Source of the DNA: Desulfosudaceae bacterium
Lineage (GTDB): Bacteria; Desulfobacterota; Desulfobacteria; Desulfobacterales; Desulfosudaceae
Assembly (NCBI GenBank): GCA_963674745.2
Contig: CAXXDV010000003.1
Coordinates: 2,048,001 to 2,112,000, forward strand
Length of the DNA stretch: 64,000 nucleotides
Direction of reading: 5' to 3'
Shown here: piece after piece, positions 1 to 64,000 of the stretch
Layout of the letters: each line of letters starts with the position of its first letter
Position numbering within the stretch: the first letter of the stretch is position 1
Notes under the pieces: model-generated
Told to the model about the DNA's origin: nothing
Database searches by the model: none
The model's input: only the letters and a program-made list of their open reading frames with translations
Position numbers and translations under genes: made by a program

Positions 1-74
1 CGCGTTGTTTTTCGATTCACCATGATTTCTTCAAGTACTCCTGTTTTCGTATCTGTCATTGTTTGTTTTTGCAT
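1..74 (-). CDS. 5' end of a gene running off the window edge, possibly nitroreductase family
   Basis: ATG at 74 preceded by AAGGGG RBS-like sequence. Reads MQKQTMTDTKTGVLEEIMVNRKTTR, resembling the nitroreductase 'L..I..RRS.R' start. Only 24 aa visible. Confidence 0.4.
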   Translation of the reverse strand, partial: MQKQTMTDTKTGVLEEIMVNRKTT

Positions 75-96
75 GAGTAATCCCCTTATTTCTTCA

Positions 97-213
97 GGGT
101 ATCTCTAAAAATTAGAATTTTGGTTCGGGGTCAAGGCGTATGAAAATATTTCGAGGATTGAAATTTGAGCACAACGCCGACATCGGGCCAAAAGGCATTT
201 TTTAGAGGTGCCT
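97..213. repeat. MITE-like / long palindromic intergenic element
   Basis: Imperfect terminal inverted repeats GGGTATCTCTAAAAA (97-111) and TTTTTAGAGGTGCCT (199-213), 12/15 match. An inner inverted pair TTTTGGTTCGGGGTCAAGGCGT / ACGCCGACATCGGGCCAAAA is also present. Confidence 0.55.
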
Positions 214-214
214 T

Positions 215-2023
215 TCAGGCTGGTTTTTCAAAACTCAACTCGTCTTCATTATCCTTATTTCTCTGCCAGTTGATAAACTTCAGCCAGTTTTCATTATCCG
301 GCAAAGGATATTCCATTCTTCTGTGGGAATACCGGCTTTCCATCCGGAGAAGCGAGGATTTTAAGAACAATTCTGCAACCTGCGTCATATTCGCAAGTTC
401 ATGGGCTTTTACCAATTCATGCGAATCTACTGCTTTCAGGGCCTGCAGATCATTTTCTTTAAATTCAGCGAGTTGTTTTAATCCCTGCTCAAGGCTTTCG
501 GCGGTCTTTCGCAGGCCGATTTCAGGTGTGTGCAGGATTTTCTGGAATTTTTTGATTAACTGCCAGTAGGTAAGACCGTTTTTCCGTTTCATATATTTTA
601 CAGAACGTTCCAGCGCATTGTCCACCTGGTCCCTGTCCAATACCGGTGTGTCTGCCCTCCTGGCATACAGGGTGGCTGTCCGGCCGGTTTTCTCTCCCGA
701 CCACATGCCGCGGGCGGATGATATGCCTTTGATGGTACTCATATCAAAAGACTGGCTGAGGCTTGCGGCAAACAACCCGTTAACTTCATCACTCATCAGG
801 TCATTGTTGGTCCGGATGCAGCCCTGCAGTCCGTAATATAAAACAATCTGATTGTGCGGATAGTCCGTGGGCGCGTTCCCTGTTTCCCTCAATCGCTTGT
901 AGTTAAGCGCCTGCCAGGTATTCATGGGGCTTGAGTTTTCAAATATTCTGGAGACGATATACTTGTATATGACATTGGTCTGGTCCAGGTAAATGGGGGC
1001 GTTTCCCCTGGCCCATTCATCCGCAAAGGCAAAGGCAATTTTGTTGAAATTCGAATTCGTCCCGCGTTTGGGATCATAATCCCACATAAAATCTTTTCCG
1101 AATTTATTGATGAACCGGGCGCCGAACATGCCGGTCAGATGACCGCCCTCAAGGTTATAATCCCGTGCCAGAACATCCGGGTTCAAAAATTCGCAATTCT
1201 GTAATTTGTTGCCGGCGCGATAGGCCAATGCGTATCCGTCGCCGGTTTGATGGGCGCTTACGCTGTACCCCGGCCCGAATGTGCAGGATCCGGTTGCAAG
1301 GATGACGGACGGCGCCTTGAAAACGATCCTGTTTCCGGTCATCCGGTTCACCCCTACAGCGCCGTTTACCCGGCCGTTTTCCACCAGTAAATCGGTTACC
1401 ATTGTTTTTGAAAAATAAGTGGACGCGCCCTGGGCGTCAATTCTGTCCAGCAGGCACTGCACCAGCGCCCGGCCGCAGGACCAGCCTTTATAACGCGGAT
1501 TGATGCTCAATTTGTTGTAACGGTTTCCATCCGTCACCATTCGGGTTCCCGTCACCGGAAACCCTTCATAGGTAACACCCCACTTTTCCCATTTCTCCAT
1601 CCGCCTGCGGGAGGTCTGCATCATGTCCCGGAGCATGTCCAGATGCCCGAGCCCGCCGCTGTATCCCAGATATTCTTTTTCACAGGCAGCAAGGTCATCG
1701 CCTTCCAGCCAGTAAATCGTACCCCCGAGGATCATGCCGGAACCTGAAGAAACGCCCAGCCCGCCTTTGTCAACAATGGCGATCCGTTTCATACCTTCTT
1801 CTGCCGCGGTAACCGCCGCCCATAAACCACCCATCCCGGTGCCCACGATAACAAGGTCCGCCTCAAAAACTTCCCGGTCTTCATAAGGGTAGGATTTTAA
1901 AATATTTACCTTTGGTACAGGTCTCTTGGCCGCGCGGGCAAGTTTTACGGGATAAGGTGTTATGGCTGCGGCCCCTGTCATTCCCATGATTTTCAACAGG
2001 TCTCTTCTTGAAATGCGATTCAT
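215..2023 (-). CDS. Tat-exported FAD-dependent oxidoreductase, SdhA/FrdA/AprA flavoprotein family
   Basis: Twin-arginine signal SRRDLLK...ARA; FAD motif VIVGTGMGG; ILATG and TGDGYALAYRAG motifs; C-terminal RMESRYSHRRMEYP typical of the family. Confidence 0.85.
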   Translation of the reverse strand: MNRISRRDLLKIMGMTGAAAITPYPVKLARAAKRPVPKVNILKSYPYEDREVFEADLVIVGTGMGGLWAAVTAAEEGMKRIAIVDKGGLGVSSGSGMILGGTIYWLEGDDLAACEKEYLGYSGGLGHLDMLRDMMQTSRRRMEKWEKWGVTYEGFPVTGTRMVTDGNRYNKLSINPRYKGWSCGRALVQCLLDRIDAQGASTYFSKTMVTDLLVENGRVNGAVGVNRMTGNRIVFKAPSVILATGSCTFGPGYSVSAHQTGDGYALAYRAGNKLQNCEFLNPDVLARDYNLEGGHLTGMFGARFINKFGKDFMWDYDPKRGTNSNFNKIAFAFADEWARGNAPIYLDQTNVIYKYIVSRIFENSSPMNTWQALNYKRLRETGNAPTDYPHNQIVLYYGLQGCIRTNNDLMSDEVNGLFAASLSQSFDMSTIKGISSARGMWSGEKTGRTATLYARRADTPVLDRDQVDNALERSVKYMKRKNGLTYWQLIKKFQKILHTPEIGLRKTAESLEQGLKQLAEFKENDLQALKAVDSHELVKAHELANMTQVAELFLKSSLLRMESRYSHRRMEYPLPDNENWLKFINWQRNKDNEDELSFEKPA

Positions 2024-2035
2024 GGTAAACTCCTG

Positions 2036-2278
2036 TTAAAAATGATCCTTGTATTCCGTATCACACGGCCACATTTTCGGTGCATATCGAAAAGGATGCA
2101 CCCAGATGGCAGATTCCGGGCAATTAATTTCACATGTATAGCAGGCCTGGCAATCCTCCTTGTAGGCCACATATGCTTTCCCGGTTTTGGGGTCCATTCG
2201 CCACACATCTCTTGTGCAGTATTCCACGCAGGCGCCGCAACCGGTACATTTATTCTGGTCAAATTTCTGAATCGTCAT
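2036..2278 (-). CDS. 2x[4Fe-4S] ferredoxin (AprB-like small subunit)
   Basis: CTGCGACVEYC and CQACYTCEINCP motifs; directly upstream of the flavoprotein. Confidence 0.9.
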   Translation of the reverse strand: MTIQKFDQNKCTGCGACVEYCTRDVWRMDPKTGKAYVAYKEDCQACYTCEINCPESAIWVHPFRYAPKMWPCDTEYKDHF

Positions 2279-2719
2279 TTATTCAACCCTCCTTATCAAT
2301 TTTACCCCTGCCACACGATGGATCAGGTACCAGGGTATAACAGGAAGCAGTACCAGTACGAGCTGAAATGAGTGGTGGCTGGCATAAATCAGAGCAAGGA
2401 GCGTCGCTGCATCAGCAAGAAAAGGATATTTTGCCCATCTTTTTTCAAACGGGAGAAGACTGTTTACCGTATAGATCAGATACAGAACAGCCACGACAAA
2501 AAAAGCACCGTCGGTAAATGCGAAATGGGATGTTTTGAACATGAGCGCGATAAACATATCATGAACTACGGAAAGCGGCCCTTCAACGATTAACGGGGCC
2601 AGGATCAGATAGCCAAACCCTGCTATGCTGATCCAAGAAAAAACAAAATGCAGCCAGAAAAAGGATTTTCTCCAACGCCGCCAGTCCGGATTATATCCGA
2701 TGCTTTTGAAGTATTTCAC
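2279..2719 (-). CDS. Integral membrane protein, possible membrane anchor
   Basis: 146 aa with 3-4 hydrophobic segments and several His residues; GTG start after GAGGGG; abuts the ferredoxin gene. Confidence 0.65.
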   Translation of the reverse strand: MKYFKSIGYNPDWRRWRKSFFWLHFVFSWISIAGFGYLILAPLIVEGPLSVVHDMFIALMFKTSHFAFTDGAFFVVAVLYLIYTVNSLLPFEKRWAKYPFLADAATLLALIYASHHSFQLVLVLLPVIPWYLIHRVAGVKLIRRVE

Positions 2720-2744
2720 GGTAATCCCCTCTTATTTCGCTTAT

Positions 2745-3545
2745 TCAGAAAAGCCCCGCGTCCTTTAGTTTTTCCATAAGGGTTTTGGCCGCCCGGGCGG
2801 GATCATCTCCCGGGATGATTACGCACTGGCGCTCTTTGGCCGCCGGATATTCCAGGCCCTTGAGGCCGGCTGCGGCTTCGGGGATCCGGTCCGCTCCCAC
2901 GTCCCCGGGCCCGGTTGAAGAGACCGGCTTTTTCTTGGCCTTTCTTCTTTCGGCCATGGCCGGATAGCGGAGTTCCCCCACCTCGTTGGAGGCCACCACC
3001 ACGCAAGGGGTGGGCGCCTTCACGATTTCGTACCCGTCTGCCAGGACCCGCTCCACCAGGACCGAACCGTTTTCCGTCGTAACCTTACGGGCCATGGTGA
3101 CCAGGGGAAGGTCCAGGGCCGCGGCGATCTCCGCCCCCACCTGCCCGGCGTTGGAATCCGCGGCCTGGCGGCCGGCCAGGATCAGGTCGGCGTCCCCGAT
3201 CTTTTCGATGGCTTTGGCCAGGACATGGGCCGTGCCCCGGGCATTCAGGGCCATATTGTCGAGGTCCGGCCCCTCGATTTTGGCGAGCGCGTCCGCACCG
3301 GCGGCCAGGGATTTGAGCATGACCGCGTCCGGCACCCGTTTCCCGGCCGAGAGCACCGTGACTTTGGTCCCATCCTTGTCAGCGTCCTTCATCTTCAGGG
3401 CCGCTTCCAGGGCATTTTCATCAAAAAGGGACATGACCGGCGGGATGCCCCGGGGCTCCACGCGCATGGTCTCCGGGTTGATGGCAAAAGACCCGGCAGG
3501 GCTTTCCGGGTCCGGCACCTGCTTCATACAAACGACGATATGCAT
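2745..3545 (-). CDS. etfB: Electron transfer flavoprotein beta subunit
   Basis: MHIVVCMKQVPD start, DENALEAAL, AGRQAADSNAGQVG, LRYP motifs. Confidence 0.95.
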   Translation of the reverse strand: MHIVVCMKQVPDPESPAGSFAINPETMRVEPRGIPPVMSLFDENALEAALKMKDADKDGTKVTVLSAGKRVPDAVMLKSLAAGADALAKIEGPDLDNMALNARGTAHVLAKAIEKIGDADLILAGRQAADSNAGQVGAEIAAALDLPLVTMARKVTTENGSVLVERVLADGYEIVKAPTPCVVVASNEVGELRYPAMAERRKAKKKPVSSTGPGDVGADRIPEAAAGLKGLEYPAAKERQCVIIPGDDPARAAKTLMEKLKDAGLF

Positions 3546-3572
3546 GGGTATGACTCCTTCTTTCGGTTATGA

Positions 3573-4565
3573 CTATCCTGCGATTTCCGCGGCCGCCTTG
3601 GTAAGGGCCGGGATGATGTTTTCCCAGTCCCCCACGATGCCGAAATCCGCTATCTTGAAGATATTGGCTTTCTCGTTGTTGTTGATGGCGACGATCACCT
3701 TGGCCTCCGCCATGCCGGCCACGTGCTGGGTGGACCCTGAAATGCCGGTTGCGATATACAGGGACGGGGCCACGATAGCGCCGGTGATGCCCACCTGGTG
3801 GACCGGAGAAATCCATCCGAGGTCACAGGGCGGGCGGCTGGCGCCCACCGCGCCGCCCAGTGCTTTGGCCAGTTCCGCCAGAACGGTAAAGCCTTCCGGC
3901 CCGCCCATTCCCCGGCCGCCGGAGACGATCCTGTCCGCGCTTTCCAGTTTGGGACCACCCGTGTCATCATCGGAAACCGTTTCCACCACCTCATAACGGG
4001 CAAGGGAGGGATCCAGGCTGACATCCAGGTTTTCCACCTGTCCCGACGCTTCCCCGGTTTCCGGGGCTTCCGCTGCCCGGGCCCGGAAGGTGGCCACGAC
4101 CGGTTTTCCCAAAAGGGCGAACCGGGCCATGACGTTCCCGGAATACACCGGCTTGGTGAAGACAAACCCCCCGGAGTCATTTGAAACACTCACGTCCACG
4201 CAGTCCGAGGCGCAGCCGGTCTTAAGGCGCGCGGCCAGCCTGGGGGCCAGGTCCAGGGCCGTCAGGGTTTCGGCCATAAAAACAGCCCCGGGCTTGATGC
4301 TTTCGCATACCTGTGAAACCGCGGCGCACAAAAGATCGGGATGAAGATCCGCCAGAAGATCGTTGTCCACGGCCAGGACCTTGTCCGCGCCGTAACCAAG
4401 CAGCTCGTTTGCCGCCGCTGAAACGCCCTTTCCACAGACCAGAACGGCCAGGGATGCGCCGCTTTCCTTTGCTGCTTTACGGCCCATGGCCAGGGCCTCC
4501 AGGGACAGGGGAAGGACCTTCTCACCTGAACTTTCCGCCAAAACCAGAATGGGTGAAGCCATCAT
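3573..4565 (-). CDS. etfA: Electron transfer flavoprotein alpha subunit
   Basis: IVSGGRG, VGASRP, QVGITG, LYIATGISGSTQHVAGM, ANIFKIADFG motifs. Start could be 4562. Confidence 0.95.
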   Translation of the reverse strand: MMASPILVLAESSGEKVLPLSLEALAMGRKAAKESGASLAVLVCGKGVSAAANELLGYGADKVLAVDNDLLADLHPDLLCAAVSQVCESIKPGAVFMAETLTALDLAPRLAARLKTGCASDCVDVSVSNDSGGFVFTKPVYSGNVMARFALLGKPVVATFRARAAEAPETGEASGQVENLDVSLDPSLARYEVVETVSDDDTGGPKLESADRIVSGGRGMGGPEGFTVLAELAKALGGAVGASRPPCDLGWISPVHQVGITGAIVAPSLYIATGISGSTQHVAGMAEAKVIVAINNNEKANIFKIADFGIVGDWENIIPALTKAAAEIAG

Positions 4566-4595
4566 CTACTCCTTATGTTATTCTCAAATAAAAAC

Positions 4596-6172
4596 TCAAT
4601 CAGAAGAAATATAATACTTCGAATCCGACAGATCTTCCGGATCCAAAGCTTTTTTTATCTTGCGCTGCCAGATGTGGTAGTTGCACATTTTTGGCCCCAT
4701 CAGGTCGTGCACCTCGCCCCCCTTGAAAAAGGCCATTCCGCCCCCGCCCAGGGTATGCTTCAGGGTGGCTTCCGCGCAGGCCTTGGCAAAATCTTCCAGC
4801 TGCCGGCCCATTTCAGGGTCGCGGTGATCAAAGGCATACAGCTCCTCGTCATGGCCAAACAGCCCGTTTTCGTACATCAGGGTCCAGGCGTTGTCGGCCA
4901 GGTCGTCAAAGCATGCTTTGCTTGCGATGAACTGCCGTTTGATTTGCTCGCCAATCCTGGCCTGCTCCATGCAACTGTCAACGGCCTCGTCCCCGCCGAA
5001 GGCTGAGAAGAAATTGCCGCCCATTCTGAATATCACGGGAGGCACACTCACCCGGACAAAAGCCCAGTACATGATAGAATTAAAGGGGGTCGGATTGTCC
5101 AGGACGACCCCGCCGTGGTCGTCCACAATCTTTTCGATGCACTGGCTCTGGTACTGGTAGTCCAGTTCGGAGTTGGCGGCGATCACGAGCTGGAACTGGT
5201 GTCGGAATGTTTCCAGAAGCGTTTTCATGTGCGGCATGGCGTGGATCTTGCGCAACAATCGCGGCGTCATGCCGGCCAGCAGCAGCGAAACGGAATTTTT
5301 GCACTGCAAAAAACCCGATCTCCGCCTCACCCACTTTCAACAGGGCGTCCGCATAGTTCTTGGCGTCGGGAAAGGCGCAATGAACGATTCTGAAGTTATC
5401 CGGTTTTTCAACATCCAGGTCCATGAGGCGGCCCATGGGCCGGGTTTCTCTGGGCCCGGACCAGTGAAAGAGCTTCATGGACATCTTGGTGAACACCCCG
5501 AGCCCGCCGTCCGCACCGGCCCATCCGCGCATGATGCCCCTCATGCCCGGCCCGGGGCCATCGGCCGAAAACCAGCGGCCTGTCGATCCGCAAGTTCCCA
5601 GTTTAAGGACCTCGCCGGAAGGCAGGACCCATTCTACGCCCAGGATGTTACGCGAACTGGTTGAAGTGGATATCGCTGACCACCCGATGCCGCAGTGGGA
5701 GGTGGCGTTGGCCAGGGGCGAGCAAAGGCTGCCCGCACCGTGGATGTGGATGTTGAAGCCCCGCTTCATGGCTTCCGCCTGAATCTGGGCGCAGTTGACG
5801 TACGGCTCGACCACCACGTAGCGATTTTTTTCGTCCCATTCCAGGATCTTGTTCATCCCGCCGGAGATCGATCTGCACCACGTTGTCATACCCGGGTCCG
5901 CCGTGGGCGCCCCAGCCGGTGCTGTGGGCCTTGTAACGCAGTCCGAATTGGTTGCATATTTTAACGATCGCCTGGACTTCTTCGGTGTTTGCCGGCAATG
6001 TCACGGCCAGGGGCCGGTTTATCCAGCATCCCGGTTCGGTTTTGTGAAACGCCTGCATGGCGTAACCGTCGCAAATGGCCGGGTCCGTGGAAAAATTCTC
6101 GTCCCCCAGGGCTTTCCTGAACAATGGAACAGCCTCTTCCGGAATGGTTTTTGTAGAAATCGGAAATGTCAT
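4596..6172 (-). pseudogene. FAD-linked oxidase (VAO/GlcD-like FAD_binding_4 family) interrupted by two single-base frameshifts (pseudogene or sequencing error)
   Basis: Three overlapping ORFs join into one protein: ...PANTEEVQAIVK...QIDLRR | MNKILEWDEKNRYVVVEP...GGLGVFTKM...GEAEIGF | LQCKNSV...KIKKALDP. Junctions fall at a G3 run (5857-5859) and a T6 run (5308-5313) on the coding strand. ATG at 6172 overlaps the upstream stop (ATGA). Confidence 0.85.
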
Positions 6173-7443
6173 GATGTCACCTCTCCCTTTACCGAGCGCG
6201 CCACAAGCTCGGTGACGTCGAATATTTCCATCTGGACGCCCAGCGATTCCGCGGCGTCGCGCAAATTTCTTTCGCACCACGGGCAGCTTGTGGCCAAAGC
6301 ATCCGCCCCGGTAGCCAGGGCTTCCTCGATTCGCTCCCTGGCTGCGAAATCGGACAGTTCCTCATCTGCTTCCCACACCCCGCCTCCGGCGCCGCAGCAC
6401 CAGGAATACTCCCTGATACGTTCCATCTCCACCAGTTCAATGCCGGGAATGGATCGAAGAAGCTCGCGAGGGGCGTCATAAACCCCTTTTCTTCCGTCGC
6501 GTTTGCACGAGGCCGGCCTCAGAAGCTTGTTTCCTTCCCAGGGCCCCGCATAGGGCTCGCTTCGCCGGCCGAGATGGCAGGGGTCGTGATAGGTGATCTT
6601 TCTTTTCACCGTGTTTTTGAATTGCACTTTTCTGTTTGCCGCAAGTTCACCCAGATACTCGCTGATGTGCATGATCCGGACACCCAGGTCTACGCCCATG
6701 CGCGGATAGGCATACTTGAAAGCGCCATAGCAGTCGGCACAGGGCGTGAGCAGGACTTTAGCGCCGGAAGACTTTACCCGGACGGCCATGTCCTCGGCGA
6801 AATTTTTGCCATCCCCCCGAAAGCCCAGACCAAAGGCGCGGCCCCCGCAGCATGACTCGGCTTTGCCCGCAACCCCCAGATCAACGCCCGCATCCCGGAC
6901 GAGCGTTGCCGCCCCCCGGATGACGCCTAGAAGGTCCTCGTCATAAGAAAACCGGCACCCGGCGTGAAACAAGACATCCACCTTTTGAGCGTTGGCGTCC
7001 TTCAGGTCGAGCCCCTCAGCCCAATCACCGCGGGCTTTTTTGGGTTCCCCGAAGACATTGTTCTCCCGTTTCAGGTCATCGATCATCATCTGGTGCTCGG
7101 CGAAAAACTGGCCGTTTTCCACGCACGTCGCCCGGATCTCCTCGATCACTTCGGCAATGTCGATGTCGTCGCGGTAAACTTTGCAGTTGGCGTCGCAGGC
7201 GCCGCAAAGCGTGCACTTGTAAACCACGTTTGCGACGGAATCGTTCATCTCTATTCTTCCGTCCAGCAGCGAAAGCCCCAGCATGAGCTTGCCGCTGCCT
7301 GCGAAACTGTGAAAATTGTAGCGGGATATGGACGGGCAGACCTGGGCGAACCGGTGGCTCTTTATCTGGCTCATCGGCACCCATTTGCATGAGGAGCACC
7401 GCGAACAGCCCTCCATGTCCCTGCGATATTCTTCCAATGCCAT
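6169..7443 (-). CDS. Fe-S oxidoreductase with CCG domains (GlcF/HdrD-like)
   Basis: CSRCSSC...CP and CTLCGACDANC clusters; ESCCGG, YHDPCHLGR, WCCGAGGG, TSCPWC. ATG at 7443 with GGAGG RBS. Confidence 0.9.
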   Translation of the reverse strand: MALEEYRRDMEGCSRCSSCKWVPMSQIKSHRFAQVCPSISRYNFHSFAGSGKLMLGLSLLDGRIEMNDSVANVVYKCTLCGACDANCKVYRDDIDIAEVIEEIRATCVENGQFFAEHQMMIDDLKRENNVFGEPKKARGDWAEGLDLKDANAQKVDVLFHAGCRFSYDEDLLGVIRGAATLVRDAGVDLGVAGKAESCCGGRAFGLGFRGDGKNFAEDMAVRVKSSGAKVLLTPCADCYGAFKYAYPRMGVDLGVRIMHISEYLGELAANRKVQFKNTVKRKITYHDPCHLGRRSEPYAGPWEGNKLLRPASCKRDGRKGVYDAPRELLRSIPGIELVEMERIREYSWCCGAGGGVWEADEELSDFAARERIEEALATGADALATSCPWCERNLRDAAESLGVQMEIFDVTELVARSVKGEVTS

Positions 7444-7453
7444 AATATACCTC

Positions 7454-8932
7454 CTACAGGCAGATCCTGCCCTGGTTGAAAACGTTATGGGGATCAAGGA
7501 TTCCCTTGACCGTTTTTATTGACGCGACCGTGTCCGGGCATCGGGCATAGGCCATTTCGGCCCACGGACCATAAGGCCGGCTGAAAAAAGCACCTTTTTC
7601 GGACATGACCTTGCTTGCTTCGTCAAAAAGATCCTGAGTGCGTTTTTTGTCGTCCGCGTCGTTTTGATCAAAGGGAAGCATGAACTCCAGATGGCAGTTC
7701 CGGCCCTGCTGCACGGGCTGAACGTAAACGCCCGTATCCTTTGCCGGATAACCGTGTGCGTCCGCGAGTCCGCCCATTGTTTCCAGAAAATCGGGCACGC
7801 AATCCATGGTGGTGAGGAAGAAGATCTCCGCGTGCGCCCCTTTGAGGCGGTCTTTCCAATAGGTCTCCGGGCACGGTTCATCAATCATCCGGGCCAGGGA
7901 ATCTCCGCTGGCGCTGCCAAGGTCACGCACCGCTTTTAGATCCAGGTCCTTGGCCAGGGCTGCAATGTCCTGTTCCTGCTGGCGGACCCGCAGCTCCGGA
8001 AACAGCTCGTAACCGGAAACGCAGTAAAACAGGGTCCAAGGGGCCAGCTTTTCCGCCAATCCGCCTATTTTTGCCGTGTCTTTTTCGAGAATGCCCGCCA
8101 GCGCCTGTGCGTTTAAGAGAAACATCTCGTCTCCCAGGCGACGCTGGGTCATGGCATAGGCCAGATCGGTCAGGGGCCCGATTTGCTGGGATGTGACAAA
8201 ATACCCCTTATGAATAGTCGGCAAAACCTCCAGCTTGACGCTGGACCAGGTGACGATGCCCATGGTGCCCTGGGCCCCCTGGATCACGCGCACCAGGTCG
8301 GTCTGGGCCGGCCCCATGGGGTTTTTCTGTGAAGCCCCGGCTTTCCACTGTTCCTCCAGGGAGCCGGGCCCGGCGGCGGCGCCGGTGCGGAACATGTCAC
8401 CGGTGCCGAAAATCGTCTCCACGCACAGCATGGGATCGGTCATGTCCCAGTGATACTTGGGTATGGTGATGGGTTCCCTTTCCAGATAGGCGGCCACAAC
8501 GGACTTGGTCGCGCGGGGCAGAAGCGGCAGAAGGGCCTTCATCCCCAGCTTTTTCGCCTCGGCCTGCAGCGTCCCGAAACAGACCCCGGGCTCGACGATG
8601 GCCACCTTGTTTCTGCGGTTGATACGGGATATGCGGTCCATTTTGCAAAGATCCACGACCACCGAAGGAATGCCCGCCGGAACGCAGCAACCCCGCTGAG
8701 ACCTGGGCGAACCGCTGGAGCACGGAATCAGGTTGGCGCCCGACTCAATCGCCGCCCGCACAACCCCGGCCACCTGTTCGGTGTTTTTCGGCTCGACCGC
8801 ACACAGGGGCGTCTGTCCGGCGACAAAAGCGCCGCCACCGGCATATTCGGAAAGCTTGTCCGGATTTTCATGAAACTGATCCGGGCCTACAGCGGTCTTT
8901 AAAGCCGCCATGATTGTCGTTTCATTTTTCAT
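7454..8932 (-). CDS. FAD-binding oxidoreductase (VAO/GlcD-like)
   Basis: VEPKNTEQV, VDLCKMDRI, IVEPGV, GAQGTMGIVT and C-terminal LDPHNVFNQG motifs. Confidence 0.9.
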   Translation of the reverse strand: MKNETTIMAALKTAVGPDQFHENPDKLSEYAGGGAFVAGQTPLCAVEPKNTEQVAGVVRAAIESGANLIPCSSGSPRSQRGCCVPAGIPSVVVDLCKMDRISRINRRNKVAIVEPGVCFGTLQAEAKKLGMKALLPLLPRATKSVVAAYLEREPITIPKYHWDMTDPMLCVETIFGTGDMFRTGAAAGPGSLEEQWKAGASQKNPMGPAQTDLVRVIQGAQGTMGIVTWSSVKLEVLPTIHKGYFVTSQQIGPLTDLAYAMTQRRLGDEMFLLNAQALAGILEKDTAKIGGLAEKLAPWTLFYCVSGYELFPELRVRQQEQDIAALAKDLDLKAVRDLGSASGDSLARMIDEPCPETYWKDRLKGAHAEIFFLTTMDCVPDFLETMGGLADAHGYPAKDTGVYVQPVQQGRNCHLEFMLPFDQNDADDKKRTQDLFDEASKVMSEKGAFFSRPYGPWAEMAYARCPDTVASIKTVKGILDPHNVFNQGRICL

Positions 8933-9300
8933 CGGGTCACCTCCCCGAGCTGTGGCGTGTTTTTCATGGCGTCTGCAAAAAATATGCGATACCTGCGCTT
9001 GACGTACGCCATCACCCTGTTCCTTATTCCGGGCCGATCCAGCGCGAAGGCAGCGGCCTTCATCATCGCCGGCCTGGCCACCAGCCGGACAAGGAAAGGG
9101 GGTATGCGTCCCAGGGTTTGCTCCAGGGGGTCCGGATCAGTCCGGTCCAGGCAATCGAACATCTCATAAGGACCAATCCCGAGTTCCTGAAACACGGCCT
9201 CGAGCGCCTGTTCCGTAATGGAAATGATCTTCCCCATGAGGCCCGTTGTGTAGGCCATGCGGGTAATCCGAAAATAATCGGAAGATTCCAGCGGCATCAT
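8929..9300 (-). CDS. Hypothetical protein, first gene of the operon
   Basis: 123-aa ORF with AAGGAG RBS; 4-nt overlap with the downstream oxidase gene. Confidence 0.7.
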   Translation of the reverse strand: MMPLESSDYFRITRMAYTTGLMGKIISITEQALEAVFQELGIGPYEMFDCLDRTDPDPLEQTLGRIPPFLVRLVARPAMMKAAAFALDRPGIRNRVMAYVKRRYRIFFADAMKNTPQLGEVTR

Positions 9301-9384
9301 TTCATTCTCCTTTATGATCTTTTTTCTTTACCATCCAAATTTCGACTTTCTACGATAACATCACACTGACATGATATTTACCTG

Positions 9385-9401
9385 AGCATTATCCATGCCA
9401 A
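9385..9401 (-). promoter_or_regulatory. Sigma-54 (-24/-12) promoter of the minus-strand redox operon
   Basis: Minus strand TTGGCATGGATAATGCT with exact GG-N10-GC spacing, ~85 nt upstream of 9300, next to a sigma-54 activator gene. Confidence 0.8.
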
Positions 9402-9457
9402 AAAAATAATACTTTTAAAACAAATACTTAAGATTTATGCTTGTTTTTATCTATTAA

Positions 9458-9499
9458 ATATAGTAGGCTGAACCGAAAAATAGCGCAGGCCTACTATAT
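9458..9499. promoter_or_regulatory. Inverted repeat, candidate activator binding site (UAS)
   Basis: Perfect 11-bp inverted repeat ATATAGTAGGC-N20-GCCTACTATAT upstream of the sigma-54 promoter. Confidence 0.55.
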
Positions 9500-9550
9500 A
9501 AGGTAGCTGTGGATATTTTATAAAACAACCGGGAAAGGCACTCACAAAAT

Positions 9551-11614
9551 ATGAAAAACGAACCGTATCAATTATTGGACCGGGTCAGGCAGCGTATTTT
9601 CGAGGAAGAAAATCTTCAATCAGCATTGTCTGATATTTTCAATTTTATTTCAAAATTCGCCCCGATATGGAAAATGGGTTGGCTCCAGTTCCATTCTGAT
9701 TACCAATTGGTGCGGTTTATCGCCCAGGCCCTGGATACCGGCGGGGAAATCACCAACTTCATGTACGATACGCCCAAAGAGGTATTGGAATTTATATGCA
9801 GCGAGGCCAATCCTGACATTAAAATTGTAAACGATCCCGAAAAAGACCTTGTCGGTATCGAGCTGTCAAAACGCGCCAGATCTGTTGATTATTCCTGCCT
9901 GATTATAAATTTTAAAAACGCTACCGGTGTTTATGCCTCTGTAATGATCATTGCCCAGGGAAAGGATAAATTCACCGAAGACCATTCACGCCTGCTTGTT
10001 ACGGTGAAAGAGCCCCTGCAACTGGTTTTGGACACCCTGATCAAAGGCCACGAAAAGAAAAATCTGCATCCTTCCCAAAAAGAGCCTGTGGACGATAAGA
10101 ACGAATTTTTCCGCCAGGTCACCCGGCGGTTATGCGGCCACCTTGACCTGCAAACCGGCGTAACCCATTGTCTTCAATATCTAAGCCGGTTTCTGCCCGC
10201 CGAGGGGCTCCATGTCAGGCAGACGGAGCCGGGTTTGCTTTCGGAACGTGGACTGGCCGAAAGCTATGGCTTTTTTTTCCCGAAGTCAGAAGCCCTCCTC
10301 CCCATGATCACGGAAGAACCGCCATTCCTCGAGGGCGGGGAATTTCTGCGAACCCACATTATCAATGAGATTGAGCGCCACCCTTTGGCAAAAATCCTTT
10401 CTCAATTTTTCGGGCATGACACGTCTTATATTTACATGCCCCTCATCCACAAACAAACCCGGATCGGCATTGCGGTTTTGGGGTTGGAAGGCAGGAACCG
10501 GTATACAGAAGCGCACATGAAACTTTTTGAAATGCTTCACGATCCATTTGTTCTCGCGCTTTCAAACAATATCAAACACCGTGAAGTAATTCGCCTTAAG
10601 AACATCATTGAATCTGAAAAAAAGGACCTGCAGCAAGAATTACAGGACACAAGAAGCCAGACGATTATCGGTTCCGGCTTAGGCCTAAAAGGCGTTCTTG
10701 AGACCGCCCGCCTCGTGGCCGGGCAGGAAAGCCCGGTCCTGCTGACCGGAGAAACCGGTGCGGGAAAGGAAGTGGTGGCCAATTTCATCCACCGGAGTTC
10801 TTCCCGAAAAGACGGCCCTTTAATCAAGGTCAATTGCGGGGCCATACCGGATACACTGGTGGACAGCGAGCTGTTCGGCCATGAGAAAGGGGCTTTCACC
10901 GGCGCGGCGAGCCGGAAGAAAGGCCGATTTGAAAGGGCCAACGGCGGCACCATTTTCCTGGACGAAATCGGGGAACTGTCTCCACAGGTCCAGGTTCGCC
11001 TGCTCCGGGTGCTCCAGAATAAAATTATTGAGCGGGTTGGCGGGACGGATACCATACCGGTTGATATCCGCGTCATCGCCGCCACCCACCGCAACCTCGA
11101 GGAAATGGTGGCCGAAGGCAAATTCCGGGAAGATCTGTGGTTTCGCCTGAATGTGTTCCCCCTAAGGATCCCCCCCCTGCGCTCGAGACGATCGGATATA
11201 CCGGCCCTGGTGGATTATTTCATTGAAAAAAAATCCCGGGAGTTGAATCTGCACGAGAAGCCGTCACTGTTGCCGGAAGCCATGAGGCGTTTGACCGTTT
11301 ACGATTGGCCGGGAAATGTCAGAGAACTGGAAAATGTGATTGAAAGAGAATTGATCCTGAGCAAGGGGAAGCCGCTGACGTTTCAGTATGTCATCCAACA
11401 GGCTGTTACCGACAAGACCCCGGGAAACGGCATTGAGGGTGATGGCTTCCCGGATTTGGATGAAGTTAATATCAGGCACATAAAAAAAGCGCTGGCCCTT
11501 TCCCAGGGTAAAGTAGAGGGCCCGGGCGGCGCCGCCGAACTGCTGAATGTAAAACCCAACACGCTTCGCGGCAGAATGAAAAAACTGGGAATACCTTATG
11601 GCTGGAAGAGATAA
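9551..11614 (+). CDS. Sigma-54-dependent transcriptional activator with N-terminal GAF-like domains
   Basis: GETGAGKE Walker A, ELFGHEKGAFTGA, FLDEIGE, WPGNVRELEN and C-terminal HTH. Confidence 0.95.
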   Translation: MKNEPYQLLDRVRQRIFEEENLQSALSDIFNFISKFAPIWKMGWLQFHSDYQLVRFIAQALDTGGEITNFMYDTPKEVLEFICSEANPDIKIVNDPEKDLVGIELSKRARSVDYSCLIINFKNATGVYASVMIIAQGKDKFTEDHSRLLVTVKEPLQLVLDTLIKGHEKKNLHPSQKEPVDDKNEFFRQVTRRLCGHLDLQTGVTHCLQYLSRFLPAEGLHVRQTEPGLLSERGLAESYGFFFPKSEALLPMITEEPPFLEGGEFLRTHIINEIERHPLAKILSQFFGHDTSYIYMPLIHKQTRIGIAVLGLEGRNRYTEAHMKLFEMLHDPFVLALSNNIKHREVIRLKNIIESEKKDLQQELQDTRSQTIIGSGLGLKGVLETARLVAGQESPVLLTGETGAGKEVVANFIHRSSSRKDGPLIKVNCGAIPDTLVDSELFGHEKGAFTGAASRKKGRFERANGGTIFLDEIGELSPQVQVRLLRVLQNKIIERVGGTDTIPVDIRVIAATHRNLEEMVAEGKFREDLWFRLNVFPLRIPPLRSRRSDIPALVDYFIEKKSRELNLHEKPSLLPEAMRRLTVYDWPGNVRELENVIERELILSKGKPLTFQYVIQQAVTDKTPGNGIEGDGFPDLDEVNIRHIKKALALSQGKVEGPGGAAELLNVKPNTLRGRMKKLGIPYGWKR

Positions 11615-11625
11615 GATAACATGTT

Positions 11626-13383
11626 TTAATGATAGTGGATATCAAACCGTTTCATTTTCCGCCACAGCGTCGTCCGGTCTATTCCCAGTGCCGTGGCCGT
11701 CTTTTTCTTGCTTCCCTGAAATTGTTTTAAAAAAAAGATAATACGTTCAGCTTCAGCCTTTCCTGCTTCAGACATCAGTTTGTTTTTATCCGGCAAGGTA
11801 AATTCCGGATTATTCCATGTTCGCTGCTGGAGATGGGGCGGCAGGACTTCCGGGGTAATGGTCTTTTCCTGACAGATGATCAGCGCATGCTCCAGTATAT
11901 TCTCCAATTCCCTGACATTTCCGGGATACTGGTAGTTAAGTAGCAGTGCCATGGCAGCCTCGTCTATTCCGGGGGATTCATAACCCTTGATTGTACAGAG
12001 CCTTCTTAAAATGTGATTGATCAAAAGCGGCAGATCCGCTTTCCGGTCCACAAGATTGGGAAGTGTAATACAGAGCACATTGAGGCGGTAGTAAAGATCT
12101 TTCCTGAATTTTTTCTTTTTGACAAGTGCTTCAAGCCCCCGATTGGTCGCCGAAATAATTCTGACATCCACTTTTTCGATATGGCGGCTGCCAAGCGGAT
12201 AATATTCCCTATCCTCCAGAACCCTGAGCAGTTTTGCCTGCAGCTCGAAAGAGATATCCCCGATTTCATCCAGGAAAATCGTGCCGTGATTGGCCTCATG
12301 GAATCGTCCGGGTTTATTCTGTGTTGCACCGGTAAACGCACCTTTGACATAGCCGAACATTTCAGATTCCAACAGATGATCGGGGATGGCGGCACAGTTC
12401 ACCTTGATAAACGGTTGATTCGCCCTTCGGCTGGCAGAGTGAAGCACCTTGGCCATCATATCCTTGCCCGTGCCGGTGCTCCCCTCGATCAAGATTGTTG
12501 CATCCGTGGCTGCAACAACGGAGGCTTTTTCAAAAATTTGCTGCATGACGGGAGCTTTTCCGATCATATCATAAAAAGAATAGTTTTTTTCAATCATCTG
12601 ACTGACCTGTCGGACCAGGGTCAAATCCCGTAAAGTTGCAAGTCCGCCGACAATCATATTCTTTTCATTTTTCAGGGGTATAAACGAGGTTTGAACCGGA
12701 ATTTTTTCACCCACACTGCTTGAAATACGGGAAGTCTGGTTCATCAGGGTTTCGCCGCTCCGTATGGTTTTGTTGACTAAAGCGTTGCAGATCTGATCAT
12801 CTCCGGTAAAAATTTTAAAACAGTTTTTTCCCAGAACCTGGCGGCGGTGATATCCGGTTATTTCCTCGGCGGCACGGTTGAAAAAGGTTAAATGTCCGCC
12901 TTTGTTGACGGTGAAAATACCGGTGTCAATGGCGTCAAAAATCATTTTCAAGGTCCGCTCCTGATGTTCCACCCGTTGAATGAGTTCGGTAAGGGCAGAA
13001 TGATCCTGCAGCACGGTGAAACATCCTTTAACCGTCCTGTCCGGAGTGAAAAGAGGCACGACAAACCGGGTCACCATGTGCCTGCTGCCATGTCGGTCAA
13101 TAATTTCCAAATCCGGACACTCTTCTCCATAATTCGGGCACTCTTCTCCAGAATGAGGGCTGCCCTGTAACGGGCAGTGACCATGACAGGGGATCGAGCA
13201 GCACAGTTTCTGGCAGGTCTTGTCTGCAAGTGACGTTTTATCAACGCCCATGATCAGACCGGCACTGTGATTCAGATCTGCGACCTTTCTATCCGCTGCA
13301 ATAAAGGCACCGATGGACAGATAGTCAAAAATTTTAAACACTTTTTTGACCATGGTCCTGAATTCCGGATGATCGATAAACAT
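11626..13383 (-). CDS. PAS-domain sigma-54-dependent transcriptional activator (Fis family)
   Basis: GSTGTGKD, EMFGYVKGAFTGA, YPGNVRELEN, LGIDRTTLWRKM. Two N-terminal PAS-like regions, the first Cys-rich. Confidence 0.95.
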   Translation of the reverse strand: MFIDHPEFRTMVKKVFKIFDYLSIGAFIAADRKVADLNHSAGLIMGVDKTSLADKTCQKLCCSIPCHGHCPLQGSPHSGEECPNYGEECPDLEIIDRHGSRHMVTRFVVPLFTPDRTVKGCFTVLQDHSALTELIQRVEHQERTLKMIFDAIDTGIFTVNKGGHLTFFNRAAEEITGYHRRQVLGKNCFKIFTGDDQICNALVNKTIRSGETLMNQTSRISSSVGEKIPVQTSFIPLKNEKNMIVGGLATLRDLTLVRQVSQMIEKNYSFYDMIGKAPVMQQIFEKASVVAATDATILIEGSTGTGKDMMAKVLHSASRRANQPFIKVNCAAIPDHLLESEMFGYVKGAFTGATQNKPGRFHEANHGTIFLDEIGDISFELQAKLLRVLEDREYYPLGSRHIEKVDVRIISATNRGLEALVKKKKFRKDLYYRLNVLCITLPNLVDRKADLPLLINHILRRLCTIKGYESPGIDEAAMALLLNYQYPGNVRELENILEHALIICQEKTITPEVLPPHLQQRTWNNPEFTLPDKNKLMSEAGKAEAERIIFFLKQFQGSKKKTATALGIDRTTLWRKMKRFDIHYH

Positions 13384-13413
13384 AATTCATCTCCCACAAA
13401 TGCTGCATGGCGT

Positions 13414-13511
13414 TGCAAAATATTGCATACATGTTGCGCAACAGGTGAAGTCACTGCAATATCATAAAATATTTTCGATTATCGTAACCGAAATGTTGCA
13501 TATGGGCAACA
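13414..13511. promoter_or_regulatory. Cluster of TGTTGC/GCAACA palindromes, candidate enhancer sites
   Basis: TGCAAAATATTGCA (13414-13427), TGTTGCGCAACA (13432-13443) and TGTTGC-N6-GCAACA (13494-13511), upstream of the sigma-54 promoter. Confidence 0.55.
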
Positions 13512-13574
13512 CATATCCTAAGAAAACAGACCTGCTTCATCCCTTAACGCCTGAACCCCGCGCTATTTCGGCGC

Positions 13575-13589
13575 TGGCACGATCCATGC
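13575..13589 (+). promoter_or_regulatory. Sigma-54 (-24/-12) promoter of the hdr operon
   Basis: TGGCACGATCCATGC with GG-N10-GC spacing, 18 nt before the ATG at 13608 and divergent from a sigma-54 activator. Confidence 0.8.
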
Positions 13590-13607
13590 GTATACAAAAA
13601 GTCCATT

Positions 13608-14045
13608 ATGGAGAACTCACCAAACATACTGATCCTTTCCGAGGCCATGGAGCTTCGATTTTTTCTTGAGACAGTGCTGACAGAAGCGCATTACCGTACG
13701 ACCAGCGCAGTAAATATGGAGGAAGCACTGGAGCAGGTTGTCCGGGACACGCCGGCAATGGTTCTCATTGATGTGATGTCCAGCAAGCAGGGAATCTCCA
13801 TGTACAGGCAGCTCCGGCGACATGAAAAATATAAATTTATCCCGGTGATCATGCTTTCCTCGTTGGCAAGGGAAGCTTTTTTTCAGCTGCACAACATTGA
13901 ATACAGTCTTCCGAAAAAAGGGTTGCCCAAACCCGACGACTACCTGCCCAAACCCCCGGAAGCAGAAGAACTGATAGACGCGATTAAAAAAATATTCAAG
14001 GACAAGTCAACCCCTGGCAACAAAGGAAAAAGAACATGCAATTGA
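13608..14045 (+). CDS. Stand-alone response regulator receiver protein (atypical acidic pocket)
   Basis: REC pattern ILILSE...VLIDVM...PVIMLSS...YLPKP; no output domain. Confidence 0.8.
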   Translation: MENSPNILILSEAMELRFFLETVLTEAHYRTTSAVNMEEALEQVVRDTPAMVLIDVMSSKQGISMYRQLRRHEKYKFIPVIMLSSLAREAFFQLHNIEYSLPKKGLPKPDDYLPKPPEAEELIDAIKKIFKDKSTPGNKGKRTCN

Positions 14046-17000
14046 AGATCGGCTGTTATATCTGTCATTGCGGCATTAACATTGCCCATCGGGTGGATGT
14101 GGTGGAGGTGGCGAGGTTTGCAGGCACACTGGAAGGCGTTGTCATTGCCAGAGACTATAAATTCATGTGCTCTGATCCCGGCCAGGAAATGATCGAGGCA
14201 GATATTCATGAATTCGGACTGAACCGTGTAGTGGTGGCGTCCTGCTCTCCCAGACTCCATGAAAAAACCTTCCAGAGTGCTTGCAAGCGGGCCGGCATCA
14301 ACCCTTATCTTTTCCAGATGGCATCAATCCGGGAACAGGTTTCATGGGTGACGCTGGACGATGAAGAAGCGACGCGCAAAGCGAAAACCCTGGTTGCCGG
14401 TGCGGTCAACCGGGTCAAGGCCCATAACAGTCTTGAAACCCGGCATGTCAATGTCCATCCGGACATCATGGTCGTCGGCGGGGGCATTGCCGGCATGCAG
14501 GCGGCCCTGGATATCGGCAACAGCGGACATACCACCTACCTGGTGGAAAAATCCACGACCATCGGCGGCCACATGCTTCAATTCGATAAAACATTTCCAA
14601 CCCTGGACTGTGCGGCCTGCATCGGTACGCCGAAAATGGTGGAAGTGGCCCAGAATGCAAATATCGAGCTGCTTTCCTATTCGGAAGTAACCGGCGTTTC
14701 CGGCTACATCGGCAATTATGAGGTAACCATCCGGAGACGGCCACGGTATATCAAAGAAGATCTGTGCACCGGATGCGGAGAATGTACAAAAGCCTGTCCG
14801 GTCAGCTTTCCAAGTGAATGGGACGAATGCCTCCAGGACCGGAAAGCCATTTACAGGGCGTTTCCGCAGGCAGTCCCCATTACGTACTGTATCGACAAAC
14901 TTGATCCGGCTCCCTGCGTGCAGACCTGCCCGGCCCATGCGAATGTCCAGGGGTATATCCAGCTCATAAAAAAAGGTGAATACGAAAAAGCGGTCCGCCT
15001 GATCATGGAACGGATTCCATTACCCGGTGTTCTGGGGCGGGTCTGCCCGCATCCCTGTGAATCAGCCTGTCGCAGGGGCGATCTGGACACACCTCTTGCC
15101 ATCCGGGATTTGAAACGGTTCGCCGCAGACCAGGTGGACATGGAAACACTGGCAGTCCCTGAAATATCAGAACTGGGCAGAAAAATCGCTGTGATCGGCT
15201 CCGGGCCGGCCGGTTTGACAGCCGCCTATGATCTGCGGTTGAAAGGCTATGATGTTACCATTTTTGAAGCAGCCGGTCTTCCCGGCGGCATGCTGCGCAG
15301 CGGCATACCCGATTACCGCCTGCCGCAGGAAATACTGGATAAAGAGATCGGTTATATCCAGCGAATGGGCATTCGGATTGAAACCGGAAAAGCCCTGGGA
15401 AAACACGTCTTGACAGAACAGCTGAAATCTGACGGATTCGAGGCGGTTTTTCTCGGGATCGGTGCTCAGGGCGGCATGGCTCTGGATATTCAAGGTGAAA
15501 ACAGTCCCGGTGTAACAGATGCGATTCATTTTCTCCGGCAGGTCAGTCTCGGGAGCAGAGAGACGCCTGGCCGTATGGTAGCCATAATCGGTGGCGGTAA
15601 TGTGGCTGTTGATGCCGCCCGGACAGCCATTCGCCTGGGCGCGGAAGAAGTCATTCTGGCTTATCGTCGAACACGGGAGGAAATGCCGGCTTATGAGGAC
15701 GAAATCGAAGGCGCCCTGGCAGAGGGCGTGATATTGAGGCCGCTGGTGACACCTCTTGAGATCATTAAAAAAGACGGTCGCTGTGCGGGAATCCGGTGTG
15801 TGGAAAACCGCCTTGGTGACCCGGATGAAAGCGGCCGAAGGCGGCCGGAGCCTGTTGAAGGATCAGAATTCATACTGGCCTGTGACAGTGTAATCACTGC
15901 CATCGGTCAGGCCATTCTGCTGCCTGAAGATGCCACATTAAAAGAAATCGGTTTTGACCGCCGCAACCGCATCCGGGTCAATCCTGATACGCTCCAAACC
16001 GACATTGAATGGCTTTTTGCAGGCGGAGACATGGTCAGCGGACCCGCAACCGTTGTAGGAGCAGTATCCGGAGGACACCGGGCTGCCCATGCCATCCATC
16101 ATTATCTCTCAGGAAAGGATATGACGGAACTGCAGGGCTTCTTTGAATCTACAAAATCGATTGAAGAGAGTAACTATAAAGAGATACCGGCAAATGCAGC
16201 AATCTTAGAGCGGCAGGAATTAACCCACAGGGATGCCGGAAAACGGAAACACGATTTCAATGAAGAAACTGTCGGGTTTGATGCCGAGGGGGCAAAAGCC
16301 GAAGCTGAGCGTTGCCTGAACTGTCAGGGATGTTGTGAATGTATGGAATGTGTCCGGGCCTGTGAAGCAAAGGCCATTGATCATCTTATGAAACCTGAAG
16401 AAAAGACAGTCAAAGTCGGTTCCATTATCCTGACCACAGGCTATGATGTTCTGGACCCCACTGCCATGAAGCAATTTGGTTACGGCACTTTCCCCAATGT
16501 CTATACCAGTCTTGAATTTGAACGCCTTTCCAATGCCACCGGACCCACGGGCGGAGAAATCCTGATCCGGGACGACACCGGCGCTTTTGCCAGGGAGCCT
16601 AAAAGTGTGGCGCTACTGCACTGTATCGGCAGTCGGGATGCGAACTACCATGAATACTGTTCCCGTGTCTGCTGCATGTATGCGTTAAAATATTCCCACC
16701 TGATAAAGGAAAAAGTCGGGCATGACGCGGAGGTGTATGATTTTTACATTGATATGCGTTGCTTCGGAAAGGGATATGAAGAATTTTACCGCCGGTGCCA
16801 GGAAGAAGGCACCCATTTTATCCGCGGCAAGGCATCAGAAATTACGGACCAGGCGGAATCACCGGAAGAGGAAGGAAAGCTTGTGGTGATCGGTGAAGAT
16901 ACGCTTCTCTCCAGCCTGGTCCGCATTCCTGTGGATATGGTGGTGCTCTGTGTGGCCATGCAGGCCAGGGATGATGCCAGAGATGTCGGTCGAATTTTTG

Positions 17001-17455
17001 GTGTAAACCAGGGTTCGGACGGTTTTTTCCTTGAAGAACATCCCAAGCTGGGTCCGTTGAACACAGCGACGGACGGCGTTTTTATCGCCGGCGCCTGCCA
17101 GTCGCCGAAAGATGTCCCGGATACGGTGGCCCAGGCCTCTGGCGCCGCTGCAAAAGCCCTGTCGCTGGCATCCAGGGGCCAGGTCCAGGTATCATCAACC
17201 ATCTCCTGGATTGATCCGGATATCTGTGCCGGTTGTCAGATCTGCAGGCCTTTATGCCCGTATTCCGCTATTGAATTTGACGAACGCCGCAGGGTGTCCG
17301 TCGTCAATGAAGCCATCTGTAAAGGCTGTGGTTCATGCGCCGGGGCATGCCCGTCGGGCGCAGCCCAGGTCCGGCATTTTACGAAAAAACAAATGTTTTT
17401 AGAGTTTGAAGGTATTATGGCTGCCCTGAATAAGGTCCAGGCGCCGGCACAATAA
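14036..17455 (+). CDS. hdrA: HdrA-family flavoprotein with an inserted GltD-like NAD(P)/FAD domain (HdrL type)
   Basis: HdrA motifs ICHCG, VVASCSPRLHE, GGGIAG, DKTFPTLDC, CIGSRD...YCSRVCCMYA and C-terminal ferredoxin. Insert carries APCVQTCP, GRVCPHPCE, GSGPAG, GGGNVAVD, AGGD. Confidence 0.92.
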   Translation: MQLKIGCYICHCGINIAHRVDVVEVARFAGTLEGVVIARDYKFMCSDPGQEMIEADIHEFGLNRVVVASCSPRLHEKTFQSACKRAGINPYLFQMASIREQVSWVTLDDEEATRKAKTLVAGAVNRVKAHNSLETRHVNVHPDIMVVGGGIAGMQAALDIGNSGHTTYLVEKSTTIGGHMLQFDKTFPTLDCAACIGTPKMVEVAQNANIELLSYSEVTGVSGYIGNYEVTIRRRPRYIKEDLCTGCGECTKACPVSFPSEWDECLQDRKAIYRAFPQAVPITYCIDKLDPAPCVQTCPAHANVQGYIQLIKKGEYEKAVRLIMERIPLPGVLGRVCPHPCESACRRGDLDTPLAIRDLKRFAADQVDMETLAVPEISELGRKIAVIGSGPAGLTAAYDLRLKGYDVTIFEAAGLPGGMLRSGIPDYRLPQEILDKEIGYIQRMGIRIETGKALGKHVLTEQLKSDGFEAVFLGIGAQGGMALDIQGENSPGVTDAIHFLRQVSLGSRETPGRMVAIIGGGNVAVDAARTAIRLGAEEVILAYRRTREEMPAYEDEIEGALAEGVILRPLVTPLEIIKKDGRCAGIRCVENRLGDPDESGRRRPEPVEGSEFILACDSVITAIGQAILLPEDATLKEIGFDRRNRIRVNPDTLQTDIEWLFAGGDMVSGPATVVGAVSGGHRAAHAIHHYLSGKDMTELQGFFESTKSIEESNYKEIPANAAILERQELTHRDAGKRKHDFNEETVGFDAEGAKAEAERCLNCQGCCECMECVRACEAKAIDHLMKPEEKTVKVGSIILTTGYDVLDPTAMKQFGYGTFPNVYTSLEFERLSNATGPTGGEILIRDDTGAFAREPKSVALLHCIGSRDANYHEYCSRVCCMYALKYSHLIKEKVGHDAEVYDFYIDMRCFGKGYEEFYRRCQEEGTHFIRGKASEITDQAESPEEEGKLVVIGEDTLLSSLVRIPVDMVVLCVAMQARDDARDVGRIFGVNQGSDGFFLEEHPKLGPLNTATDGVFIAGACQSPKDVPDTVAQASGAAAKALSLASRGQVQVSSTISWIDPDICAGCQICRPLCPYSAIEFDERRRVSVVNEAICKGCGSCAGACPSGAAQVRHFTKKQMFLEFEGIMAALNKVQAPAQ

Positions 17456-17481
17456 CTTTTTGAGACAAGAGAGGACGTTTT

Positions 17482-17904
17482 ATGAGTGAATTCAATCCCC
17501 TGATTATCGCTTTTGTCTGCAACTGGTGTACCTATACAGCTGCAGATCTGGCCGGTACATCCCGCCTGAATTATCCGGACAACATCCGACTGATGCGTGT
17601 GATGTGTACCGGCATGGTGGACCCACAATATGTCATTAAGGCTTTTCTGGAAGGCGCGGACATGGTTTTGGTCAGTGGTTGCCATCCGGGCGATTGCCAC
17701 TATATCAACGGCAATTACAAGGCACGGCGCCGGATAAAACTGCTTCAGGAGATCCTGCCCGTGCTCGGTATTGAAAAAGAACGACTGAAACTGACCTGGA
17801 TCGGGGCCAGTGACGGCATCCAATTCGCACGTACCATGGAAGAACTGGTGGTTCAGGCAAAAAATCTGGGGCCCGGCCCGGGACGGCAGCAAATTGCCGT
17901 CTGA
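17482..17904 (+). CDS. mvhD: MvhD/FlpD-family [2Fe-2S] protein
   Basis: FVCNWCTYTAADLAG, RVMCTG, GCHPGDCHY motifs. Confidence 0.95.
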   Translation: MSEFNPLIIAFVCNWCTYTAADLAGTSRLNYPDNIRLMRVMCTGMVDPQYVIKAFLEGADMVLVSGCHPGDCHYINGNYKARRRIKLLQEILPVLGIEKERLKLTWIGASDGIQFARTMEELVVQAKNLGPGPGRQQIAV

Positions 17905-17919
17905 TCAGGAGGAAAACAA

Positions 17920-19059
17920 ATGGCATTGACAACCCGTATTACAGTTGAAAATAAAGATTTTCTGGCGGCTGCAAGGCATTTTTTGATCGATGTACTGAAT
18001 TCTGACAGTATTGATGCGATAGTGGTTCCGCTGGTTTCGGAAGGCGGCCATTCCATCATGCCGGAACTGGTAACGGTTCCTTCCCGGCTGGAACAGGCGG
18101 ATCCTTTGAGCCCTTGTTTCCCGATGAATTCTGCACGTCTGATTTCAAGGCTGACCCGCAAACCAGGGAACAGAAAAATTGCGGCCGTACTCAGGCCGTG
18201 TGAAATCCGGGCACTGGTAGAACTGGTTAAACTCAAACAGGCCCGACTGGACGACCTGATCGTGATCAGTATGGACTGCCTGGGGGCCTATTCCAACAAA
18301 GACTGGACCCTCATCAGCGCATCCGGGCCGGATAATTTTACCCGGACTTTTTATGAAAAACAACTTTCCGGCAGGCTTTCGGAGGAAGGCGAACCGGAAA
18401 TAACTTCAGCCTGCAGGGCCTGTGAATATCCGGTATCTGACCAGGCAGACATCACCTTTGATTTCCTGGGTACAGAGATTACCCGGGAATTTCATATTAC
18501 AGGAAAAAGCGATGCCGGAGAGGCCCTGATCCGTGACCTGGGTTTTGAAACATCAGAACTGCCAAAAGACAGGGGGGCCCGGATAGCGGATCTCACTGCC
18601 AGGCGCCTGGCATTCCGGGATGACATGTTTGCCAGAACCCGTGAGGCGGTTGCGCCCCTGGACAAGCTGTCTGTTTATTTTGAACGATGCGTGAACTGCT
18701 ATAACTGCCGGGTGGCCTGTCCGGTCTGCTATTGCAGAGAGTGTGTTTTCAACACGGACGTGTTTGACCACGATCCGTTTCAGTACATGGAAAAAGCCCA
18801 TCGCAGCGGCAGTCTCCGTCTGCCTTCGGACACGCTCTTTTTCCACATCACCCGGATGGCGCACATGAGCCTGTCCTGTGTGGGCTGCGGACAGTGTTCC
18901 AATGCCTGCCCCAATGACATCCCGGTGATGGAGGTTTTTCGTCTGGCAGCATCCGCAGCCCAGGACGGTTTTGGCTATATCCCGGGGATAAAAAAAGATG
19001 ACGCCCCGCCCCTGTCGGAATTTAAGGAAAACGAATTTGAAGAGGTTGTCGGCATTTAA
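17920..19059 (+). CDS. FrhB/FdhB-family Fe-S (flavo)protein
   Basis: VLRPCEIRALVEL, DCLG, ACRACEYP, CVNCYNCRVACPVCYCRECVF, CVGCGQCSNACP. Confidence 0.85.
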   Translation: MALTTRITVENKDFLAAARHFLIDVLNSDSIDAIVVPLVSEGGHSIMPELVTVPSRLEQADPLSPCFPMNSARLISRLTRKPGNRKIAAVLRPCEIRALVELVKLKQARLDDLIVISMDCLGAYSNKDWTLISASGPDNFTRTFYEKQLSGRLSEEGEPEITSACRACEYPVSDQADITFDFLGTEITREFHITGKSDAGEALIRDLGFETSELPKDRGARIADLTARRLAFRDDMFARTREAVAPLDKLSVYFERCVNCYNCRVACPVCYCRECVFNTDVFDHDPFQYMEKAHRSGSLRLPSDTLFFHITRMAHMSLSCVGCGQCSNACPNDIPVMEVFRLAASAAQDGFGYIPGIKKDDAPPLSEFKENEFEEVVGI

Positions 19060-19082
19060 CAAAATGATAAAAGGAAAAAAAC

Positions 19083-22000
19083 ATGAAGCCTGATCCCATG
19101 GATAATGAGCACAGCAACGCCCTGGTCGTCGGCGCAGGAATTTCCGGTATCCGCACTGCTCTGGATCTGGCCCAGCAGGGATACAGGGTGACGTTGATCG
19201 ACAGTAATCCGGCAACAGGCGGTCTGCTTAACCAGCTGGATTATCAGTTTCCCACTAATCACTGCGGCATGTGCAGGCTGCTGCCCCTGGTTCACCGGGA
19301 CCAGTCTTCCCAGCACTGCCTGCGCAAAGGTATTTTTCACGAAAACATCGACCTGCACTTATCCTGTGAGCTGCAGGATCTGTCCGGTGAGCCGGGAAAT
19401 TTTACGGCCCGGATAAAAGAAAAGCCGACCTGGGTGGATCCTGATCGATGCGTGGGATGTGGCCTTTGTGAACAGGTCTGCCCGGAAGAAATCCCGGACT
19501 GTTTCAACGAGGGGCTTTCCCGTAGAAAGGCGATTCATTTGCCCGTTCCCCATGCCATTCCAAATGCGTATGTTGTGGACCTGGCATTTTGCAGTCGTTG
19601 CGGCGCCTGTGAAGCGGTCTGTCCCACTGATGCGATTCAGCTGTCGGATGTCAACCGGAAGGCTTTTTCCATTCTGGTGGTGGATGATGAACTGAGCATC
19701 CGGGATTCCCTCAAAGAATGGCTGGAAGAAGAAGGTTTCAGCGTCGACATGGCCGATTCGGGCAAGGCGGCGCTTTCCGCGCTGGAAGAAAAAGAGTATC
19801 GTCTTATGCTGACCGACATCAAGATGCCGGAAATGGACGGCGTCGAGCTCTTGGCAAAGGCAAAAGAACTCCAGTCCGAGCTGAACGTGGTCATGATGAC
19901 AGCCTATGCTACCGTTGAGACGGCCATCGAAACCATGAAAACCGGCGCCCGGGATTACCTGATCAAACCGTTTGACCCGGAGACCCTGATACCCATGGTG
20001 GTCCGTATTTTTCAGGATGTCGAAGCATCAAAAGACCGGGTATTGTCAGTGGATACAGTTATCTTTGCCTGCGGTACCACTTTCTACAATCCCGCGGATA
20101 ACAAAAATGTTTATGGTTACGGGATTTATCCCAATGTACTCACCCACATCGAGTTTGAACGTATGCTCAGTCCGGCCGGCCCGAGTCCGGAAGGACTGCT
20201 GCGACGGGACAACAACAAGCCTGTAAAAAAAATTGCCTGGATTCAATGTGTCGGCTCAAGGGACATACAGAACGGGGCTGATTACTGCTCAGGCATCTGC
20301 TGTATGATTGCGGTAAAGGAGGCCATGCTGGCCAGACAGATGTCAGGCGGTCAAATTGAACCCGTTATTTTTTATATGGATATGCGGGCCTGGGGCAAGC
20401 CTTTTCAGTCTTATCTTGACGAAGCTGCGGAATCGGATCAAATCCGATTTGTCCGCTGCAAAGTTCACTCTTTAAGCGAGGATTCCGAGACCCGAGACCT
20501 TGTGCTGCGTTACATGGACCGGCCAGGACACGCCGTCTTTGAAAACTTTGATATGGTCGTTCTTTCCACAGGAATGCGGCCCGGTCCGGATATGGCGCGG
20601 CTGGCGGAAATCACAGGTGTCGGACTGAATCCCTGGGGATTTTTTGATCACCTTCCGTTTGAGCCTGCCAGGACCGGCCAGGACGGCATTTTTGTCTCCG
20701 GTTCCACCACGGAACTCCGGGACATCAGCGAGTCGATGATCACGGCCTCTGCTGCTGCTGCCAATGCTTCCGGAATTATCCGGAAGCAAGATGCCGGGCA
20801 AAAAATGCCGGCACTTCCCGTCTTACCTGAAAAGGATACAAGCCGGGAGCCCGTGCGGATTCTTCCGGTGATCTGCACCTGCAACGGACGCCTGGAGGCA
20901 GCGGTGACAAAAAAAGATATCGAGCAGGTTTTTGATTTCGACCCGGACCTTGACGATCCCGTTTTTATTGACCGGCTCTGCATGGCCCAGGGATGGCAGG
21001 AAATGAAAGACCACCTGGCAGACAGTGCCTGCAACCGGATGTTGATCGCCGCATGCCATCCTTATGTGTTTACGCCCGGAATCCGGAGGCTGAGGGATGA
21101 TCCCGGGGTTGATCCGGCCATGGTTCATGCCGTGGATACCATGACCCCTCTTTTCTCAACAAAACCGGAGAAAGCAGAAGAAAAAACATTACATTTATCC
21201 CGGATCGCCGCTGGCCTGCGCCAGGGAGCGGCCTTTCTGAAGCATGCCGAGCCCGCATCTCGCACTGAAACAGCCATGTGTCAGCGGGTACTGGTGATCG
21301 GGGGGGGGATCGCCGGCATGACGGCCGCCCTGGCTATTGCCGGTCAGGGCTTTGAGGTGGACCTGGTAGAAAAAGAAGAACAGTTTGGCGGCAATCTGAA
21401 CTGGCTTTCTTCCACCCTTGAGGGGCATGACGTCAAGGCCCTTCTCGAGGACACACTGTCCCGTCTAGGCAAAGCACCCGCCCTTTCACTTTATCCCGGT
21501 GCCCGGTTGGTGAATGTAACCGGAACCGCCGGTCATTTCCGGACGGTCCTCGAAGACGACCAGCAAAAAGGGGTGTCCCTGACACACGGCGCCGTCATCA
21601 TTGCCACCGGCGGCCGGGAATCAGATACCTGCGCCTTTTTGCATGGTGAAAATGACCGGGTGATCACCCAGAAAGCGCTGGAGGGAAAACTGTCTGAGGA
21701 AGGGGCCGATATTCCGGGTACAGTCGTGATGATTTTATGCGTTGACTCCAGGGTTCCGTCTGCGAACTACTGTTCCCAGGTCTGCTGCCCGACAGCGATA
21801 AAACAGGCGAGAGAAATCAAACGGCGCAGCCCGGACACAGAAATTTTTATTTTCTACCGGGATATGATGACCTGCGGTTTTTCAGAGACTTATTTCACCC
21901 ATGCCAGAAATGAAGGCATTATTTTCATCCCCTATTCACTGGACAAGCTTCCGGAAGTAAAAGCCATAGAGGACGGTATTCAGGTCTGCGGGAACGATCC

Positions 22001-22532
22001 CATCCTGGATCAGTCTCTTGAAATTTCAGCCGATCTTCTAATCCTTGCCACTGGAATTACACCGGAGTTGCCTGAAGATCTTGCAGAGATGCTTGGTATC
22101 GTCCGTGATAAAAACGGTTTTTTTAATGAAGCGGACCCCAAATGGCGTCCTTTGGACAGTCTCACCGAAGGCATTTTTGCCTGCGGTATTGTCCAGGCAC
22201 CCCGATCAGTGGAAAAGAGCATTGGAACGGCTCAGGCCGCAGCGCAGCGGGCCATGAGCATTATCAGCCAGCCCCGTTACCGGATGGACAGGACCACAGC
22301 ATCCGTCCGGCATGCAATCTGCAGCCGCTGTGAAGCCTGCATCCCGGTTTGCCCTTACAACGCACGAACACTGAACACAGAAGAAGACAGGATTCAGGTC
22401 AATGCATTGGCCTGCCAGGGATGCGGGGCCTGTGCAGCAGCCTGTCCCAATGGAGCGGCTATCCTTGAAGGCTTTTCCAGCCGTCAGATGCTGGATGGTA
22501 TTGACGCAGTCTTTTATCCGCTGCCGAATTAA
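19083..22532 (+). CDS. hdrA: Tandem (two FAD-domain) HdrA-family protein with an internal response-regulator receiver domain
   Basis: GAGISG...DYQFPTNHCGMC, ferredoxin motifs, REC domain at ~19665-20020, CVGSRD...CSGICC, second GGGIAG module and C-terminal 2x[4Fe-4S]. Confidence 0.92.
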   Translation: MKPDPMDNEHSNALVVGAGISGIRTALDLAQQGYRVTLIDSNPATGGLLNQLDYQFPTNHCGMCRLLPLVHRDQSSQHCLRKGIFHENIDLHLSCELQDLSGEPGNFTARIKEKPTWVDPDRCVGCGLCEQVCPEEIPDCFNEGLSRRKAIHLPVPHAIPNAYVVDLAFCSRCGACEAVCPTDAIQLSDVNRKAFSILVVDDELSIRDSLKEWLEEEGFSVDMADSGKAALSALEEKEYRLMLTDIKMPEMDGVELLAKAKELQSELNVVMMTAYATVETAIETMKTGARDYLIKPFDPETLIPMVVRIFQDVEASKDRVLSVDTVIFACGTTFYNPADNKNVYGYGIYPNVLTHIEFERMLSPAGPSPEGLLRRDNNKPVKKIAWIQCVGSRDIQNGADYCSGICCMIAVKEAMLARQMSGGQIEPVIFYMDMRAWGKPFQSYLDEAAESDQIRFVRCKVHSLSEDSETRDLVLRYMDRPGHAVFENFDMVVLSTGMRPGPDMARLAEITGVGLNPWGFFDHLPFEPARTGQDGIFVSGSTTELRDISESMITASAAAANASGIIRKQDAGQKMPALPVLPEKDTSREPVRILPVICTCNGRLEAAVTKKDIEQVFDFDPDLDDPVFIDRLCMAQGWQEMKDHLADSACNRMLIAACHPYVFTPGIRRLRDDPGVDPAMVHAVDTMTPLFSTKPEKAEEKTLHLSRIAAGLRQGAAFLKHAEPASRTETAMCQRVLVIGGGIAGMTAALAIAGQGFEVDLVEKEEQFGGNLNWLSSTLEGHDVKALLEDTLSRLGKAPALSLYPGARLVNVTGTAGHFRTVLEDDQQKGVSLTHGAVIIATGGRESDTCAFLHGENDRVITQKALEGKLSEEGADIPGTVVMILCVDSRVPSANYCSQVCCPTAIKQAREIKRRSPDTEIFIFYRDMMTCGFSETYFTHARNEGIIFIPYSLDKLPEVKAIEDGIQVCGNDPILDQSLEISADLLILATGITPELPEDLAEMLGIVRDKNGFFNEADPKWRPLDSLTEGIFACGIVQAPRSVEKSIGTAQAAAQRAMSIISQPRYRMDRTTASVRHAICSRCEACIPVCPYNARTLNTEEDRIQVNALACQGCGACAAACPNGAAILEGFSSRQMLDGIDAVFYPLPN

Positions 22533-22562
22533 GAATCAAAAAAAGTGCCACGGAGCATGACT

Positions 22563-23141
22563 ATGAAAAAAAAAGAAAATATCGTCCCGGAACGAGCAAA
22601 ACATCTTTTGGCAGCTGTGAGGGAAATGGTTCAGCCCTGCATCCAGTGCGGAACCTGTACCGGTTCATGCCCCAACGCTTTTGCCATGACACATACACCC
22701 AGAGCGCTGTGGCACATGGTGATAGAAGGTCAGGACGCTGAAGTATTGTCCAGCAAGACCTTTATTCTCTGCTCCTCCTGTTACTCATGCACCCTCCGCT
22801 GCCCCCGAGGGCTGCCGTTGACAAATGCCATGTCCCTGCTGACCCAGGCGGCCAGAGATGAAAATCAGCCCTGGTTTGTCAAAAGCCAGGCTTTTTATAC
22901 GGCATTTCTGGACAGTGTCCGCCGTCGAAAGCGCGTAAATGAGACTGAATTTATGTCTCTCTTCTTCTGGAAAATGAAAAATCCGATCCTTTCTCTGCAA
23001 TTTGCTTCCCTGGGCCTGAAACTGATGAAGAAACGCAAAATCAGTCTTCCGGTGTTTTTCCCGGGACAGGAAACAGGGCTTGAAAAAATTTTTGAAAAAA
23101 CCCGGCAGGTGGAAGCCGGACAAATGGAGAAAAAGGCATGA
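22563..23141 (+). CDS. hdrC: Heterodisulfide reductase subunit C-like Fe-S protein
   Basis: CIQCGTCTGSCP and CSSCYSCTLRCPRG. Start uncertain (22545/22557/22563); GGAG precedes 22563. Confidence 0.9.
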   Translation: MKKKENIVPERAKHLLAAVREMVQPCIQCGTCTGSCPNAFAMTHTPRALWHMVIEGQDAEVLSSKTFILCSSCYSCTLRCPRGLPLTNAMSLLTQAARDENQPWFVKSQAFYTAFLDSVRRRKRVNETEFMSLFFWKMKNPILSLQFASLGLKLMKKRKISLPVFFPGQETGLEKIFEKTRQVEAGQMEKKA

Positions 23142-24055
23142 AATATCTTTATTATCCCGGATGTTCCCTGGAGGGTACGGCTCTGGAATACAACCGCTCG
23201 ACCTGTTCCCTCATGGCGGCCCTGGGAGTGGAACTGGTGGAGATTGATGACTGGTCCTGCTGCGGGGCCAGTGCGGCCACAACGATATCTGAACTGCTTT
23301 CCCTTGTACTACCGGCCCGAAATCTGGCGCTGGCAGAAAGGATGTGCGAAGAAACCGGTGAAAAGCTGGATATTTTAGTACCCTGTTCGGCCTGCTATCT
23401 AAATTTAAAAAAAGTATCTGAACAGGCAGCGGCAAACCCTGCGTTGCTGGATCAGCTGAACTCGATTCTGGCAGAAGATGGACTGAAACTCGAGAATCAC
23501 TTGAATGTCCGTCACCTGCTCGATGTGCTCAGCAAAGACTTAGATCCGGACCATCTGGCCGCAAGCGTCATATCTCCGCTGTTCGGGGTATCAGCCGCAC
23601 CATATTACGGGTGTCAGTGCCTGAGGCCCTACCCTGTTTTTGATGATCCGGAGAAACCCGAATCAATGGATGCCCTGATCCGGGCCTGTGGTGCAACGCC
23701 CTATGCCTGGGCCATGGGAGGGGTCTGCTGCGGCGCATCACATATGAATACAAAACCGGAAGTCGGAAAAACGTTGGTTGGACGTATCCTGAGCCGGGCC
23801 GGAAATGCCGACGTCATCCTGACGGTCTGTCCAATGTGCCAGATGAACCTTGAAGGATATCAGAAAAAAACCGGCCATGCCTGTCATAAGGAATTCAATA
23901 CCACGATTCTGTATCTTCCACAATTTATCGGAATCGCGCTGGGCCTCTCAGAAGAACAGGTCCGCACGGATTTAAACCTTTCAATCACAGCCGATTTCAA
24001 AAAAAAGATAGAAAATTTGACACGCACGTCCTTAACTCAGGCGTCTTCAGGATAG
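23138..24055 (+). CDS. hdrB: Heterodisulfide reductase subunit B
   Basis: YYPGCSL, DWSCCGA, PCSACY, PYYGCQ, CCGASH, CPMCQMNLE (two CCG domains). Confidence 0.93.
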   Translation: MKYLYYPGCSLEGTALEYNRSTCSLMAALGVELVEIDDWSCCGASAATTISELLSLVLPARNLALAERMCEETGEKLDILVPCSACYLNLKKVSEQAAANPALLDQLNSILAEDGLKLENHLNVRHLLDVLSKDLDPDHLAASVISPLFGVSAAPYYGCQCLRPYPVFDDPEKPESMDALIRACGATPYAWAMGGVCCGASHMNTKPEVGKTLVGRILSRAGNADVILTVCPMCQMNLEGYQKKTGHACHKEFNTTILYLPQFIGIALGLSEEQVRTDLNLSITADFKKKIENLTRTSLTQASSG

Positions 24056-24078
24056 TCCAACAATATAAGGAGGGTATT

Positions 24079-25392
24079 ATGTTTAAAAAAATTCTTTTGG
24101 CGACTACGCCGGCAGACGAGTCAAAAGGGGCGGCAGATCTTGCTTTTGCCATGGCAAGGCCGAGCAGTTCAAAGCTTTACATCTTTCATGCCTATGGGCT
24201 TCCGGATCAGGGATGGGGCAACATGCGTTATCTTTTGCCGTCCGGCAAGGTAGACGAGGCCGAAAAAGAACTGGAAGCTTATTTTAAAGCAGACCTGGAA
24301 GCTGTGGAAAATTATGAAGTCAAAGTTGTTCCGGGCGTTCCTGAAATTGAGATTCTCAGGTATGCCAGAAAGCATAATGTGGATGTGATTGTCATGGGCC
24401 CGCACCGGGTGGAACAGAATCAGCCGCGTATCTGGGGAATGACGGGTTCCACCATACAGAAAGTCAGCCTCAAGGCCCGGTGTCCGGTGATGATCGTCCC
24501 ACCGGATATGCCGGAAATTTTTCGTCCGGAAGAAGTCCATCTTTCAAAGGAAGACCGTCTAAGTTACAATGTCCTTGTTGTCGACGACGAACTTTCAATG
24601 CGTGATTCTTTAAAAGAATGGCTGACCGAAGAAGGGTTTACCGCTGATATGGCGGAATCCGGGGAGCAGGCACTTGAAATGCTGTCTAAAAAAACATATC
24701 AGCTCATGCTGACAGACATCAAGATGCCGGGTATGGACGGGGTTACACTGCTGGAAAAGGCAAAGCAGTATTATCCCCGGCTTGCCGTGGTCATGATGAC
24801 GGCCTATGCCACCATTGATACTGCCCTGCGCGCGACAAAAAAAGGGGCACTGGATTACCTGGTCAAACCCTTTGATCCGGAACAGCTGATTCCGAAACTC
24901 CGGCAGTTTCATCAGGATTACGAACTCACCCGCGGACGGTTTAAAATTGCTTTTTCAAACATTGTTCTTGCAACAGACTTCAGCAAACCGGCATTTTGTG
25001 CATTTAATTTTGCATTGGATATCGCGCAGGTATATGACGCAACCCTGCATATTTTTCATGTCCTGCCGGATACTGATCATGAAAAAATTCTGCCCCAGGC
25101 TGAAGTAGAACGAAACATCCAGGAAGCCCTGTCAAAAATGGAACAGCGCTATGGCCCTGATCTTTCTGCAGTTGTTGATTATTCAATGGATTCCTGGGAA
25201 GGCGTTCCTCATGCAGAAATTTTGAAATTTGCCAGATGGAAATATGCCGATCTCATCATAATGGCCCATCATTCCAGGGAGCGGGATCCGGAAAGCGCTG
25301 TTCTTGGCTCCACAGTGATTAAAGTTGCCTCCAGTGCCCGGTGCCCGGTACTGAGCATTAACAGGGATTTCATTCCTCGCTGCTGTGCCTGA
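24079..25392 (+). CDS. USP-REC-USP protein (tandem universal stress protein with inserted receiver domain)
   Basis: USP1 MFKKILLAT...GSTIQKV...CPVMIV; REC VLVVDDE...TDIKMPGMDG...MTAY...KPF; USP2 NIVLATDFS...LGSTVIKV...CPVLSI. Confidence 0.92.
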   Translation: MFKKILLATTPADESKGAADLAFAMARPSSSKLYIFHAYGLPDQGWGNMRYLLPSGKVDEAEKELEAYFKADLEAVENYEVKVVPGVPEIEILRYARKHNVDVIVMGPHRVEQNQPRIWGMTGSTIQKVSLKARCPVMIVPPDMPEIFRPEEVHLSKEDRLSYNVLVVDDELSMRDSLKEWLTEEGFTADMAESGEQALEMLSKKTYQLMLTDIKMPGMDGVTLLEKAKQYYPRLAVVMMTAYATIDTALRATKKGALDYLVKPFDPEQLIPKLRQFHQDYELTRGRFKIAFSNIVLATDFSKPAFCAFNFALDIAQVYDATLHIFHVLPDTDHEKILPQAEVERNIQEALSKMEQRYGPDLSAVVDYSMDSWEGVPHAEILKFARWKYADLIIMAHHSRERDPESAVLGSTVIKVASSARCPVLSINRDFIPRCCA

Positions 25393-25403
25393 TAACGGAG
25401 TTC

Positions 25404-26957
25404 ATGATGAATGAAGATAAAACGGAATGGAAAATCGTATTAATCGATGATGAACCCGATATCAGGGAGGTGATCCAGATCGTCCTGACGGACTGGGGAT
25501 ATACTGTTTTTACGGCTGATAACGGGTTGTCCGGCCTGGCATTGTGCCGGAAAATCTCTCCCCAGGTGGTGATCACCGATGTAAAAATGCCTGGTATGGG
25601 AGGTCTCCAGGTACTGGCACGCCTGAAAGAAGTGCAACCAAGAATTGAAGTCATCGTGATGACGGCTTTCGGGGATATCGAAACCGCCATCGAGGCGATT
25701 CAGCTGAATGCATCTGATTTTATCACAAAGCCGGTCAATGACCAGGCATTGGAACTGGCCATTGATCGGGCGAAACAGCGATATACATCGGCCAGGCAGA
25801 TCAGGGAACACGCAAAGATGCTGGAAAACGGCTGGATGCAGGCCAACCGTGAGCTTGAGAAAAACTACCACTTCCAGGATAAAATTATCAATAATTCCAT
25901 CAGTGGGATTATTGCCAGCGGTCCGGATGGCCTGATTAAACTTTTTAATGCCAGTGCCGAAAAGATGACCGGCTTCAAAGCAGCTGAAATCCTGGGGACA
26001 AAAAAACTGGCTTCCCTTTTCGACGAAAACGATTTCAACGAGATCGAACTGGCTCTGGCTGATAATGGTCACGGTGGACCGAACCGGATCGATCTTATGG
26101 AATCAATGATCAAGGACGATAATGGTACACATATCCCTGTTCAGATTTCAGCCAGCCTTTTGTTCGACAACCAGAAACATGAAGGTACGCTGATCTGCCT
26201 GCGGGATCTCAGGGAATTGCGCCGGATCGAAAGGGAAATGGCGGACCAGGAGAAAATCCTGCACCAGGACAAAATGATGTCTCTTGGAAGACTGGCCGCG
26301 TCTGTGGTTCATGAAATCAACAACCCCCTGTCCGGAATTTTGAATTATCTGCGGCTTATGGAAAAAATGACCCGGAAGCCCCTGGATGAAACAAAACTTG
26401 AAAAATTTTCCGGGTACCTGGAAATTGCGTCCAAAGAAACGGCCCGCTGTTCTTCTATCATTTCAAATCTTCTGATTTTTTCCAGAAAATCATCAATCAG
26501 TTATGAAGCCGTGAACGTGACAGATCTTCTGGAGCGGACGGCTCTGCTCATCCGCCACAAACTCGAACTGTCCAACGTATCCCTCTTACTCGAGCGTCCC
26601 GCCGACATTCCTGACTTAAAAGCGGATGCCAACCAGATTCAGCAATGTCTGATCAATCTTATTTTTAATGCCCTGGATGCAACACCGGAAGGGGGCACCA
26701 TCACCATCAGTGCGGATCACCCTTCAGGTACCAACCAAATCAATATATCCATCGCCGACTCCGGCAGCGGCATCCCTGAAAAAGACCTGCCATATATTTT
26801 TGATCCTTTTTTTACAACCAAAAAAGAAGGCCATGGTGTCGGGCTGGGGCTTTCAACCGTTTACGGCATCATGGAACGCCATGGCGGGGCCGTCCGGGTA
26901 GCAGAGACCGGTCCTTCCGGCACCCGCTTTATTTTGGAATTCAACTCCCTGGCTTAA
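25404..26957 (+). CDS. Cytoplasmic hybrid histidine kinase (REC-PAS-HisKA-HATPase)
   Basis: IDDE...TDVKMPG receiver; PAS (FNASAEKMTG); H-box VVHEINNPL; N, G1, F, G2 boxes. Confidence 0.93.
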   Translation: MMNEDKTEWKIVLIDDEPDIREVIQIVLTDWGYTVFTADNGLSGLALCRKISPQVVITDVKMPGMGGLQVLARLKEVQPRIEVIVMTAFGDIETAIEAIQLNASDFITKPVNDQALELAIDRAKQRYTSARQIREHAKMLENGWMQANRELEKNYHFQDKIINNSISGIIASGPDGLIKLFNASAEKMTGFKAAEILGTKKLASLFDENDFNEIELALADNGHGGPNRIDLMESMIKDDNGTHIPVQISASLLFDNQKHEGTLICLRDLRELRRIEREMADQEKILHQDKMMSLGRLAASVVHEINNPLSGILNYLRLMEKMTRKPLDETKLEKFSGYLEIASKETARCSSIISNLLIFSRKSSISYEAVNVTDLLERTALLIRHKLELSNVSLLLERPADIPDLKADANQIQQCLINLIFNALDATPEGGTITISADHPSGTNQINISIADSGSGIPEKDLPYIFDPFFTTKKEGHGVGLGLSTVYGIMERHGGAVRVAETGPSGTRFILEFNSLA

Positions 26958-26972
26958 AAAAAGACAAGGTAC

Positions 26973-28775
26973 GTGGTTTCTCTCAGCAATTTTAAAAAAA
27001 GCATTGCCTGTAAATTGATCCTCGCAGCAGGGCTGACGGTCCTGATAACAGTTTTTATCGGCGCGCTCCTCTTCATCCAATATGAAGAAACAAAGACGCT
27101 GATTTCTTTTGCCGTATTCATTTTTTTGATCTGTTCTTCAATTATTGCGATTTTCGTCATGCGTTTTGTGAACCGCCCGATTAAACAATTAATCTGGGAA
27201 ACCCGCCGGATTAATCAGAAGGCCCATGGCCGGATAGAAGGCTTCCGGGGCGGAGAGATCAAGCAGCTTGCAGAAGCGATCAATGAGATGGCTGAACAAA
27301 TGGATCTCAAGCAGAAAATATTGAATGAACAGCGCCAGGAATATCAGAATCTGTTTGAGGCAGTGCCCTGTCTGATTACAGTTCAGAACCGAAATTTTGA
27401 ACTTCTGCAGTACAACCGAAAATTCAAGGAACGCTTCCATCCAGATAAAGGGGCGCTTTGCTACCAGGCATATAAGAACCGCTCCAGTCCATGCCAGAAT
27501 TGTCCTATGGTTGAAACGTTCAAAGACGGTAAATCCCACCATGGTGAACAAAGCAGCATGACCCGGTCCGGGAAAACTTCCTACTGGACGTTGCGAACAG
27601 CCCCGATCAAGGACGCCGACGGCAACGTCACCGCTGTGATGGAAATATCCGTCGATATCACAAAAATGCGTCTGCTGGAAAATGAAGTCCGGAGATCTGA
27701 AGAAAAATACAGGGCCATTTTTGATAATACACCTAATCCACTGTTTGTTTTGGAAAGAGAAACACTGAAAATTCTGGACTGCAATGCAAGTGCGCATCAG
27801 ATATACGCGTATACGAAAAAAGAGATGCTTTCCCTGCAATTCGGAGATTTTTTTGACCCTGAATTTGAGCCGGAAGCCACGGCAGCTATCCGGGCATGTA
27901 GAACGCTCACAAGGGTCCGTCATCTTGGTAAAAACGGAAAAATTATTTTTGTCGACATCAGTGTTGCACCATCACAATACCAGGCATCCCGGGTGCTCCT
28001 GGCCAATGCCACCGATGTGACGGAACGGCTAACGGCAGAACAGCAGCTGATTCAGACCAGCAAAATGGCAACCCTCGGAGAGATGGCAACGGGTATTGCC
28101 CATGAATTGAACCAGCCCCTCACCGTGATCAAGACCGCGGCCGGCTTCATTCTGCGCAAAGCCCAGAAAAAGGAACCTATTGACGACGAAATCATGTCCA
28201 CCATGGCTGAAAAGATTGACGGACAGGTGAACCGGGCATCTAAAATCATCAATCACATGCGAGAATTCGGTCGAAAATCTGATGTGGTCAAAAAAACAGC
28301 CGATGTCAACCGGGCTCTGAACAATGCGTTTGATATTTTCCGTCAGCAGCTGAAACTGCACCAGATCGATGTGATCCGGCGCCTGACGCCTGATCTGCCT
28401 TTGGTTTTGGCTGATGAAAACCGTCTGGAACAGGTTTTTATCAATATCCTGATCAATGCCAGAGATGCCATTGATTCAAAATCTGTATTGGAAGAGGAGC
28501 AAGCCGATTCCATGGAATTAAAGCAGATCTACCTGACCACAAAAAGATCAGGCGGCGGGGTGGTTGTTGAAATAGAAGATACAGGCACCGGCATTCCAGA
28601 AGCGATTACAAACAAAATCTTTGACCCTTTTTTCACGACAAAACAGGCCGGTAAGGGAACCGGTCTCGGCTTGTCCATCTCTTATGGTATCATCAAGGAT
28701 TATGATGGACATATAAGCGTTCAAAAGGGAAAGTTCAACGGCGCATTATTCATCATCAAGCTTCCCTGCGCATGA
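26973..28775 (+). CDS. Membrane histidine kinase (2 TM-HAMP-PAS-PAS-HisKA-HATPase)
   Basis: Two adjacent hydrophobic helices, HAMP, PAS with CY...PCQNCP, IAHELNQPL, DPFFTTK, GTGLGLS. Confidence 0.92.
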   Translation: MVSLSNFKKSIACKLILAAGLTVLITVFIGALLFIQYEETKTLISFAVFIFLICSSIIAIFVMRFVNRPIKQLIWETRRINQKAHGRIEGFRGGEIKQLAEAINEMAEQMDLKQKILNEQRQEYQNLFEAVPCLITVQNRNFELLQYNRKFKERFHPDKGALCYQAYKNRSSPCQNCPMVETFKDGKSHHGEQSSMTRSGKTSYWTLRTAPIKDADGNVTAVMEISVDITKMRLLENEVRRSEEKYRAIFDNTPNPLFVLERETLKILDCNASAHQIYAYTKKEMLSLQFGDFFDPEFEPEATAAIRACRTLTRVRHLGKNGKIIFVDISVAPSQYQASRVLLANATDVTERLTAEQQLIQTSKMATLGEMATGIAHELNQPLTVIKTAAGFILRKAQKKEPIDDEIMSTMAEKIDGQVNRASKIINHMREFGRKSDVVKKTADVNRALNNAFDIFRQQLKLHQIDVIRRLTPDLPLVLADENRLEQVFINILINARDAIDSKSVLEEEQADSMELKQIYLTTKRSGGGVVVEIEDTGTGIPEAITNKIFDPFFTTKQAGKGTGLGLSISYGIIKDYDGHISVQKGKFNGALFIIKLPCA

Positions 28776-29181
28776 GCGCGCTCACGCCAGAATATCGATC
28801 GGCATTTGAAGTACTTCACTATCAACATCCAATATTCAGCCCCGATGTATCACTTTCTTAAATTTGCATTGACATAAAATGATCCGGCTTCCTATAATCA
28901 CATTTTTAAAAATCGACTTATTTTCAACCACATCATGCGAAACAACAACTCGATTTTCACTGAGCATGTAAAAAAATCGAAAGCCGTGGTATTAAACAGT
29001 AAGTTTAATGAAATATAAAAAGACACACAACAAGAGGGCAAAGTCATTCTGAACAGCCACGCTCTTTGCTTGCACAAATAGAGACACTGATCAGTTTAAT
29101 TGATCCTAAAACGTTGTGGGCCGATAGACAAAAAATAGATTTAATGGCGTCAGCAGAATTGTAAATAGCGAGTATTTTCTT

Positions 29182-31842
29182 ATGGGCCTTAATGTCTTAC
29201 TTTTTTTATCTGTTTTTTTTATGATATGTTTCCTTGTGTTTGCCGTATCTTTTAGAATCATTAATTCTAAAAATAAGATTTATTACGCCACCATAATTTC
29301 TGCCTTTAGTTTGTATACCATCATGTATTTAGTTTCAGACAATTTTACAGGAAAAGGTATCGATGAGTCTGTTATATACCATCTCATTTCTGGCTTGAAA
29401 GGTACCGGATTTGCGGAATACCTTAAACTAATATCCTACACATCTGCTGCCATTATACTTTCCTTATTTCTTCCTTTTGTGTTTATTGACAAAGTGATCA
29501 GACATTCTAGTACGTTGCAAAAAACAGCCTTTAAAAAAAAAGCATCCGTTGTTTTGTTAGTCATGATGAGTTTTGTTTTCAGCCCAACGTCCAAAGGGCT
29601 TTATGAAATTAATTCTCACAAAATCAGATTTCAAAAACAATCAGGATTACCTTTTAATCAATTCTATAAAAAACCCAGAATTAAAAAGGCACCTTCTTCA
29701 CCCCCGAATCTTGTGTATATTTATACAGAGGGCTTAGAAAGAACATATTTTGACAATTCTGTATTCCCTGATCTTATGACGGGGCTGAGTGAAATTGAAA
29801 AGGGAGGAATTGTTTTTGATGATATACAGCAGGTTTACGCTACTGGATGGACTATTGCGGGAATTGTATCATCCCAGTGCGGCATCCCCTTAATATGCCC
29901 TTCAACGGGGAACTCAATGGGGAATATGAATCAATTTATGCCAAATGCAGTCAGCATGAGTGACTTGCTATCACAATATGGCTATCATCTTGAATTTCTC
30001 CAGGGAACATCCGGATCATTTGCAGGTAACGGAAATTTTCTCAGAACGCATTCTTTCGACAAAGTTTATGACAAAGATGAATTATTAGGCCGTATAAACA
30101 ACCCGCCCCAAAACAGTTGGGGGCTTTATGATTCATCGGTTTTTAACTTTGCAATGAAACGATATCAATATCTTTCGTCTCAGTCAAAACCATTTGGCCT
30201 GTTTATCAGCACTATGGACACTCACCACCCAAAGGGGCACCTGCCTAAAACATGCGACAAAATTTATGGTAATGGTAAAAACCCTATTCTTAATGCTGTA
30301 AAATGTTCAGACCAACTCATCAGTTTTTTTGTTCAAGAAATATTATCCTCATATAATTCAGATAACACTGTAATTGTAATAGCTTCTGACCACCTGGCAA
30401 TGAAGAATACTGCAACAGACTTGCTTGATTCTATCAAACGCTCAAACTTATTGATGGTTATTTCTCCAACACACAAGCCTAAAACAATTTACAAAAAAGG
30501 AACAACAATGGACATTGCGCCTACTGTTCTTTATGTAATGGGATTCAATGCAGACGTCGGGCTTGGAAGGAACTTAATGGTTGAAGATTCCCTTTTACAA
30601 GAAATACCAGATTTTAACAGTCAGCTCAAATTGTGGCAGGATGATATAATTCGTTTTTGGGGTTTTCCTGTAATAAATAATAATGATTTTCTTAAAATAA
30701 ATATTCTTAGAAAAACAATAAGCTTCAAAGAAAAGGAAATTCAATTTCCGATCTTAATGGAATTCGACAAGGGTCACAACACAACCATTAAATTCCCACA
30801 TCTTAGAGGCAGTTTATATCCAGAAATTGAAGGGTACGATGGTTTCCAATCTCTTGAACACTTTCCTCAATATTTTTTACTGATTGATAAATGTCAGCAC
30901 CCAAAAGCTCAATTTTGCATGACGTATGGCTTGAAAAATTCTAATAAAAATATATCCATGCCATTAACAGAGGACATCGAATTTACTGCTGATTATATCT
31001 TCACATTAACAAGACTCAAGTTTAAGCAAAATTCAACTAATGCTGACATCATAAAAAAACGAATTACTCCGGACCGAATTATCGCTCATGCAGGAGGGGC
31101 AATTGATGGTCATGTTTACACAAATTGCCTAGAAGCGTTAGATCTGAATTACAGTAAGGGGTTTAGAAAATTTGAACTTGATATTTTAAAAACTTCAGAT
31201 GGCCATTTAGTTGCAGCTCATGATTGGAAACTTTGGAAAGAAATTACAAATTATCAGGGGGCATTGCCTCCTGACCGCTGCGACTTTCTATCTTCAAAAA
31301 TATTAGGTCAATATACACCATTAGATATAAAAAGGATTAATCTATGGTTTCAAAACCACCCTGATGCTTCCCTGGTAACAGATAAAATTAATGCCCCCAT
31401 GTATTTTGCCAGTAGATTTATAGACAAATCCCGTTTAACAATGGAGTTGTTTTCCACAGAAGCATTATGTCAAGCTAAAAAAAGCGGTGTTTCCAGCATG
31501 GCGAACTGGAGTGTTTTAGGTAAATTGTCTGATGAAAGAATACATTATCTTAAAAGTGTAGGGGTTTCCGATGTGGCTGTTTCAAGACGTATGATCAAGA
31601 CACATGCCGAACAGATGCAAAAGCTCCGAGACAACGGGATCAGGGTTTTTGTGTATCACGTCAACGCAGATCCTGGCAGGAATGAACAGTTTGTAATATG
31701 TAACGATATGGATATTGTATATGGCATGTATGCTGACGAATTGAATTTTAACGATATGGTTTATTGTGAAAAAGCTAAATACCAGGATGATGCTGTAATG
31801 GGGCTGCGGGCCAGATATCTCTACCCGCCGAACTGCCGATGA
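29182..31842 (+). CDS. Phosphoglycerol transferase I (OpgB/LTA-synthase family) fused to a C-terminal GDPD-like domain
   Basis: N-terminal TM helices; YTEGLERTYFD, GWTIAGIVSSQCGIP, TMDTHHP, ASDHLAM; C-terminal RIIAHAGG...TNCLEAL...FELD. Visibly AT-rich. Confidence 0.8.
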   Translation: MGLNVLLFLSVFFMICFLVFAVSFRIINSKNKIYYATIISAFSLYTIMYLVSDNFTGKGIDESVIYHLISGLKGTGFAEYLKLISYTSAAIILSLFLPFVFIDKVIRHSSTLQKTAFKKKASVVLLVMMSFVFSPTSKGLYEINSHKIRFQKQSGLPFNQFYKKPRIKKAPSSPPNLVYIYTEGLERTYFDNSVFPDLMTGLSEIEKGGIVFDDIQQVYATGWTIAGIVSSQCGIPLICPSTGNSMGNMNQFMPNAVSMSDLLSQYGYHLEFLQGTSGSFAGNGNFLRTHSFDKVYDKDELLGRINNPPQNSWGLYDSSVFNFAMKRYQYLSSQSKPFGLFISTMDTHHPKGHLPKTCDKIYGNGKNPILNAVKCSDQLISFFVQEILSSYNSDNTVIVIASDHLAMKNTATDLLDSIKRSNLLMVISPTHKPKTIYKKGTTMDIAPTVLYVMGFNADVGLGRNLMVEDSLLQEIPDFNSQLKLWQDDIIRFWGFPVINNNDFLKINILRKTISFKEKEIQFPILMEFDKGHNTTIKFPHLRGSLYPEIEGYDGFQSLEHFPQYFLLIDKCQHPKAQFCMTYGLKNSNKNISMPLTEDIEFTADYIFTLTRLKFKQNSTNADIIKKRITPDRIIAHAGGAIDGHVYTNCLEALDLNYSKGFRKFELDILKTSDGHLVAAHDWKLWKEITNYQGALPPDRCDFLSSKILGQYTPLDIKRINLWFQNHPDASLVTDKINAPMYFASRFIDKSRLTMELFSTEALCQAKKSGVSSMANWSVLGKLSDERIHYLKSVGVSDVAVSRRMIKTHAEQMQKLRDNGIRVFVYHVNADPGRNEQFVICNDMDIVYGMYADELNFNDMVYCEKAKYQDDAVMGLRARYLYPPNCR

Positions 31843-32292
31843 GGCCTCATTTTCACCACGTGAAGGAATTCTTCGAGAATAATCAATATTCAAATTAAGC
31901 CCGGTAAAGATTCACCTGTGTTCTATCCCGGCTGGATAGCCCCATCCGCGTTGGGTCGGGTGCTGCGGGAAAAAATGTCCCGAATTGTTTCCGCGTCCTT
32001 CTTTATTTCCAGCTAGCGTCTCTCATTCATCCAAAACATATGGTGTTTCAAATGTTTTGACATACAAGCCCGGTTTTGCTATAGATATCGACCATAAAAG
32101 CGAATTCCTGATCCTTTCAGGAATATAATTGCGTCCCCAAGAAAACAAAAAAAGACTGGCATAAAAAAATGTGACATGATCAGCCGGGAATAAAAACCCT
32201 GACTGATGTCCAGTGGCGTAAATATTATTATATGAATCTGCGCCGATTTTGTTCAGGACGAACGCCGCACCTGATGAATTAAGGAACAAGAC

Positions 32293-35200
32293 ATGACCGT
32301 TAAGAAGAAGACATTTTTAATCGTTTTTCTGGCCGTAATGGGCGCCTGGCTGATATATATCGCAGTCTTTAAATTCATTGTTTTAAAAAACTTTGCTGCG
32401 CTTGAGCGGAATGAGGCAGAACGAACCATACAACTGTGCCTGACACTTATCGACCTGGAAAAAGAGCACATTGAAAGGTACCTTCACGATCGTTCAGTCT
32501 GCAATGATTCATATAATTTCGTTGTCGACCGCAACCAGCAATACATCGACTCCAATCTGGCACCTGCTATCTTTTCGTGTCAGAAGCTCAACCTTATTCA
32601 CTACTATAACAATGATGGCATTCTTGTGTGGGGAAAAGCTTATGATCTTAAGGGGAAAAAAGAAATCCCGTTTGACCTGAAAAAAGAGCTGAAGCCGTCA
32701 CTTTTCTCCAGGCTTTTCATTAAAAACCACTCGGAGGCTTTTACCGGAGGAGTCGGACATACCAGCCTTGGGCCGATGCTTATAATGGCGCACCCGATCC
32801 TGCCCACGTCGGGGGCCGGGCCCGTTCGCGGCACTCTGGTCATGGGCCGGTTGTTAACGACAGACTATATCTCCTCACTCACCCGGATGACCGGCGTGAA
32901 GCTTGAGTCATGGTCGATAAAAGATGAACATACTCCGGCGGCCATAAGTGCGTTAGTCGCGTCATGGGAAAGCGCTGCCCCTTCTAAAATTGAATATGCT
33001 TCATCCGAACTTCTCCGGGTATACTCAATCATCAGGGATTTAGAAGATCAACCGGTAATTATCCTTCAAGCCTCATTGCCGCGAAGTATCATGACCAGAG
33101 GAGTAAGGGTATACCGAATCAGCATCATATTCATGCTGGCAGCAGGTCTGTTCGCCATAATTATTATCCCGTGGATAGCGGGATTTTTGATAGTGAACTC
33201 CATTACCCGGCTGACGAAGAACGCCATGGCCATCGAAATATCTTCCAATAATCAGACCGTTTTCGAGACCAACCGTAAAGATGAGATCGGGGACCTGTCA
33301 AGGGCCCTGGCCAGGATGGTAGGCCACCTCTCCAAGAGTGAAGAACTCTATCGAATCCTGGCTGAAAATGCCCGTGATGTCATCTGGGCCTTCGATCTTA
33401 ACCTGAATTACACCTATATAAGCCCGTCAGTCATGCAGTTGCGGGGATACACCCCGGAAGAGGCGATGGCGCATCGTTTCGAACAGATACTAACACCAGC
33501 ATCACTTGAATATGCCATGGAAATAATCGCCAAAGAACTGGAACTTGAATTGAACGGACACCTGCACGGCCCTAACTGGTCAACGACTGCTGAACTGGAG
33601 ATGATGTGTAAAGACGGCTCAACCGTCTGGACCGAAATTGCCTCCAGCTTTTATTATGACAAGGAAGGTAAGCCGAAAGGTATTATGGGTATAACAAGAG
33701 ACATTTCCGAGCGCAAGCAGGTTGAACTGGAGCTTCGCCGGGCTGAGCAGCTGGCGGAACAGGCCAGCCAGGCCAAGTCCCAGTTTCTGGCCAATATGAG
33801 TCATGAGATTCGAACACCCTTAAATGGTGTCATCAGCATGACCGATCTGCTGCTTGACACGCCCTTAAACGTTGAACAGCAGAAATTCGCCAAAATCGTG
33901 AAATCAAGCGGCAAAGCACTTCTGGCCCTGATCAGTGACATTCTCGACTTTTCCAAGATCGAAGCCAACAAGCTCGATCTGGAAACAATCGAATTCGACC
34001 TGCGCAACGTGCTGGAAGATATCCAAGAAATACTTTCAACCAAGGTCAATGCAAAAGGGCTCGAGCTGGACTGGACAATCGATCCTGAAGTGCCTTCCTG
34101 GCTTGAAGGAGATCCGGGACGCCTGCGCCAGATCATCCTCAACCTGGCCGATAACGCCGTGAAATTCACCGCCAGCGGAGGGATCTTCTTGCGAGCGGCC
34201 CTGGAATCCGAAGAGGATAGCCAGGTCACCATCCGCTTCTTAATTACCGATACCGGCATAGGCATCCAGAAAGACCGCATCACCGAATTGTTCCAGCCCT
34301 TTGTACAGGAAGACAGTTCAACCACGCGCAGGTTCGGAGGCACCGGCCTTGGTCTGTCAATCTCAAAACAGCTTTCCGAACTGATGGGCGGACAGATCGG
34401 CGCGGAGAGCGAAAAGAACAAAGGCTCCACCTTCTGGTTTACGGCCTGTTTTAAAAAACAGGCCGAAGACAATATCCTTTTCGAAGAAGCCCTCCAGGAT
34501 CTGGAAGGGATAAGGGTACTGATAGTTGATGATGATGACACGAGCCTGATACAGGTGACGAAACTTGTGCAATCATGGGGATGCCGTTTTGATACCGCGA
34601 GTGACGGAGAAGCCGCCCTGTCCCTGCTCAAAGGGGCCGGCCACGACCAGGATCCTTACGCCATAGCCCTTATTGACTTTGTTATGCCCGGCATGGATGG
34701 TATGGGTCTGGGGAAGAGAATCAAGGGAGATCCGGGCCTGATGAAGACCTCCCTGATCCTGATGACCTCAGTGGGACAAAGGGGTGATGCCGCCGAGTTA
34801 AAGCGCATCGGATTTTCCGGATATCTGATCAAACCTTTCCGTAAAACGCAATTACGTAAATGTCTGGAGATGGTTCTCGGCCGAACGACGGACAAAACAC
34901 ACCGCTACGCAGGAGAACTGGTCACCAGACATGTCATTAAAGAGTCACTGAAAAAGAAAATCCGCATCCTGGTAGTTGAGGACAACTCCACCAACCGGGT
35001 AGTGGCACTTACCATTCTCAACAAGCTTGGCTTCAAAGCCGATTCAGTTGACGACGGCCAGGAGGCCATTGAAAGGATACAGCAGCACCCTTATGACCTC
35101 ATCCTGATGGACTGCCAGATGCCCGAGATGGACGGTTATGAGGCGACCCGTCATATACGGAATCAGCAAACAGGTATTACCAGGCCCACTGTCCCCATCA

Positions 35201-35745
35201 TTGCCATGACGGCCCATGCCATGGACGGTGACCGCGACAAATGCCTTAAAGCAGGCATGGATGACTTTCTGGTCAAACCCATTCAGCCGAATGAATTAGC
35301 AAAAATGCTGAACCGGTGGCTAAGCATAAATCTGACAGAGCGGGAAACGGATGCGAGGCCTGCAGCTGGTTTGACAGAAGAAAAGGATTTCGGCTATGAT
35401 GAGAAAAATATTTTTGACGCTGATGATCTGCTCGGAAGACTCATGACGGACAAAGATTCGTGCCGTCCCATTGTCGCAGGTTTTCTGGCCGATATATCTA
35501 CCTATGTCCTGGCCCTCAAAAATTTTTTGCGCAGCGGCGACGCGCATTCCGTGCAGTATCAGGCCCATACCATCAAAGGGGCGGCAGCTAATGTCAGTTG
35601 CTACCGCCTCAAAAAAACAGCCCATGAAATGGAGGAAGCCGGTGAAGCCGGTAATCTTGAAAAAGCGGCCTCACTCCTGCCCGGGCTGGAAGAAGAGATT
35701 GCGCTTATAAGAAAGGTTATGAAACAGACCGGGTGGATAGAATAA
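32293..35745 (+). CDS. Hybrid sensor kinase (CHASE4-like, HAMP, PAS, HisKA, HATPase, 2xREC, Hpt)
   Basis: FLANMSHEIRTPLNG, GDPGRLRQ, GGTGLGL, two receivers, and AHTIKGAAANV Hpt motif. Confidence 0.95.
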   Translation: MTVKKKTFLIVFLAVMGAWLIYIAVFKFIVLKNFAALERNEAERTIQLCLTLIDLEKEHIERYLHDRSVCNDSYNFVVDRNQQYIDSNLAPAIFSCQKLNLIHYYNNDGILVWGKAYDLKGKKEIPFDLKKELKPSLFSRLFIKNHSEAFTGGVGHTSLGPMLIMAHPILPTSGAGPVRGTLVMGRLLTTDYISSLTRMTGVKLESWSIKDEHTPAAISALVASWESAAPSKIEYASSELLRVYSIIRDLEDQPVIILQASLPRSIMTRGVRVYRISIIFMLAAGLFAIIIIPWIAGFLIVNSITRLTKNAMAIEISSNNQTVFETNRKDEIGDLSRALARMVGHLSKSEELYRILAENARDVIWAFDLNLNYTYISPSVMQLRGYTPEEAMAHRFEQILTPASLEYAMEIIAKELELELNGHLHGPNWSTTAELEMMCKDGSTVWTEIASSFYYDKEGKPKGIMGITRDISERKQVELELRRAEQLAEQASQAKSQFLANMSHEIRTPLNGVISMTDLLLDTPLNVEQQKFAKIVKSSGKALLALISDILDFSKIEANKLDLETIEFDLRNVLEDIQEILSTKVNAKGLELDWTIDPEVPSWLEGDPGRLRQIILNLADNAVKFTASGGIFLRAALESEEDSQVTIRFLITDTGIGIQKDRITELFQPFVQEDSSTTRRFGGTGLGLSISKQLSELMGGQIGAESEKNKGSTFWFTACFKKQAEDNILFEEALQDLEGIRVLIVDDDDTSLIQVTKLVQSWGCRFDTASDGEAALSLLKGAGHDQDPYAIALIDFVMPGMDGMGLGKRIKGDPGLMKTSLILMTSVGQRGDAAELKRIGFSGYLIKPFRKTQLRKCLEMVLGRTTDKTHRYAGELVTRHVIKESLKKKIRILVVEDNSTNRVVALTILNKLGFKADSVDDGQEAIERIQQHPYDLILMDCQMPEMDGYEATRHIRNQQTGITRPTVPIIAMTAHAMDGDRDKCLKAGMDDFLVKPIQPNELAKMLNRWLSINLTERETDARPAAGLTEEKDFGYDEKNIFDADDLLGRLMTDKDSCRPIVAGFLADISTYVLALKNFLRSGDAHSVQYQAHTIKGAAANVSCYRLKKTAHEMEEAGEAGNLEKAASLLPGLEEEIALIRKVMKQTGWIE

Positions 35746-35798
35746 AAAAGGTATAAGCTGAGAACAGAACGTATAGCCATCACTTGAGGAGGTTAAAC

Positions 35799-36191
35799 AT
35801 GAAAACCCTTATCGTGGAAGATGATTTTACAAGTCGGTTGATACTGCAGCAGATTTTCAGCCCTTATGGTGAGTGCCATATGGCCATGAACGGGAAAGAA
35901 GCAATCGATGCGTTCATCATAGCGACCAAGGAAGGCGCACCTTACAACCTTATCTGCCTGGACCTTATGATGCCTGAAATGAATGGCCGGGATGCACTGA
36001 AGCGAATCCGTAAACTGGAAAATGAATTTGGAATAAAAGAAAGTGACGAAGTAAAGATACTTATGTTGTCGATGATGAAAGATTCCCAGCGGGTTGACGA
36101 CATCTGTAGAGAAGGTGCCACGGCCTATATGGTCAAACCCATAGTTAAAGAATTGTTGCTAAAACATCTAACCGACTTTGGACTGCCATAA
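35799..36191 (+). CDS. CheY-like single-domain response regulator
   Basis: MKTLIVEDD...CLDLMMPEMNG...YMVKP; GAGGAGG RBS before the ATG at 35799. Confidence 0.92.
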   Translation: MKTLIVEDDFTSRLILQQIFSPYGECHMAMNGKEAIDAFIIATKEGAPYNLICLDLMMPEMNGRDALKRIRKLENEFGIKESDEVKILMLSMMKDSQRVDDICREGATAYMVKPIVKELLLKHLTDFGLP

Positions 36192-36306
36192 ACGCAAGTC
36201 GTTCCGGGCTCTCGAATGGCGGTCTTTATCTGGTAGCTTATGATATTGTGGGGATGATTTTCAGGAATTGTGCTCATGACTGAAGCTCAACGGGAGAGGC
36301 GGCATC

Positions 36307-36585
36307 ATGTCAAAAAAGCTGGAAACCATGACGGTCGAAGAATTAATGGCTGAGGCGGATAAACTGATCCGGCAACTCGATTCTGAAATAATCAATGACC
36401 TGGAAGAGACACATCGTTCCAAGCTGGAAGAACACGCTCAGAACTTAAAGAATATTAAAGCCGGGACTCAGGATAAAACCGGTAAACAAAAAACGTCCGA
36501 GACAGGTTCCGTAGCGGAAGGCATGCACGAGGCGATCCTGGACATTGTAAAAGCCTTTCAGGAATTTGATATCGATGTTTCCTGA
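36307..36585 (+). CDS. Small hypothetical helical protein
   Basis: 92-aa ORF with GGAGAGG RBS; no recognisable motif. Confidence 0.65.
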   Translation: MSKKLETMTVEELMAEADKLIRQLDSEIINDLEETHRSKLEEHAQNLKNIKAGTQDKTGKQKTSETGSVAEGMHEAILDIVKAFQEFDIDVS

Positions 36586-36607
36586 ACAAAAAATCCGGAC
36601 ACGTTTT

Positions 36608-38206
36608 TTAACCGTCCAATTTTTTCTGGGCGCCCTGTAATCCGGCAATCCGCCCCAGTGTCCAGACAATCCGTTCAAAAACACCGGTCAATTCCAGGAG
36701 CATAGCCCGATCCGACGCGGACAGGTCATCCTGACGGCTGATATAGGCCGCCCTGATGGACTGGATGACATCTCCCTTGTTGCCTGTAAGATGAATAAAA
36801 TTTTCCGCATCCGTCAAATCGCCTGAAGTTTCCGTCTCACAAAGGGTATTCAGCAGAAAATCAAGACTCTGAACAAAAGAATCCTCAAAAGTCTTTCTGA
36901 GGCTGCCGGACCATTGCCGGCAGAGTTGGTTGAACTGATAAAGCAGCGCCTCAAGCCCCTCCATCAGCTTCTGTTTGTTCTGCAGTATCATTAACAGGTC
37001 CACCCCTGAATGAGATAAAGGCTGCCGGACCAGTTCTTCGATCTGAGCATTTATTTCTCCGGAAACAGTTTTAAAAGAGCCGTTGAGAGCGTCCAGGGTT
37101 CCCGCCTGATCAGGAGCCGGTTCCAGAAGCATGGCCGGGTATCGGGGCATTCGGCACATCAGGCGGGCCTGTTCTTTGACCAGAAGGCCGAGGTGAAGCT
37201 CAGGTGCGCCGCCGAAGTCATCCCTTAAAAACGCCGTGCGTGACCATTCTTCTTCCTGAGTGGCCGGCCAGAATCGCGCCAGAGCTCCGACAAAAGGCAT
37301 CAGCGCCAATGACATGACGACGGCGCCGCCCCAGTTAAAAACCAGAAAAACCATGGCCGCTTTCTGCTCCAGCGGCAGGTGGAGATGAAGGATCAAAGCA
37401 TGAACCAGGGGCAGGCCGGCAAACAATTCCAGATAAAATAAAAGCACAAAAACTGCCCCGGTAATCAGGTTAAAAAAAACCTGGGACATGATCAACTGCT
37501 TGGGCGTTCCCCTGATCGTCATGCCGAGCAGCCAGGTTACCGCACCTGATCCGACATTAGTGCCGTAAATAATCATCATGGTCTGTTCAAGGCTGAACAC
37601 GCCCACCTGGGCCAGGGCGATGGCCAGAATCGACACGGCCGTGGAGGACTGACACAACCCGGTCAACAAAGCACCGATCAGAAAAGAATAAAGATAGGAC
37701 GACTGGTGCGACATAAGCATGGTCTTGAACCAGGGCATGGCGGCCAGAGGCTCGGCACCGGCCCGGAGCATAATCAACCCGTAAAACAGCATGGAGCCCC
37801 CGAAAAGCGCCTGTGAAACCAGGGCCATCCGCCGGGGACGTTTAAATGCAAAAGAAAGGCCGGAAACACCGAGAATAAAAAGCACCGCCAGTTTGATGTT
37901 CAGCACAGCCAGTACAATCATGATACCGGCGCCGGCGTTGGCCCAGAAAATAAGCAGTATGCCGCGTTGTACAGGCAGCAGTCCGGCGCTCACAAGGCTG
38001 CCGGTGATAAAAGACAGAGCGGGCATGGACTGGGATAAAAATCCGGCCATAAAACCCGCCAGGCCCGTGCGCAGGGCTGTTCCCAGCCACCGTGCGAATT
38101 GCATACGGAAACGGCGGCCGGCCATTTGTTTCAGGCCCGAACTGAGCAGGAACAATCCGACGAAAAAGACCCCGATGCCACCGATGAGACTGCCTATGGC
38201 CTCCAC
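36608..38206 (-). CDS. Na+/Pi cotransporter family protein
   Basis: GGIGVFFVGL...GLKQMAG, repeated QSS/AN-G motifs (LCQSSTAV, YGTNVGS), and a soluble helical C-terminal region. Confidence 0.85.
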   Translation of the reverse strand: MEAIGSLIGGIGVFFVGLFLLSSGLKQMAGRRFRMQFARWLGTALRTGLAGFMAGFLSQSMPALSFITGSLVSAGLLPVQRGILLIFWANAGAGIMIVLAVLNIKLAVLFILGVSGLSFAFKRPRRMALVSQALFGGSMLFYGLIMLRAGAEPLAAMPWFKTMLMSHQSSYLYSFLIGALLTGLCQSSTAVSILAIALAQVGVFSLEQTMMIIYGTNVGSGAVTWLLGMTIRGTPKQLIMSQVFFNLITGAVFVLLFYLELFAGLPLVHALILHLHLPLEQKAAMVFLVFNWGGAVVMSLALMPFVGALARFWPATQEEEWSRTAFLRDDFGGAPELHLGLLVKEQARLMCRMPRYPAMLLEPAPDQAGTLDALNGSFKTVSGEINAQIEELVRQPLSHSGVDLLMILQNKQKLMEGLEALLYQFNQLCRQWSGSLRKTFEDSFVQSLDFLLNTLCETETSGDLTDAENFIHLTGNKGDVIQSIRAAYISRQDDLSASDRAMLLELTGVFERIVWTLGRIAGLQGAQKKLDG

Positions 38207-38332
38207 TTTTCCCTCACCTTCTGATCAGCATACACATTACGAAATCCTTTTTAAATATGCCGAATAATTTTTTGGATTCAATAATCAAGGCGGATCCGGA
38301 CAATCGCCCCGACCGTTTCGTTATCCCCTTTC

Positions 38333-39145
38333 TCAGTAATACTGACGCTCCAGGACCACGGCCACGGATTCGTCAAAAAGTTCCCGCTTCTGTACCCGGT
38401 CGAAAGTGGCCATCAGGTCGGGTACCCGGACCCGGCGTTTTCGCTCGTGCTGATAATCTTCCACAATCGTGCCCCGGTTCATCATGATAATACGATCGGG
38501 CAGGTCAACGGCCTGCTGCATGGAGTGGGTCACCATGAGGGCGGTGAGTTTTTCCAGGTCAATGATGGCTTTTGTCAGCTCGGCCACCTTGGCGGCGCTT
38601 TTGGGATCAAGTGCGGCCGTATGTTCGTCCAGGAGCAACAGTTTGGGGCGTGTCCACACGGCCATGAGCAGGGTCAGTGCCTGACGCTGGCCGCCTGAAA
38701 GGGTGCCGATGGGATTGTCCAACCGGTCTTCCAGCCCCATTTTCAAAGTACTTACCCGGTCCGCCACTTCTTCCCGAAACGAACGGGTTACCGCCCGGCG
38801 AAGTGATCGGCGCTGCCCGCGTTTCATGGCAATGGCAATGTTTTCCGCTATGGTCATGTCCGGGGCGGTTCCCGCAAACGGGTCCTGAAAGACCCGTCCG
38901 ACAAGGGCGGCCCGTTTATATTCAGGCCAGGCGGTGATGTTTTGACCATCCAGGTGAATATTGCCGCTGTCCACGAAGAATGTTCCGGCCACGGCATTGA
39001 GCAGGGTGCTCTTACCGGAGCCGTTGGTGCCGATAATCCCGGTAAAGCTGCCGTCCTGTATGGTCACATGAACGCCGCGCAAAGCCCGGACTTCGTTGAC
39101 CGTATGAGCATGAAAGGTCTTAAAAACCGACTCAATTTTCAACAT
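38333..39145 (-). CDS. ABC transporter ATP-binding protein
   Basis: GTNGSGKST, LSGGQRQ, LLLDEHTAALDP. Confidence 0.95.
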   Translation of the reverse strand: MLKIESVFKTFHAHTVNEVRALRGVHVTIQDGSFTGIIGTNGSGKSTLLNAVAGTFFVDSGNIHLDGQNITAWPEYKRAALVGRVFQDPFAGTAPDMTIAENIAIAMKRGQRRSLRRAVTRSFREEVADRVSTLKMGLEDRLDNPIGTLSGGQRQALTLLMAVWTRPKLLLLDEHTAALDPKSAAKVAELTKAIIDLEKLTALMVTHSMQQAVDLPDRIIMMNRGTIVEDYQHERKRRVRVPDLMATFDRVQKRELFDESVAVVLERQYY

Positions 39146-40079
39146 AACGGTGTTCTCCTTTCATCAATCTGCCCAGAGACCCGAACCACGACGGCGCAAC
39201 CAGGGCGGCGAAAACAAAGACCGCCGTGACCAGCTTGAGGTCATTGGGATTCAGTCCCCAGCGAAGGGCAATGGCAATCAGCAACCGGAACAGAATGGTG
39301 CCCAGAATAACGCCGGTGATGGTCAGCCCCAGACCGGCACGACCGACCAGCGCTTCGCCGATGATAATACTGGCCAGGCCCCATACCATCATGCCGATAC
39401 CCATCTGAACATCCGCGAACCCCTGGTATTGGGCCAGAAGCGAACCGGCCATGGCCACCAGGGCGTTGGCCATGGCCAGGCTGAAAACGATCATGGTCTG
39501 GTTGTTAACGCCCTGCGCACGCACCATCTGGGGGTTGCTGCCGGCTGCCCTGAGGGCGGTGCCGGTGTGTGTAAACAGAAAAACACACAGGATAGCGGCG
39601 ACCCCGACAGCCGTCAAACCGCTGGTCGCAAAAACCGCCATATCACCCGGCGGTACCTGCCAGCCCAGGATGTCGATCCGCGAAACGTTGGCGGTGATTT
39701 TTGTCAGCAGATTTTCCATACCGGTGGAAATGGTGGTCACATCCAGCAAAGGGATATTGCTTCTTCCCATGACCCGGAGGTTGATGGAGTACAGGGCCGT
39801 CATGACCAGAATCCCGGACAGGATCTCCTGAATCTTGAAACGGGTGTAAAGAATACCGGTAACCGCCCCGGCCAGGGCGCCGCCTAGGATAGAAACCAGA
39901 ATCGCCAGCCAGGGAGAATACCCCTGAACGATCAGAACGGCTGAAATGGACGCGCCCAGGGTGATGGAACCGTCGACCGTAATATCCGTAAACCGGATCA
40001 TCCGGAAACTGATGAACATGCCCAGGGACAGCAAGGAAAGAATCAGCCCCATGGTAAAGGCCCCGATGACCAGACTCAT
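39132..40079 (-). CDS. ABC transporter permease (putative aromatic amino acid importer type)
   Basis: DITVDGS, ILSGILVMTALYSINLR, QYQGFADVQMG, DLKLVTA. ATG at 40079 overlaps the upstream stop. Confidence 0.92.
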   Translation of the reverse strand: MSLVIGAFTMGLILSLLSLGMFISFRMIRFTDITVDGSITLGASISAVLIVQGYSPWLAILVSILGGALAGAVTGILYTRFKIQEILSGILVMTALYSINLRVMGRSNIPLLDVTTISTGMENLLTKITANVSRIDILGWQVPPGDMAVFATSGLTAVGVAAILCVFLFTHTGTALRAAGSNPQMVRAQGVNNQTMIVFSLAMANALVAMAGSLLAQYQGFADVQMGIGMMVWGLASIIIGEALVGRAGLGLTITGVILGTILFRLLIAIALRWGLNPNDLKLVTAVFVFAALVAPSWFGSLGRLMKGEHRYVEN

Positions 40080-41293
40080 GACAGCACCTCCGGATTCTCT
40101 ATTGGTCCGCACCAGCAGGCCCCGCGGACCAGCGCGCTCTCACCCAATCCGACCACGGGCCGGTCATCATCGGTCAGATGCATGACCGCCAGTGGCGGCG
40201 GGCCGTTAAAAAATTTTTCCGTAACCGCGGCCAGTTCGATTTTTCCATTGGGCAGGGGCTGGTATGGGAAAACCGCGGCGTGAATATGGGCGGCCCGATC
40301 CGGGACAGCCGGTGTCGACAGCAGCAAAAGACCGCTGCCGGCCGAAACGATCCCCACCAGCATTGCCTGCTGGTGGGCAAATGACCGTTCGCCGCAGAAC
40401 GTCAGCCATTCGCGGATTTCAGGGAAAACGATTTTTCTGTCTTCCCCGAGGCGCCCCGGGGATTGGATCAGGGCCGTTCCGACCAGCCCTTCAACTTCAC
40501 CCCAGATAACAAAACCGGCCGCCCGGCCGCCTGTTTGTTTCAGAACAAGCCCCAGCAGATCGGAAACCGGATAAAAAGGGGTTGAGTCCGTTGGGGCAAA
40601 CCGGATCAAATGGCCCGGGTCCCCGGCCCAGTTCAATGCCTGGACACACTGCATCCGGGGCAGGAACTGTTTTTCAGCAATAAGATAATCCGGCGGCGCC
40701 TGTTCATCCGGGGGCTGGTAAACGACATTTCCGGCTACGGCCAGAAACTCGCCAAAATGGTCCCGGGCGTCCTCAAACGTTCCTGCCGCACTGCCGATAC
40801 CCAGACCATAGCTATTCCGGGCAAAGGTGCGGGCCGCCACCTGCTCCTGAACGACACCCTGCCAGGGTTGCCAGCAGGCCGGCTTATCAACGGTCAACAG
40901 TGCATTCTCATCAAATGCATAGTACTGAACGCCTGTATGCCCGGCCACCCCGCCTGCGCCGGCATGCCCGGTGTCCGGCATATCATCCGGGGTGCCCTTT
41001 TCCAGCCACATATCAAAGCCGGAAGTGCTCAGGGTCTGCTCCACAAAAGCGGTGGGATTGACGATGCGAAAATCGCCGGAGACCGTTTTGAGCTCTTTGA
41101 ACACCTGCAGAAGGGCACGTATGCCGGCTGAACTCAAAAAAGACGTTTTGGCGGCGTCAAGCACCAGGTGGTGCCGGCCCTTACGGATCTGAAGCATAAG
41201 CGTATCCGTGAAATAATCGGCCCAGGCGGCGTCCAGCCGTCCCTCGGCCCTGATCAGCAGGTATTTTCCCCGTTGTTCACAATCGATCTTCAT
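40076..41293 (-). CDS. STAS (anti-sigma antagonist) domain fused to a ~300-aa unknown domain
   Basis: N-terminal EGRLDA...LDAAKTSFLSSAGIRAL...LSTSGF STAS; the C-terminal part is unrecognised. Confidence 0.85.
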   Translation of the reverse strand: MKIDCEQRGKYLLIRAEGRLDAAWADYFTDTLMLQIRKGRHHLVLDAAKTSFLSSAGIRALLQVFKELKTVSGDFRIVNPTAFVEQTLSTSGFDMWLEKGTPDDMPDTGHAGAGGVAGHTGVQYYAFDENALLTVDKPACWQPWQGVVQEQVAARTFARNSYGLGIGSAAGTFEDARDHFGEFLAVAGNVVYQPPDEQAPPDYLIAEKQFLPRMQCVQALNWAGDPGHLIRFAPTDSTPFYPVSDLLGLVLKQTGGRAAGFVIWGEVEGLVGTALIQSPGRLGEDRKIVFPEIREWLTFCGERSFAHQQAMLVGIVSAGSGLLLLSTPAVPDRAAHIHAAVFPYQPLPNGKIELAAVTEKFFNGPPPLAVMHLTDDDRPVVGLGESALVRGACWCGPIENPEVLS

Positions 41294-41308
41294 GATTTAT
41301 CCTGTCTG

Positions 41309-43297
41309 TTATTCCGGCTTATAAATGGTCGCCTTTTTCATCAGCTCTTCTGAAATCCGCAGGTTATAGTGTCTTGCCAGTTTTAGATTGAGCAACAATT
41401 TCTCTGATTGGGTGTTACTGAATGGAATGTCTTTCGGATTCTCTCCGCGCAGGACACGCAAAGCTTTCTGCGCCGCTTCCAACCCGGCGTCATAATAATC
41501 CCGGGCCAGGCAGACAACGCCACCGTCTTTCATCTGGGCACTGTCAAACACAAAAACAGGCAGATTGTTTTCCGCGGCTTTTCTGGCAATCAAGGCGAAC
41601 CCGGGCCGGGTCAGGTTGTCTACCACCTGAGCGACCACCTGAATATCCTTGCCGCAGAGCTCGATGGCCGATTGGGCCACATCGGCACTGGCGGTGACCG
41701 GTACGGTCACGAGTTCCATGCCCTGGTCCACCAGGGCTTCTTTAAACCAGTCCTTGTAAAGCACGCTGTTAATTTCCGCCGGGGTAAACAGGGTCCCCAC
41801 CCGGCGGGTATCCGGAAGGGTCTGTCTGATTATCCGGGCCATGCCGTCAAAAGGGGAGCGGGTGCTGATACCGGTAACATTGGGCAGATGATCGGTCTCG
41901 CTTGTTCCCGCCCCGGCCCTGACACCGTCTCCGACACCGGTGAATACGATTCGGGTGTCTTCACCGGCCTGGCGCAGGGCCGCCTGAAGGGTCGGCGTGG
42001 AGACCACCATGAGCAGGTCTACCCTGTCCGACCGGACGGTGGTCATGATACTTGACAGGGTGGACATATCACCCTGGGCATTATAGCTTTTGAGTTCGTA
42101 ATCCCTGCCCTCCTTTAAACCGGCCTTGTTTATGCCGTCAATCAACCCTTCTTTGCATCGTTCCGCGAATTCTGTTTCGCTGTAAAGGACAATCCGCAGC
42201 TTAAAAGGGGCTGTCGGTTGTGAAACGGATCGGGGTTCGGGTCTGGGGGGACTTTCTTTTGCCGTTCCTTTCTGAGCGCCCAGCATGTTTTCGATGGCCG
42301 TCGTCATTTTCCAGGAACCTTTAAGGGAGGCCAGCACACTTCGATTCACAGCCAGTTGTTCCGGGACCACGTTATCAATACGGATGGTCGACGGTTTTTG
42401 CCCTCCCAGAATTGCCGCGGCGATATCCGCAGTATACAGGCCCACGGTAAAATAATCGGCCCCCAGGCCGAACAGGGCGCCCTTTTCCGTATCCGTGGGA
42501 TCGTTTGAAAAAACCGGAATTTCGGCATCACCGGCCAGATTAATGATAAGATTAATGGCTGAAATGGCCACATTATCCCCCCCGACCCAGACGGCATCCA
42601 CGTTTTTCGCGATAACCGAACGCAGGGCTTCCGGCACCTCGGAGGTGTTGCCGGCGTTGGCCTCGATCAGTTCAATCCCCAGCGCGTTACATGCTTTGCG
42701 GGCTTTCTTCAAGCAGGCTTCCGAGCATTGTTCTCCGGGGTTCCAGACCACACCCAGCCGCTGGAGTGCCGGATTCATTTCACGGGCTATCTCGATGGTA
42801 CGTTCTACCGGCTGGAATGTGCCTACCCCGGCCATATATGGGGGATGCTGGTCCGGTTCCGGACCGCTGATGCCCACACCGGCACCGTAAGGATCGGTGA
42901 CCGTCCCGAAAACATGATGTTTTTGAATGGTCATATTGGCCTTGGAAACCACCTGCAGGGCCACCGTACTGGACGTGATCAGCAGATCATAAGGGCTGTT
43001 GACCATGTCACGGGCCATGGCATTGGCGGTGGCGTAATCCCCCTGGGGATTGTAAATCCGGATGTTGCTCCCGTCCGGCGCCCGAAAGCCTTTTTCTTCC
43101 AGGCGGGTGACCACACCGGCGATATGGGAATCCAGCAGTGTTGACGAGGCAATCTGCATTACGGCAACGGACGGATATGCCCCGGTCTTCTCATTTTTAT
43201 GGCCGTCCCTTTGCTCCAGGTCCGACATTAACAAAATAAGGGATGCCGCCAGGATCAAGCCCACGGCCGGACCCAGGTGTTTGATAATGTTTTTCAT
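41309..43297 (-). CDS. ABC substrate-binding protein with two tandem binding domains
   Basis: N-terminal hydrophobic anchor. Two repeats: YNPQGD/YNAQGD, VFGTVTDP/VFTGVGDG, NPGEQCS/TPAEINS, DYFTVG/DYYDAG. Confidence 0.88.
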   Translation of the reverse strand: MKNIIKHLGPAVGLILAASLILLMSDLEQRDGHKNEKTGAYPSVAVMQIASSTLLDSHIAGVVTRLEEKGFRAPDGSNIRIYNPQGDYATANAMARDMVNSPYDLLITSSTVALQVVSKANMTIQKHHVFGTVTDPYGAGVGISGPEPDQHPPYMAGVGTFQPVERTIEIAREMNPALQRLGVVWNPGEQCSEACLKKARKACNALGIELIEANAGNTSEVPEALRSVIAKNVDAVWVGGDNVAISAINLIINLAGDAEIPVFSNDPTDTEKGALFGLGADYFTVGLYTADIAAAILGGQKPSTIRIDNVVPEQLAVNRSVLASLKGSWKMTTAIENMLGAQKGTAKESPPRPEPRSVSQPTAPFKLRIVLYSETEFAERCKEGLIDGINKAGLKEGRDYELKSYNAQGDMSTLSSIMTTVRSDRVDLLMVVSTPTLQAALRQAGEDTRIVFTGVGDGVRAGAGTSETDHLPNVTGISTRSPFDGMARIIRQTLPDTRRVGTLFTPAEINSVLYKDWFKEALVDQGMELVTVPVTASADVAQSAIELCGKDIQVVAQVVDNLTRPGFALIARKAAENNLPVFVFDSAQMKDGGVVCLARDYYDAGLEAAQKALRVLRGENPKDIPFSNTQSEKLLLNLKLARHYNLRISEELMKKATIYKPE

Positions 43298-43503
43298 ATT
43301 TTCAGACTCGACTTATTTTCCGGTTTGATATTTTTCAGGCCATCTCTATGTTGTCCGGTATCCGCATTTTTAAAGGCTATGGCCCCGCTTTCATGGCAGC
43401 GTACAATAAAAGGGATTTTATTTTCCTGCCAATGGGTAATGGCCAGGCTCTGATCTCTGTGACAGTGGGGCAGCAGCATCAAGACCAGCGGCATCCCGGG
43501 CCC

Positions 43504-45462
43504 TTATCCGCCCGAATAACGGATCATCATCATGGTAATATCATCCGACTGGGGCGCGCCGGCTGAAAAGCGCTCTACGGCATCCATGACGTTCCCTATC
43601 GATGCCTGGATTTCCGCATCTTTGCAACCCGACAGCACATCGGCCAGCCGCTCTTCCGAGAACAATTCGTCGGCAGGGTTCATCGCCTCGGTCACGCCGT
43701 CGGTATACAGAAACAGGCTGTCTCCATGTGAAAGGGAGATTCGCTCACAGCCGTACTCCACGTCCTCCATGGCGCCGGCTACGAGTGATCCGGCCCGGGG
43801 CAACCACTCCACCGATCCGCTCTGTTTAACCAGCAGCGGCGGATTATGCCCGGCGTTGGCATACAGAATTTCACCGCTTGTCATGTCCAGCAGGCCGCAG
43901 AACAGCGTAACAAACATACAGGCGTCGTTTTCAGCGGCCAACTCCTTGTTGACATGATTCAGAATCACCTCCGGCGAGACATCATCTCTGGCGAATGATT
44001 TAATCAGCGTCTTGGTAACGGCCATGAACAAAGCCGCCGGAACGCCTTTTCCGGAAACGTCACCGATCACAAAGCAAAGGCGGTTTTCGCCCAGCTGAAA
44101 AAAATCATAAAAATCTCCGCCGACCTCCCTGGCCGGTGTAATCATGGCGTAAAGGTCAAACTCATCGCGGGTGGGGAACGGCGGGAATGTCTTGGGCAGA
44201 ATCGACATCTGAATATCATGGGCAATTTCCAGTTCACTTTCCATCCGTTCCCTGGCGGCGGTTGTCTCCGTTAACTGCCGGATATAATCCTTCAGGGAAT
44301 CCTTCATGATCTGGAAGTCCCGGGTCAGTGCGCCCACTTCATCTTTTGACTGTGGCTCCGGAAGATCGGCCTCAAAATCACCGGCCGCGATTTTATCCGA
44401 CGCCTCCGCCAGCGCCCGGACCGGCCTGCTGATAGAACCTGAGATATAGACCACCACCATGGCCAGAAGGAAGATACCGGCCAGGCTCATGCCGGCCATG
44501 ATCAACGTAAGATGGCGAATATCCGCCAGAAGCTCATCCCTGGGGAAAACAACGGCCAGCGTCCACCCCATTTGCGGCAGCGGCATGTAATACATCCAGC
44601 TGGGGACCCCGTCAAGGGTTTCAAACGAGATGAATCCGGTTTCGCCGGCGGCCATCCGGCGGCCGATATCCCGCAGATTGGAGTCCTGCCGTTCTTCAGC
44701 GATACTGAACAAAGATTCGTTCATAACGATGTCCTGCCGGGGATGGGCCAGAAAGACACCGTTTCTTGACAGCAGGCAGCCATATCCCGTCTTCAGGACC
44801 CGGATTGAAGACACAATATTGGTCAGATGTTCAAGCGAGATATCGGCCGTCACGATCCCGGCAAAGCGCTTCCGGTTGTCATGTTCTTCAAAAAAAGGGA
44901 CTGAATAGGTCGACATGAGAATGTTGCCGCCGCCTTCATCATAATAGGGCTCACTCCATACGCTCTTTTTCAATTCCCGGGGAATATGAAACCAGTCCTG
45001 CAGAACATAATTGTAACTGTCCGCTAAATCGACGAAGCCTAGACCTTCCGGAATCTTATAGAAATACGGCGCATAAGGGGTGGGAAACCGGCTGTCTTCG
45101 TATGGTTCGAAAGCGACCGTGGACCCGAATACATCGGGATGGGAAAGGACAGTGGTTTGAATAAAATCAAGCAGCTGGGGGTCGTTAAAAGGCAATGTTT
45201 CCAAGGCCCGGGCCATGCCTTCGGTTGCGGCCGTGACCGAAGCGATCGGCGTAGCGACCTTCCCTGCAGCCGCCGTCACGACATTCCGGGCCTGGACCTC
45301 CATCCTGGAAATGATCATTTTCCGGGCCTGGTAATAGTTATATCCCAGCGTGAACCCGAAAATCAGGATACTGAAAACGGAAAAAAGAATGCTCAACCGA
45401 ACGGATAAACGATGACGCCACTTTATCCCGGTGTTTTCTAAACCATGGTCAGCGCTGGACAT
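43504..45462 (-). CDS. SpoIIE/RsbU-type PP2C phosphatase with Cache and HAMP domains
   Basis: TM-Cache (WSEPYYDEGGG)-TM-HAMP; ELEIAHDIQ, VGGDFYD, GDVSGKG, NAGH, YTDGVTEA, QSDDIT. Start at 45462 inferred. Confidence 0.93.
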   Translation of the reverse strand: MSSADHGLENTGIKWRHRLSVRLSILFSVFSILIFGFTLGYNYYQARKMIISRMEVQARNVVTAAAGKVATPIASVTAATEGMARALETLPFNDPQLLDFIQTTVLSHPDVFGSTVAFEPYEDSRFPTPYAPYFYKIPEGLGFVDLADSYNYVLQDWFHIPRELKKSVWSEPYYDEGGGNILMSTYSVPFFEEHDNRKRFAGIVTADISLEHLTNIVSSIRVLKTGYGCLLSRNGVFLAHPRQDIVMNESLFSIAEERQDSNLRDIGRRMAAGETGFISFETLDGVPSWMYYMPLPQMGWTLAVVFPRDELLADIRHLTLIMAGMSLAGIFLLAMVVVYISGSISRPVRALAEASDKIAAGDFEADLPEPQSKDEVGALTRDFQIMKDSLKDYIRQLTETTAARERMESELEIAHDIQMSILPKTFPPFPTRDEFDLYAMITPAREVGGDFYDFFQLGENRLCFVIGDVSGKGVPAALFMAVTKTLIKSFARDDVSPEVILNHVNKELAAENDACMFVTLFCGLLDMTSGEILYANAGHNPPLLVKQSGSVEWLPRAGSLVAGAMEDVEYGCERISLSHGDSLFLYTDGVTEAMNPADELFSEERLADVLSGCKDAEIQASIGNVMDAVERFSAGAPQSDDITMMMIRYSGG

Positions 45463-46456
45463 GTATTGCTCCGGTAAACTGGTCATAATCGGGTATTTCT
45501 TCAATCAGGCCGGTCTGAAAAAGAAAAAGCGAGACCGAGTCAAAATCCGATTTTTTCAATCGGCCGTTATCATCGGCATCCAGAACCGGCATAATAAGGT
45601 CCCGCATCCTGGACAGCATCCATTTCTGATGCGTCCGGTTGGCACATATTTTGGCTTCTCGCATGTGCCGGATAACAACATCCAGCGCTTCATCCGGGTG
45701 CTCAAACGCGTATCGCCACCCTTCCAGCGAGGCCTTGACGCAGGCCTCCGCCAGGGCCGGATTTTCTTTGAATGCCGATTCAAGCATGTAAATACCGTCT
45801 TCCGGAAAATTCAGGCCGTAATCGGACATGGAAAACACGTTCAGTTCTTCGGGATTTATGCCGGTATTCAGAATGGTGTGATATTCATTGTACCACATGG
45901 CCGAAGCCACATCCACGCCGTCTCGCAGAAAAAGATTGACGGTATAAGATTGAGGCACTTCTTTTACATGGAGCCCGTATTTCCAGAAAAACGCCCGGGG
46001 CGGGATGGCCAGGTCACCACCCCAGAGGCTCACTTTTTTAGCGTTCATGTCCGATGGTTGCCGTATATTCCGGGATTTTTTGGCCACCAGCATCATGGCG
46101 GAGCGAGGGATGACCTGGCCTGCATGCACCAGTCGAAGCCCTTCACCATACTGACGAATAGCTGTTGTCAGCCACAGGACAGCAAAATCAGCCCGGCCGT
46201 TTTCCAGATATTCGCAACCGGAGAAGGCGGGGCCGCCCTTCAAAATGGTCATATTAAGGCCGTGATTCCGGTAAAAGCCCTTTTCCCGTGCCATGTAATA
46301 ACCGGCAAACTGCGCCTGGGGGCTCCACAGCGGAAGCATGCTGCAGGACGTCAGGTTGTCCTCACATCTTGTATTCAGTGGAAGAAACAGGGCGACAATC
46401 AGGATCACCAGCAAGGAAACAGGGCTGCCGTTGTTTACAAACCCGGGATTCCTCAT
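45449..46456 (-). CDS. NMT1/THI5-like periplasmic binding protein
   Basis: Signal-like N-terminus; WSPQAQFAGYYMAREKGFY...GL, SLEGWRYA. Confidence 0.88.
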   Translation of the reverse strand: MRNPGFVNNGSPVSLLVILIVALFLPLNTRCEDNLTSCSMLPLWSPQAQFAGYYMAREKGFYRNHGLNMTILKGGPAFSGCEYLENGRADFAVLWLTTAIRQYGEGLRLVHAGQVIPRSAMMLVAKKSRNIRQPSDMNAKKVSLWGGDLAIPPRAFFWKYGLHVKEVPQSYTVNLFLRDGVDVASAMWYNEYHTILNTGINPEELNVFSMSDYGLNFPEDGIYMLESAFKENPALAEACVKASLEGWRYAFEHPDEALDVVIRHMREAKICANRTHQKWMLSRMRDLIMPVLDADDNGRLKKSDFDSVSLFLFQTGLIEEIPDYDQFTGAIHVQR

Positions 46457-46887
46457 GAAGAAACCTTTCCATCATGTATTTTAACCGTGAGACGGAGAAC
46501 GTTCCAGTTGTTTTCCCTGTGCCAGTCGACACGATCCGTGAAATTCCGTATAAAATGAACGCCCAGCCCGCCGATGGGTCTTTCTTCAAACGGAATGGTA
46601 AGATCCGGCTCCGGGACCGAGAGCGGGTTAAATTCCGGTCCTGTATCCCTGATTTCCAGAACGAATGTTTCGGTGCCGGGAAAGCCGGCCAGCGCCACTT
46701 CCCCCCGGCCGCCCTTTAAAGCGTAGCTGCAAATATTGACAAACGCCTCTTCAACGGCCAGGCAGAGACCGGAGATCTTTTCGGGCGGAACACCCGCCTG
46801 CCCGGCACTGGTTTCAACAAACGCCATGACATCTTTCAGGCGGTCCAGGGATGAAGAGAGCTTTATGGTTAAAGGTGACAGGGTCAT
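46453..46887 (-). CDS. RsbW-like anti-sigma factor / Ser kinase
   Basis: LAVEEAFVNI, IRDTGPEFNP, GGLGVHFI. Confidence 0.92.
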   Translation of the reverse strand: MTLSPLTIKLSSSLDRLKDVMAFVETSAGQAGVPPEKISGLCLAVEEAFVNICSYALKGGRGEVALAGFPGTETFVLEIRDTGPEFNPLSVPEPDLTIPFEERPIGGLGVHFIRNFTDRVDWHRENNWNVLRLTVKIHDGKVSS

Positions 46888-47222
46888 CAGCCTTCTGCTT
46901 TCACGGCTGTTTCCACAGAACCGTAAATATCAAACACGGAACCGAAACCTGAAATATCAAAAACCTCTTTGACCGGCCCACGGGGACCGGCCAGGAGCAT
47001 CTTACCGTTCTTCCCCTTGAGGGCCTTGGCGGATGCCAGAATGACCCGCAACCCCGCGCTGCTGATATATTCGACTCCACCCAGGTCCAGAACCAGCTTC
47101 AGCCGCCCTTTGTCGATCAGATCGGTAAGGGATGATTCAAAAGCCGGTGCCGTCATGGCATCAATTTTCCCTGAAGCAGATACCACCATTATTTCGCCTT
47201 CCTGTTTTATCTGGATATTCAA
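46887..47222 (-). CDS. RsbV/SpoIIAA-like anti-sigma antagonist (STAS)
   Basis: SGKIDA, LDLGGVEYISSAGLRV, VKEVFDISGF; TTG start. Confidence 0.92.
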   Translation of the reverse strand: MNIQIKQEGEIMVVSASGKIDAMTAPAFESSLTDLIDKGRLKLVLDLGGVEYISSAGLRVILASAKALKGKNGKMLLAGPRGPVKEVFDISGFGSVFDIYGSVETAVKAEG

Positions 47223-47652
47223 TTTCTTTTCCCCTGTTTTTAAAAAGACATGGATTGTTTTATCCGACTATTTCATGATCTTTTTTTTGCGATCACAACC
47301 AAACCTGTTCCCGCAGACGCTCAAAAATCAGGTGTTCAGGCCTGATGAATCATAAACCACCATACAAATGAGTATTCTTTTTAAAATACTGAAATAAATC
47401 ATACTTGTCAATCAGCCCGGATATTTCATGAAATTTTTGATTAATATTTTTTCAGACTTGTTCAAAGTTTCGGGTCACCCCGTCATTATGATAAAGACGG
47501 GTTGTGATTTTTGATCGACAAAACAATTGACATTCTTCAGGCCTCAGCTAAACTTACAAGATCAATCTCTTGCTCATCCTCTAAAAACGGATAGTTATTA
47601 TATTAATGATATTACCGGCAGCGGTAAAAATCGGCTTCATCGGAAACGGTAT

Positions 47653-49446
47653 ATGAATCAGGGGCGATTGATCTATCAGAATATTCTCCAGAACATGAGC
47701 GACGGCGTCCTGACGATCGGCATGGATGGACGGGTGATGACCCTGAATAATGCCGGTGAACAGATTCTGGACATTCGTGCCGAAGAGTGCATCGGCCGCC
47801 CTTATGGTGAGGTGTTCTTTCTAAGAGAAGGAAATGATAATTTCAACCAGCTGATTCTGGATGCCGTTTACGAGTCGACGGTCACCCACAACCGGACCGT
47901 GAAATTTGATACCGGCAACGGTATCAAGACCCTGCGGGTTTCGACTTCTTTTCTCAAACCCGACCATAATGATCAGGAAACTGCCGTCATCGTTGTCATT
48001 AATGACGTTTCAGAACTTGAACGCACGCATCAGGCAGAACGCGATCTGACTGAAGAGTTAAAGCAGAAGCACGGGGAGTTGCGCGATTCCTATCTCCAGC
48101 TTGAAGAGGCGAATGCCGACATGGCCGCCCTTTTGAAAAAAGTCCAGGTCATTCGCATCGCGGCCACGGCTTTCATCCTGGTGCTTTTTCTGGGTATCGG
48201 TATTTTCACCTGGCTGAGGACCGGTGTTCATTCTCAGAATATGTCCGCTACGGGACAACAGCATGTCGACGCAACGGCATCGCAGGCCTATACGGTTTCT
48301 TACCGCCCATTATCCGACAGCATCTCTTTAAAAAGCATGATCAAGCCGATACGGGTGGTCAACGTTACCTGCCCGTTTACCGGGTCTATTGAAAAAGTAT
48401 TTTTCGAATACGGCCAGGCTGTAGAAAAAGGACAGATTCTGCTGCGGATGGACAAAAAAGAGGCGGAAATGCAGTATCGGGAAGCCTATGCAGCGGCCAT
48501 CAAGGCGGAGGAAAAATTCCGGGACTTCCAGAACTGGGAACAGAATGATCAGGTGGTCAAGGCCCGGCGCTCACTGGCCAGGTCAAAAATGAGCCTGAAC
48601 AATTATAAAAAAGTTTTTGAAGAGACGGAGTACCTGTTCAAAAAAGGCCTTATTCCGGAAAAGGAATACGAAAATGCCGGGCAGATGCATGAGAATGCCA
48701 AGCTTGATTACGAAGCCGCCTCACATGAACTGAACATTGTCCGGGCGAACGGTACAGGCAACAACTATGAAATCGCCAGGCTGGAAATGGAAAATGCCAA
48801 AGCCAAGCTGGCGGAATACGAGCAGCAGTTGAATCTGGCCGACGTCGTCGCACCGGTGGCCGGCACCGTCATGATCGGAGAAAGTGCCGGTAAAAAGGAC
48901 GCCGGTGCCCGGATTGTCAATGGCGCGCCGGTATCCGAAGGAGATATCCTTGTATCCGTGGGCGATACCAGCGGTTTATCGGTGGAAGTCGATGTGGACG
49001 AAATCGAGGTACGTAAAATTCATCAGGGCCAGACGGCACGAATTACAGGAGAAGCGTTTCCAGGCATCACGTTAAACGGGCGGGTCGCCAATGTGTCCAC
49101 CCAGGCCAATATTTCTTCAGGCCATTACCAGCGCCCCACTTTCGGCGTCCTCATCGTCATCGAAGACATCACCCCTGAAGTACGCCAGCAGATCCGCCTG
49201 GGAATTACCGCAAATGTGGTTATTGTCGTCTACAACAAGCCGGAGGCGATCCTGGTCCCCATCCAGGCAGTGATAATGGAAGGTAATGACCGGTTCGTGA
49301 TGCTGAGAGACAAGGCCACCGGCGCCATCAAGAAAGTCCGGGTAAAGACCGGTGTAACGACCCTCGATTCCGTTGAAATTTTAAGCGGTGTAGAAGCCGG
49401 CGATGAATTGATCATCAGTCAAGGGGTGGGATTTGCTGGCACTTGA
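47653..49446 (+). CDS. Efflux periplasmic adaptor (MacA/HlyD-like) with an N-terminal cytoplasmic PAS domain
   Basis: ILQNMSDGVLTIG...LNNAGEQIL PAS, coiled coil, one TM helix, then G-x-VEKGQIL, VVAPVAGTV, VDVDEIEV, LVPIQAV, VEILSGV..GD adaptor motifs. Start at 47653 inferred. Confidence 0.85.
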   Translation: MNQGRLIYQNILQNMSDGVLTIGMDGRVMTLNNAGEQILDIRAEECIGRPYGEVFFLREGNDNFNQLILDAVYESTVTHNRTVKFDTGNGIKTLRVSTSFLKPDHNDQETAVIVVINDVSELERTHQAERDLTEELKQKHGELRDSYLQLEEANADMAALLKKVQVIRIAATAFILVLFLGIGIFTWLRTGVHSQNMSATGQQHVDATASQAYTVSYRPLSDSISLKSMIKPIRVVNVTCPFTGSIEKVFFEYGQAVEKGQILLRMDKKEAEMQYREAYAAAIKAEEKFRDFQNWEQNDQVVKARRSLARSKMSLNNYKKVFEETEYLFKKGLIPEKEYENAGQMHENAKLDYEAASHELNIVRANGTGNNYEIARLEMENAKAKLAEYEQQLNLADVVAPVAGTVMIGESAGKKDAGARIVNGAPVSEGDILVSVGDTSGLSVEVDVDEIEVRKIHQGQTARITGEAFPGITLNGRVANVSTQANISSGHYQRPTFGVLIVIEDITPEVRQQIRLGITANVVIVVYNKPEAILVPIQAVIMEGNDRFVMLRDKATGAIKKVRVKTGVTTLDSVEILSGVEAGDELIISQGVGFAGT

Positions 49447-50098
49447 GAACATCATAAAAAAATACACCATCGGCCCCACTGAACTGACCGCATTAAAAGG
49501 CATTTCCCTGGAAATCAAAGAGGGGGAACTGGTATCCGTCATCGGTCCTTCCGGGTGCGGCAAATCCACACTGATGAATATCCTCGGTCTCCTTGACCAA
49601 CCGACTTCCGGGACCTATCGCATCAGCGGCAGACAGGTTGGTTACGGTGATGACCGGGTATTATCCACCCTGAGGAATCAGCAAATCGGTTTTATTTTCC
49701 AGATGTATTATCTTCTACCGCGTCTGAACGCGATAGAAAATGTCACGCTTCCGCTGATATACAGAAAAGCCGGCAGACCGGCAGCCCGGCAGCAGGCCCT
49801 GGAATACCTCAAAAAAGTCGACATGGAAAGCCGGGCCTATCACCGTCCGGATGAGCTGTCGGGCGGACAGCAGCAGCGGGTTTCCATTGCCCGCGCCCTG
49901 GTCGGAAGGCCGGCCATTCTACTGGCGGATGAACCGACCGGCGCCCTTGATACACGGACCGGCCAGGAAATCATGAACCTGTTTAAACTATTAAATGAAC
50001 AAGAGGGAATCACCATCGTCATTATCACCCATGACCCGAAAATTGCCGCCCAGTGCCAGCGTAGTATCCAATTGCTCGACGGGCAGATTTATGAATAA
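49433..50098 (+). CDS. MacB/LolD-type ABC ATP-binding protein
   Basis: GPSGCGKSTLMNILG, LSGGQQQRV, LADEPTGALD. Confidence 0.95.
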   Translation: MLALENIIKKYTIGPTELTALKGISLEIKEGELVSVIGPSGCGKSTLMNILGLLDQPTSGTYRISGRQVGYGDDRVLSTLRNQQIGFIFQMYYLLPRLNAIENVTLPLIYRKAGRPAARQQALEYLKKVDMESRAYHRPDELSGGQQQRVSIARALVGRPAILLADEPTGALDTRTGQEIMNLFKLLNEQEGITIVIITHDPKIAAQCQRSIQLLDGQIYE

Positions 50099-50164
50099 TC
50101 GGCCTTGCGTCTTCCAGCGGGCCTTTTTGCGCACCGGCATCCGGCAAAAACCTGAACAGAGATT

Positions 50165-51340
50165 ATGATAATCAGCACAAACCTGAGAGAAGCCACCCGA
50201 AGCCTGATGACGTCCAAGCAGAGAACGCTGCTTGCTTTAATCGGTATCGTCATCGGTATCGGTTCGGTCATCGGTATGGTTTCCATCGGTTCGATTGTTC
50301 AGCACCAGGCCCTGAAACAATTCAAAGAGATGGGTATCGACATTATCTCGATTCGCAAGGAAACAGCCCCGGGCGATCTAGAAGGACTGCCCCTGGACCA
50401 TATCCTTAACTTAAAATCGGTACCGATCATCCGGGAGGTTGCCCCCTACCTGCTTTCGTCCACCACTTTGCAGCAGGGAAAAAGTCAAACCGTTATGTCA
50501 ATGATGGGTGTCACCGGCGCTTTCTTTGATATCAACAAGCTTTATATCAAAGAAGGCAGGGCCATATCTGGCATGGATAATAACCGTTATTTCTGCGTGA
50601 TCGGAGCCGACATCGGCGCCCTGCTTCGAAACAGCGGCGTTGACCCCGTTCTCGGCAGTTCACTGACGCTGGGTTCACGGAACTATATGATTGTCGGTGT
50701 TCTGGAACGCGTGTCGGAAGGGAGCGGCATCCGCCCTTACGGTATTAACAAGGGCGTTATCGTCCCCCTGTCTACGGCCCGGAGAAACTTTGACCGGCCG
50801 GATATCGACACCCTTCTGGCCCGTGTAAGAGAAGGGACACCGCCGGCTGTAATCAAGCAAACCGTGCGGACATATTTCATGTCAACAATGCCCGGGACTC
50901 ATATTACCGTACAGACGGCGGAAGAGATTATTGCCACCATGCAGTCCCAGATGCGCCTTTTCACACTCCTTCTCGGTGCGATCGGCAGTATTTCACTGAT
51001 TGTCGGCGGCATTGGGGTTATGAATGTCATGCTGATCTCCGTTGCGGAAAGGCGAAAAGAAATCGGCATTCGCCGGGCTTTGGGGGCGCTGCAGAGCGAT
51101 ATTCAGTCCCAGTTTATCATTGAATCCGTTTCCCTGTGCAGTATCGGCGGTATCATCGGAATCATCCTGGGCGTCTTTGTGTCTTATGTTTTCTCCCGTG
51201 CCAATCACTGGGACTTTCAGGTGTCCGCCGTTTCCATCATTCTTGGCCTTGCCGTGGCTTTTGCCGTGGGTGTTTTTTTCGGTTTCTACCCTGCCCGTTC
51301 AGCAGCAAAACTGGATCCGATAACCGCTCTACGGTCTTAA
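50165..51340 (+). CDS. MacB/FtsX-type ABC permease
   Basis: RTLLALIGIVIG, VGGIGVMNVMLISVAERRKEIGIRRALGA, FYPARSAAKLDPITALR. Confidence 0.95.
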   Translation: MIISTNLREATRSLMTSKQRTLLALIGIVIGIGSVIGMVSIGSIVQHQALKQFKEMGIDIISIRKETAPGDLEGLPLDHILNLKSVPIIREVAPYLLSSTTLQQGKSQTVMSMMGVTGAFFDINKLYIKEGRAISGMDNNRYFCVIGADIGALLRNSGVDPVLGSSLTLGSRNYMIVGVLERVSEGSGIRPYGINKGVIVPLSTARRNFDRPDIDTLLARVREGTPPAVIKQTVRTYFMSTMPGTHITVQTAEEIIATMQSQMRLFTLLLGAIGSISLIVGGIGVMNVMLISVAERRKEIGIRRALGALQSDIQSQFIIESVSLCSIGGIIGIILGVFVSYVFSRANHWDFQVSAVSIILGLAVAFAVGVFFGFYPARSAAKLDPITALRS

Positions 51341-51507
51341 ATATCGGCGTTCGGCCGGAAGGGCATGCGGTAAACCAAGTTTTGTTAAGGTTTTGCAGAT
51401 GTTTACTTGACAAGGGCTCAATTTTAAATATAATATTTGGCATCATCAAAGGGATTAAGCAACAAGGGTTTTCCAAAAACCCATACTTAAAGGAGGAGGA
51501 ACTCCAT

Positions 51508-51780
51508 ATGACAAAAGCGGAATTAATAGAAAAAATGGCCAAAGATGCAGGTATATCAAAAGTTGCCGCTGGCCAGGCGCTCGATTCTTTTATCGGTGGC
51601 GTAACCAAAGCGCTCAAGAAAAAAGACGGTAAAGTCACCCTGGTTGGTTTCGGTACATTCTCAAAAGTCCGCCGCAAAGCTCGGAAAGGCCGCAATCCTC
51701 AGACAGGCGAACCCATTAAAATAAAAGCTCGCACAGCTGTTAAATTCAAAGCCGGCAAAAAACTTAGTGACGCTGTTTAA
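51508..51780 (+). CDS. hup: DNA-binding protein HU
   Basis: MTKAELIE...VTLVGFGTF...RKGRNPQTGE...FKAGK; strong AGGAGG RBS. Confidence 0.97.
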   Translation: MTKAELIEKMAKDAGISKVAAGQALDSFIGGVTKALKKKDGKVTLVGFGTFSKVRRKARKGRNPQTGEPIKIKARTAVKFKAGKKLSDAV

Positions 51781-51936
51781 TTAACTGGAATAACCCTTGT
51801 TGCTTTCACTCCTTCCCTCGTCACATCATGTCTTGATTCACTGAAAGAAGTAACCTTATTACCGGTGCGACCAGCGGCATCGTCCGTTCTATCGTTATTG
51901 TCTCGGGAAGACCGGACGCGGTTTTTTGAACCGCCA

Positions 51937-52467
51937 TCAACAACACCTTTCCGTCAGGCGCTCGTTTAATTCTGATATCCGTTGCCTCATTTTATTAATC
52001 TTCTGCGGCGATATAGACTTCAGGTTATCAATACATATCAAATGGGTCGTTCCGCGGGCACGACTTCCGATGTTAACGAAGTCTTTAATCAGCCCGCGGA
52101 TATCCGAAGACATGAAAACACGGTCGGTCAGAAAATCATCGCAGAAAAATTCATAACAGACCATCGGTCGGCCATATTCCAGGCGGCATCCCTGAGGCCC
52201 CAGCCAACCTTTCTTCTGGTCATAGGTCACTTTCTGCATCCGGACGAGACGACTGAGGAAACGGCTTTGAAATGATTCACGGCAGTACGCTTCGGCACAG
52301 CATTTTTTGACGCACCGGGCACAAAAGTCATTTGAGATATCCCGGACCCGCCTGAGTATCTCCCGTTCAACCTGGATATAATCCGGGATGATTAATGATA
52401 TGGATTCCATCGCCGTCTTCTTCATCAGCACATCAGTCTTCCAGGCCAAGCAGACGGCCGTATCCAT
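51937..52467 (-). CDS. Cys-rich hypothetical protein (CxxCxxxCC type)
   Basis: FCARCVKKCCAEAYC...GCRL...RPMVCYEFFC. Start uncertain (52467/52425/52410). Confidence 0.7.
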   Translation of the reverse strand: MDTAVCLAWKTDVLMKKTAMESISLIIPDYIQVEREILRRVRDISNDFCARCVKKCCAEAYCRESFQSRFLSRLVRMQKVTYDQKKGWLGPQGCRLEYGRPMVCYEFFCDDFLTDRVFMSSDIRGLIKDFVNIGSRARGTTHLICIDNLKSISPQKINKMRQRISELNERLTERCC

Positions 52468-52597
52468 CTTGAACGGCCGTCATTTCATCTATTGTTCTAT
52501 CATGAAACGTCTTGCGAAACCATTTTTTTCTGGCATCTTCCACCTGTTTTATTATATTATTATTGAATAAAATTAAAACATTCCCGGATACGAGCCA

Positions 52598-54349
52598 ATG
52601 AGCCCAAAACCGACCTACGAGGAACTGGAACAACAGGTGGCCCTGTTACGGCAGGAAACCCAGAAACAGCTCATGGCCGAAGAGGCCCTGAAAGAAAGCG
52701 AACAACGCTACCGGACCATTCTTGAAAAGATCCAGGACGCTTATTACGAAGTGGATTTCAAGGGGAATTTCACCTTCTTCAATCACCAGATGTGCCAAAT
52801 GCTGGGTTATTCAAAAGAAGAAATGAAAGGCATGAACAACCGGCAATATCTGGACGAGCATAATGCCAAGCTTGTCTACCAGACGTTTAATCATGTCTTT
52901 CAGACGGAAAAACCATCCAACGGGTTTGATTGGAAACTGACGCGGAAAGATCAGTCGGAGATATGGGTCAATGCTTCGGTGTCACTGATCAAAAATACAG
53001 ACGGTGACAAAATAGGGTTCCGGGGCATTGTCCGGGATATTACCCGGCAGAAAGAGATGGAGAAAGAACTTCATCAAAAGGCTTATTTCGATGCCCTGAC
53101 CGGCCTGGCCAACCGGTCACTCCTGCATGACCGGTTTGATAAAGCCATTGCCAGGGCTTACCGGTATGGATCATTACTGGCGGTTTATGTGGTAGACATG
53201 AATCAGACCAAGGATATCAATGATACCCTGGGACACGCTGCCGGTGATGAGCTGATCAAGGAAGTGGCCCGTCGTCTGGAACAGTCGGTAAGGGAAAGCG
53301 ACACCGTGGCCCGGACCGGGGGTGACGAATTTGTCATCCTTGGTGAAGGTGTCACCATGGAAAAGGGTGCCTGGGCACTGGGGCAGAAAATTATCAACAA
53401 CATCAAAGACACCCCTTTCAACATCATGGGTAATGTCATTTTCCAGGATGTCAGCGTCGGTTTCAGCCTATACCCCAATGACGGCCAAACCAAAGAAGAC
53501 CTTCTGCGCCAGGCGGACGTGGCCATGTATTACGCCAAGGAATCCCTCAGCATCAGACCCCACCGGTACAGCACGGATGACGATATGCTGTCCACCCGCT
53601 TTTCCATTGCCCAGGAACTCCGGAAAGCCATTGAACAGAACCAGTTTCTGATTTTTTATCAGCCCCAGGTGGATCTGAAGACCCGTGATATCATCGGCAT
53701 GGAAGCATTGCTGCGCTGGGACCATCCGGAAAAAGGCCTGATTTCACCTTCTGATTTTATCCCGGTGCTGGAACGAACCGGTTTAATCCGGACCGTCGGG
53801 CTTCGCGTGGAAAAAAGCGTCTGTGAGCAGATCGTGGCCTGGAAAAATGAACAACGCCCCATCAACCAGAAAACGATCAACTGCTGCATTTACGAATTGA
53901 ACAATCCGGCCATGCTCGATGAACTCATGAACACCATCAAACAATACGGCGTTGACTCCTCCCTGATCGGGATTGAAATCACCGAACGCGTGGCCACCCG
54001 GCAGATTGATGAAGTCCAGCGTTTGCTGCAAGCCCTGTCCGATGAAGGCATCACGATCCTGCTCGATGATTTCGGCACCGGGTATTCATCTCTAAGCCTG
54101 CTGCAGAAACTGCCCATTGATATCGTCAAAATCGATGAATTATTCGTGCACGCCATGCTGAACGATCAATACAGCGCCTCCCTTGTCAAGGCCATTATCA
54201 ACATGTGCCATGAAACAGACAAAAAAGTCATGGCCGAAGGGATTGAAACCGAAGAACAGCTGCGGTTTTTAATGGACCTGGGCTGTGATTACGGGCAGGG
54301 ATTTCTGCTCGGCAAACCCCTCCCGCCGGAAGAAGTTTATGCCGTCTAA
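52598..54349 (+). CDS. PAS-GGDEF-EAL c-di-GMP metabolism protein
   Basis: PAS/PAC, DALTGLANR, RTGGDEF, YQPQV...MEALLRW, LLDDFGTGYSSL. Confidence 0.95.
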   Translation: MSPKPTYEELEQQVALLRQETQKQLMAEEALKESEQRYRTILEKIQDAYYEVDFKGNFTFFNHQMCQMLGYSKEEMKGMNNRQYLDEHNAKLVYQTFNHVFQTEKPSNGFDWKLTRKDQSEIWVNASVSLIKNTDGDKIGFRGIVRDITRQKEMEKELHQKAYFDALTGLANRSLLHDRFDKAIARAYRYGSLLAVYVVDMNQTKDINDTLGHAAGDELIKEVARRLEQSVRESDTVARTGGDEFVILGEGVTMEKGAWALGQKIINNIKDTPFNIMGNVIFQDVSVGFSLYPNDGQTKEDLLRQADVAMYYAKESLSIRPHRYSTDDDMLSTRFSIAQELRKAIEQNQFLIFYQPQVDLKTRDIIGMEALLRWDHPEKGLISPSDFIPVLERTGLIRTVGLRVEKSVCEQIVAWKNEQRPINQKTINCCIYELNNPAMLDELMNTIKQYGVDSSLIGIEITERVATRQIDEVQRLLQALSDEGITILLDDFGTGYSSLSLLQKLPIDIVKIDELFVHAMLNDQYSASLVKAIINMCHETDKKVMAEGIETEEQLRFLMDLGCDYGQGFLLGKPLPPEEVYAV

Positions 54350-55445
54350 CCGGCCCAATCGTTTTGAACGACACCCGTTCATTACCATTGTTGCGGTTAT
54401 CGTCGTGTCCGTCATTGCGTCTGCTGCCGTATTTCTGTTCGTCTATAAATCTTATCTGGCGCCGATCGAAGAAGAAGACCTGCTGGATGCAGCCTTTACC
54501 TACCGTGAAGCATCCCCGGTATTTAATCACGGATTAACAAAAAACAAATCCGTTGAAGCGGTCTGGGGACCGATGAAATACCGGCTTTACACCAATTCTC
54601 TGGGATTCAAAGACCGCCTTGTCCGGGAGGTCCCGCTTAATACCGAAAACCATCGTATCCTGCTGATGGGGGATTCTTTTACCGAAGGCATCGGCCTGCC
54701 TTATGAAGAGACCTTTGCCGGCATCATTGGCGAAACCCTTGCCGCAGACCGCGTGGAAGTCCTCAATGCCGCCGCCGTATCCTATTCACCCATCATCTAC
54801 TGGCGTAAAACAAAATACCTGATCGAGACCATCGGGCTTCATTTTGATGAGATGGTTGTGTTCCTTGACATTTCCGACGCCAGGGATGAGGCCGAGTCCT
54901 ACTACCTGGATGACAAAGGAAACGTTCAAAGTCACCTGTTTGAAGACCGCACAACCCGGAAAAAAATACTGAACCGGATCCAACGGGACAACATCATCGA
55001 CTCGTTGAGCCGCTACCTGTCGATATTGATTGAATTTTCATCCAAACCGGCCTGGGAAACCGGTCGCTGGACCATCGACCCGGAACTTCTTGAAAAATAT
55101 GGCCGCCCCGGACTGGCCCAGATGACGATCTACATGAACCGGTTAAGGGAGCTGCTCGAGCGACACCATATCAAACTGACGGTCGCGGTTTATCCCTGGC
55201 CGGTTCAAATACGGGAAAATGACCGGCACTCCATCCAGGCACGGTACTGGGAGGACTGGTGCCGGCAATACAACATTGACTTTATCAACTACTTTCCGGT
55301 GTTTATCCGTAATGACAAAACAGACCCGCAAAAAGTGATCGATCAATACTTTATACCGGGTGACGCCCACTGGAACCGGCAGGGCCACGAACTCATCGCC
55401 CGGATTTTCTGCCGACACTTCCGGCAGCGTTCCACCGCCGAATGA
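54339..55445 (+). CDS. SGNH/GDSL hydrolase family membrane-anchored protein
   Basis: N-terminal TM; TNSLGFKD, MGDSFTEG, GDAHWN...GH. Confidence 0.85.
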   Translation: MPSNRPNRFERHPFITIVAVIVVSVIASAAVFLFVYKSYLAPIEEEDLLDAAFTYREASPVFNHGLTKNKSVEAVWGPMKYRLYTNSLGFKDRLVREVPLNTENHRILLMGDSFTEGIGLPYEETFAGIIGETLAADRVEVLNAAAVSYSPIIYWRKTKYLIETIGLHFDEMVVFLDISDARDEAESYYLDDKGNVQSHLFEDRTTRKKILNRIQRDNIIDSLSRYLSILIEFSSKPAWETGRWTIDPELLEKYGRPGLAQMTIYMNRLRELLERHHIKLTVAVYPWPVQIRENDRHSIQARYWEDWCRQYNIDFINYFPVFIRNDKTDPQKVIDQYFIPGDAHWNRQGHELIARIFCRHFRQRSTAE

Positions 55446-55457
55446 ACATAGGCGTTT

Positions 55458-56213
55458 TTATCCTTCCTCAAAAGGAATCGTATTGATCGCGGCGAACTTC
55501 GGCTCATGCAGGGGAATGAGGATGTCCGCCCGGTACTTCACATCCAGCATGATATCATAGGCGTCATAAGCATTAACGACGGTACCCGGTGGAATAACCT
55601 CCATTTCCATGCCCTTGATTTCCGGCGGCGGAAAGAAATTCTCTTCAATCACACAAAAACCGGTAATGGCCGCCACCCCCTTTTCCGTCTGAATCCAGAT
55701 CGTCAAACCGCCCGGGGTGTGTACCGGGGTGTTGGTGACGGAAATGCCCGGCAGGATATCGCCGTCTTCAGAGACGGTCTTTATCTGGCCGTTTTCGGCC
55801 ACATCATCGATAAAGTCCTCCAGGTACCTGAAGTCCAGCGGATGAGGATCACGAATGCGCGCCAATTCCTTTTCATGGCAATAGACGACCGCTCTTGTAC
55901 ATTTATAGTCATTTTCACAATGATCATTGTGCAGGTGGGTATGAATTACGACATCGATGTCTTCCGGCGTCAAACCGTATTGGGCCAACCCTTCTTCAAA
56001 AGAATAAATTTTGCCACCAATGGCCTGCTCCCTGGCCGATGACTGAATCGGTTTCATCTCACCGGTGTCTACCAGAATCTTTTTATCGCCGCCTTCAATG
56101 TACCAGCAGTAAATGGGAATGGTATATTCTTTTCCGTAATCATGCTGATAGGTCATCATGCCCTTGTCAAACACCTTGGTCCCCATCACGATGGGATGAA
56201 TCCTGTATTGCAT
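55458..56213 (-). CDS. Metallo-beta-lactamase-fold hydrolase (AHL-lactonase-like family)
   Basis: ILVDTG, HTHLHNDH (HxHxDH), TPVHTPG, IPLHEP. Confidence 0.88.
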   Translation of the reverse strand: MQYRIHPIVMGTKVFDKGMMTYQHDYGKEYTIPIYCWYIEGGDKKILVDTGEMKPIQSSAREQAIGGKIYSFEEGLAQYGLTPEDIDVVIHTHLHNDHCENDYKCTRAVVYCHEKELARIRDPHPLDFRYLEDFIDDVAENGQIKTVSEDGDILPGISVTNTPVHTPGGLTIWIQTEKGVAAITGFCVIEENFFPPPEIKGMEMEVIPPGTVVNAYDAYDIMLDVKYRADILIPLHEPKFAAINTIPFEEG

Positions 56214-56628
56214 AGCACGCCTTTCGGCAACAACGGCTGCCGTCTTTTATTTATTCCGGTTTGCATTAAACGTTCTGATCCGGCCTCATGGACCGGAGAT
56301 CGCGTCTGCATTATATGTCTTTTTTATTATATCCCACCACGGACAAACGAATTCAAGCTTTTCTGAAATTGAAGCTGGATACTTCTAATTGAAAAATTCC
56401 GGCGTATTGTTCGGCACATCCACCCCGCCGGTTACAGGCACCGGCCAGATGCCGCAGGTGCAGCCCAAAATATTCGGGGCAAATTCCTTTCCAGTATTGA
56501 ATCTCAGCACTTGCCTTTTGACTTTAAGTTTCCATTCCGGTATATACTCAGAATTATCCCGAACAATTTAGCCGGACCTGAGAACCGGCTTCTTTTATAT
56601 CACTAACTTTATTTTAAGGAGATCCGTA

Positions 56629-57261
56629 ATGGCCGTTATTACCATTTCACGACAATTCGGGGCCGGTGGACGAACCCTGGGAAAAATGATAGCTGAAAAA
56701 CTGGGATACCGGTTCCTGGATGAACTGATCATCAAGGAAATTGCCAAGGAGGCCAGGGTGTCCAAAGACACGGTCATCTCCCTGGAGCGGTCTGCCGGAG
56801 GCACCATTTCCAAAATGATTTCGTCACTTTTATCCAGGGATTACATGGAACGCCTGACGGGGGAAGGAAAAGGATATATTGACGAACAGATCTATGTCGA
56901 CATCCTGCAGGAGGTCATGACCAAGCTGGCGTCCGAAGACAATGTGGTGCTCATGGGTCGGGGCGGTCAGTATATTCTGCAAGACGCCCCGAATGCTTTC
57001 CATATCCTGCTGGTAGCCAACATGACGGATCGTATTGCCTTCATGCGCCGCTTTTACAGGCTGTCCGACCGGCAGGCCGAAGAAGCGGTCAATAACGGCG
57101 CCAAACGCCGGGCCAATCTTTATCGCCGCATGGGCAAGCAGGATTACGACCAGCCGGAGCTCTATCACCTGGTCATTAACCACAGCAAGGTGTCACTGAA
57201 AAAAGCCCGGGACCTGGTCTGCGATCTGATCACACAGGAAAAAATCGATATTCTTGATTAA
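56629..57261 (+). CDS. Cytidylate kinase-like family protein
   Basis: MAVITISRQFGAGG, VVLMGRGG, YHLVIN; AAGGAG RBS. Confidence 0.9.
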   Translation: MAVITISRQFGAGGRTLGKMIAEKLGYRFLDELIIKEIAKEARVSKDTVISLERSAGGTISKMISSLLSRDYMERLTGEGKGYIDEQIYVDILQEVMTKLASEDNVVLMGRGGQYILQDAPNAFHILLVANMTDRIAFMRRFYRLSDRQAEEAVNNGAKRRANLYRRMGKQDYDQPELYHLVINHSKVSLKKARDLVCDLITQEKIDILD

Positions 57262-57274
57262 AAAAGGGATTACC

Positions 57275-59026
57275 ATGGAGCCGAGTTCACCCAACATCAT
57301 CGCCAATGCCCTGGGTTGTCACGCCCTTCACAACGCTTCCGGTGAAGCCATTGTTTACGGAGACAAACGAATCACCTGGAAAGAACTGGCCGAGCGGGTA
57401 TTCAAGCTGGCCAACGCCCTGATCAATTCCGGCATCAAAAAAGACGACAAGGTCGCCTTTATGTTTTACAACAGTCCGGCGTTTATCGAAATCAACTTCG
57501 CCATCCAGGTGGCGGGCGCCATTCCGGTGCCCATGAACTATCGCTTTGTGGCCAATGAAGTCGTATACCAGCTCAACCACTGTGATGCCCGGCTGCTGAT
57601 ATATGATCATCATTTCAAAGACACCGTAGCCGAAGCCGCGCCGGAACTGTCGGGCATTGAAACCTTTGTCTGCCGGAACGCGGAAAGTGCCAACAACGGC
57701 CCGGAATATGAATTCTTCCTGGCCTCAGGCAGCACCGATGATCCGAAGGTACCCACCGACTGGGACGAAGTGGCCGTCATGATCTACACCGGCGGCACCA
57801 CCGGATTTCCCAAGGGGGTCATGCTGACCTACGGCGGACACCTGGATATGTTCTGTCATTTATTTTCTTCCATTGTTACCCGGGCGGCAACGGTCGATTT
57901 GACCCGCGAACAGGTGAAGTCCCTGACAAATATGGTGGCTTTACCCGGCGTAAGTCTTTTTTCCGGACTGGCGCGGACAAAACTGGCCAAAAAACTGCTG
58001 GCCAGCAAAAAAACCTATAAAACAATCGAGAAAGCCGTCCGCTACCTGCTGACCCATCCCCAGGCGGCCCGGGTCGGCTATAAAAACACCATCCGTCTGA
58101 TGACACCGTCCATGCCGTATTTTCATGATGCCTCCTACCAGACGCTGATTCTGGGTGCATTGACCGGCAACGCCTGCGCCATTATCGTTCCGGGCAGCAA
58201 ATTCGACCCGGAGAAAATTCTTCAGACCGTCGAACGGGAAAAACCGGCCTTCATGGCCAACGTACCCACCGGCTGGAAAAAACTCGTTTCTTTTGCCGGT
58301 TTTGATCAATATGACGTCAGCTCCCTGCTGGCCGCGGCCACAGGCGCCGGCGCATGTTCGGCCGACCTGAAGCGGAAAATGTTCGCCAAATTTCCCGGCA
58401 TCATTATCCTGGATATGTTCGGCCAGACGGAAATGACGCCGATCACCTCTTTTCGTATCGACATCAGCCCGGAAACCGTCAAAGAGCGTTCCGTGGGCCA
58501 GACGATTCTTGACGTCCGCATTGTTGATGAAAATGACAACGATGTGCCCCGGGGTGAAATCGGTGAAATCATGTACCGGTCCAAGTGGATCATGAAAGGC
58601 TACTACAAGGATGAAGAAAAGACGGCCGAAGCCATGAACGACGGCTGGTTCAAGGGCGGCGACCTGGGTTATATCGACGAGGACGGTGAGGTCCGGCTCA
58701 TTGACCGCAAAAAAGAATGCATCAACACCGGCGGTGAGAAAGTTTTTCCACTTGAGGTGGAAGAAGTGCTGCACAATCACCCGGATGTCCAGGACGTATG
58801 CATTATCGGCGTTCCTGACGAGGAGTGGGGCAATACGGTCAGAGCGGTTGTTCAGCCCATGCCGGGAACAAACCCGGATCCGGATGAATTAATGAAATTC
58901 TGCCGGGGCAAACTGGCCGGTTTTAAAATTCCCCGTTCAGTGGTCTTTGTGGAAGAGTTGCCGCTCTCCCCGGTGGGCAAAGTCCTGCGGGCCAAAATCC
59001 GCGAATATTACGGACAACCGGATTAG
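57275..59026 (+). CDS. AMP-dependent acyl-CoA synthetase
   Basis: IYTGGTTGFPKG, FGQTE, GWFKGGDLG, DRKKE...GGEKV, LPLSPVGKV. Confidence 0.93.
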   Translation: MEPSSPNIIANALGCHALHNASGEAIVYGDKRITWKELAERVFKLANALINSGIKKDDKVAFMFYNSPAFIEINFAIQVAGAIPVPMNYRFVANEVVYQLNHCDARLLIYDHHFKDTVAEAAPELSGIETFVCRNAESANNGPEYEFFLASGSTDDPKVPTDWDEVAVMIYTGGTTGFPKGVMLTYGGHLDMFCHLFSSIVTRAATVDLTREQVKSLTNMVALPGVSLFSGLARTKLAKKLLASKKTYKTIEKAVRYLLTHPQAARVGYKNTIRLMTPSMPYFHDASYQTLILGALTGNACAIIVPGSKFDPEKILQTVEREKPAFMANVPTGWKKLVSFAGFDQYDVSSLLAAATGAGACSADLKRKMFAKFPGIIILDMFGQTEMTPITSFRIDISPETVKERSVGQTILDVRIVDENDNDVPRGEIGEIMYRSKWIMKGYYKDEEKTAEAMNDGWFKGGDLGYIDEDGEVRLIDRKKECINTGGEKVFPLEVEEVLHNHPDVQDVCIIGVPDEEWGNTVRAVVQPMPGTNPDPDELMKFCRGKLAGFKIPRSVVFVEELPLSPVGKVLRAKIREYYGQPD

Positions 59027-59068
59027 GGGTTCAGGGTTCAGGGTTCGGGGTTCAGGGTCCAAGGTTCG
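59027..59068 (+). repeat. Heptamer tandem repeat (GGGTTCA)x6, imperfect
   Basis: GGGTTCA GGGTTCA GGGTTCG GGGTTCA GGGTCCA AGGTTCG directly after the stop codon. Confidence 0.9.
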
Positions 59069-59086
59069 GGGCCGTTCGTTGGTGTT

Positions 59087-59156
59087 GTAGGGGCGACCGG
59101 CGGGTCGCCCTCACATCGGGATGCCGCGGCTGTAGGGGCACGGCGTGCCGTGCCCT
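59087..59156 (+). repeat. Two GTAG-type REP-like hairpins
   Basis: GTAG-GGGCGACC-GGCG-GGTCGCCC (59087-59110) and GTAG-GGGCACGGC-GT-GCCGTGCCC (59132-59155), between convergent genes. Confidence 0.8.
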
Positions 59157-59170
59157 TCTGCCAGGGTTCA

Positions 59171-60607
59171 TCATTCAAACTTCCAGGCGGTGGTCCCGTC
59201 CGGCTTATCCTCCAGAACGACCTTCATTTCGGCCAGCTGATCCCGGATGCGGTCCGCTTCGGCAAAATCCCTGTCTTTTCTGGCCTGACGCCGGGCGTCA
59301 ACCAGGCGATCGACCTCGGCCGGATCAATGCCCCCCTGGGCAGCGGCCGCTGATTTCCGGTTGGCGAAATAATCAGCGGGGGTATCATAAAGAATGCCCA
59401 GCACACGTCCCATGCGCCGCATATCCCCGGCTTCAACGGTCATATCGGTCACGGCCGCATTACCGCCGGCTTCAGCCTCATCCATCAGCCGGTTCAGGGT
59501 CCTGGCGGTCTCAAACACAACACCGACGCCCCGGGCCGTGTTAAAATCATCATCCATGGCCCGGCAGAAGGCCTGCCAGTGGCTGCCGGGGCCGGCTTCG
59601 GCAACCTTCTCTTCCGGTAAGGCCTCTTCCGCACGCTGCAACGCCAGATAAAGTTTATCCAGGCCGCCGGCCGCATCACCCATGGCTTCATCTGAAAAGT
59701 CCACCGGGCTGCGGTAATGGCTGGAAAGCAGGAACAGCCGGATCACTTCCGGATGAAAGGCGTCGAGCATGTCATCCACGGTCAGAAAATTATTCAGGGA
59801 TTTGGACATTTTCTCCTGGTTGATGCGGACAAAACCGTTATGCATCCAGAACCGGGCAAACGGTTTATCAAAAGCAGCCTCGGACTGGGCGATTTCGTTT
59901 TCATGATGGGGAAAAATAAGATCCTGGCCACCGCCGTGAATATCGAAGGTTTCGCCCAGAATCCGGGCGCTCATGGCCGAACACTCGATGTGCCAGCCCG
60001 GCCGCCCCTTTCCCCAGGGGCTGTCCCAGGACGGTTCGCCCGGTTTTTCGGCCTTCCAGAGCACAAAATCAAAAGGATTTTTCTTGCGTTCATCCACTTC
60101 GATCCTGGCCCCGGCCATCATATCGTCCAGCTTCCGGCCGGACAACTTGCCGTAACCGGGAAAGGCCGTAATCGAAAAAAACACGTCGCCATCTACGGCA
60201 TAAGCGACTTTTTTGTCGACCAGGCGTTGAATCACGTCAATGATGGATGAGATATGTTCTGTGGCCCGGGGTTCATGGGTGGCCCGTTCCACATGCAGCG
60301 CATCCATATCCCTGTAGAATTCATCAATATATTTTTCTGAAACGTCCGTACAGGTCAGGCATTCTTCGGCAGCCCGGTTGATAATCTTGTCGTCCACATC
60401 GGTAAAGTTCCGGACATAGGTCACCTCCAGCCCACTGGCACGAAAATAACGGGCGACAACATCAAAAACAATCACCGAACGGGCGTGCCCGATATGACTC
60501 GGCCCGTATACGGTGGGGCCGCATACATACATCATCACTTTTCCGGGATGCAGCGGTTCGAAATCTTCTTTTTGTCTGGTCAGCGTATTATAAATCTGGA
60601 TCGTCAT
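59171..60607 (-). CDS. cysS: Cysteine--tRNA ligase
   Basis: [34 protein letters not shown]. Confidence 0.98.
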
Positions 60608-61097
60608 TCGTATTATTCCTGTTACCTGTTGAACGCAGCAAAGCGACACTCATGGCAGCCATGCCGTCTCCTCTGCCGATATATCCCAGTCCTTCGGTGG
60701 TAGTCGCCTTGATGTTGACACAATCTCCGCCGACATTCAATGCAGCGGCTATATTTTCCGCCATCATCTCGATAAACGGGGCCAGCCTGGGGGCCTGTGC
60801 CAATATGGTGGCATCGATATTAACGACAGCATAACCCCGGGCCCGGATTTTTTCGGCGGTCTTCTCCAGCAGACGGATGCTGAATATATCCTTGAAATCC
60901 GGATCGGTATCCGGGAAATGCCGGCCGATATCACCCAGACCGGCGGCGCCCAGCAGGGCGTCACACACGGCATGCACCAGCACATCGGCATCTGAGTGGC
61001 CTTCCAGCCCTTTTTCAAAGGGAACGGTCACCCCGCCCAGAATCAATTTTCGACCGGCCACCAGCCGGTGCACATCATATCCCGTGCCGATACGCAT
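60588..61097 (-). CDS. ispF: 2-C-methyl-D-erythritol 2,4-cyclodiphosphate synthase
   Basis: [37 protein letters not shown]. Confidence 0.98.
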
Positions 61098-61115
61098 AAA
61101 AACTCCCTGACGGTA

Positions 61116-62804
61116 TCAGGCCTGCTGTTTCCCGTCCAGTTCCTGCTCCGAATATTTCTGATAAAGCCTGTCTTCCACGAACAAATCGTATATATCGGGG
61201 TCAATGTGACCGTCTTTTTTCATAAAGCCCAGTATTTTCAATGCCTGGGAAATGCTCATCGGCCCCTTGTAGGGACGGTCCTGGGCGGTCAAGGCTTCAA
61301 ACACATCGGCAATAGCGATGATCCGGCTCTGAATGGGAATATCTTCGGCCTTCAATCCCAATGGATATCCCGAACCATCCATTTTTTCATGATGGCCGGC
61401 GGCGAATTCGGGAACCCGTGACAGGCGTTCCGGAAAAGGCAGTTCCCGGGTAATGCGGCGGGTCATTTCAGCATGATGTTCGATGATCTTCCGTTCGCTC
61501 GAAAGCAGGTTGCCACGGATGATACTCAAGCATTCCGCCTCTTCAGGTGACAGGTAAGACTGTTCTTGACCGTCAAGCCGGAAGATTTTTTCCGCGATTG
61601 ACCTGACCTGGATCACGGTGTCTTCATCCGCCTGCTGTTTGTCGGCATTAATACGCCTCAACAGATCCAGTTCATCCCTCAAGGCGGCTGTTTTCCCCTC
61701 CAGTTCCGTGTTGAGTTGATCCAGTTTCCCCTGCTGCCCGGGATTGATTTCTCCGGATTGAAGAATGTCAATTTTACGTTTCAGATATTCATTTTCAAAC
61801 GACTTGTGAATAAGTGCGAAGCGGGTCTCAAGCAGTTCGATCCGATCAAAAATCCCTTCCAGTTTGTTGGTTTTACTGAGCAGATGTTCGGGCGTGGTGA
61901 TTTTACCGATGTCATGCATCCAGGCGGCAATCCGCAGTTCTTCCATTTCATCGGGCGTGAAGCAGACGTCCTTGAAACACTCACGGTCCGACTCGTTTAT
62001 GGCCCGGGCGATATCCATGGTCAACGTCACCACCCGGGCAATGTGTCCGCCCGTAAACGGTGATTTCTCATCAATGGCCGTGGCAATGCTCCGGATAAAA
62101 GAATCGAACAGTTTCTGCAGGTCTTCGATCAGCCGGGCATTGGTCAGTGCCACCGCCGCCTGGGAAGCCAGGGAAGCCACCAGGTCGACATTTTCAGGCA
62201 GAAAAGAAACCACCTGGCCGGATTCGGTATCGGTAGCGTTCAACAACTGCAACACACCGATAATGCGGTTTTCGTGGTCCGCCATGGGAATGACCAGCAT
62301 GGATTGAGAGCGATATCCGGTGGCGCTGTCATATTTACGGGTACCGGAAAACTCGAACTCACTGGCTTCATAAACATCGGCAAAGGCAATGCGTTTACCG
62401 GTCAGGGCGACATATGAAGAGACATTGGCATAGTTGGGATGACCGTCATCATCGTAAAGCGGTACACTGGGCAGGTCATCAATGTTCTCACCGCTGATGC
62501 CGCCCTTGCGGATATTCATGGTATCATTCTGCAGGATCTGAAACCGCAGACAGTTTTCCTTTTTATCGAGAATGTAAAGGGTTCCGGCGTCGGCACTGGC
62601 AATGGTACGGGCCTCGTCCACAATCATTTCAAGAAGCCGCTCGATATTTTTTTCGCCGGACAGGGCCAGGCCGATATGGGTCAGGTTACTGATGCGATCC
62701 AGCTGGTATTCGGCGTAGGACTTGACTTCCCGAACCACTTTTTCCAGCATCCGGCCCAGTTTTTTATCGTCGGTAACGCTCTCGATTTGTTTTTTTTCTG
62801 CCAT
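61116..62804 (-). CDS. GAF domain HD-GYP phosphodiesterase
   Basis: GAF (DAGTLY...SMLVIPM...GVLQL), AWMHDIGK, HHEKMDGSGYP, ADVFEALTAQDRPYK. Start at 62804 inferred. Confidence 0.92.
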   Translation of the reverse strand: MAEKKQIESVTDDKKLGRMLEKVVREVKSYAEYQLDRISNLTHIGLALSGEKNIERLLEMIVDEARTIASADAGTLYILDKKENCLRFQILQNDTMNIRKGGISGENIDDLPSVPLYDDDGHPNYANVSSYVALTGKRIAFADVYEASEFEFSGTRKYDSATGYRSQSMLVIPMADHENRIIGVLQLLNATDTESGQVVSFLPENVDLVASLASQAAVALTNARLIEDLQKLFDSFIRSIATAIDEKSPFTGGHIARVVTLTMDIARAINESDRECFKDVCFTPDEMEELRIAAWMHDIGKITTPEHLLSKTNKLEGIFDRIELLETRFALIHKSFENEYLKRKIDILQSGEINPGQQGKLDQLNTELEGKTAALRDELDLLRRINADKQQADEDTVIQVRSIAEKIFRLDGQEQSYLSPEEAECLSIIRGNLLSSERKIIEHHAEMTRRITRELPFPERLSRVPEFAAGHHEKMDGSGYPLGLKAEDIPIQSRIIAIADVFEALTAQDRPYKGPMSISQALKILGFMKKDGHIDPDIYDLFVEDRLYQKYSEQELDGKQQA

Positions 62805-63017
62805 TTTAATTCCTTTTACCATGGCGCCATCCCGTCGGCAACCACAAAAAAAGGGACTGCTTGATATTACTTTTGGAATCGGGCATAAAGAAAACCGGTT
62901 ATGTTTCAGTTTGTTGAACCGGTATTGACACCCGGCTTCGATATCGCTATAAATATATAACCAGAACAATATGTTATCATAATTTCACACTCCAAAAACC
63001 AAGGAAACGTAAACAAT

Positions 63018-64000
63018 ATGGCCAGTAAAGACAACCCAGACCACGAACCGTTACGTCCCGAACTGAATGAACTGATCAACCGGCTTGCTTACGGGCTGGA
63101 TGAAAATCGCCCTGAAGCGGTCGCCAAACGACGGCAAAAAAACCAGCGGACCGCCCGTGCCAATGTCAGCACCCTGTGTGATCCGGACAGCTTTATTGAA
63201 TACGGCGCCCTGGCGGTTGCCGCCCAGCGAGGCAGACGATCAGAAGAAGATCTGATCAGCAAAACACCGGCCGACGGCATGATTGCGGGGGTGGGGTCGG
63301 TCAACGGCAAACTGTTTAAGACAACGGCCTCCCGCTGCATGGTCCTGGCGTATGATTATACCGTACTGGCCGGTACGCAAGGATTTTTCAATCATAAAAA
63401 GATCGACCGCATGCTGAAACTCGCCCATGAGCAGCGCCTTCCCCTGGTATTGTTCGCCGAAGGGGGCGGCGGCCGTCCGGGCGATGTAGATGCCATCGGC
63501 ATCATGACGGCCGGATTGGATTTGTCCACCTTCGCCTCCTTTGCCGGATTAAGCGGACGGGTACCACTGATCGGCGTTGTCTCAGGCCCCTGTTTTGCCG
63601 GTAACGCCGCCCTGCTGGGCTGTTGCGATGTGATTATCGCCACTGAAAACGCCAATATCGGCATGGGCGGACCGGTCATGATCGAAGGCGGTGGGCTGGG
63701 GACGTTTACGCCCCGGGAAATCGGCCCCATCGAGGTGCAGACGAAAAACGGTGTGGTCGATATTGTCGTGGCCGACGATGTTGAAGCGGTCACAGCAGCC
63801 GCACAATATCTCTCCTATTTCCAGGGCACGACCAGCCAGTGGGAAGCCGATGACCAGACCCTGCTGCGAGACCTGATTCCGGAAAACAGAAAGCAGCCCT
63901 ATGATGTACGAAACGTCATTACCACTCTGGCGGACAAGGGCTCCTTTCTGGAGCTGCGTTCAGCGTTCGGCCCCGGTATGGTCACGGGATTGATTCGCGT
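63018..64000 (+). CDS. Acyl-CoA carboxylase carboxyltransferase domain protein (3' end outside the window)
   Basis: MASKDNP...RTARANV...DSFIEYG, TPADG, YDYTVLAGTQG, FAEGGGGRPGD, CFAGNA, GMGGP; open to the window end. Confidence 0.9.
   Translation, partial: MASKDNPDHEPLRPELNELINRLAYGLDENRPEAVAKRRQKNQRTARANVSTLCDPDSFIEYGALAVAAQRGRRSEEDLISKTPADGMIAGVGSVNGKLFKTTASRCMVLAYDYTVLAGTQGFFNHKKIDRMLKLAHEQRLPLVLFAEGGGGRPGDVDAIGIMTAGLDLSTFASFAGLSGRVPLIGVVSGPCFAGNAALLGCCDVIIATENANIGMGGPVMIEGGGLGTFTPREIGPIEVQTKNGVVDIVVADDVEAVTAAAQYLSYFQGTTSQWEADDQTLLRDLIPENRKQPYDVRNVITTLADKGSFLELRSAFGPGMVTGLIR

Follow-up and report, generated by a model that had tools for sequence, protein, structure and literature searches.

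The window analysed here, a stretch of 64,000 nucleotides from a Desulfosudaceae bacterium (contig CAXXDV010000003.1), raises the question of whether a heterodisulfide reductase subunit A (HdrA) with a phospho-receiver (REC) domain inside its chain is genuine and whether, as a sequence-only reading of the window proposed, His-Asp phosphorylation could control electron flow through the corresponding complex. Flavin-based electron bifurcation serves as the central energy-saving device of many anaerobes, and to our knowledge the control of Hdr-type complexes has been discussed only as a matter of gene expression or of gating by intrinsic conformational changes.

A receiver domain inside a fused HdrA chain

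The reading frame at the centre of this question was open over its full length and encoded a protein, P0001 (Table 1), that the sequence-only reading had taken for an HdrA. Its family membership was confirmed, with sequence E-values of 1e-110 to 1e-75 (phmmer) and Foldseek E-values of 1e-44 to 1e-41 against the chains of methanogen HdrA, which were also the top Foldseek matches. The features by which HdrA is recognised were found, namely the FAD domain, its [4Fe-4S] motif, both ferredoxin domains, and hdrB, hdrC and mvhD as neighbouring genes. Pyr_redox_2, FAD_binding_2 and NAD_binding_8 matched aa 13-50 and 735-863 (Pfam), and the Rossmann GxGxxG glycines (G17, G19, G22, G740 and G742) were invariant.

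Table 1. Features of the hdr cluster and domains of P0001 (nucleotide positions in the window)
Feature	Position	Strand	Size or residues	Basis
hdrL-type gene; HdrA core with NfnB/GltD-like NAD(P)H module inside ferredoxin domain	14036..17455	+	1139 aa	Pfam, BLASTP
mvhD/FlpD-type [2Fe-2S] electron-transfer subunit	17482..17904	+	140 aa	PF02662, E 1.9e-51
FrhB/FdhB-like iron-sulfur flavoprotein subunit	17920..19059	+	379 aa	weak FrhB_FdhB_C match and Fer4 motifs
Fused tandem HdrA with embedded REC (P0001)	19083..22532	+	1149 aa	
P0001 half 1, FAD-domain start (thioredoxin-reductase-like)	19104..19412	+	aa 8-110	alignment to 9sfi, 5odc
P0001 half 1, inserted ferredoxin domain, 2x[4Fe-4S]	19413..19652	+	aa 111-190	Fer4; aligns to HdrA 237-310
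P0001 REC domain	19668..20027	+	aa 196-315	PF00072; D245 codon 19815-19817
P0001 half 1, remaining FAD domain	20031..20792	+	aa 317-570	aligns to HdrA 320-498
P0001 half 2, HdrA N-terminal-domain-like segment	20856..21272	+	aa 592-730	aligns to HdrA 5-155
P0001 half 2, second FAD domain	21273..22292	+	aa 731-1070	Rossmann-type matches from aa 735
P0001 C-terminal ferredoxin domain, 2x[4Fe-4S]	22293..22532	+	aa 1071-1149	Fer4_7 at 1080-1125; aligns to HdrA 573-650
hdrC-like ferredoxin subunit	22545..23141	+	198 aa	Fer4_8
hdrB-like subunit, two CCG domains	23138..24055	+	305 aa	PF02754, two stretches
USP-REC-USP protein	24079..25392	+	437 aa	Pfam: Usp twice and Response_reg
HK1, REC-PAS-HisKA-HATPase kinase	25404..26957	+	517 aa	Pfam
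HK2, HAMP-PAS-PAS-HisKA-HATPase sensor kinase	26973..28775	+	600 aa	Pfam

P0001 is, however, not the single HdrA of the sequence-only reading but a fusion of two complementary halves. In half 1, C64 corresponds to Cys/Sec197 of methanogen HdrA, facing the X (Sec) in the alignment to 9sfi and likewise placed in that to 5odc, and C61 and C64 were invariant in 118 sequences, while the N-terminal domain is absent. Half 2 shows the reverse: aa 592-745 aligned to HdrA 5-155 (phmmer against PDB chains) with C598, C600, C633 and C658 invariant, and its translation contained no FPTxxCxxC (Cys197-type) motif. At the level of the sequence, the N-terminal cluster domain completed by the Cys/Sec197 of the partner thus appears to be present. 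The FAD-domain cluster cysteines C389, C402, C406 and C407 match those of 5ODC HdrA and were invariant, as were C886, C897, C901 and C902 of half 2. The Fer4 motifs of the inserted ferredoxin domain lie N-terminal of REC at aa 117-136 and 170-189 (Pfam), and its ligands C123, C126, C129, C133, C170, C173, C176 and C180 were invariant in the 118 sequences; in fact, all 16 cysteines of the inserted and C-terminal ferredoxin domains were invariant, each domain occurring once per fused chain. No Fer4 match was obtained within aa 735-1070 of the second FAD domain (Pfam). Half 1 therefore holds both the Cys197-type cysteine and the sole inserted ferredoxin domain, leaving one low-potential (ferredoxin-side) exit only, and P0001 forms an asymmetric pseudo-dimer.

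The Response_reg profile (PF00072) matched aa 197-305 (nt 19671-19997) with an E-value of 5.1e-31 and a score of 107.6 bits, the Pfam cut-off being 30.2. In phmmer searches against PDB chains, the flanking residues aa 12-187 and 322-501 aligned to 5ODC HdrA 145-310 (the FAD-domain start and the inserted ferredoxin) and 320-498, respectively; REC therefore fills the 8-residue linker 311-318 of canonical HdrA, the return path from the inserted ferredoxin domain to the FAD domain. In the AlphaFold2 model of P0001 (mean pLDDT 87.2, pTM 0.88), aa 196-315 formed a regular (beta-alpha)5 fold of five strands and five helices, with block pLDDT values of 84-95 over aa 191-310, and helix alpha5 (299-315) led into the FAD-domain strand 317-328 after a gap of one residue. 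At the other end, the N-terminus of REC lies about 10 residues past the final cluster ligand in the ferredoxin domain. Profile, alignment and model hence agree with the earlier claim of a complete REC placed in frame between the ferredoxin segment and the re-entry into the FAD domain. Same-genome paralogues without REC matched aa 11-193 and 315-1144 only and were otherwise alike in layout, so REC is a clean modular insert.

Besides the profile score and the fold, the acidic pocket, acceptor Asp, Thr, Lys and aromatic switch of a canonical receiver were all found. D201, D202, D245, T273, Y292, K295 and P296 were conserved in 120 of the 120 best homologues and in 80 of 80 species-representative loci; the catalytic residues named by the sequence-only reading (D201/D202, D245, T273 and K295-P) were correctly placed, and the degenerate Asp or Lys that it had regarded as damaging occurred in none of these 120 homologues and 80 loci. 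REC was the most conserved segment of P0001, with a mean column conservation of 0.83 versus 0.53-0.81 elsewhere.

A response-regulator gene misjoined into hdrA by assembly or gene calling was also considered, and this candidate is refuted in practice by the same junctions in homologues. Contigs from two sequencing runs, made from one sample that is possibly the source sample and hence not independent, covered 19083-19698 and 19676-22532; a 14-kb contig bridged the REC-to-FAD junction, and a 993-nt contig extended about 30 nt beyond the ferredoxin-to-REC junction. The short-read contigs of both runs broke at 19676-19698, inside the start of REC, as an artefact might cause; the sequence there is repeated in a paralogous REC gene. 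Against this break stand the contigs over both junctions, the 99.96% completeness of the genome in 3 contigs, and junctions that were in frame and identical in 120/120 best homologues (many assemblies) and in 80/80 loci from other species' genomes.

Gene cluster and candidate partner kinases

The hdrA(REC) gene belongs to a run of nine same-strand genes at 14036-28775, in the order hdrL, mvhD, frhB-like, hdrA(REC), hdrC, hdrB, USP-REC-USP and two PAS histidine kinases. The cluster is best explained as encoding a soluble Hdr-type flavin/iron-sulfur complex (HdrL, MvhD, FrhB-like, fused HdrA-HdrA', HdrC and HdrB) and, alongside it, a signalling module of its own (USP-REC-USP and the two kinases). 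The hdrL product carried Fer4_20 and Pyr_redox_2 between HdrA-type segments (Pfam) and matched P0001 in the pieces 139-287, 788-1031 and 855-1131 (BLASTP). Upstream of hdrA(REC), hdrL was present in 39 of the 43 loci with enough flank, mvhD in 49 of 51 and the FrhB/FdhB-like gene, directly adjacent, in 52 of 54; hdrC-like and hdrB-like genes followed downstream in 48/64 and 44/60 loci, respectively. The proposed HdrABC-MvhD electron-bifurcation module is thus upheld as regards its hdrB, hdrC and mvhD neighbours, whereas the bifurcation label is homology-based and the host is a non-methanogen. Two sigma-54 activators are encoded just upstream of the cluster.

The two kinases are co-encoded with the complex as claimed, lying on the hdr strand with intergenic gaps of at most 26 nt. 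HK2 is the candidate conserved partner of the HdrA REC: an orthologue (at least 40% identity and at least 50% coverage, same strand, within 6 kb downstream) was found in 35 of the 56 loci for which the downstream flank extended to 6 kb or more, and the H-box region (DHp) was almost invariant among 41 orthologous sequences. At other loci, the counterparts of HK1 are REC-HATPase proteins (about 400 aa) that come after the HK2 orthologue. At four loci (L046, L080, L031 and L058), the hdr genes are directly followed by a pair consisting of a HAMP-PAS-PAS kinase and a REC-kinase; this pair stands behind hdrB in three of the loci and immediately behind hdrA in L031. Helix alpha1, the main kinase-specificity determinant of receivers, was almost invariant in REC across the family. 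The survey of homologues and synteny was accordingly favourable to the earlier proposal, with REC kept in the 120 homologues and 80 loci and the HK2-type linkage conserved in the loci counted above.

Taken together, we lean, with modest confidence, towards His-Asp phosphorylation as the most likely post-translational regulator of this Hdr-type complex, probably acting at its only low-potential (ferredoxin) exit. No DNA-binding response regulator or output domain was detected among the nine cluster genes (Pfam), which fits a post-translational rather than a transcriptional output. Several observations count against phospho-control: an HK2-type gene was missing from the 6 kb downstream on the same strand in 21 of the 56 loci, the fetched flanks of 14 of the 56 contained neither an HK1- nor an HK2-like gene, and three further RECs in the cluster (USP-REC, HK1 and others nearby) make the phosphate flow ambiguous. 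The 14 loci without a related kinase, as well as the existence of atypical receivers and the two sigma-54 activators, which could explain operon regulation, would suit a REC with a structural or docking role independent of phosphorylation, the neighbouring kinases serving other receivers or transcription only. We regard this as very unlikely, given that invariance of all seven checked residues is unexpected without phosphorylation chemistry and that kinase linkage is kept in most loci.

The additional receivers bear on another reading, in which the HdrA REC would be a phosphate sink or a redox-reporting receiver and the enzyme a sensor rather than a target; the redox state or conformation of the Hdr core would set how easily D245 is phosphorylated or dephosphorylated, tuning the phosphate passed to USP-REC-USP and the HK1 REC. 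The cluster indeed has several receivers for two kinases, and the conservation of an HK1-type REC-kinase next to the HK2 type suggests a multi-step relay. USP-REC-USP is 55% identical to P0001 aa 183-338, and its receiver shares 64% identity with the HdrA REC over 124 aa (other local RECs, 33-35%) and has a nearly identical alpha1, so both receivers probably compete for the same kinase. USP-REC-USP occurred in only 4 of 56 loci, however, so such competition is not a family-wide role; moreover, the cluster lacks DNA-binding or other classical outputs, and rigid splicing into the enzyme core would be needless for a sink. We therefore consider this reading unlikely.

Relation to known Hdr proteins and family distribution

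P0001 shares with the HdrA of the methanogen HdrABC-MvhAGD complex (5ODC; relatives 9SFI, 8RVU and 7BKB) the FAD/thioredoxin-reductase-like core, the cluster motif C-X12-C-X3-CC, the inserted 2x[4Fe-4S] ferredoxin, the N-terminal cluster and the C-terminal ferredoxin domains, and hdrC, hdrB and mvhD are neighbours here as well. Unlike methanogen HdrA, it combines two complementary halves in one chain, carries REC in the linker, has an extra conserved 10-residue loop with C79, and comes from a host that is not a methanogen.

Also related are the fused or tandem HdrA 'self-heterodimers' described in the accessible part of PMC9012536, namely ANME HdrA3/4 and the HdrA of the Moorella MetFV-HdrABC-MvhD complex, in which two HdrA units per chain show a complementary loss of the N-terminal domain and Cys197. 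Such complementary loss implies broken two-fold symmetry. P0001 is a fused HdrA-HdrA' of this kind with its halves in the opposite order to ANME HdrA3/4, the Cys197-type half coming first and the half with the N-terminal domain second; a REC, present in P0001, is not described for the ANME and Moorella proteins in that part of the source. HdrL proteins, including the one encoded in this cluster, likewise combine an HdrA core with a whole foreign domain near the inserted ferredoxin and are co-encoded with MvhD (PMC2702500, accessible part). In HdrL, the NfnB-like module separates the two cluster motifs of the ferredoxin domain, within which it sits, and provides redox input, whereas the REC of P0001 follows just after that domain and is a signalling domain.

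The architecture is already present in databases and widespread. Among pattern hits in species-representative genomes, 575 relatives were confirmed, and of 401 genomes sampled from the phylum, 10 gave junction-spanning matches. Members of the family are common among Desulfobacterales-type sulfate reducers of marine and sediment habitats and among gutless-worm symbionts, and databases list relatives under names such as 'response regulator' or 'heterodisulfide reductase subunit A'. In the 2009 genome paper on Desulfobacterium autotrophicum HRM2, locus VIII (hdrL/hdrA4/hdrC/hdrB, a response regulator and a histidine kinase) has the same gene order according to the legend of Fig. 4, and the key to supplementary Fig. 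S3a includes a 'response regulator receiver' symbol among the Hdr domain drawings (PMC2702500, accessible part); the D. autotrophicum Hdr that carries this symbol can be presumed from the figure key only. The word 'receiver' does not occur in the main text of that paper as accessible, and no functional conclusion is drawn there. Our literature search found no text discussing or testing an HdrA with a receiver domain. The sequence-only reading, which knew of no characterised HdrA of this architecture, accordingly overstated its rarity and novelty, whereas its caveat about possible database or literature mentions was justified by the database names and the S3a key. HdrA(REC) is a real, widespread and unstudied variant. 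Two full-length proteins without REC (P0123 and P0131) branch inside the clade of REC-bearing proteins, so REC is dispensable for the enzyme, which also counts against phospho-control.

Proposed control of electron flow

In Hdr complexes of solved structure, low-potential electrons leave through the inserted ferredoxin domain and the mechanism includes conformational gating, according to the accessible parts of PMC13518236 and PMC9012536. Going beyond the architecture, conservation and synteny observed here, we infer phosphotransfer, structural transmission and an effect on catalysis, as follows. D245 would be phosphorylated by the co-encoded HK2-type kinase, with the REC-kinase HK1 possibly acting as an intermediate or alongside it, and the usual T273/Y292 switch would remodel the alpha4-beta5-alpha5 face. 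This change may move the ferredoxin domain with respect to the flavin/cluster chain, or occlude it, an effect that we propose because alpha5 runs into the returning FAD strand and the N-terminus of REC lies so close to the last cluster ligand; the placement of REC relative to the clusters and the ferredoxin-docking surface is a purely topological argument from the course of the chain. Electron flow through the complex could thereby be turned on or off, or be shifted from a coupled to an uncoupled mode and back. The specific version in which a two-component phosphorelay directly gates an electron-bifurcating or -confurcating enzyme, D245 phosphorylation moving or blocking the single inserted ferredoxin domain, is put forward tentatively. 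If direct gating is true, the low-potential ferredoxin branch would be opened or closed by the PAS-domain kinases in a matter of seconds and without new protein synthesis, which would be the first signalling-controlled electron-bifurcation switch.

Phosphorylation might instead control assembly, driving dimerisation of the complex or the docking or release of partners (the HdrL-MvhD-FrhB-like input, or HdrBC), which we consider rather unlikely. REC is of the NtrC type, its top solved matches being the receivers of NtrC1, FleR, FixJ and NtrC (solved receivers matched at E 1e-22 to 1e-14; phmmer, PDB chains), and NtrC-type receivers often act by phosphorylation-dependent dimer changes through the alpha4-beta5-alpha5 face. 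The beta4-alpha4-beta5 stretch was almost invariant across the family, which would fit assembly control; conservation of alpha4 is nevertheless a general trait of NtrC-type receivers. The continuity of alpha5 with the core strand may limit a classical alpha4-beta5-alpha5 dimer, and the present data identified no partner, whereas the canonical Hdr complex is itself a functional dimer of HdrABC units (PMC9012536, accessible part), in keeping with control by assembly.

Under the favoured regulation of the complex by phosphorylation, energy-conserving electron flow may come under the direct control of signalling kinases. The subunit with the bifurcating flavin and the ferredoxin outlet has a conserved, fully equipped receiver in its own chain, sensor kinases are encoded in the same operon, and the locus thus offers a concrete, testable case for phosphorylation switching of an Hdr-type complex. 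The HdrA(REC) family is common in complete-oxidising sulfate reducers relevant to marine carbon and sulfur cycling, and D245, together with BeF3- and acetyl phosphate, provides a natural handle for trapping conformational states of the Hdr complex.

Enzymatic outputs are also found in response regulators such as CheB, PleD/WspR and RpfG, which share with P0001 a canonical phospho-accepting receiver covalently attached to a catalytic domain. In those proteins the receiver is N-terminal, whereas in P0001 it is internal, and its output is an electron-transfer subunit that has several cofactors and belongs to a larger complex. The response-regulator catalogue thus gains an unusual topology, in which a loop of the output enzyme accommodates the receiver.

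Architecture of the receiver-bearing HdrA

The gene for the fused tandem HdrA (P0001) is open over 1149 codons. In Pfam, its product gave a PF00072 receiver domain (REC) at aa 197–305 (E 5.1e-31; 107.6 bits, where the gathering score is 30.2), immediately preceded by two 4Fe-4S motifs (aa 117–136 and 170–189), together with two sets of FAD/Rossmann matches, one N-terminal and the other beginning at aa 735, and a 2x[4Fe-4S] domain at aa 1080–1125. The complete REC proposed in the sequence-only reading was thus recovered, and its catalytic residues (D201, D202, the phospho-acceptor D245, T273 and K295-P296) all lay at the positions given there. Searched by sequence against solved structures, P0001 matched the methanogen HdrA chains 9SFI, 5ODC and 8RVU (E 1e-110 to 1e-105) in four pieces (Table); therefore, the REC occupies the 8-residue linker 311–318 of canonical HdrA, in agreement with the earlier placement between the inserted ferredoxin segment and the return to the FAD domain. 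By sequence the REC is of the NtrC type, with the receivers of NtrC1, FleR, FixJ and NtrC as best solved matches. An AlphaFold2 model of P0001 (118 family members) was confident (mean pLDDT 87.2, pTM 0.88) and folded aa 196–315 as a regular (beta-alpha)5 receiver, whose last helix (299–315) enters FAD-domain strand 317–328 after one residue; in this model, the REC is rigidly continuous with the FAD domain via alpha5. The comparison of a predicted structure with methanogen HdrA, suggested previously, returned HdrA chains of Hdr complexes as the best Foldseek matches (E 1e-44 to 1e-41). A homodimer prediction for the REC (aa 190–318, two copies, own alignment) scored 0.12 against a mark of 0.42, a value that speaks neither in favour of binding nor against it. 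Overall, P0001 behaved as an HdrA and its insert as a REC in every sequence-level test.

On its motif content, P0001 is an asymmetric fusion of two HdrA units. Half 1 (N-terminal, aa 8–570) carries the inserted ferredoxin domain and has neither the N-terminal cluster domain nor the C-terminal ferredoxin domain. In the alignment to methanogen HdrA, C64 of this half falls at the selenocysteine/cysteine-197 position. Half 2 (C-terminal) is without the inserted ferredoxin domain and the FPTxxCxxC motif. The cluster cysteines of both halves were all invariant in 118 aligned sequences. Since the halves are complementary, only one low-potential outlet can form, from the N-terminal cluster to the inserted ferredoxin domain, and the REC is attached exactly there, with a tether of some 10 residues between it and the final cluster ligand of this only ferredoxin outlet. 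According to a passage of PMC9012536, complementary fused HdrAs are known from ANME archaea and Moorella, where the halves stand in the opposite order to those of P0001. For solved Hdr super-complexes, PMC13518236 describes the inserted ferredoxin domain as both docking point and low-potential exit, and counts conformational gating as part of the mechanism. A REC at this position might control complex assembly or partner docking, which we regard as unlikely.

Directly after the Cys197-type motif, P0001 has a 10-residue insertion relative to methanogen HdrA, in which R72, D73, Q77, C79, R81 and G83 are invariant in the REC-bearing HdrA family, so that an extra conserved cysteine lies beside the flavin-proximal Cys pair. 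Four HdrA/HdrL-type paralogues of genome G000 outside the window each have one in-frame TGA in a segment matching P0001 aa 6–193, which includes the Cys/Sec197 position (C64 in P0001). They probably represent selenocysteine forms, like those that a passage of PMC2702500 reports for HdrA1, HdrA2, HdrL1 and HdrL3 of D. autotrophicum.

Conservation and origin of the insertion

The genome containing the window (5.55 Mb, 3 contigs, 99.96% complete) also encodes four REC-less tandem HdrA paralogues, which match only aa 11–193 and 315–1144 of P0001; this marks the REC, at about 120 residues, as a clean insert. A search of a large protein collection with P0001 aa 1–700 gave 2635 matches among 8000 scored candidates. 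Among the best 120 of these 2635, all had PF00072, 118 were 1129–1181 aa long and two were partial, and D201, D202, D245, T273, Y292, K295 and P296 were invariant in our alignment, where the REC was the best-conserved segment (mean column conservation of 0.83 vs 0.53–0.81 elsewhere). Species-representative genomes gave 575 pattern matches that proved to be relatives, and 80 loci were retained; both REC junctions were spanned and the seven residues intact in all 80. Degenerate Asp or Lys residues, named previously as a possible objection, were therefore found in neither set. Judged from these alignments, the REC appears phosphorylation-competent and under strong purifying selection; that it serves as a phosphorylation-independent module is quite improbable.

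Carriers among the relatives include Desulfonema magnum, D. limicola, Desulfatirhabdium butyrativorans, a Desulfamplus MAG, the Delta 3 and Delta 4 symbionts of Olavius algarvensis, and Syntrophobacteraceae-labelled MAGs. When the phylum was sampled evenly, 10 of 401 genomes (the window's own genome counted), belonging to eight families, had a junction-spanning match, with open frames of 1153–1255 aa, while in the other 83 genomes with matches at E <= 1e-30 the REC part alone was matched. In the ESM Atlas, every cluster that shares this domain set carries the label Thermodesulfobacteriota. In assembled reads, hdrA was covered in two pieces by contigs from two runs of one sample, which is possibly the source of the window and thus not independent support; the contigs break where the sequence repeats in a paralogous REC gene, and a 14-kb contig bridges the REC-to-FAD junction. 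Small shares were also found in two further sequencing runs, and none of the four runs was listed as RNA. Misassembly, also raised earlier, is answered by this contig and by the 80 spanned loci, and an artefact as the explanation of a REC inside HdrA is scarcely credible. The REC-bearing HdrA is real, conserved and widespread.

A tree was built from the best 150 of 1848 representatives at E <= 1e-30; 45 were dropped by length, and the remaining 105 (900–1260 aa) were combined with 7 family members (112 sequences; FastTree, midpoint-rooted, REC columns removed, 987 columns kept). The 16 REC-bearing sequences shared an ancestor node (support 0.93) with 20 tips, whose extra tips were a REC-bearing fragment missed by the column count (P0136), an N-terminally truncated protein (P0133), and two full-length, REC-less proteins (P0123, 1021 aa; P0131, 1014 aa). 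As the simplest reading, the REC was likely gained once and lost a few times; we go no further than likely because REC-less tips lie inside the clade, the root is a midpoint and only representatives were used. The N-terminal part of the REC-less P0133 (926 aa) resembles canonical HdrA (FPTNDCAMC) and its remainder clusters tightly with the REC-bearing P0004; this protein may have arisen by recombination or through chimeric assembly.

The receiver of the USP-REC-USP gene, which was present in only 4 of 56 loci, was 64% identical to the HdrA REC over 124 aa, compared with 62–74% for HdrA RECs of other genera and 33–35% for the remaining local receivers. The similarity extends into the flanking linkers (P0001 aa 183–338). 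In this protein, the HdrA REC seems to have been copied together with its linkers and placed between two USP domains.

Operon, partner kinases and possible function

The fused hdrA is the fourth of nine plus-strand genes separated by gaps of <= 26 nt (Table), none of which encodes a DNA-binding domain. With loci with enough flank as denominators, neighbours among the 80 loci were FrhB-like (52/54), MvhD (49/51), HdrL (39/43), HdrC (48/64) and HdrB (44/60). The proposed survey of kinase synteny gave an orthologue of the second downstream kinase, HK2 (on the same strand and no more than 6 kb downstream, with >= 40% identity and >= 50% coverage), in 35 of 56 loci, and a gene like HK2 or the other kinase, HK1, in 42 of 56. 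In four loci examined, a HAMP-PAS-PAS kinase (~770 aa) and a REC-HATPase protein (~400 aa) lay downstream of the hdr genes, following hdrB in L046, L080 and L058 and hdrA directly in L031; the REC-HATPase receiver was 43–50% identical to that of HK1 vs 36–40% to the HdrA REC. The H-box region was almost invariant in 41 HK2-type sequences, as was helix alpha1 in the HdrA REC. Co-encoded sensor kinases are thus conserved, and a transcriptional output is absent from the operon.

The kinase order in the window is swapped relative to the other loci. The window HK2 is 600 aa long with HAMP at aa 61–109, while its orthologues are ~760–775 aa with HAMP at ~aa 222–285; therefore, the window copy is shorter at its N-terminus by ~165 residues, which presumably form an extracytoplasmic sensor loop in the orthologues.

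Post-translational regulation of the complex through the REC, as proposed in the sequence-only reading, is somewhat favoured by the domain and synteny data; the downstream kinase missing from 21 of 56 loci and the REC-less members inside the REC-bearing clade were counted against it. The REC could alternatively be a phosphate sink or a redox-reporting receiver with the enzyme as sensor, which is improbable. If regulation is post-translational, D245 would be phosphorylated by HK2, a step in which HK1 might take part as relay or modulator; a T273/Y292 switch would then change the alpha4-beta5-alpha5 face, and the altered face might move the ferredoxin domain, change how accessible it is, or alter the geometry around the flavin, thereby regulating electron flow through the complex. 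The more specific version, in which phosphorylation gates the low-potential branch, is put forward tentatively.

Table. Features of the hdr region, segments of P0001 and related genes elsewhere
Feature	Location	Strand	Composition or remark
HdrD-like protein	6169-7497	-	Fer4_8 and two CCG domains
FAD_binding_4 protein	7454-8932	-	
Sigma-54 enhancer-binding protein	9551-11614	+	
Sigma-54 enhancer-binding protein	11626-13383	-	
Candidate sigma-54 site	13575-13589	+	TGGCAC-N5-aTGC
Operon 1, hdrL	14036-17455	+	HdrA core with NfnB/GltD-like module
Operon 2, mvhD		+	
Operon 3, FrhB-like		+	iron-sulfur subunit
Operon 4, fused hdrA	19083-22532	+	P0001
10-residue insertion	19290-19330		P0001 aa ~70-83
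Contig break	19676-19698		
Operon 5, hdrC		+	
Operon 6, hdrB		+	two CCG domains
Operon 7, USP-REC-USP	24079-25392	+	
Operon 8, HK1	25404-26957	+	REC-PAS-HisKA-HATPase
Operon 9, HK2	26973-28775	+	HAMP-PAS-PAS-HisKA-HATPase
Sulfatase/GDPD-like gene	29182-31842		
Hybrid kinase	32293-35745	+	CHASE4-PAS-HisKA-HATPase-REC-REC-Hpt, 1150 aa
P0001 segment	aa 12-187		HdrA 145-310; FAD domain start and inserted ferredoxin domain
P0001 segment	aa 322-501		HdrA 320-498
P0001 segment	aa 592-745		HdrA 5-155; N-terminal cluster domain and start of second FAD domain
P0001 segment	aa 970-1144		HdrA 473-650; FAD domain end and C-terminal ferredoxin domain
HK2 orthologue	L046:15060-17372		
HK2 orthologue	L080:14926-17247		
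HK2 orthologue	L031:13463-15751		
HK2 orthologue	L058:10830-13154		
TGA-bearing paralogue	C1:2465144-2465662		
TGA-bearing paralogue	C1:2469009-2469527		
TGA-bearing paralogue	C1:2492692-2493183		
TGA-bearing paralogue	C3:862248-862745		

Relation to known systems and neighbouring genes

By architecture, P0001 is like response regulators with enzymatic output, with the oddity that the output enzyme carries the receiver spliced into one of its own loops; it is a variant of two known kinds, HdrA and the enzyme-output response regulator, and not a new category. HdrL, too, has taken in a foreign domain close to its inserted ferredoxin domain, at a different site. We rejected the NfnB-like module of HdrL as an occupant of the exact REC site: within the ferredoxin domain, it is flanked by the two cluster motifs, and the REC lies after that domain. 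In D. autotrophicum HRM2, locus VIII is given as hdrL/hdrA4-hdrC-hdrB with a 'response regulator' and a 'histidine kinase' (Fig. 4 legend, PMC2702500), the same gene order as in the window.

A full-text search, beyond which lie most subscription journals, brought up no paper in which a receiver domain in HdrA is discussed or tested. An HdrA-receiver fusion is not described in passages of PMC2702500 and PMC5109826, and 'receiver' has no occurrence in the main text of the former, although the key to its Hdr domain drawings (supplementary Fig. S3a) holds a symbol for 'Histidinkinase response regulator receiver domaine'. In a 2024 bioRxiv survey of HdrA domain architectures (10.1101/2024.09.26.615249), 'response regulator', 'receiver' and 'CheY' are absent from the main text, and the REC from the domain types in the figure legend. 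The earlier statement that no characterised HdrA of this architecture was known, which left room for mentions in databases or papers, thus stands as far as discussion and experiment in these sources go, and does not extend to novelty, the architecture being annotated in databases and drawn in that supplementary key. Within the literature searched, the REC-bearing HdrA is functionally unexplored; the finding is based so far on domain fusion and synteny.

Directly upstream, the hdr operon is preceded by two genes for sigma-54 enhancer-binding proteins; one of these proteins has PAS, AAA+ and HTH_8 domains, and both are without a REC. The 652-nt gap on the upstream side of hdrL contains a candidate sigma-54 site; with 2 mismatches or fewer allowed, its pattern occurred 59 times in the window vs 69.7 expected by chance, so this site is only a lead. 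Scans for sigma-70 promoters and terminators were at chance level in the window. Downstream of the operon by 3.5 kb, and preceded by a sulfatase/GDPD-like gene, is a hybrid kinase whose receivers are 33–34% identical to the HdrA REC. On the other side of the operon, the HdrD-like protein adjoins a FAD_binding_4 protein, and the two resemble a lactate/glycolate-dehydrogenase-type pair, another Hdr-related module nearby.

Follow-up and report, generated by a model that had tools for sequence, protein, structure and literature searches.

Why does a universal stress protein (USP) carry, between its two USP domains, a receiver domain (REC) that closely resembles the one inside an HdrA-like flavoprotein of the same gene run? 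The question is raised by a locus in the window analysed here (the whole stretch of 64,000 nucleotides from a Desulfosudaceae bacterium). The usual output of two-component systems is transcription, and the function of USPs is a long-standing open question. The explanation that we favour, to which as a whole we assign a probability of roughly 60%, is that a receiver, likely copied from hdrA, was inserted into a tandem USP and would be phosphorylated together with HdrA by the neighbouring hybrid kinase HK1, probably once HK1 has received a phosphoryl group on its own REC from HK2, a second kinase of the same run.

The gene run and the USP-REC-USP protein

All genes of the run lie on the forward strand and encode, in this order, a single REC, an HdrA-like protein with a GltD-like insert, MvhD, an FrhB-like 4Fe-4S subunit, HdrA-REC, HdrC, HdrB, USP-REC-USP, HK1 and HK2. 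At its head stands the single-domain REC gene with a sigma54-like site (13575-14045; the site itself at 13575-13589). Such sites occur across the window at chance level (4 against 4.8 expected), as do the hits of the promoter and terminator scans, and only the position of this one is suggestive. The region 14036-19059 encodes the HdrA-like protein with the GltD-like insert (presumably HdrL), MvhD/FlpD and the 4Fe-4S FrhB-like subunit (which we take to be Flx-like), in a gene order shared with most hdrA-REC loci. The tandem HdrA-like flavoprotein (19083-22532; 1149 aa) has its receiver inserted behind the ferredoxin arm (19665-20018, aa 195-312, with phospho-acceptor D245 at 19815-19817). The hdrC-like and hdrB-like genes follow (22545-24055) and lie directly upstream of the usp gene, separated from it by a gap of 23 nt; the NCBIfam models of HdrA, HdrB and HdrC match the hdr genes of the window below their cut-offs. 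Next to the usp gene come HK1 (25404-26957), a hybrid kinase with the architecture REC-PAS-HisKA-HATPase, and HK2 (26973-28775), a TM-HAMP-PAS-PAS-HisKA-HATPase kinase. The latter is short (600 aa, against 750-870 aa in its relatives) and seemingly has two adjacent hydrophobic stretches and no periplasmic domain.

The protein under study (24079-25392) is a 437-aa open reading frame that reads, by Pfam, as a tandem universal stress protein with an intact receiver inserted. A first-pass annotation of the sequence had placed a REC with phospho-acceptor D213 between two USP domains. Pfam agrees: Usp matches in two stretches and Response_reg at aa 165-274, above cut-off, with D213 (codon 24715-24717) at the acceptor position. 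Domain 1 (24079-24504, aa 1-142) lacks the beta1 Asp and has the second Gly of the ATP motif substituted. It is followed by a linker (24517-24564, aa 147-162), the receiver (24565-24918, aa 163-280) and domain 2 (24952-25353, aa 292-425), in which the beta1 Asp300 is invariant and A-H-H-S replaces G-x-x-G. Judged by its residues, the inserted domain is a receiver of the response-regulator type, with an acidic pair (D169, D170), the phospho-Asp (D213), the Thr/Ser (T241) and the Lys (K263); these five positions as well as W181 are kept in 74/74 full-length relatives.

The ATP-binding class of USPs (MJ0577 type) is described, in the available text of PMC3673472, by the beta1 Asp and the motif G-2x-G-9x-G(S/T). 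Both domains fall outside this class with degenerate motifs; even domain 2, which has Asp300, shows A-H-H-S and a 10-residue spacer. The same departures are seen in tandem-USP relatives that lack a receiver, and according to the same available text ATP may be bound despite some degeneracy of the motif. A structure model (pLDDT 80.7, pTM 0.67, from a 41-sequence alignment) has the tandem USPs 3ab8 and 3cis as its best fold matches in Foldseek, and the two USP folds of the chain are predicted to pack as a pseudo-dimer, in the manner of tandem USPs. Like TTHA0350 (PDB 3ab8), Rv2623 (3cis), AF1760 (3loq) and UspE, the protein thus has two USP domains per chain, and the target-normalised TM score against the three structures is 0.70-0.75. 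It differs from these proteins in the 130-aa receiver in the linker, in the degenerate ATP motifs of both domains and in an identity of only 12-16%. No solved USP-REC fusion is present among the structure matches listed.

Relationship between the two receivers

The likeness that drew attention to the locus holds on recounting: the USP receiver (aa 165-272, nt 24571-24894) is identical to that of HdrA at 75/108 positions in a gapless alignment. BLASTP widens the match to 87/157 over residues 151-305, and at the DNA level 218/310 positions agree. We compared all 5050 pairs among the 101 RECs that a self-built HMM finds in the genome. The two receivers are 65% identical over 117 columns and form the 7th closest pair (mean 26%, 99th percentile 45%), the next best REC to either reaching 46%. 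The remaining five receivers of the window were said to be less similar and indeed lie at 24-35%. A quick phylogeny of the genome's RECs places the two as sisters (SH-aLRT 100), and with a profile of the HdrA-type REC they reach 216 and 209 bits, whereas no other REC of the genome exceeds 135. In a wider quick tree the USP and HdrA receivers group together (65 rows, support 91). On this sequence evidence, the USP receiver belongs to the clade of HdrA-type inserted RECs, apart from all other RECs.

The expression 'near twin', used in the first-pass annotation, is apt within the genome and less so across HdrA receivers in general: by identity to the USP receiver, the neighbouring HdrA receiver ranks only 21st of 108. 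Given this rank, together with third codon positions that are identical at only 56/117 and a longest identical run of 16 nt, the USP receiver must be an old copy. The same rank and codon divergence rule out that the receiver was duplicated recently, or homogenised by gene conversion, within this genome.

The likeness is unevenly spread over the domain. We take the kinase-facing residues to be S173, M174, S177, E180 and W181 of alpha1 and P264, F265 and D266 of the beta5-alpha5 loop, mapped via OmpR and RR468 numbering. The near-invariance of alpha1 and the shared loop reported at first are borne out, with 11/13 and 5/5 identical residues in the window pair. Taken together, the kinase face is identical at 16/18 positions and the dimer face at 10/24; alpha2-alpha5 agree at about half of their positions, and alpha4 and alpha5 (5/12 each) are the least conserved helices. 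None of the other 99 RECs of the genome has the Trp of alpha1 and none agrees with the alpha1 signature at more than 3/5 positions. The available text of PMC2991266 names alpha1 and the beta5-alpha5 loop as determinants of phosphotransfer specificity.

Origin of the inserted receiver

It had been proposed that one REC was duplicated into two unrelated host proteins. The common origin and the sister relationship stand; the remainder can be refined, as the copy appears to have gone from hdrA to usp, once, and a third host also exists. The tree of receivers has 85 rows, which were left from 221 RECs after filtering by identity. In this quick tree the USP receivers fall inside the HdrA clade, at weak resolution: neither the monophyly of HdrA RECs to the exclusion of those of USP (p-AU 0.28) nor, in the wide tree, the sisterhood of the window pair (p-AU 0.10) is rejected. 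More telling is the sequence in front of the receiver. In 32 group-1 fusion proteins the 16 N-flanking residues match the end of the HdrA ferredoxin arm (Cys-Pro-Thr-x-Ala-Ile) without gaps, the cysteine being lost, and 0/500 column shuffles reach the score, likewise when the four REC-adjacent residues are left out. The linker of the window protein is in the same register and is likely a remnant of the donor gene. For the group-2 flank (40 proteins, four residues shorter), 209/500 shuffles reach the score once the last four residues are removed. Since the flank motif is native to HdrA, we consider HdrA the likely donor.

A tree of the USP scaffolds with the receiver stripped off unites 28 REC-bearing proteins and the REC-less P0076 in a single clade (96) set among 38 tandem USPs that lack a receiver. 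The likelihood improves over that of the free search when the 17 USP receivers of the REC tree are forced together. The simplest reading of these alignments would be one insertion and one likely loss; two independent insertions are not favoured, given the single scaffold clade and the better likelihood with the USP receivers together. P0076 itself, a tandem USP nested in group 1, retains the last residues of the receiver's C-terminal helix and likely represents a clean secondary loss of the REC.

The gene neighbourhoods suggest where this happened. REC-less tandem-USP relatives have hmcF in front of them and a stand-alone REC behind. The present genome has such a cluster as well (L216:4062-18347, G000 C1), with the order hmcABCEF, REC-less tandem USP, single REC, REC protein and tmcDCB. 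Group-2 fusions come after tmcDCBA and a kinase, and in 6 loci they lie tail to tail with hdrB, an arrangement in which the receiver could plausibly have been captured. USP-REC-USP thus appears to have arisen once, in a tandem-USP family accompanying Hmc/Tmc redox complexes.

The third host is a hybrid histidine kinase with a REC of the same clade inside its HATPase domain (P0091, P0100 and P0270; for instance L031:9983-11521, forward strand). It comprises 3 clusters, and L031 has no hdr genes within 10 kb. A profile search for further hosts among representatives at 50% identity returned mostly multi-REC proteins, and after per-domain rescoring nothing exceeds 150 bits apart from HdrA fragments and two kinases, P0091 and P0100.

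Distribution of the fusion

Among the best 120 of 1787 matches there are at least 74 full-length USP-REC-USP clusters (50-92% identity), by which a one-strain accident is ruled out; a first look at 40 relatives had yielded no further full-length copy. The homologues carry source labels of Desulfobacteraceae or Desulfobacterales. Within this order of bacteria of the sulfate-reducer type the fusion is present in 13/401 genomes (this one included), scattered over several families, and in a phylum-wide sample of 400 other genomes, mostly from other orders, it was found in none. The HdrA-REC fusion is far more common (172/401 genomes of the order).

Co-occurrence of the two fusions had been suggested as a check, and here the expectation failed: intact HdrA-REC is present in 7/13 genomes with the USP fusion and in 165/388 without it (Fisher p 0.57), and counting the frameshifted copy of genome G282 (8/13, p 0.25) does not produce an enrichment either. 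When only genomes with HK1-type kinases are considered, HdrA-REC is if anything rarer with the USP fusion (7/13 against 157/186 without). The remaining genomes with the USP fusion have HdrA-REC in broken frames (G282) or none at all (5/13); three of the latter are 92-95% complete, and in two of these three the short contig with the fusion also bears hdrB or hdrCB. The broken copy (L203) is split over three frames and reflects either a sequencing error or a pseudogene. An obligate subunit of an Hdr-Flx complex would always accompany HdrA-REC, and the figures seen from either side are 7/13 and 7/172. At the level of loci, hdrB adjoins the USP fusion in 12/23 cases and in two different orientations, several other loci ending at the gene. 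The USP fusion is therefore often near hdr yet no obligate part of it, since half of the loci abut hdrB and only 7/13 genomes have an intact HdrA-REC.

The likely kinase

USP-REC-USP tracks the HK1-type kinase, not HdrA. HK1-type kinases were found in 199/401 genomes of the order: in 13/13 with the USP fusion, in 164/172 with HdrA-REC and in 35/229 without HdrA-REC, counts that are taken among kin and therefore inflated. In 18/23 USP-REC-USP loci the next gene encodes such a kinase, and within the genome HK1 is the sole carrier of its DHp motif among 36 kinases detected. In unrelated bacteria, sigma54 regulators that bear the Trp of alpha1 adjoin kinases with an HK1-like DHp in 10/12 cases against 2/91 for other regulators, although the motif was chosen with the data already in view and the count leaves out L196 (a cut USP-REC). 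A ranking by the HK1 core is free of this post-hoc choice and agrees with the pairing of HK1 and Trp-bearing receivers: 13 kinases beside Trp-bearing sigma54 regulators come right below the HK1 orthologues (168-207 bits), and others score at most 154.

As to HK2, all 27 receivers beside HK2-type kinases that belong to neither HdrA nor USP (largely one family) share the alpha1 signature of HK1's own REC. A clear HK2 orthologue is present in only 7/12 other genomes with USP-REC-USP. HK2-type kinases directly adjoin hdrA-REC in 8 loci (9 counting L041), which would fit HK2 as the kinase of HdrA. In most hdrA-REC loci, HK2 is followed by a REC-HisKA-HATPase protein of about 400 aa with an unusual H-box (for example L105:9528-10706, L019:15258-16439 and L041:10826-12052); the window has no such gene.

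Because of the co-occurrence and kinship of HK1, the signature of the HK2-adjacent receivers and the patchy presence of HK2, we predict a relay from HK2 to the REC of HK1 and from HK1 to D245 of HdrA and D213 of the USP protein. That HK1 serves both receivers is likely. For the step from HK2 to HK1 our confidence is lower, though we lean towards it. The earlier idea that one kinase co-regulates both proteins is retained as the likeliest reason why the kinase face stayed alike.

Proposed mechanism and alternative explanations

In the mechanism that we favour, HK2 would probably phosphorylate the N-terminal REC of HK1, and HK1 would then phosphorylate HdrA at D245 and the USP protein at D213. 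According to the predicted model the USP pair would stay folded together with the REC in its linker, and phosphorylation would switch the binding state of the USP: a response regulator with a USP pair as output. Such a role in its own right is suggested because genomes in which HdrA-REC was not found still keep the fusion and its kinase. As its target, the USP may have the redox machinery with which it has travelled (Tmc/Hmc ancestrally, Hdr-Flx here), a tentative assignment that follows from gene neighbourhood. The twin-like appearance of the receivers would then reflect shared ancestry and selection as substrates of the same kinase, rather than mutual binding.

Three other readings deserve consideration. 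The USP receiver might drain or buffer phosphoryl groups of HK1 and so set a threshold for HdrA, possibly gated by nucleotides at domain 2. It would profit from the similar kinase-facing residues, from the invariant Asp300 and from a co-transcribed arrangement in 6/23 loci, as well as from position 173, at which the two receivers of a genome agree (S/S in the window, L115, G271, G144 and G222; I or V/I in L017, L096, L099 and G370) even though S occurs there in only 3/108 HdrA receivers of a first sample. These matches represent two lineages, however, not nine events, and G052 is mismatched. Moreover, the 5/13 fusion genomes in which no HdrA-REC is seen (three of these are 92-95% complete) retain both the kinase and an intact REC, and at tmc-type loci the USP fusion is the only REC gene seen beside the kinase. 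As the fusion is kept without HdrA-REC, a sink is conceivable where both proteins occur and is not the general role of the family; on the whole we consider it improbable. An elaborate version, in which the relay from HK2 to HK1 phosphorylates a bifurcating HdrA and the USP protein, a nucleotide-gated USP competes and thereby ties the energy charge to HdrA~P, and one REC cassette sits inside three unrelated hosts (HdrA, the tandem USP and the ATPase domain of a kinase), every insertion placing a further protein under this class of kinase, seems to us comparably doubtful.

Still less probable is a division of labour, with HK2 serving the HdrA receiver and HK1 that of the USP, in which case the likeness would be inherited and have no joint function. 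Of the kinases within 10 kb of hdrA-REC, those of HK2 type are the most frequent, some lying immediately next to it, and the lack of enrichment of the two fusions at the genome level also fits. The other receivers beside HK2-type kinases nonetheless all carry a different alpha1 signature (that of HK1's own REC), G052 and G370 have both fusions without a clear HK2, and alpha1 of the pair has stayed identical at 11/13 positions while alpha2-alpha5 agree at about half. The least probable alternative, a heterodimer of the two receivers through the alpha4-beta5-alpha5 face that docks a nucleotide-sensing USP onto the Hdr complex, was raised at the outset and is now disfavoured. The adjacency to hdrB in two orientations and a family-wide alpha4 identity of 0.72 between the hosts speak for it. 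Against this, the conservation in the window pair lies on the kinase face and not on the dimer face, 165/172 HdrA-REC genomes lack the USP fusion and 5-6/13 fusion genomes lack HdrA-REC; the tail-to-tail adjacency is explained equally well as the setting in which the receiver was copied.

Comparison with known systems

Genes for USPs, response regulators and kinases beside hmc/tmc are described for Desulfococcus multivorans and Desulfovibrio vulgaris in the available part of PMC5109826. The setting is similar to that of the REC-less USP relatives in hmc-usp-rec-tmc clusters, including the one in the present genome. By this description, to which our comparison is confined, REC and USP are separate genes in those systems, whereas in the present protein the two are fused and the REC is a member of the HdrA clade. 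The closest outside kin of the twin receiver and of the HK1 core are NtrC-type kinase/sigma54-regulator pairs with the Trp of alpha1 (loci L040, L042-L046, L048, L049, L071, L076, L116, L117 and L031). They act through an AAA+ transcription activator, in place of which the present system would have a flavo-iron-sulfur enzyme and a pair of USP domains as outputs. E. coli, too, has a two-component pathway with a USP in it, in which UspC scaffolds with KdpD (available text of PMC2714519). In KdpD/UspC the USP belongs to or binds the kinase, whereas in USP-REC-USP the USP itself bears the phospho-acceptor.

A literature search, which covered mostly the main text of papers open without subscription, returned no description of USP-REC-USP or of a REC inside HdrA, and the available parts of PMC8401546, PMC3333781 and PMC10102598 do not mention USP-REC-USP. 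The parts are thus known, and the architecture and its wiring were not found in the literature searched. If the proposed mechanism is true, one kinase acts directly on a redox enzyme and a USP, and signalling is directed to proteins of energy metabolism, not to genes. It would provide a USP family with a built-in on/off switch (D213) and a named candidate kinase, making the output of a USP amenable to ordinary phosphotransfer and pull-down work. It would also name a likely kinase for the HdrA receiver, which is present in 172/401 genomes of the order. Finally, the family may illustrate how a pathway is wired by domain insertion, with a donor remnant, a single origin, one likely loss and a third host.

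Surroundings of the gene run

Among 12 genomes of the same family, two of them from the same genus, none has HdrA-REC, USP-REC-USP or an HK1-type kinase; the block 13608-28775 was probably either acquired or lost in its kin. Upstream of the hdr block (215-13383) lie genes for ETF alpha/beta, an FAD-linked oxidase and CCG-domain proteins, together with two sigma54 activators; the ETF, oxidase and CCG genes are a possible electron donor route. Downstream of HK2, the region 29182-31842 encodes a membrane protein of the sulfatase family, the C-terminal part of which is weakly GDPD-like.
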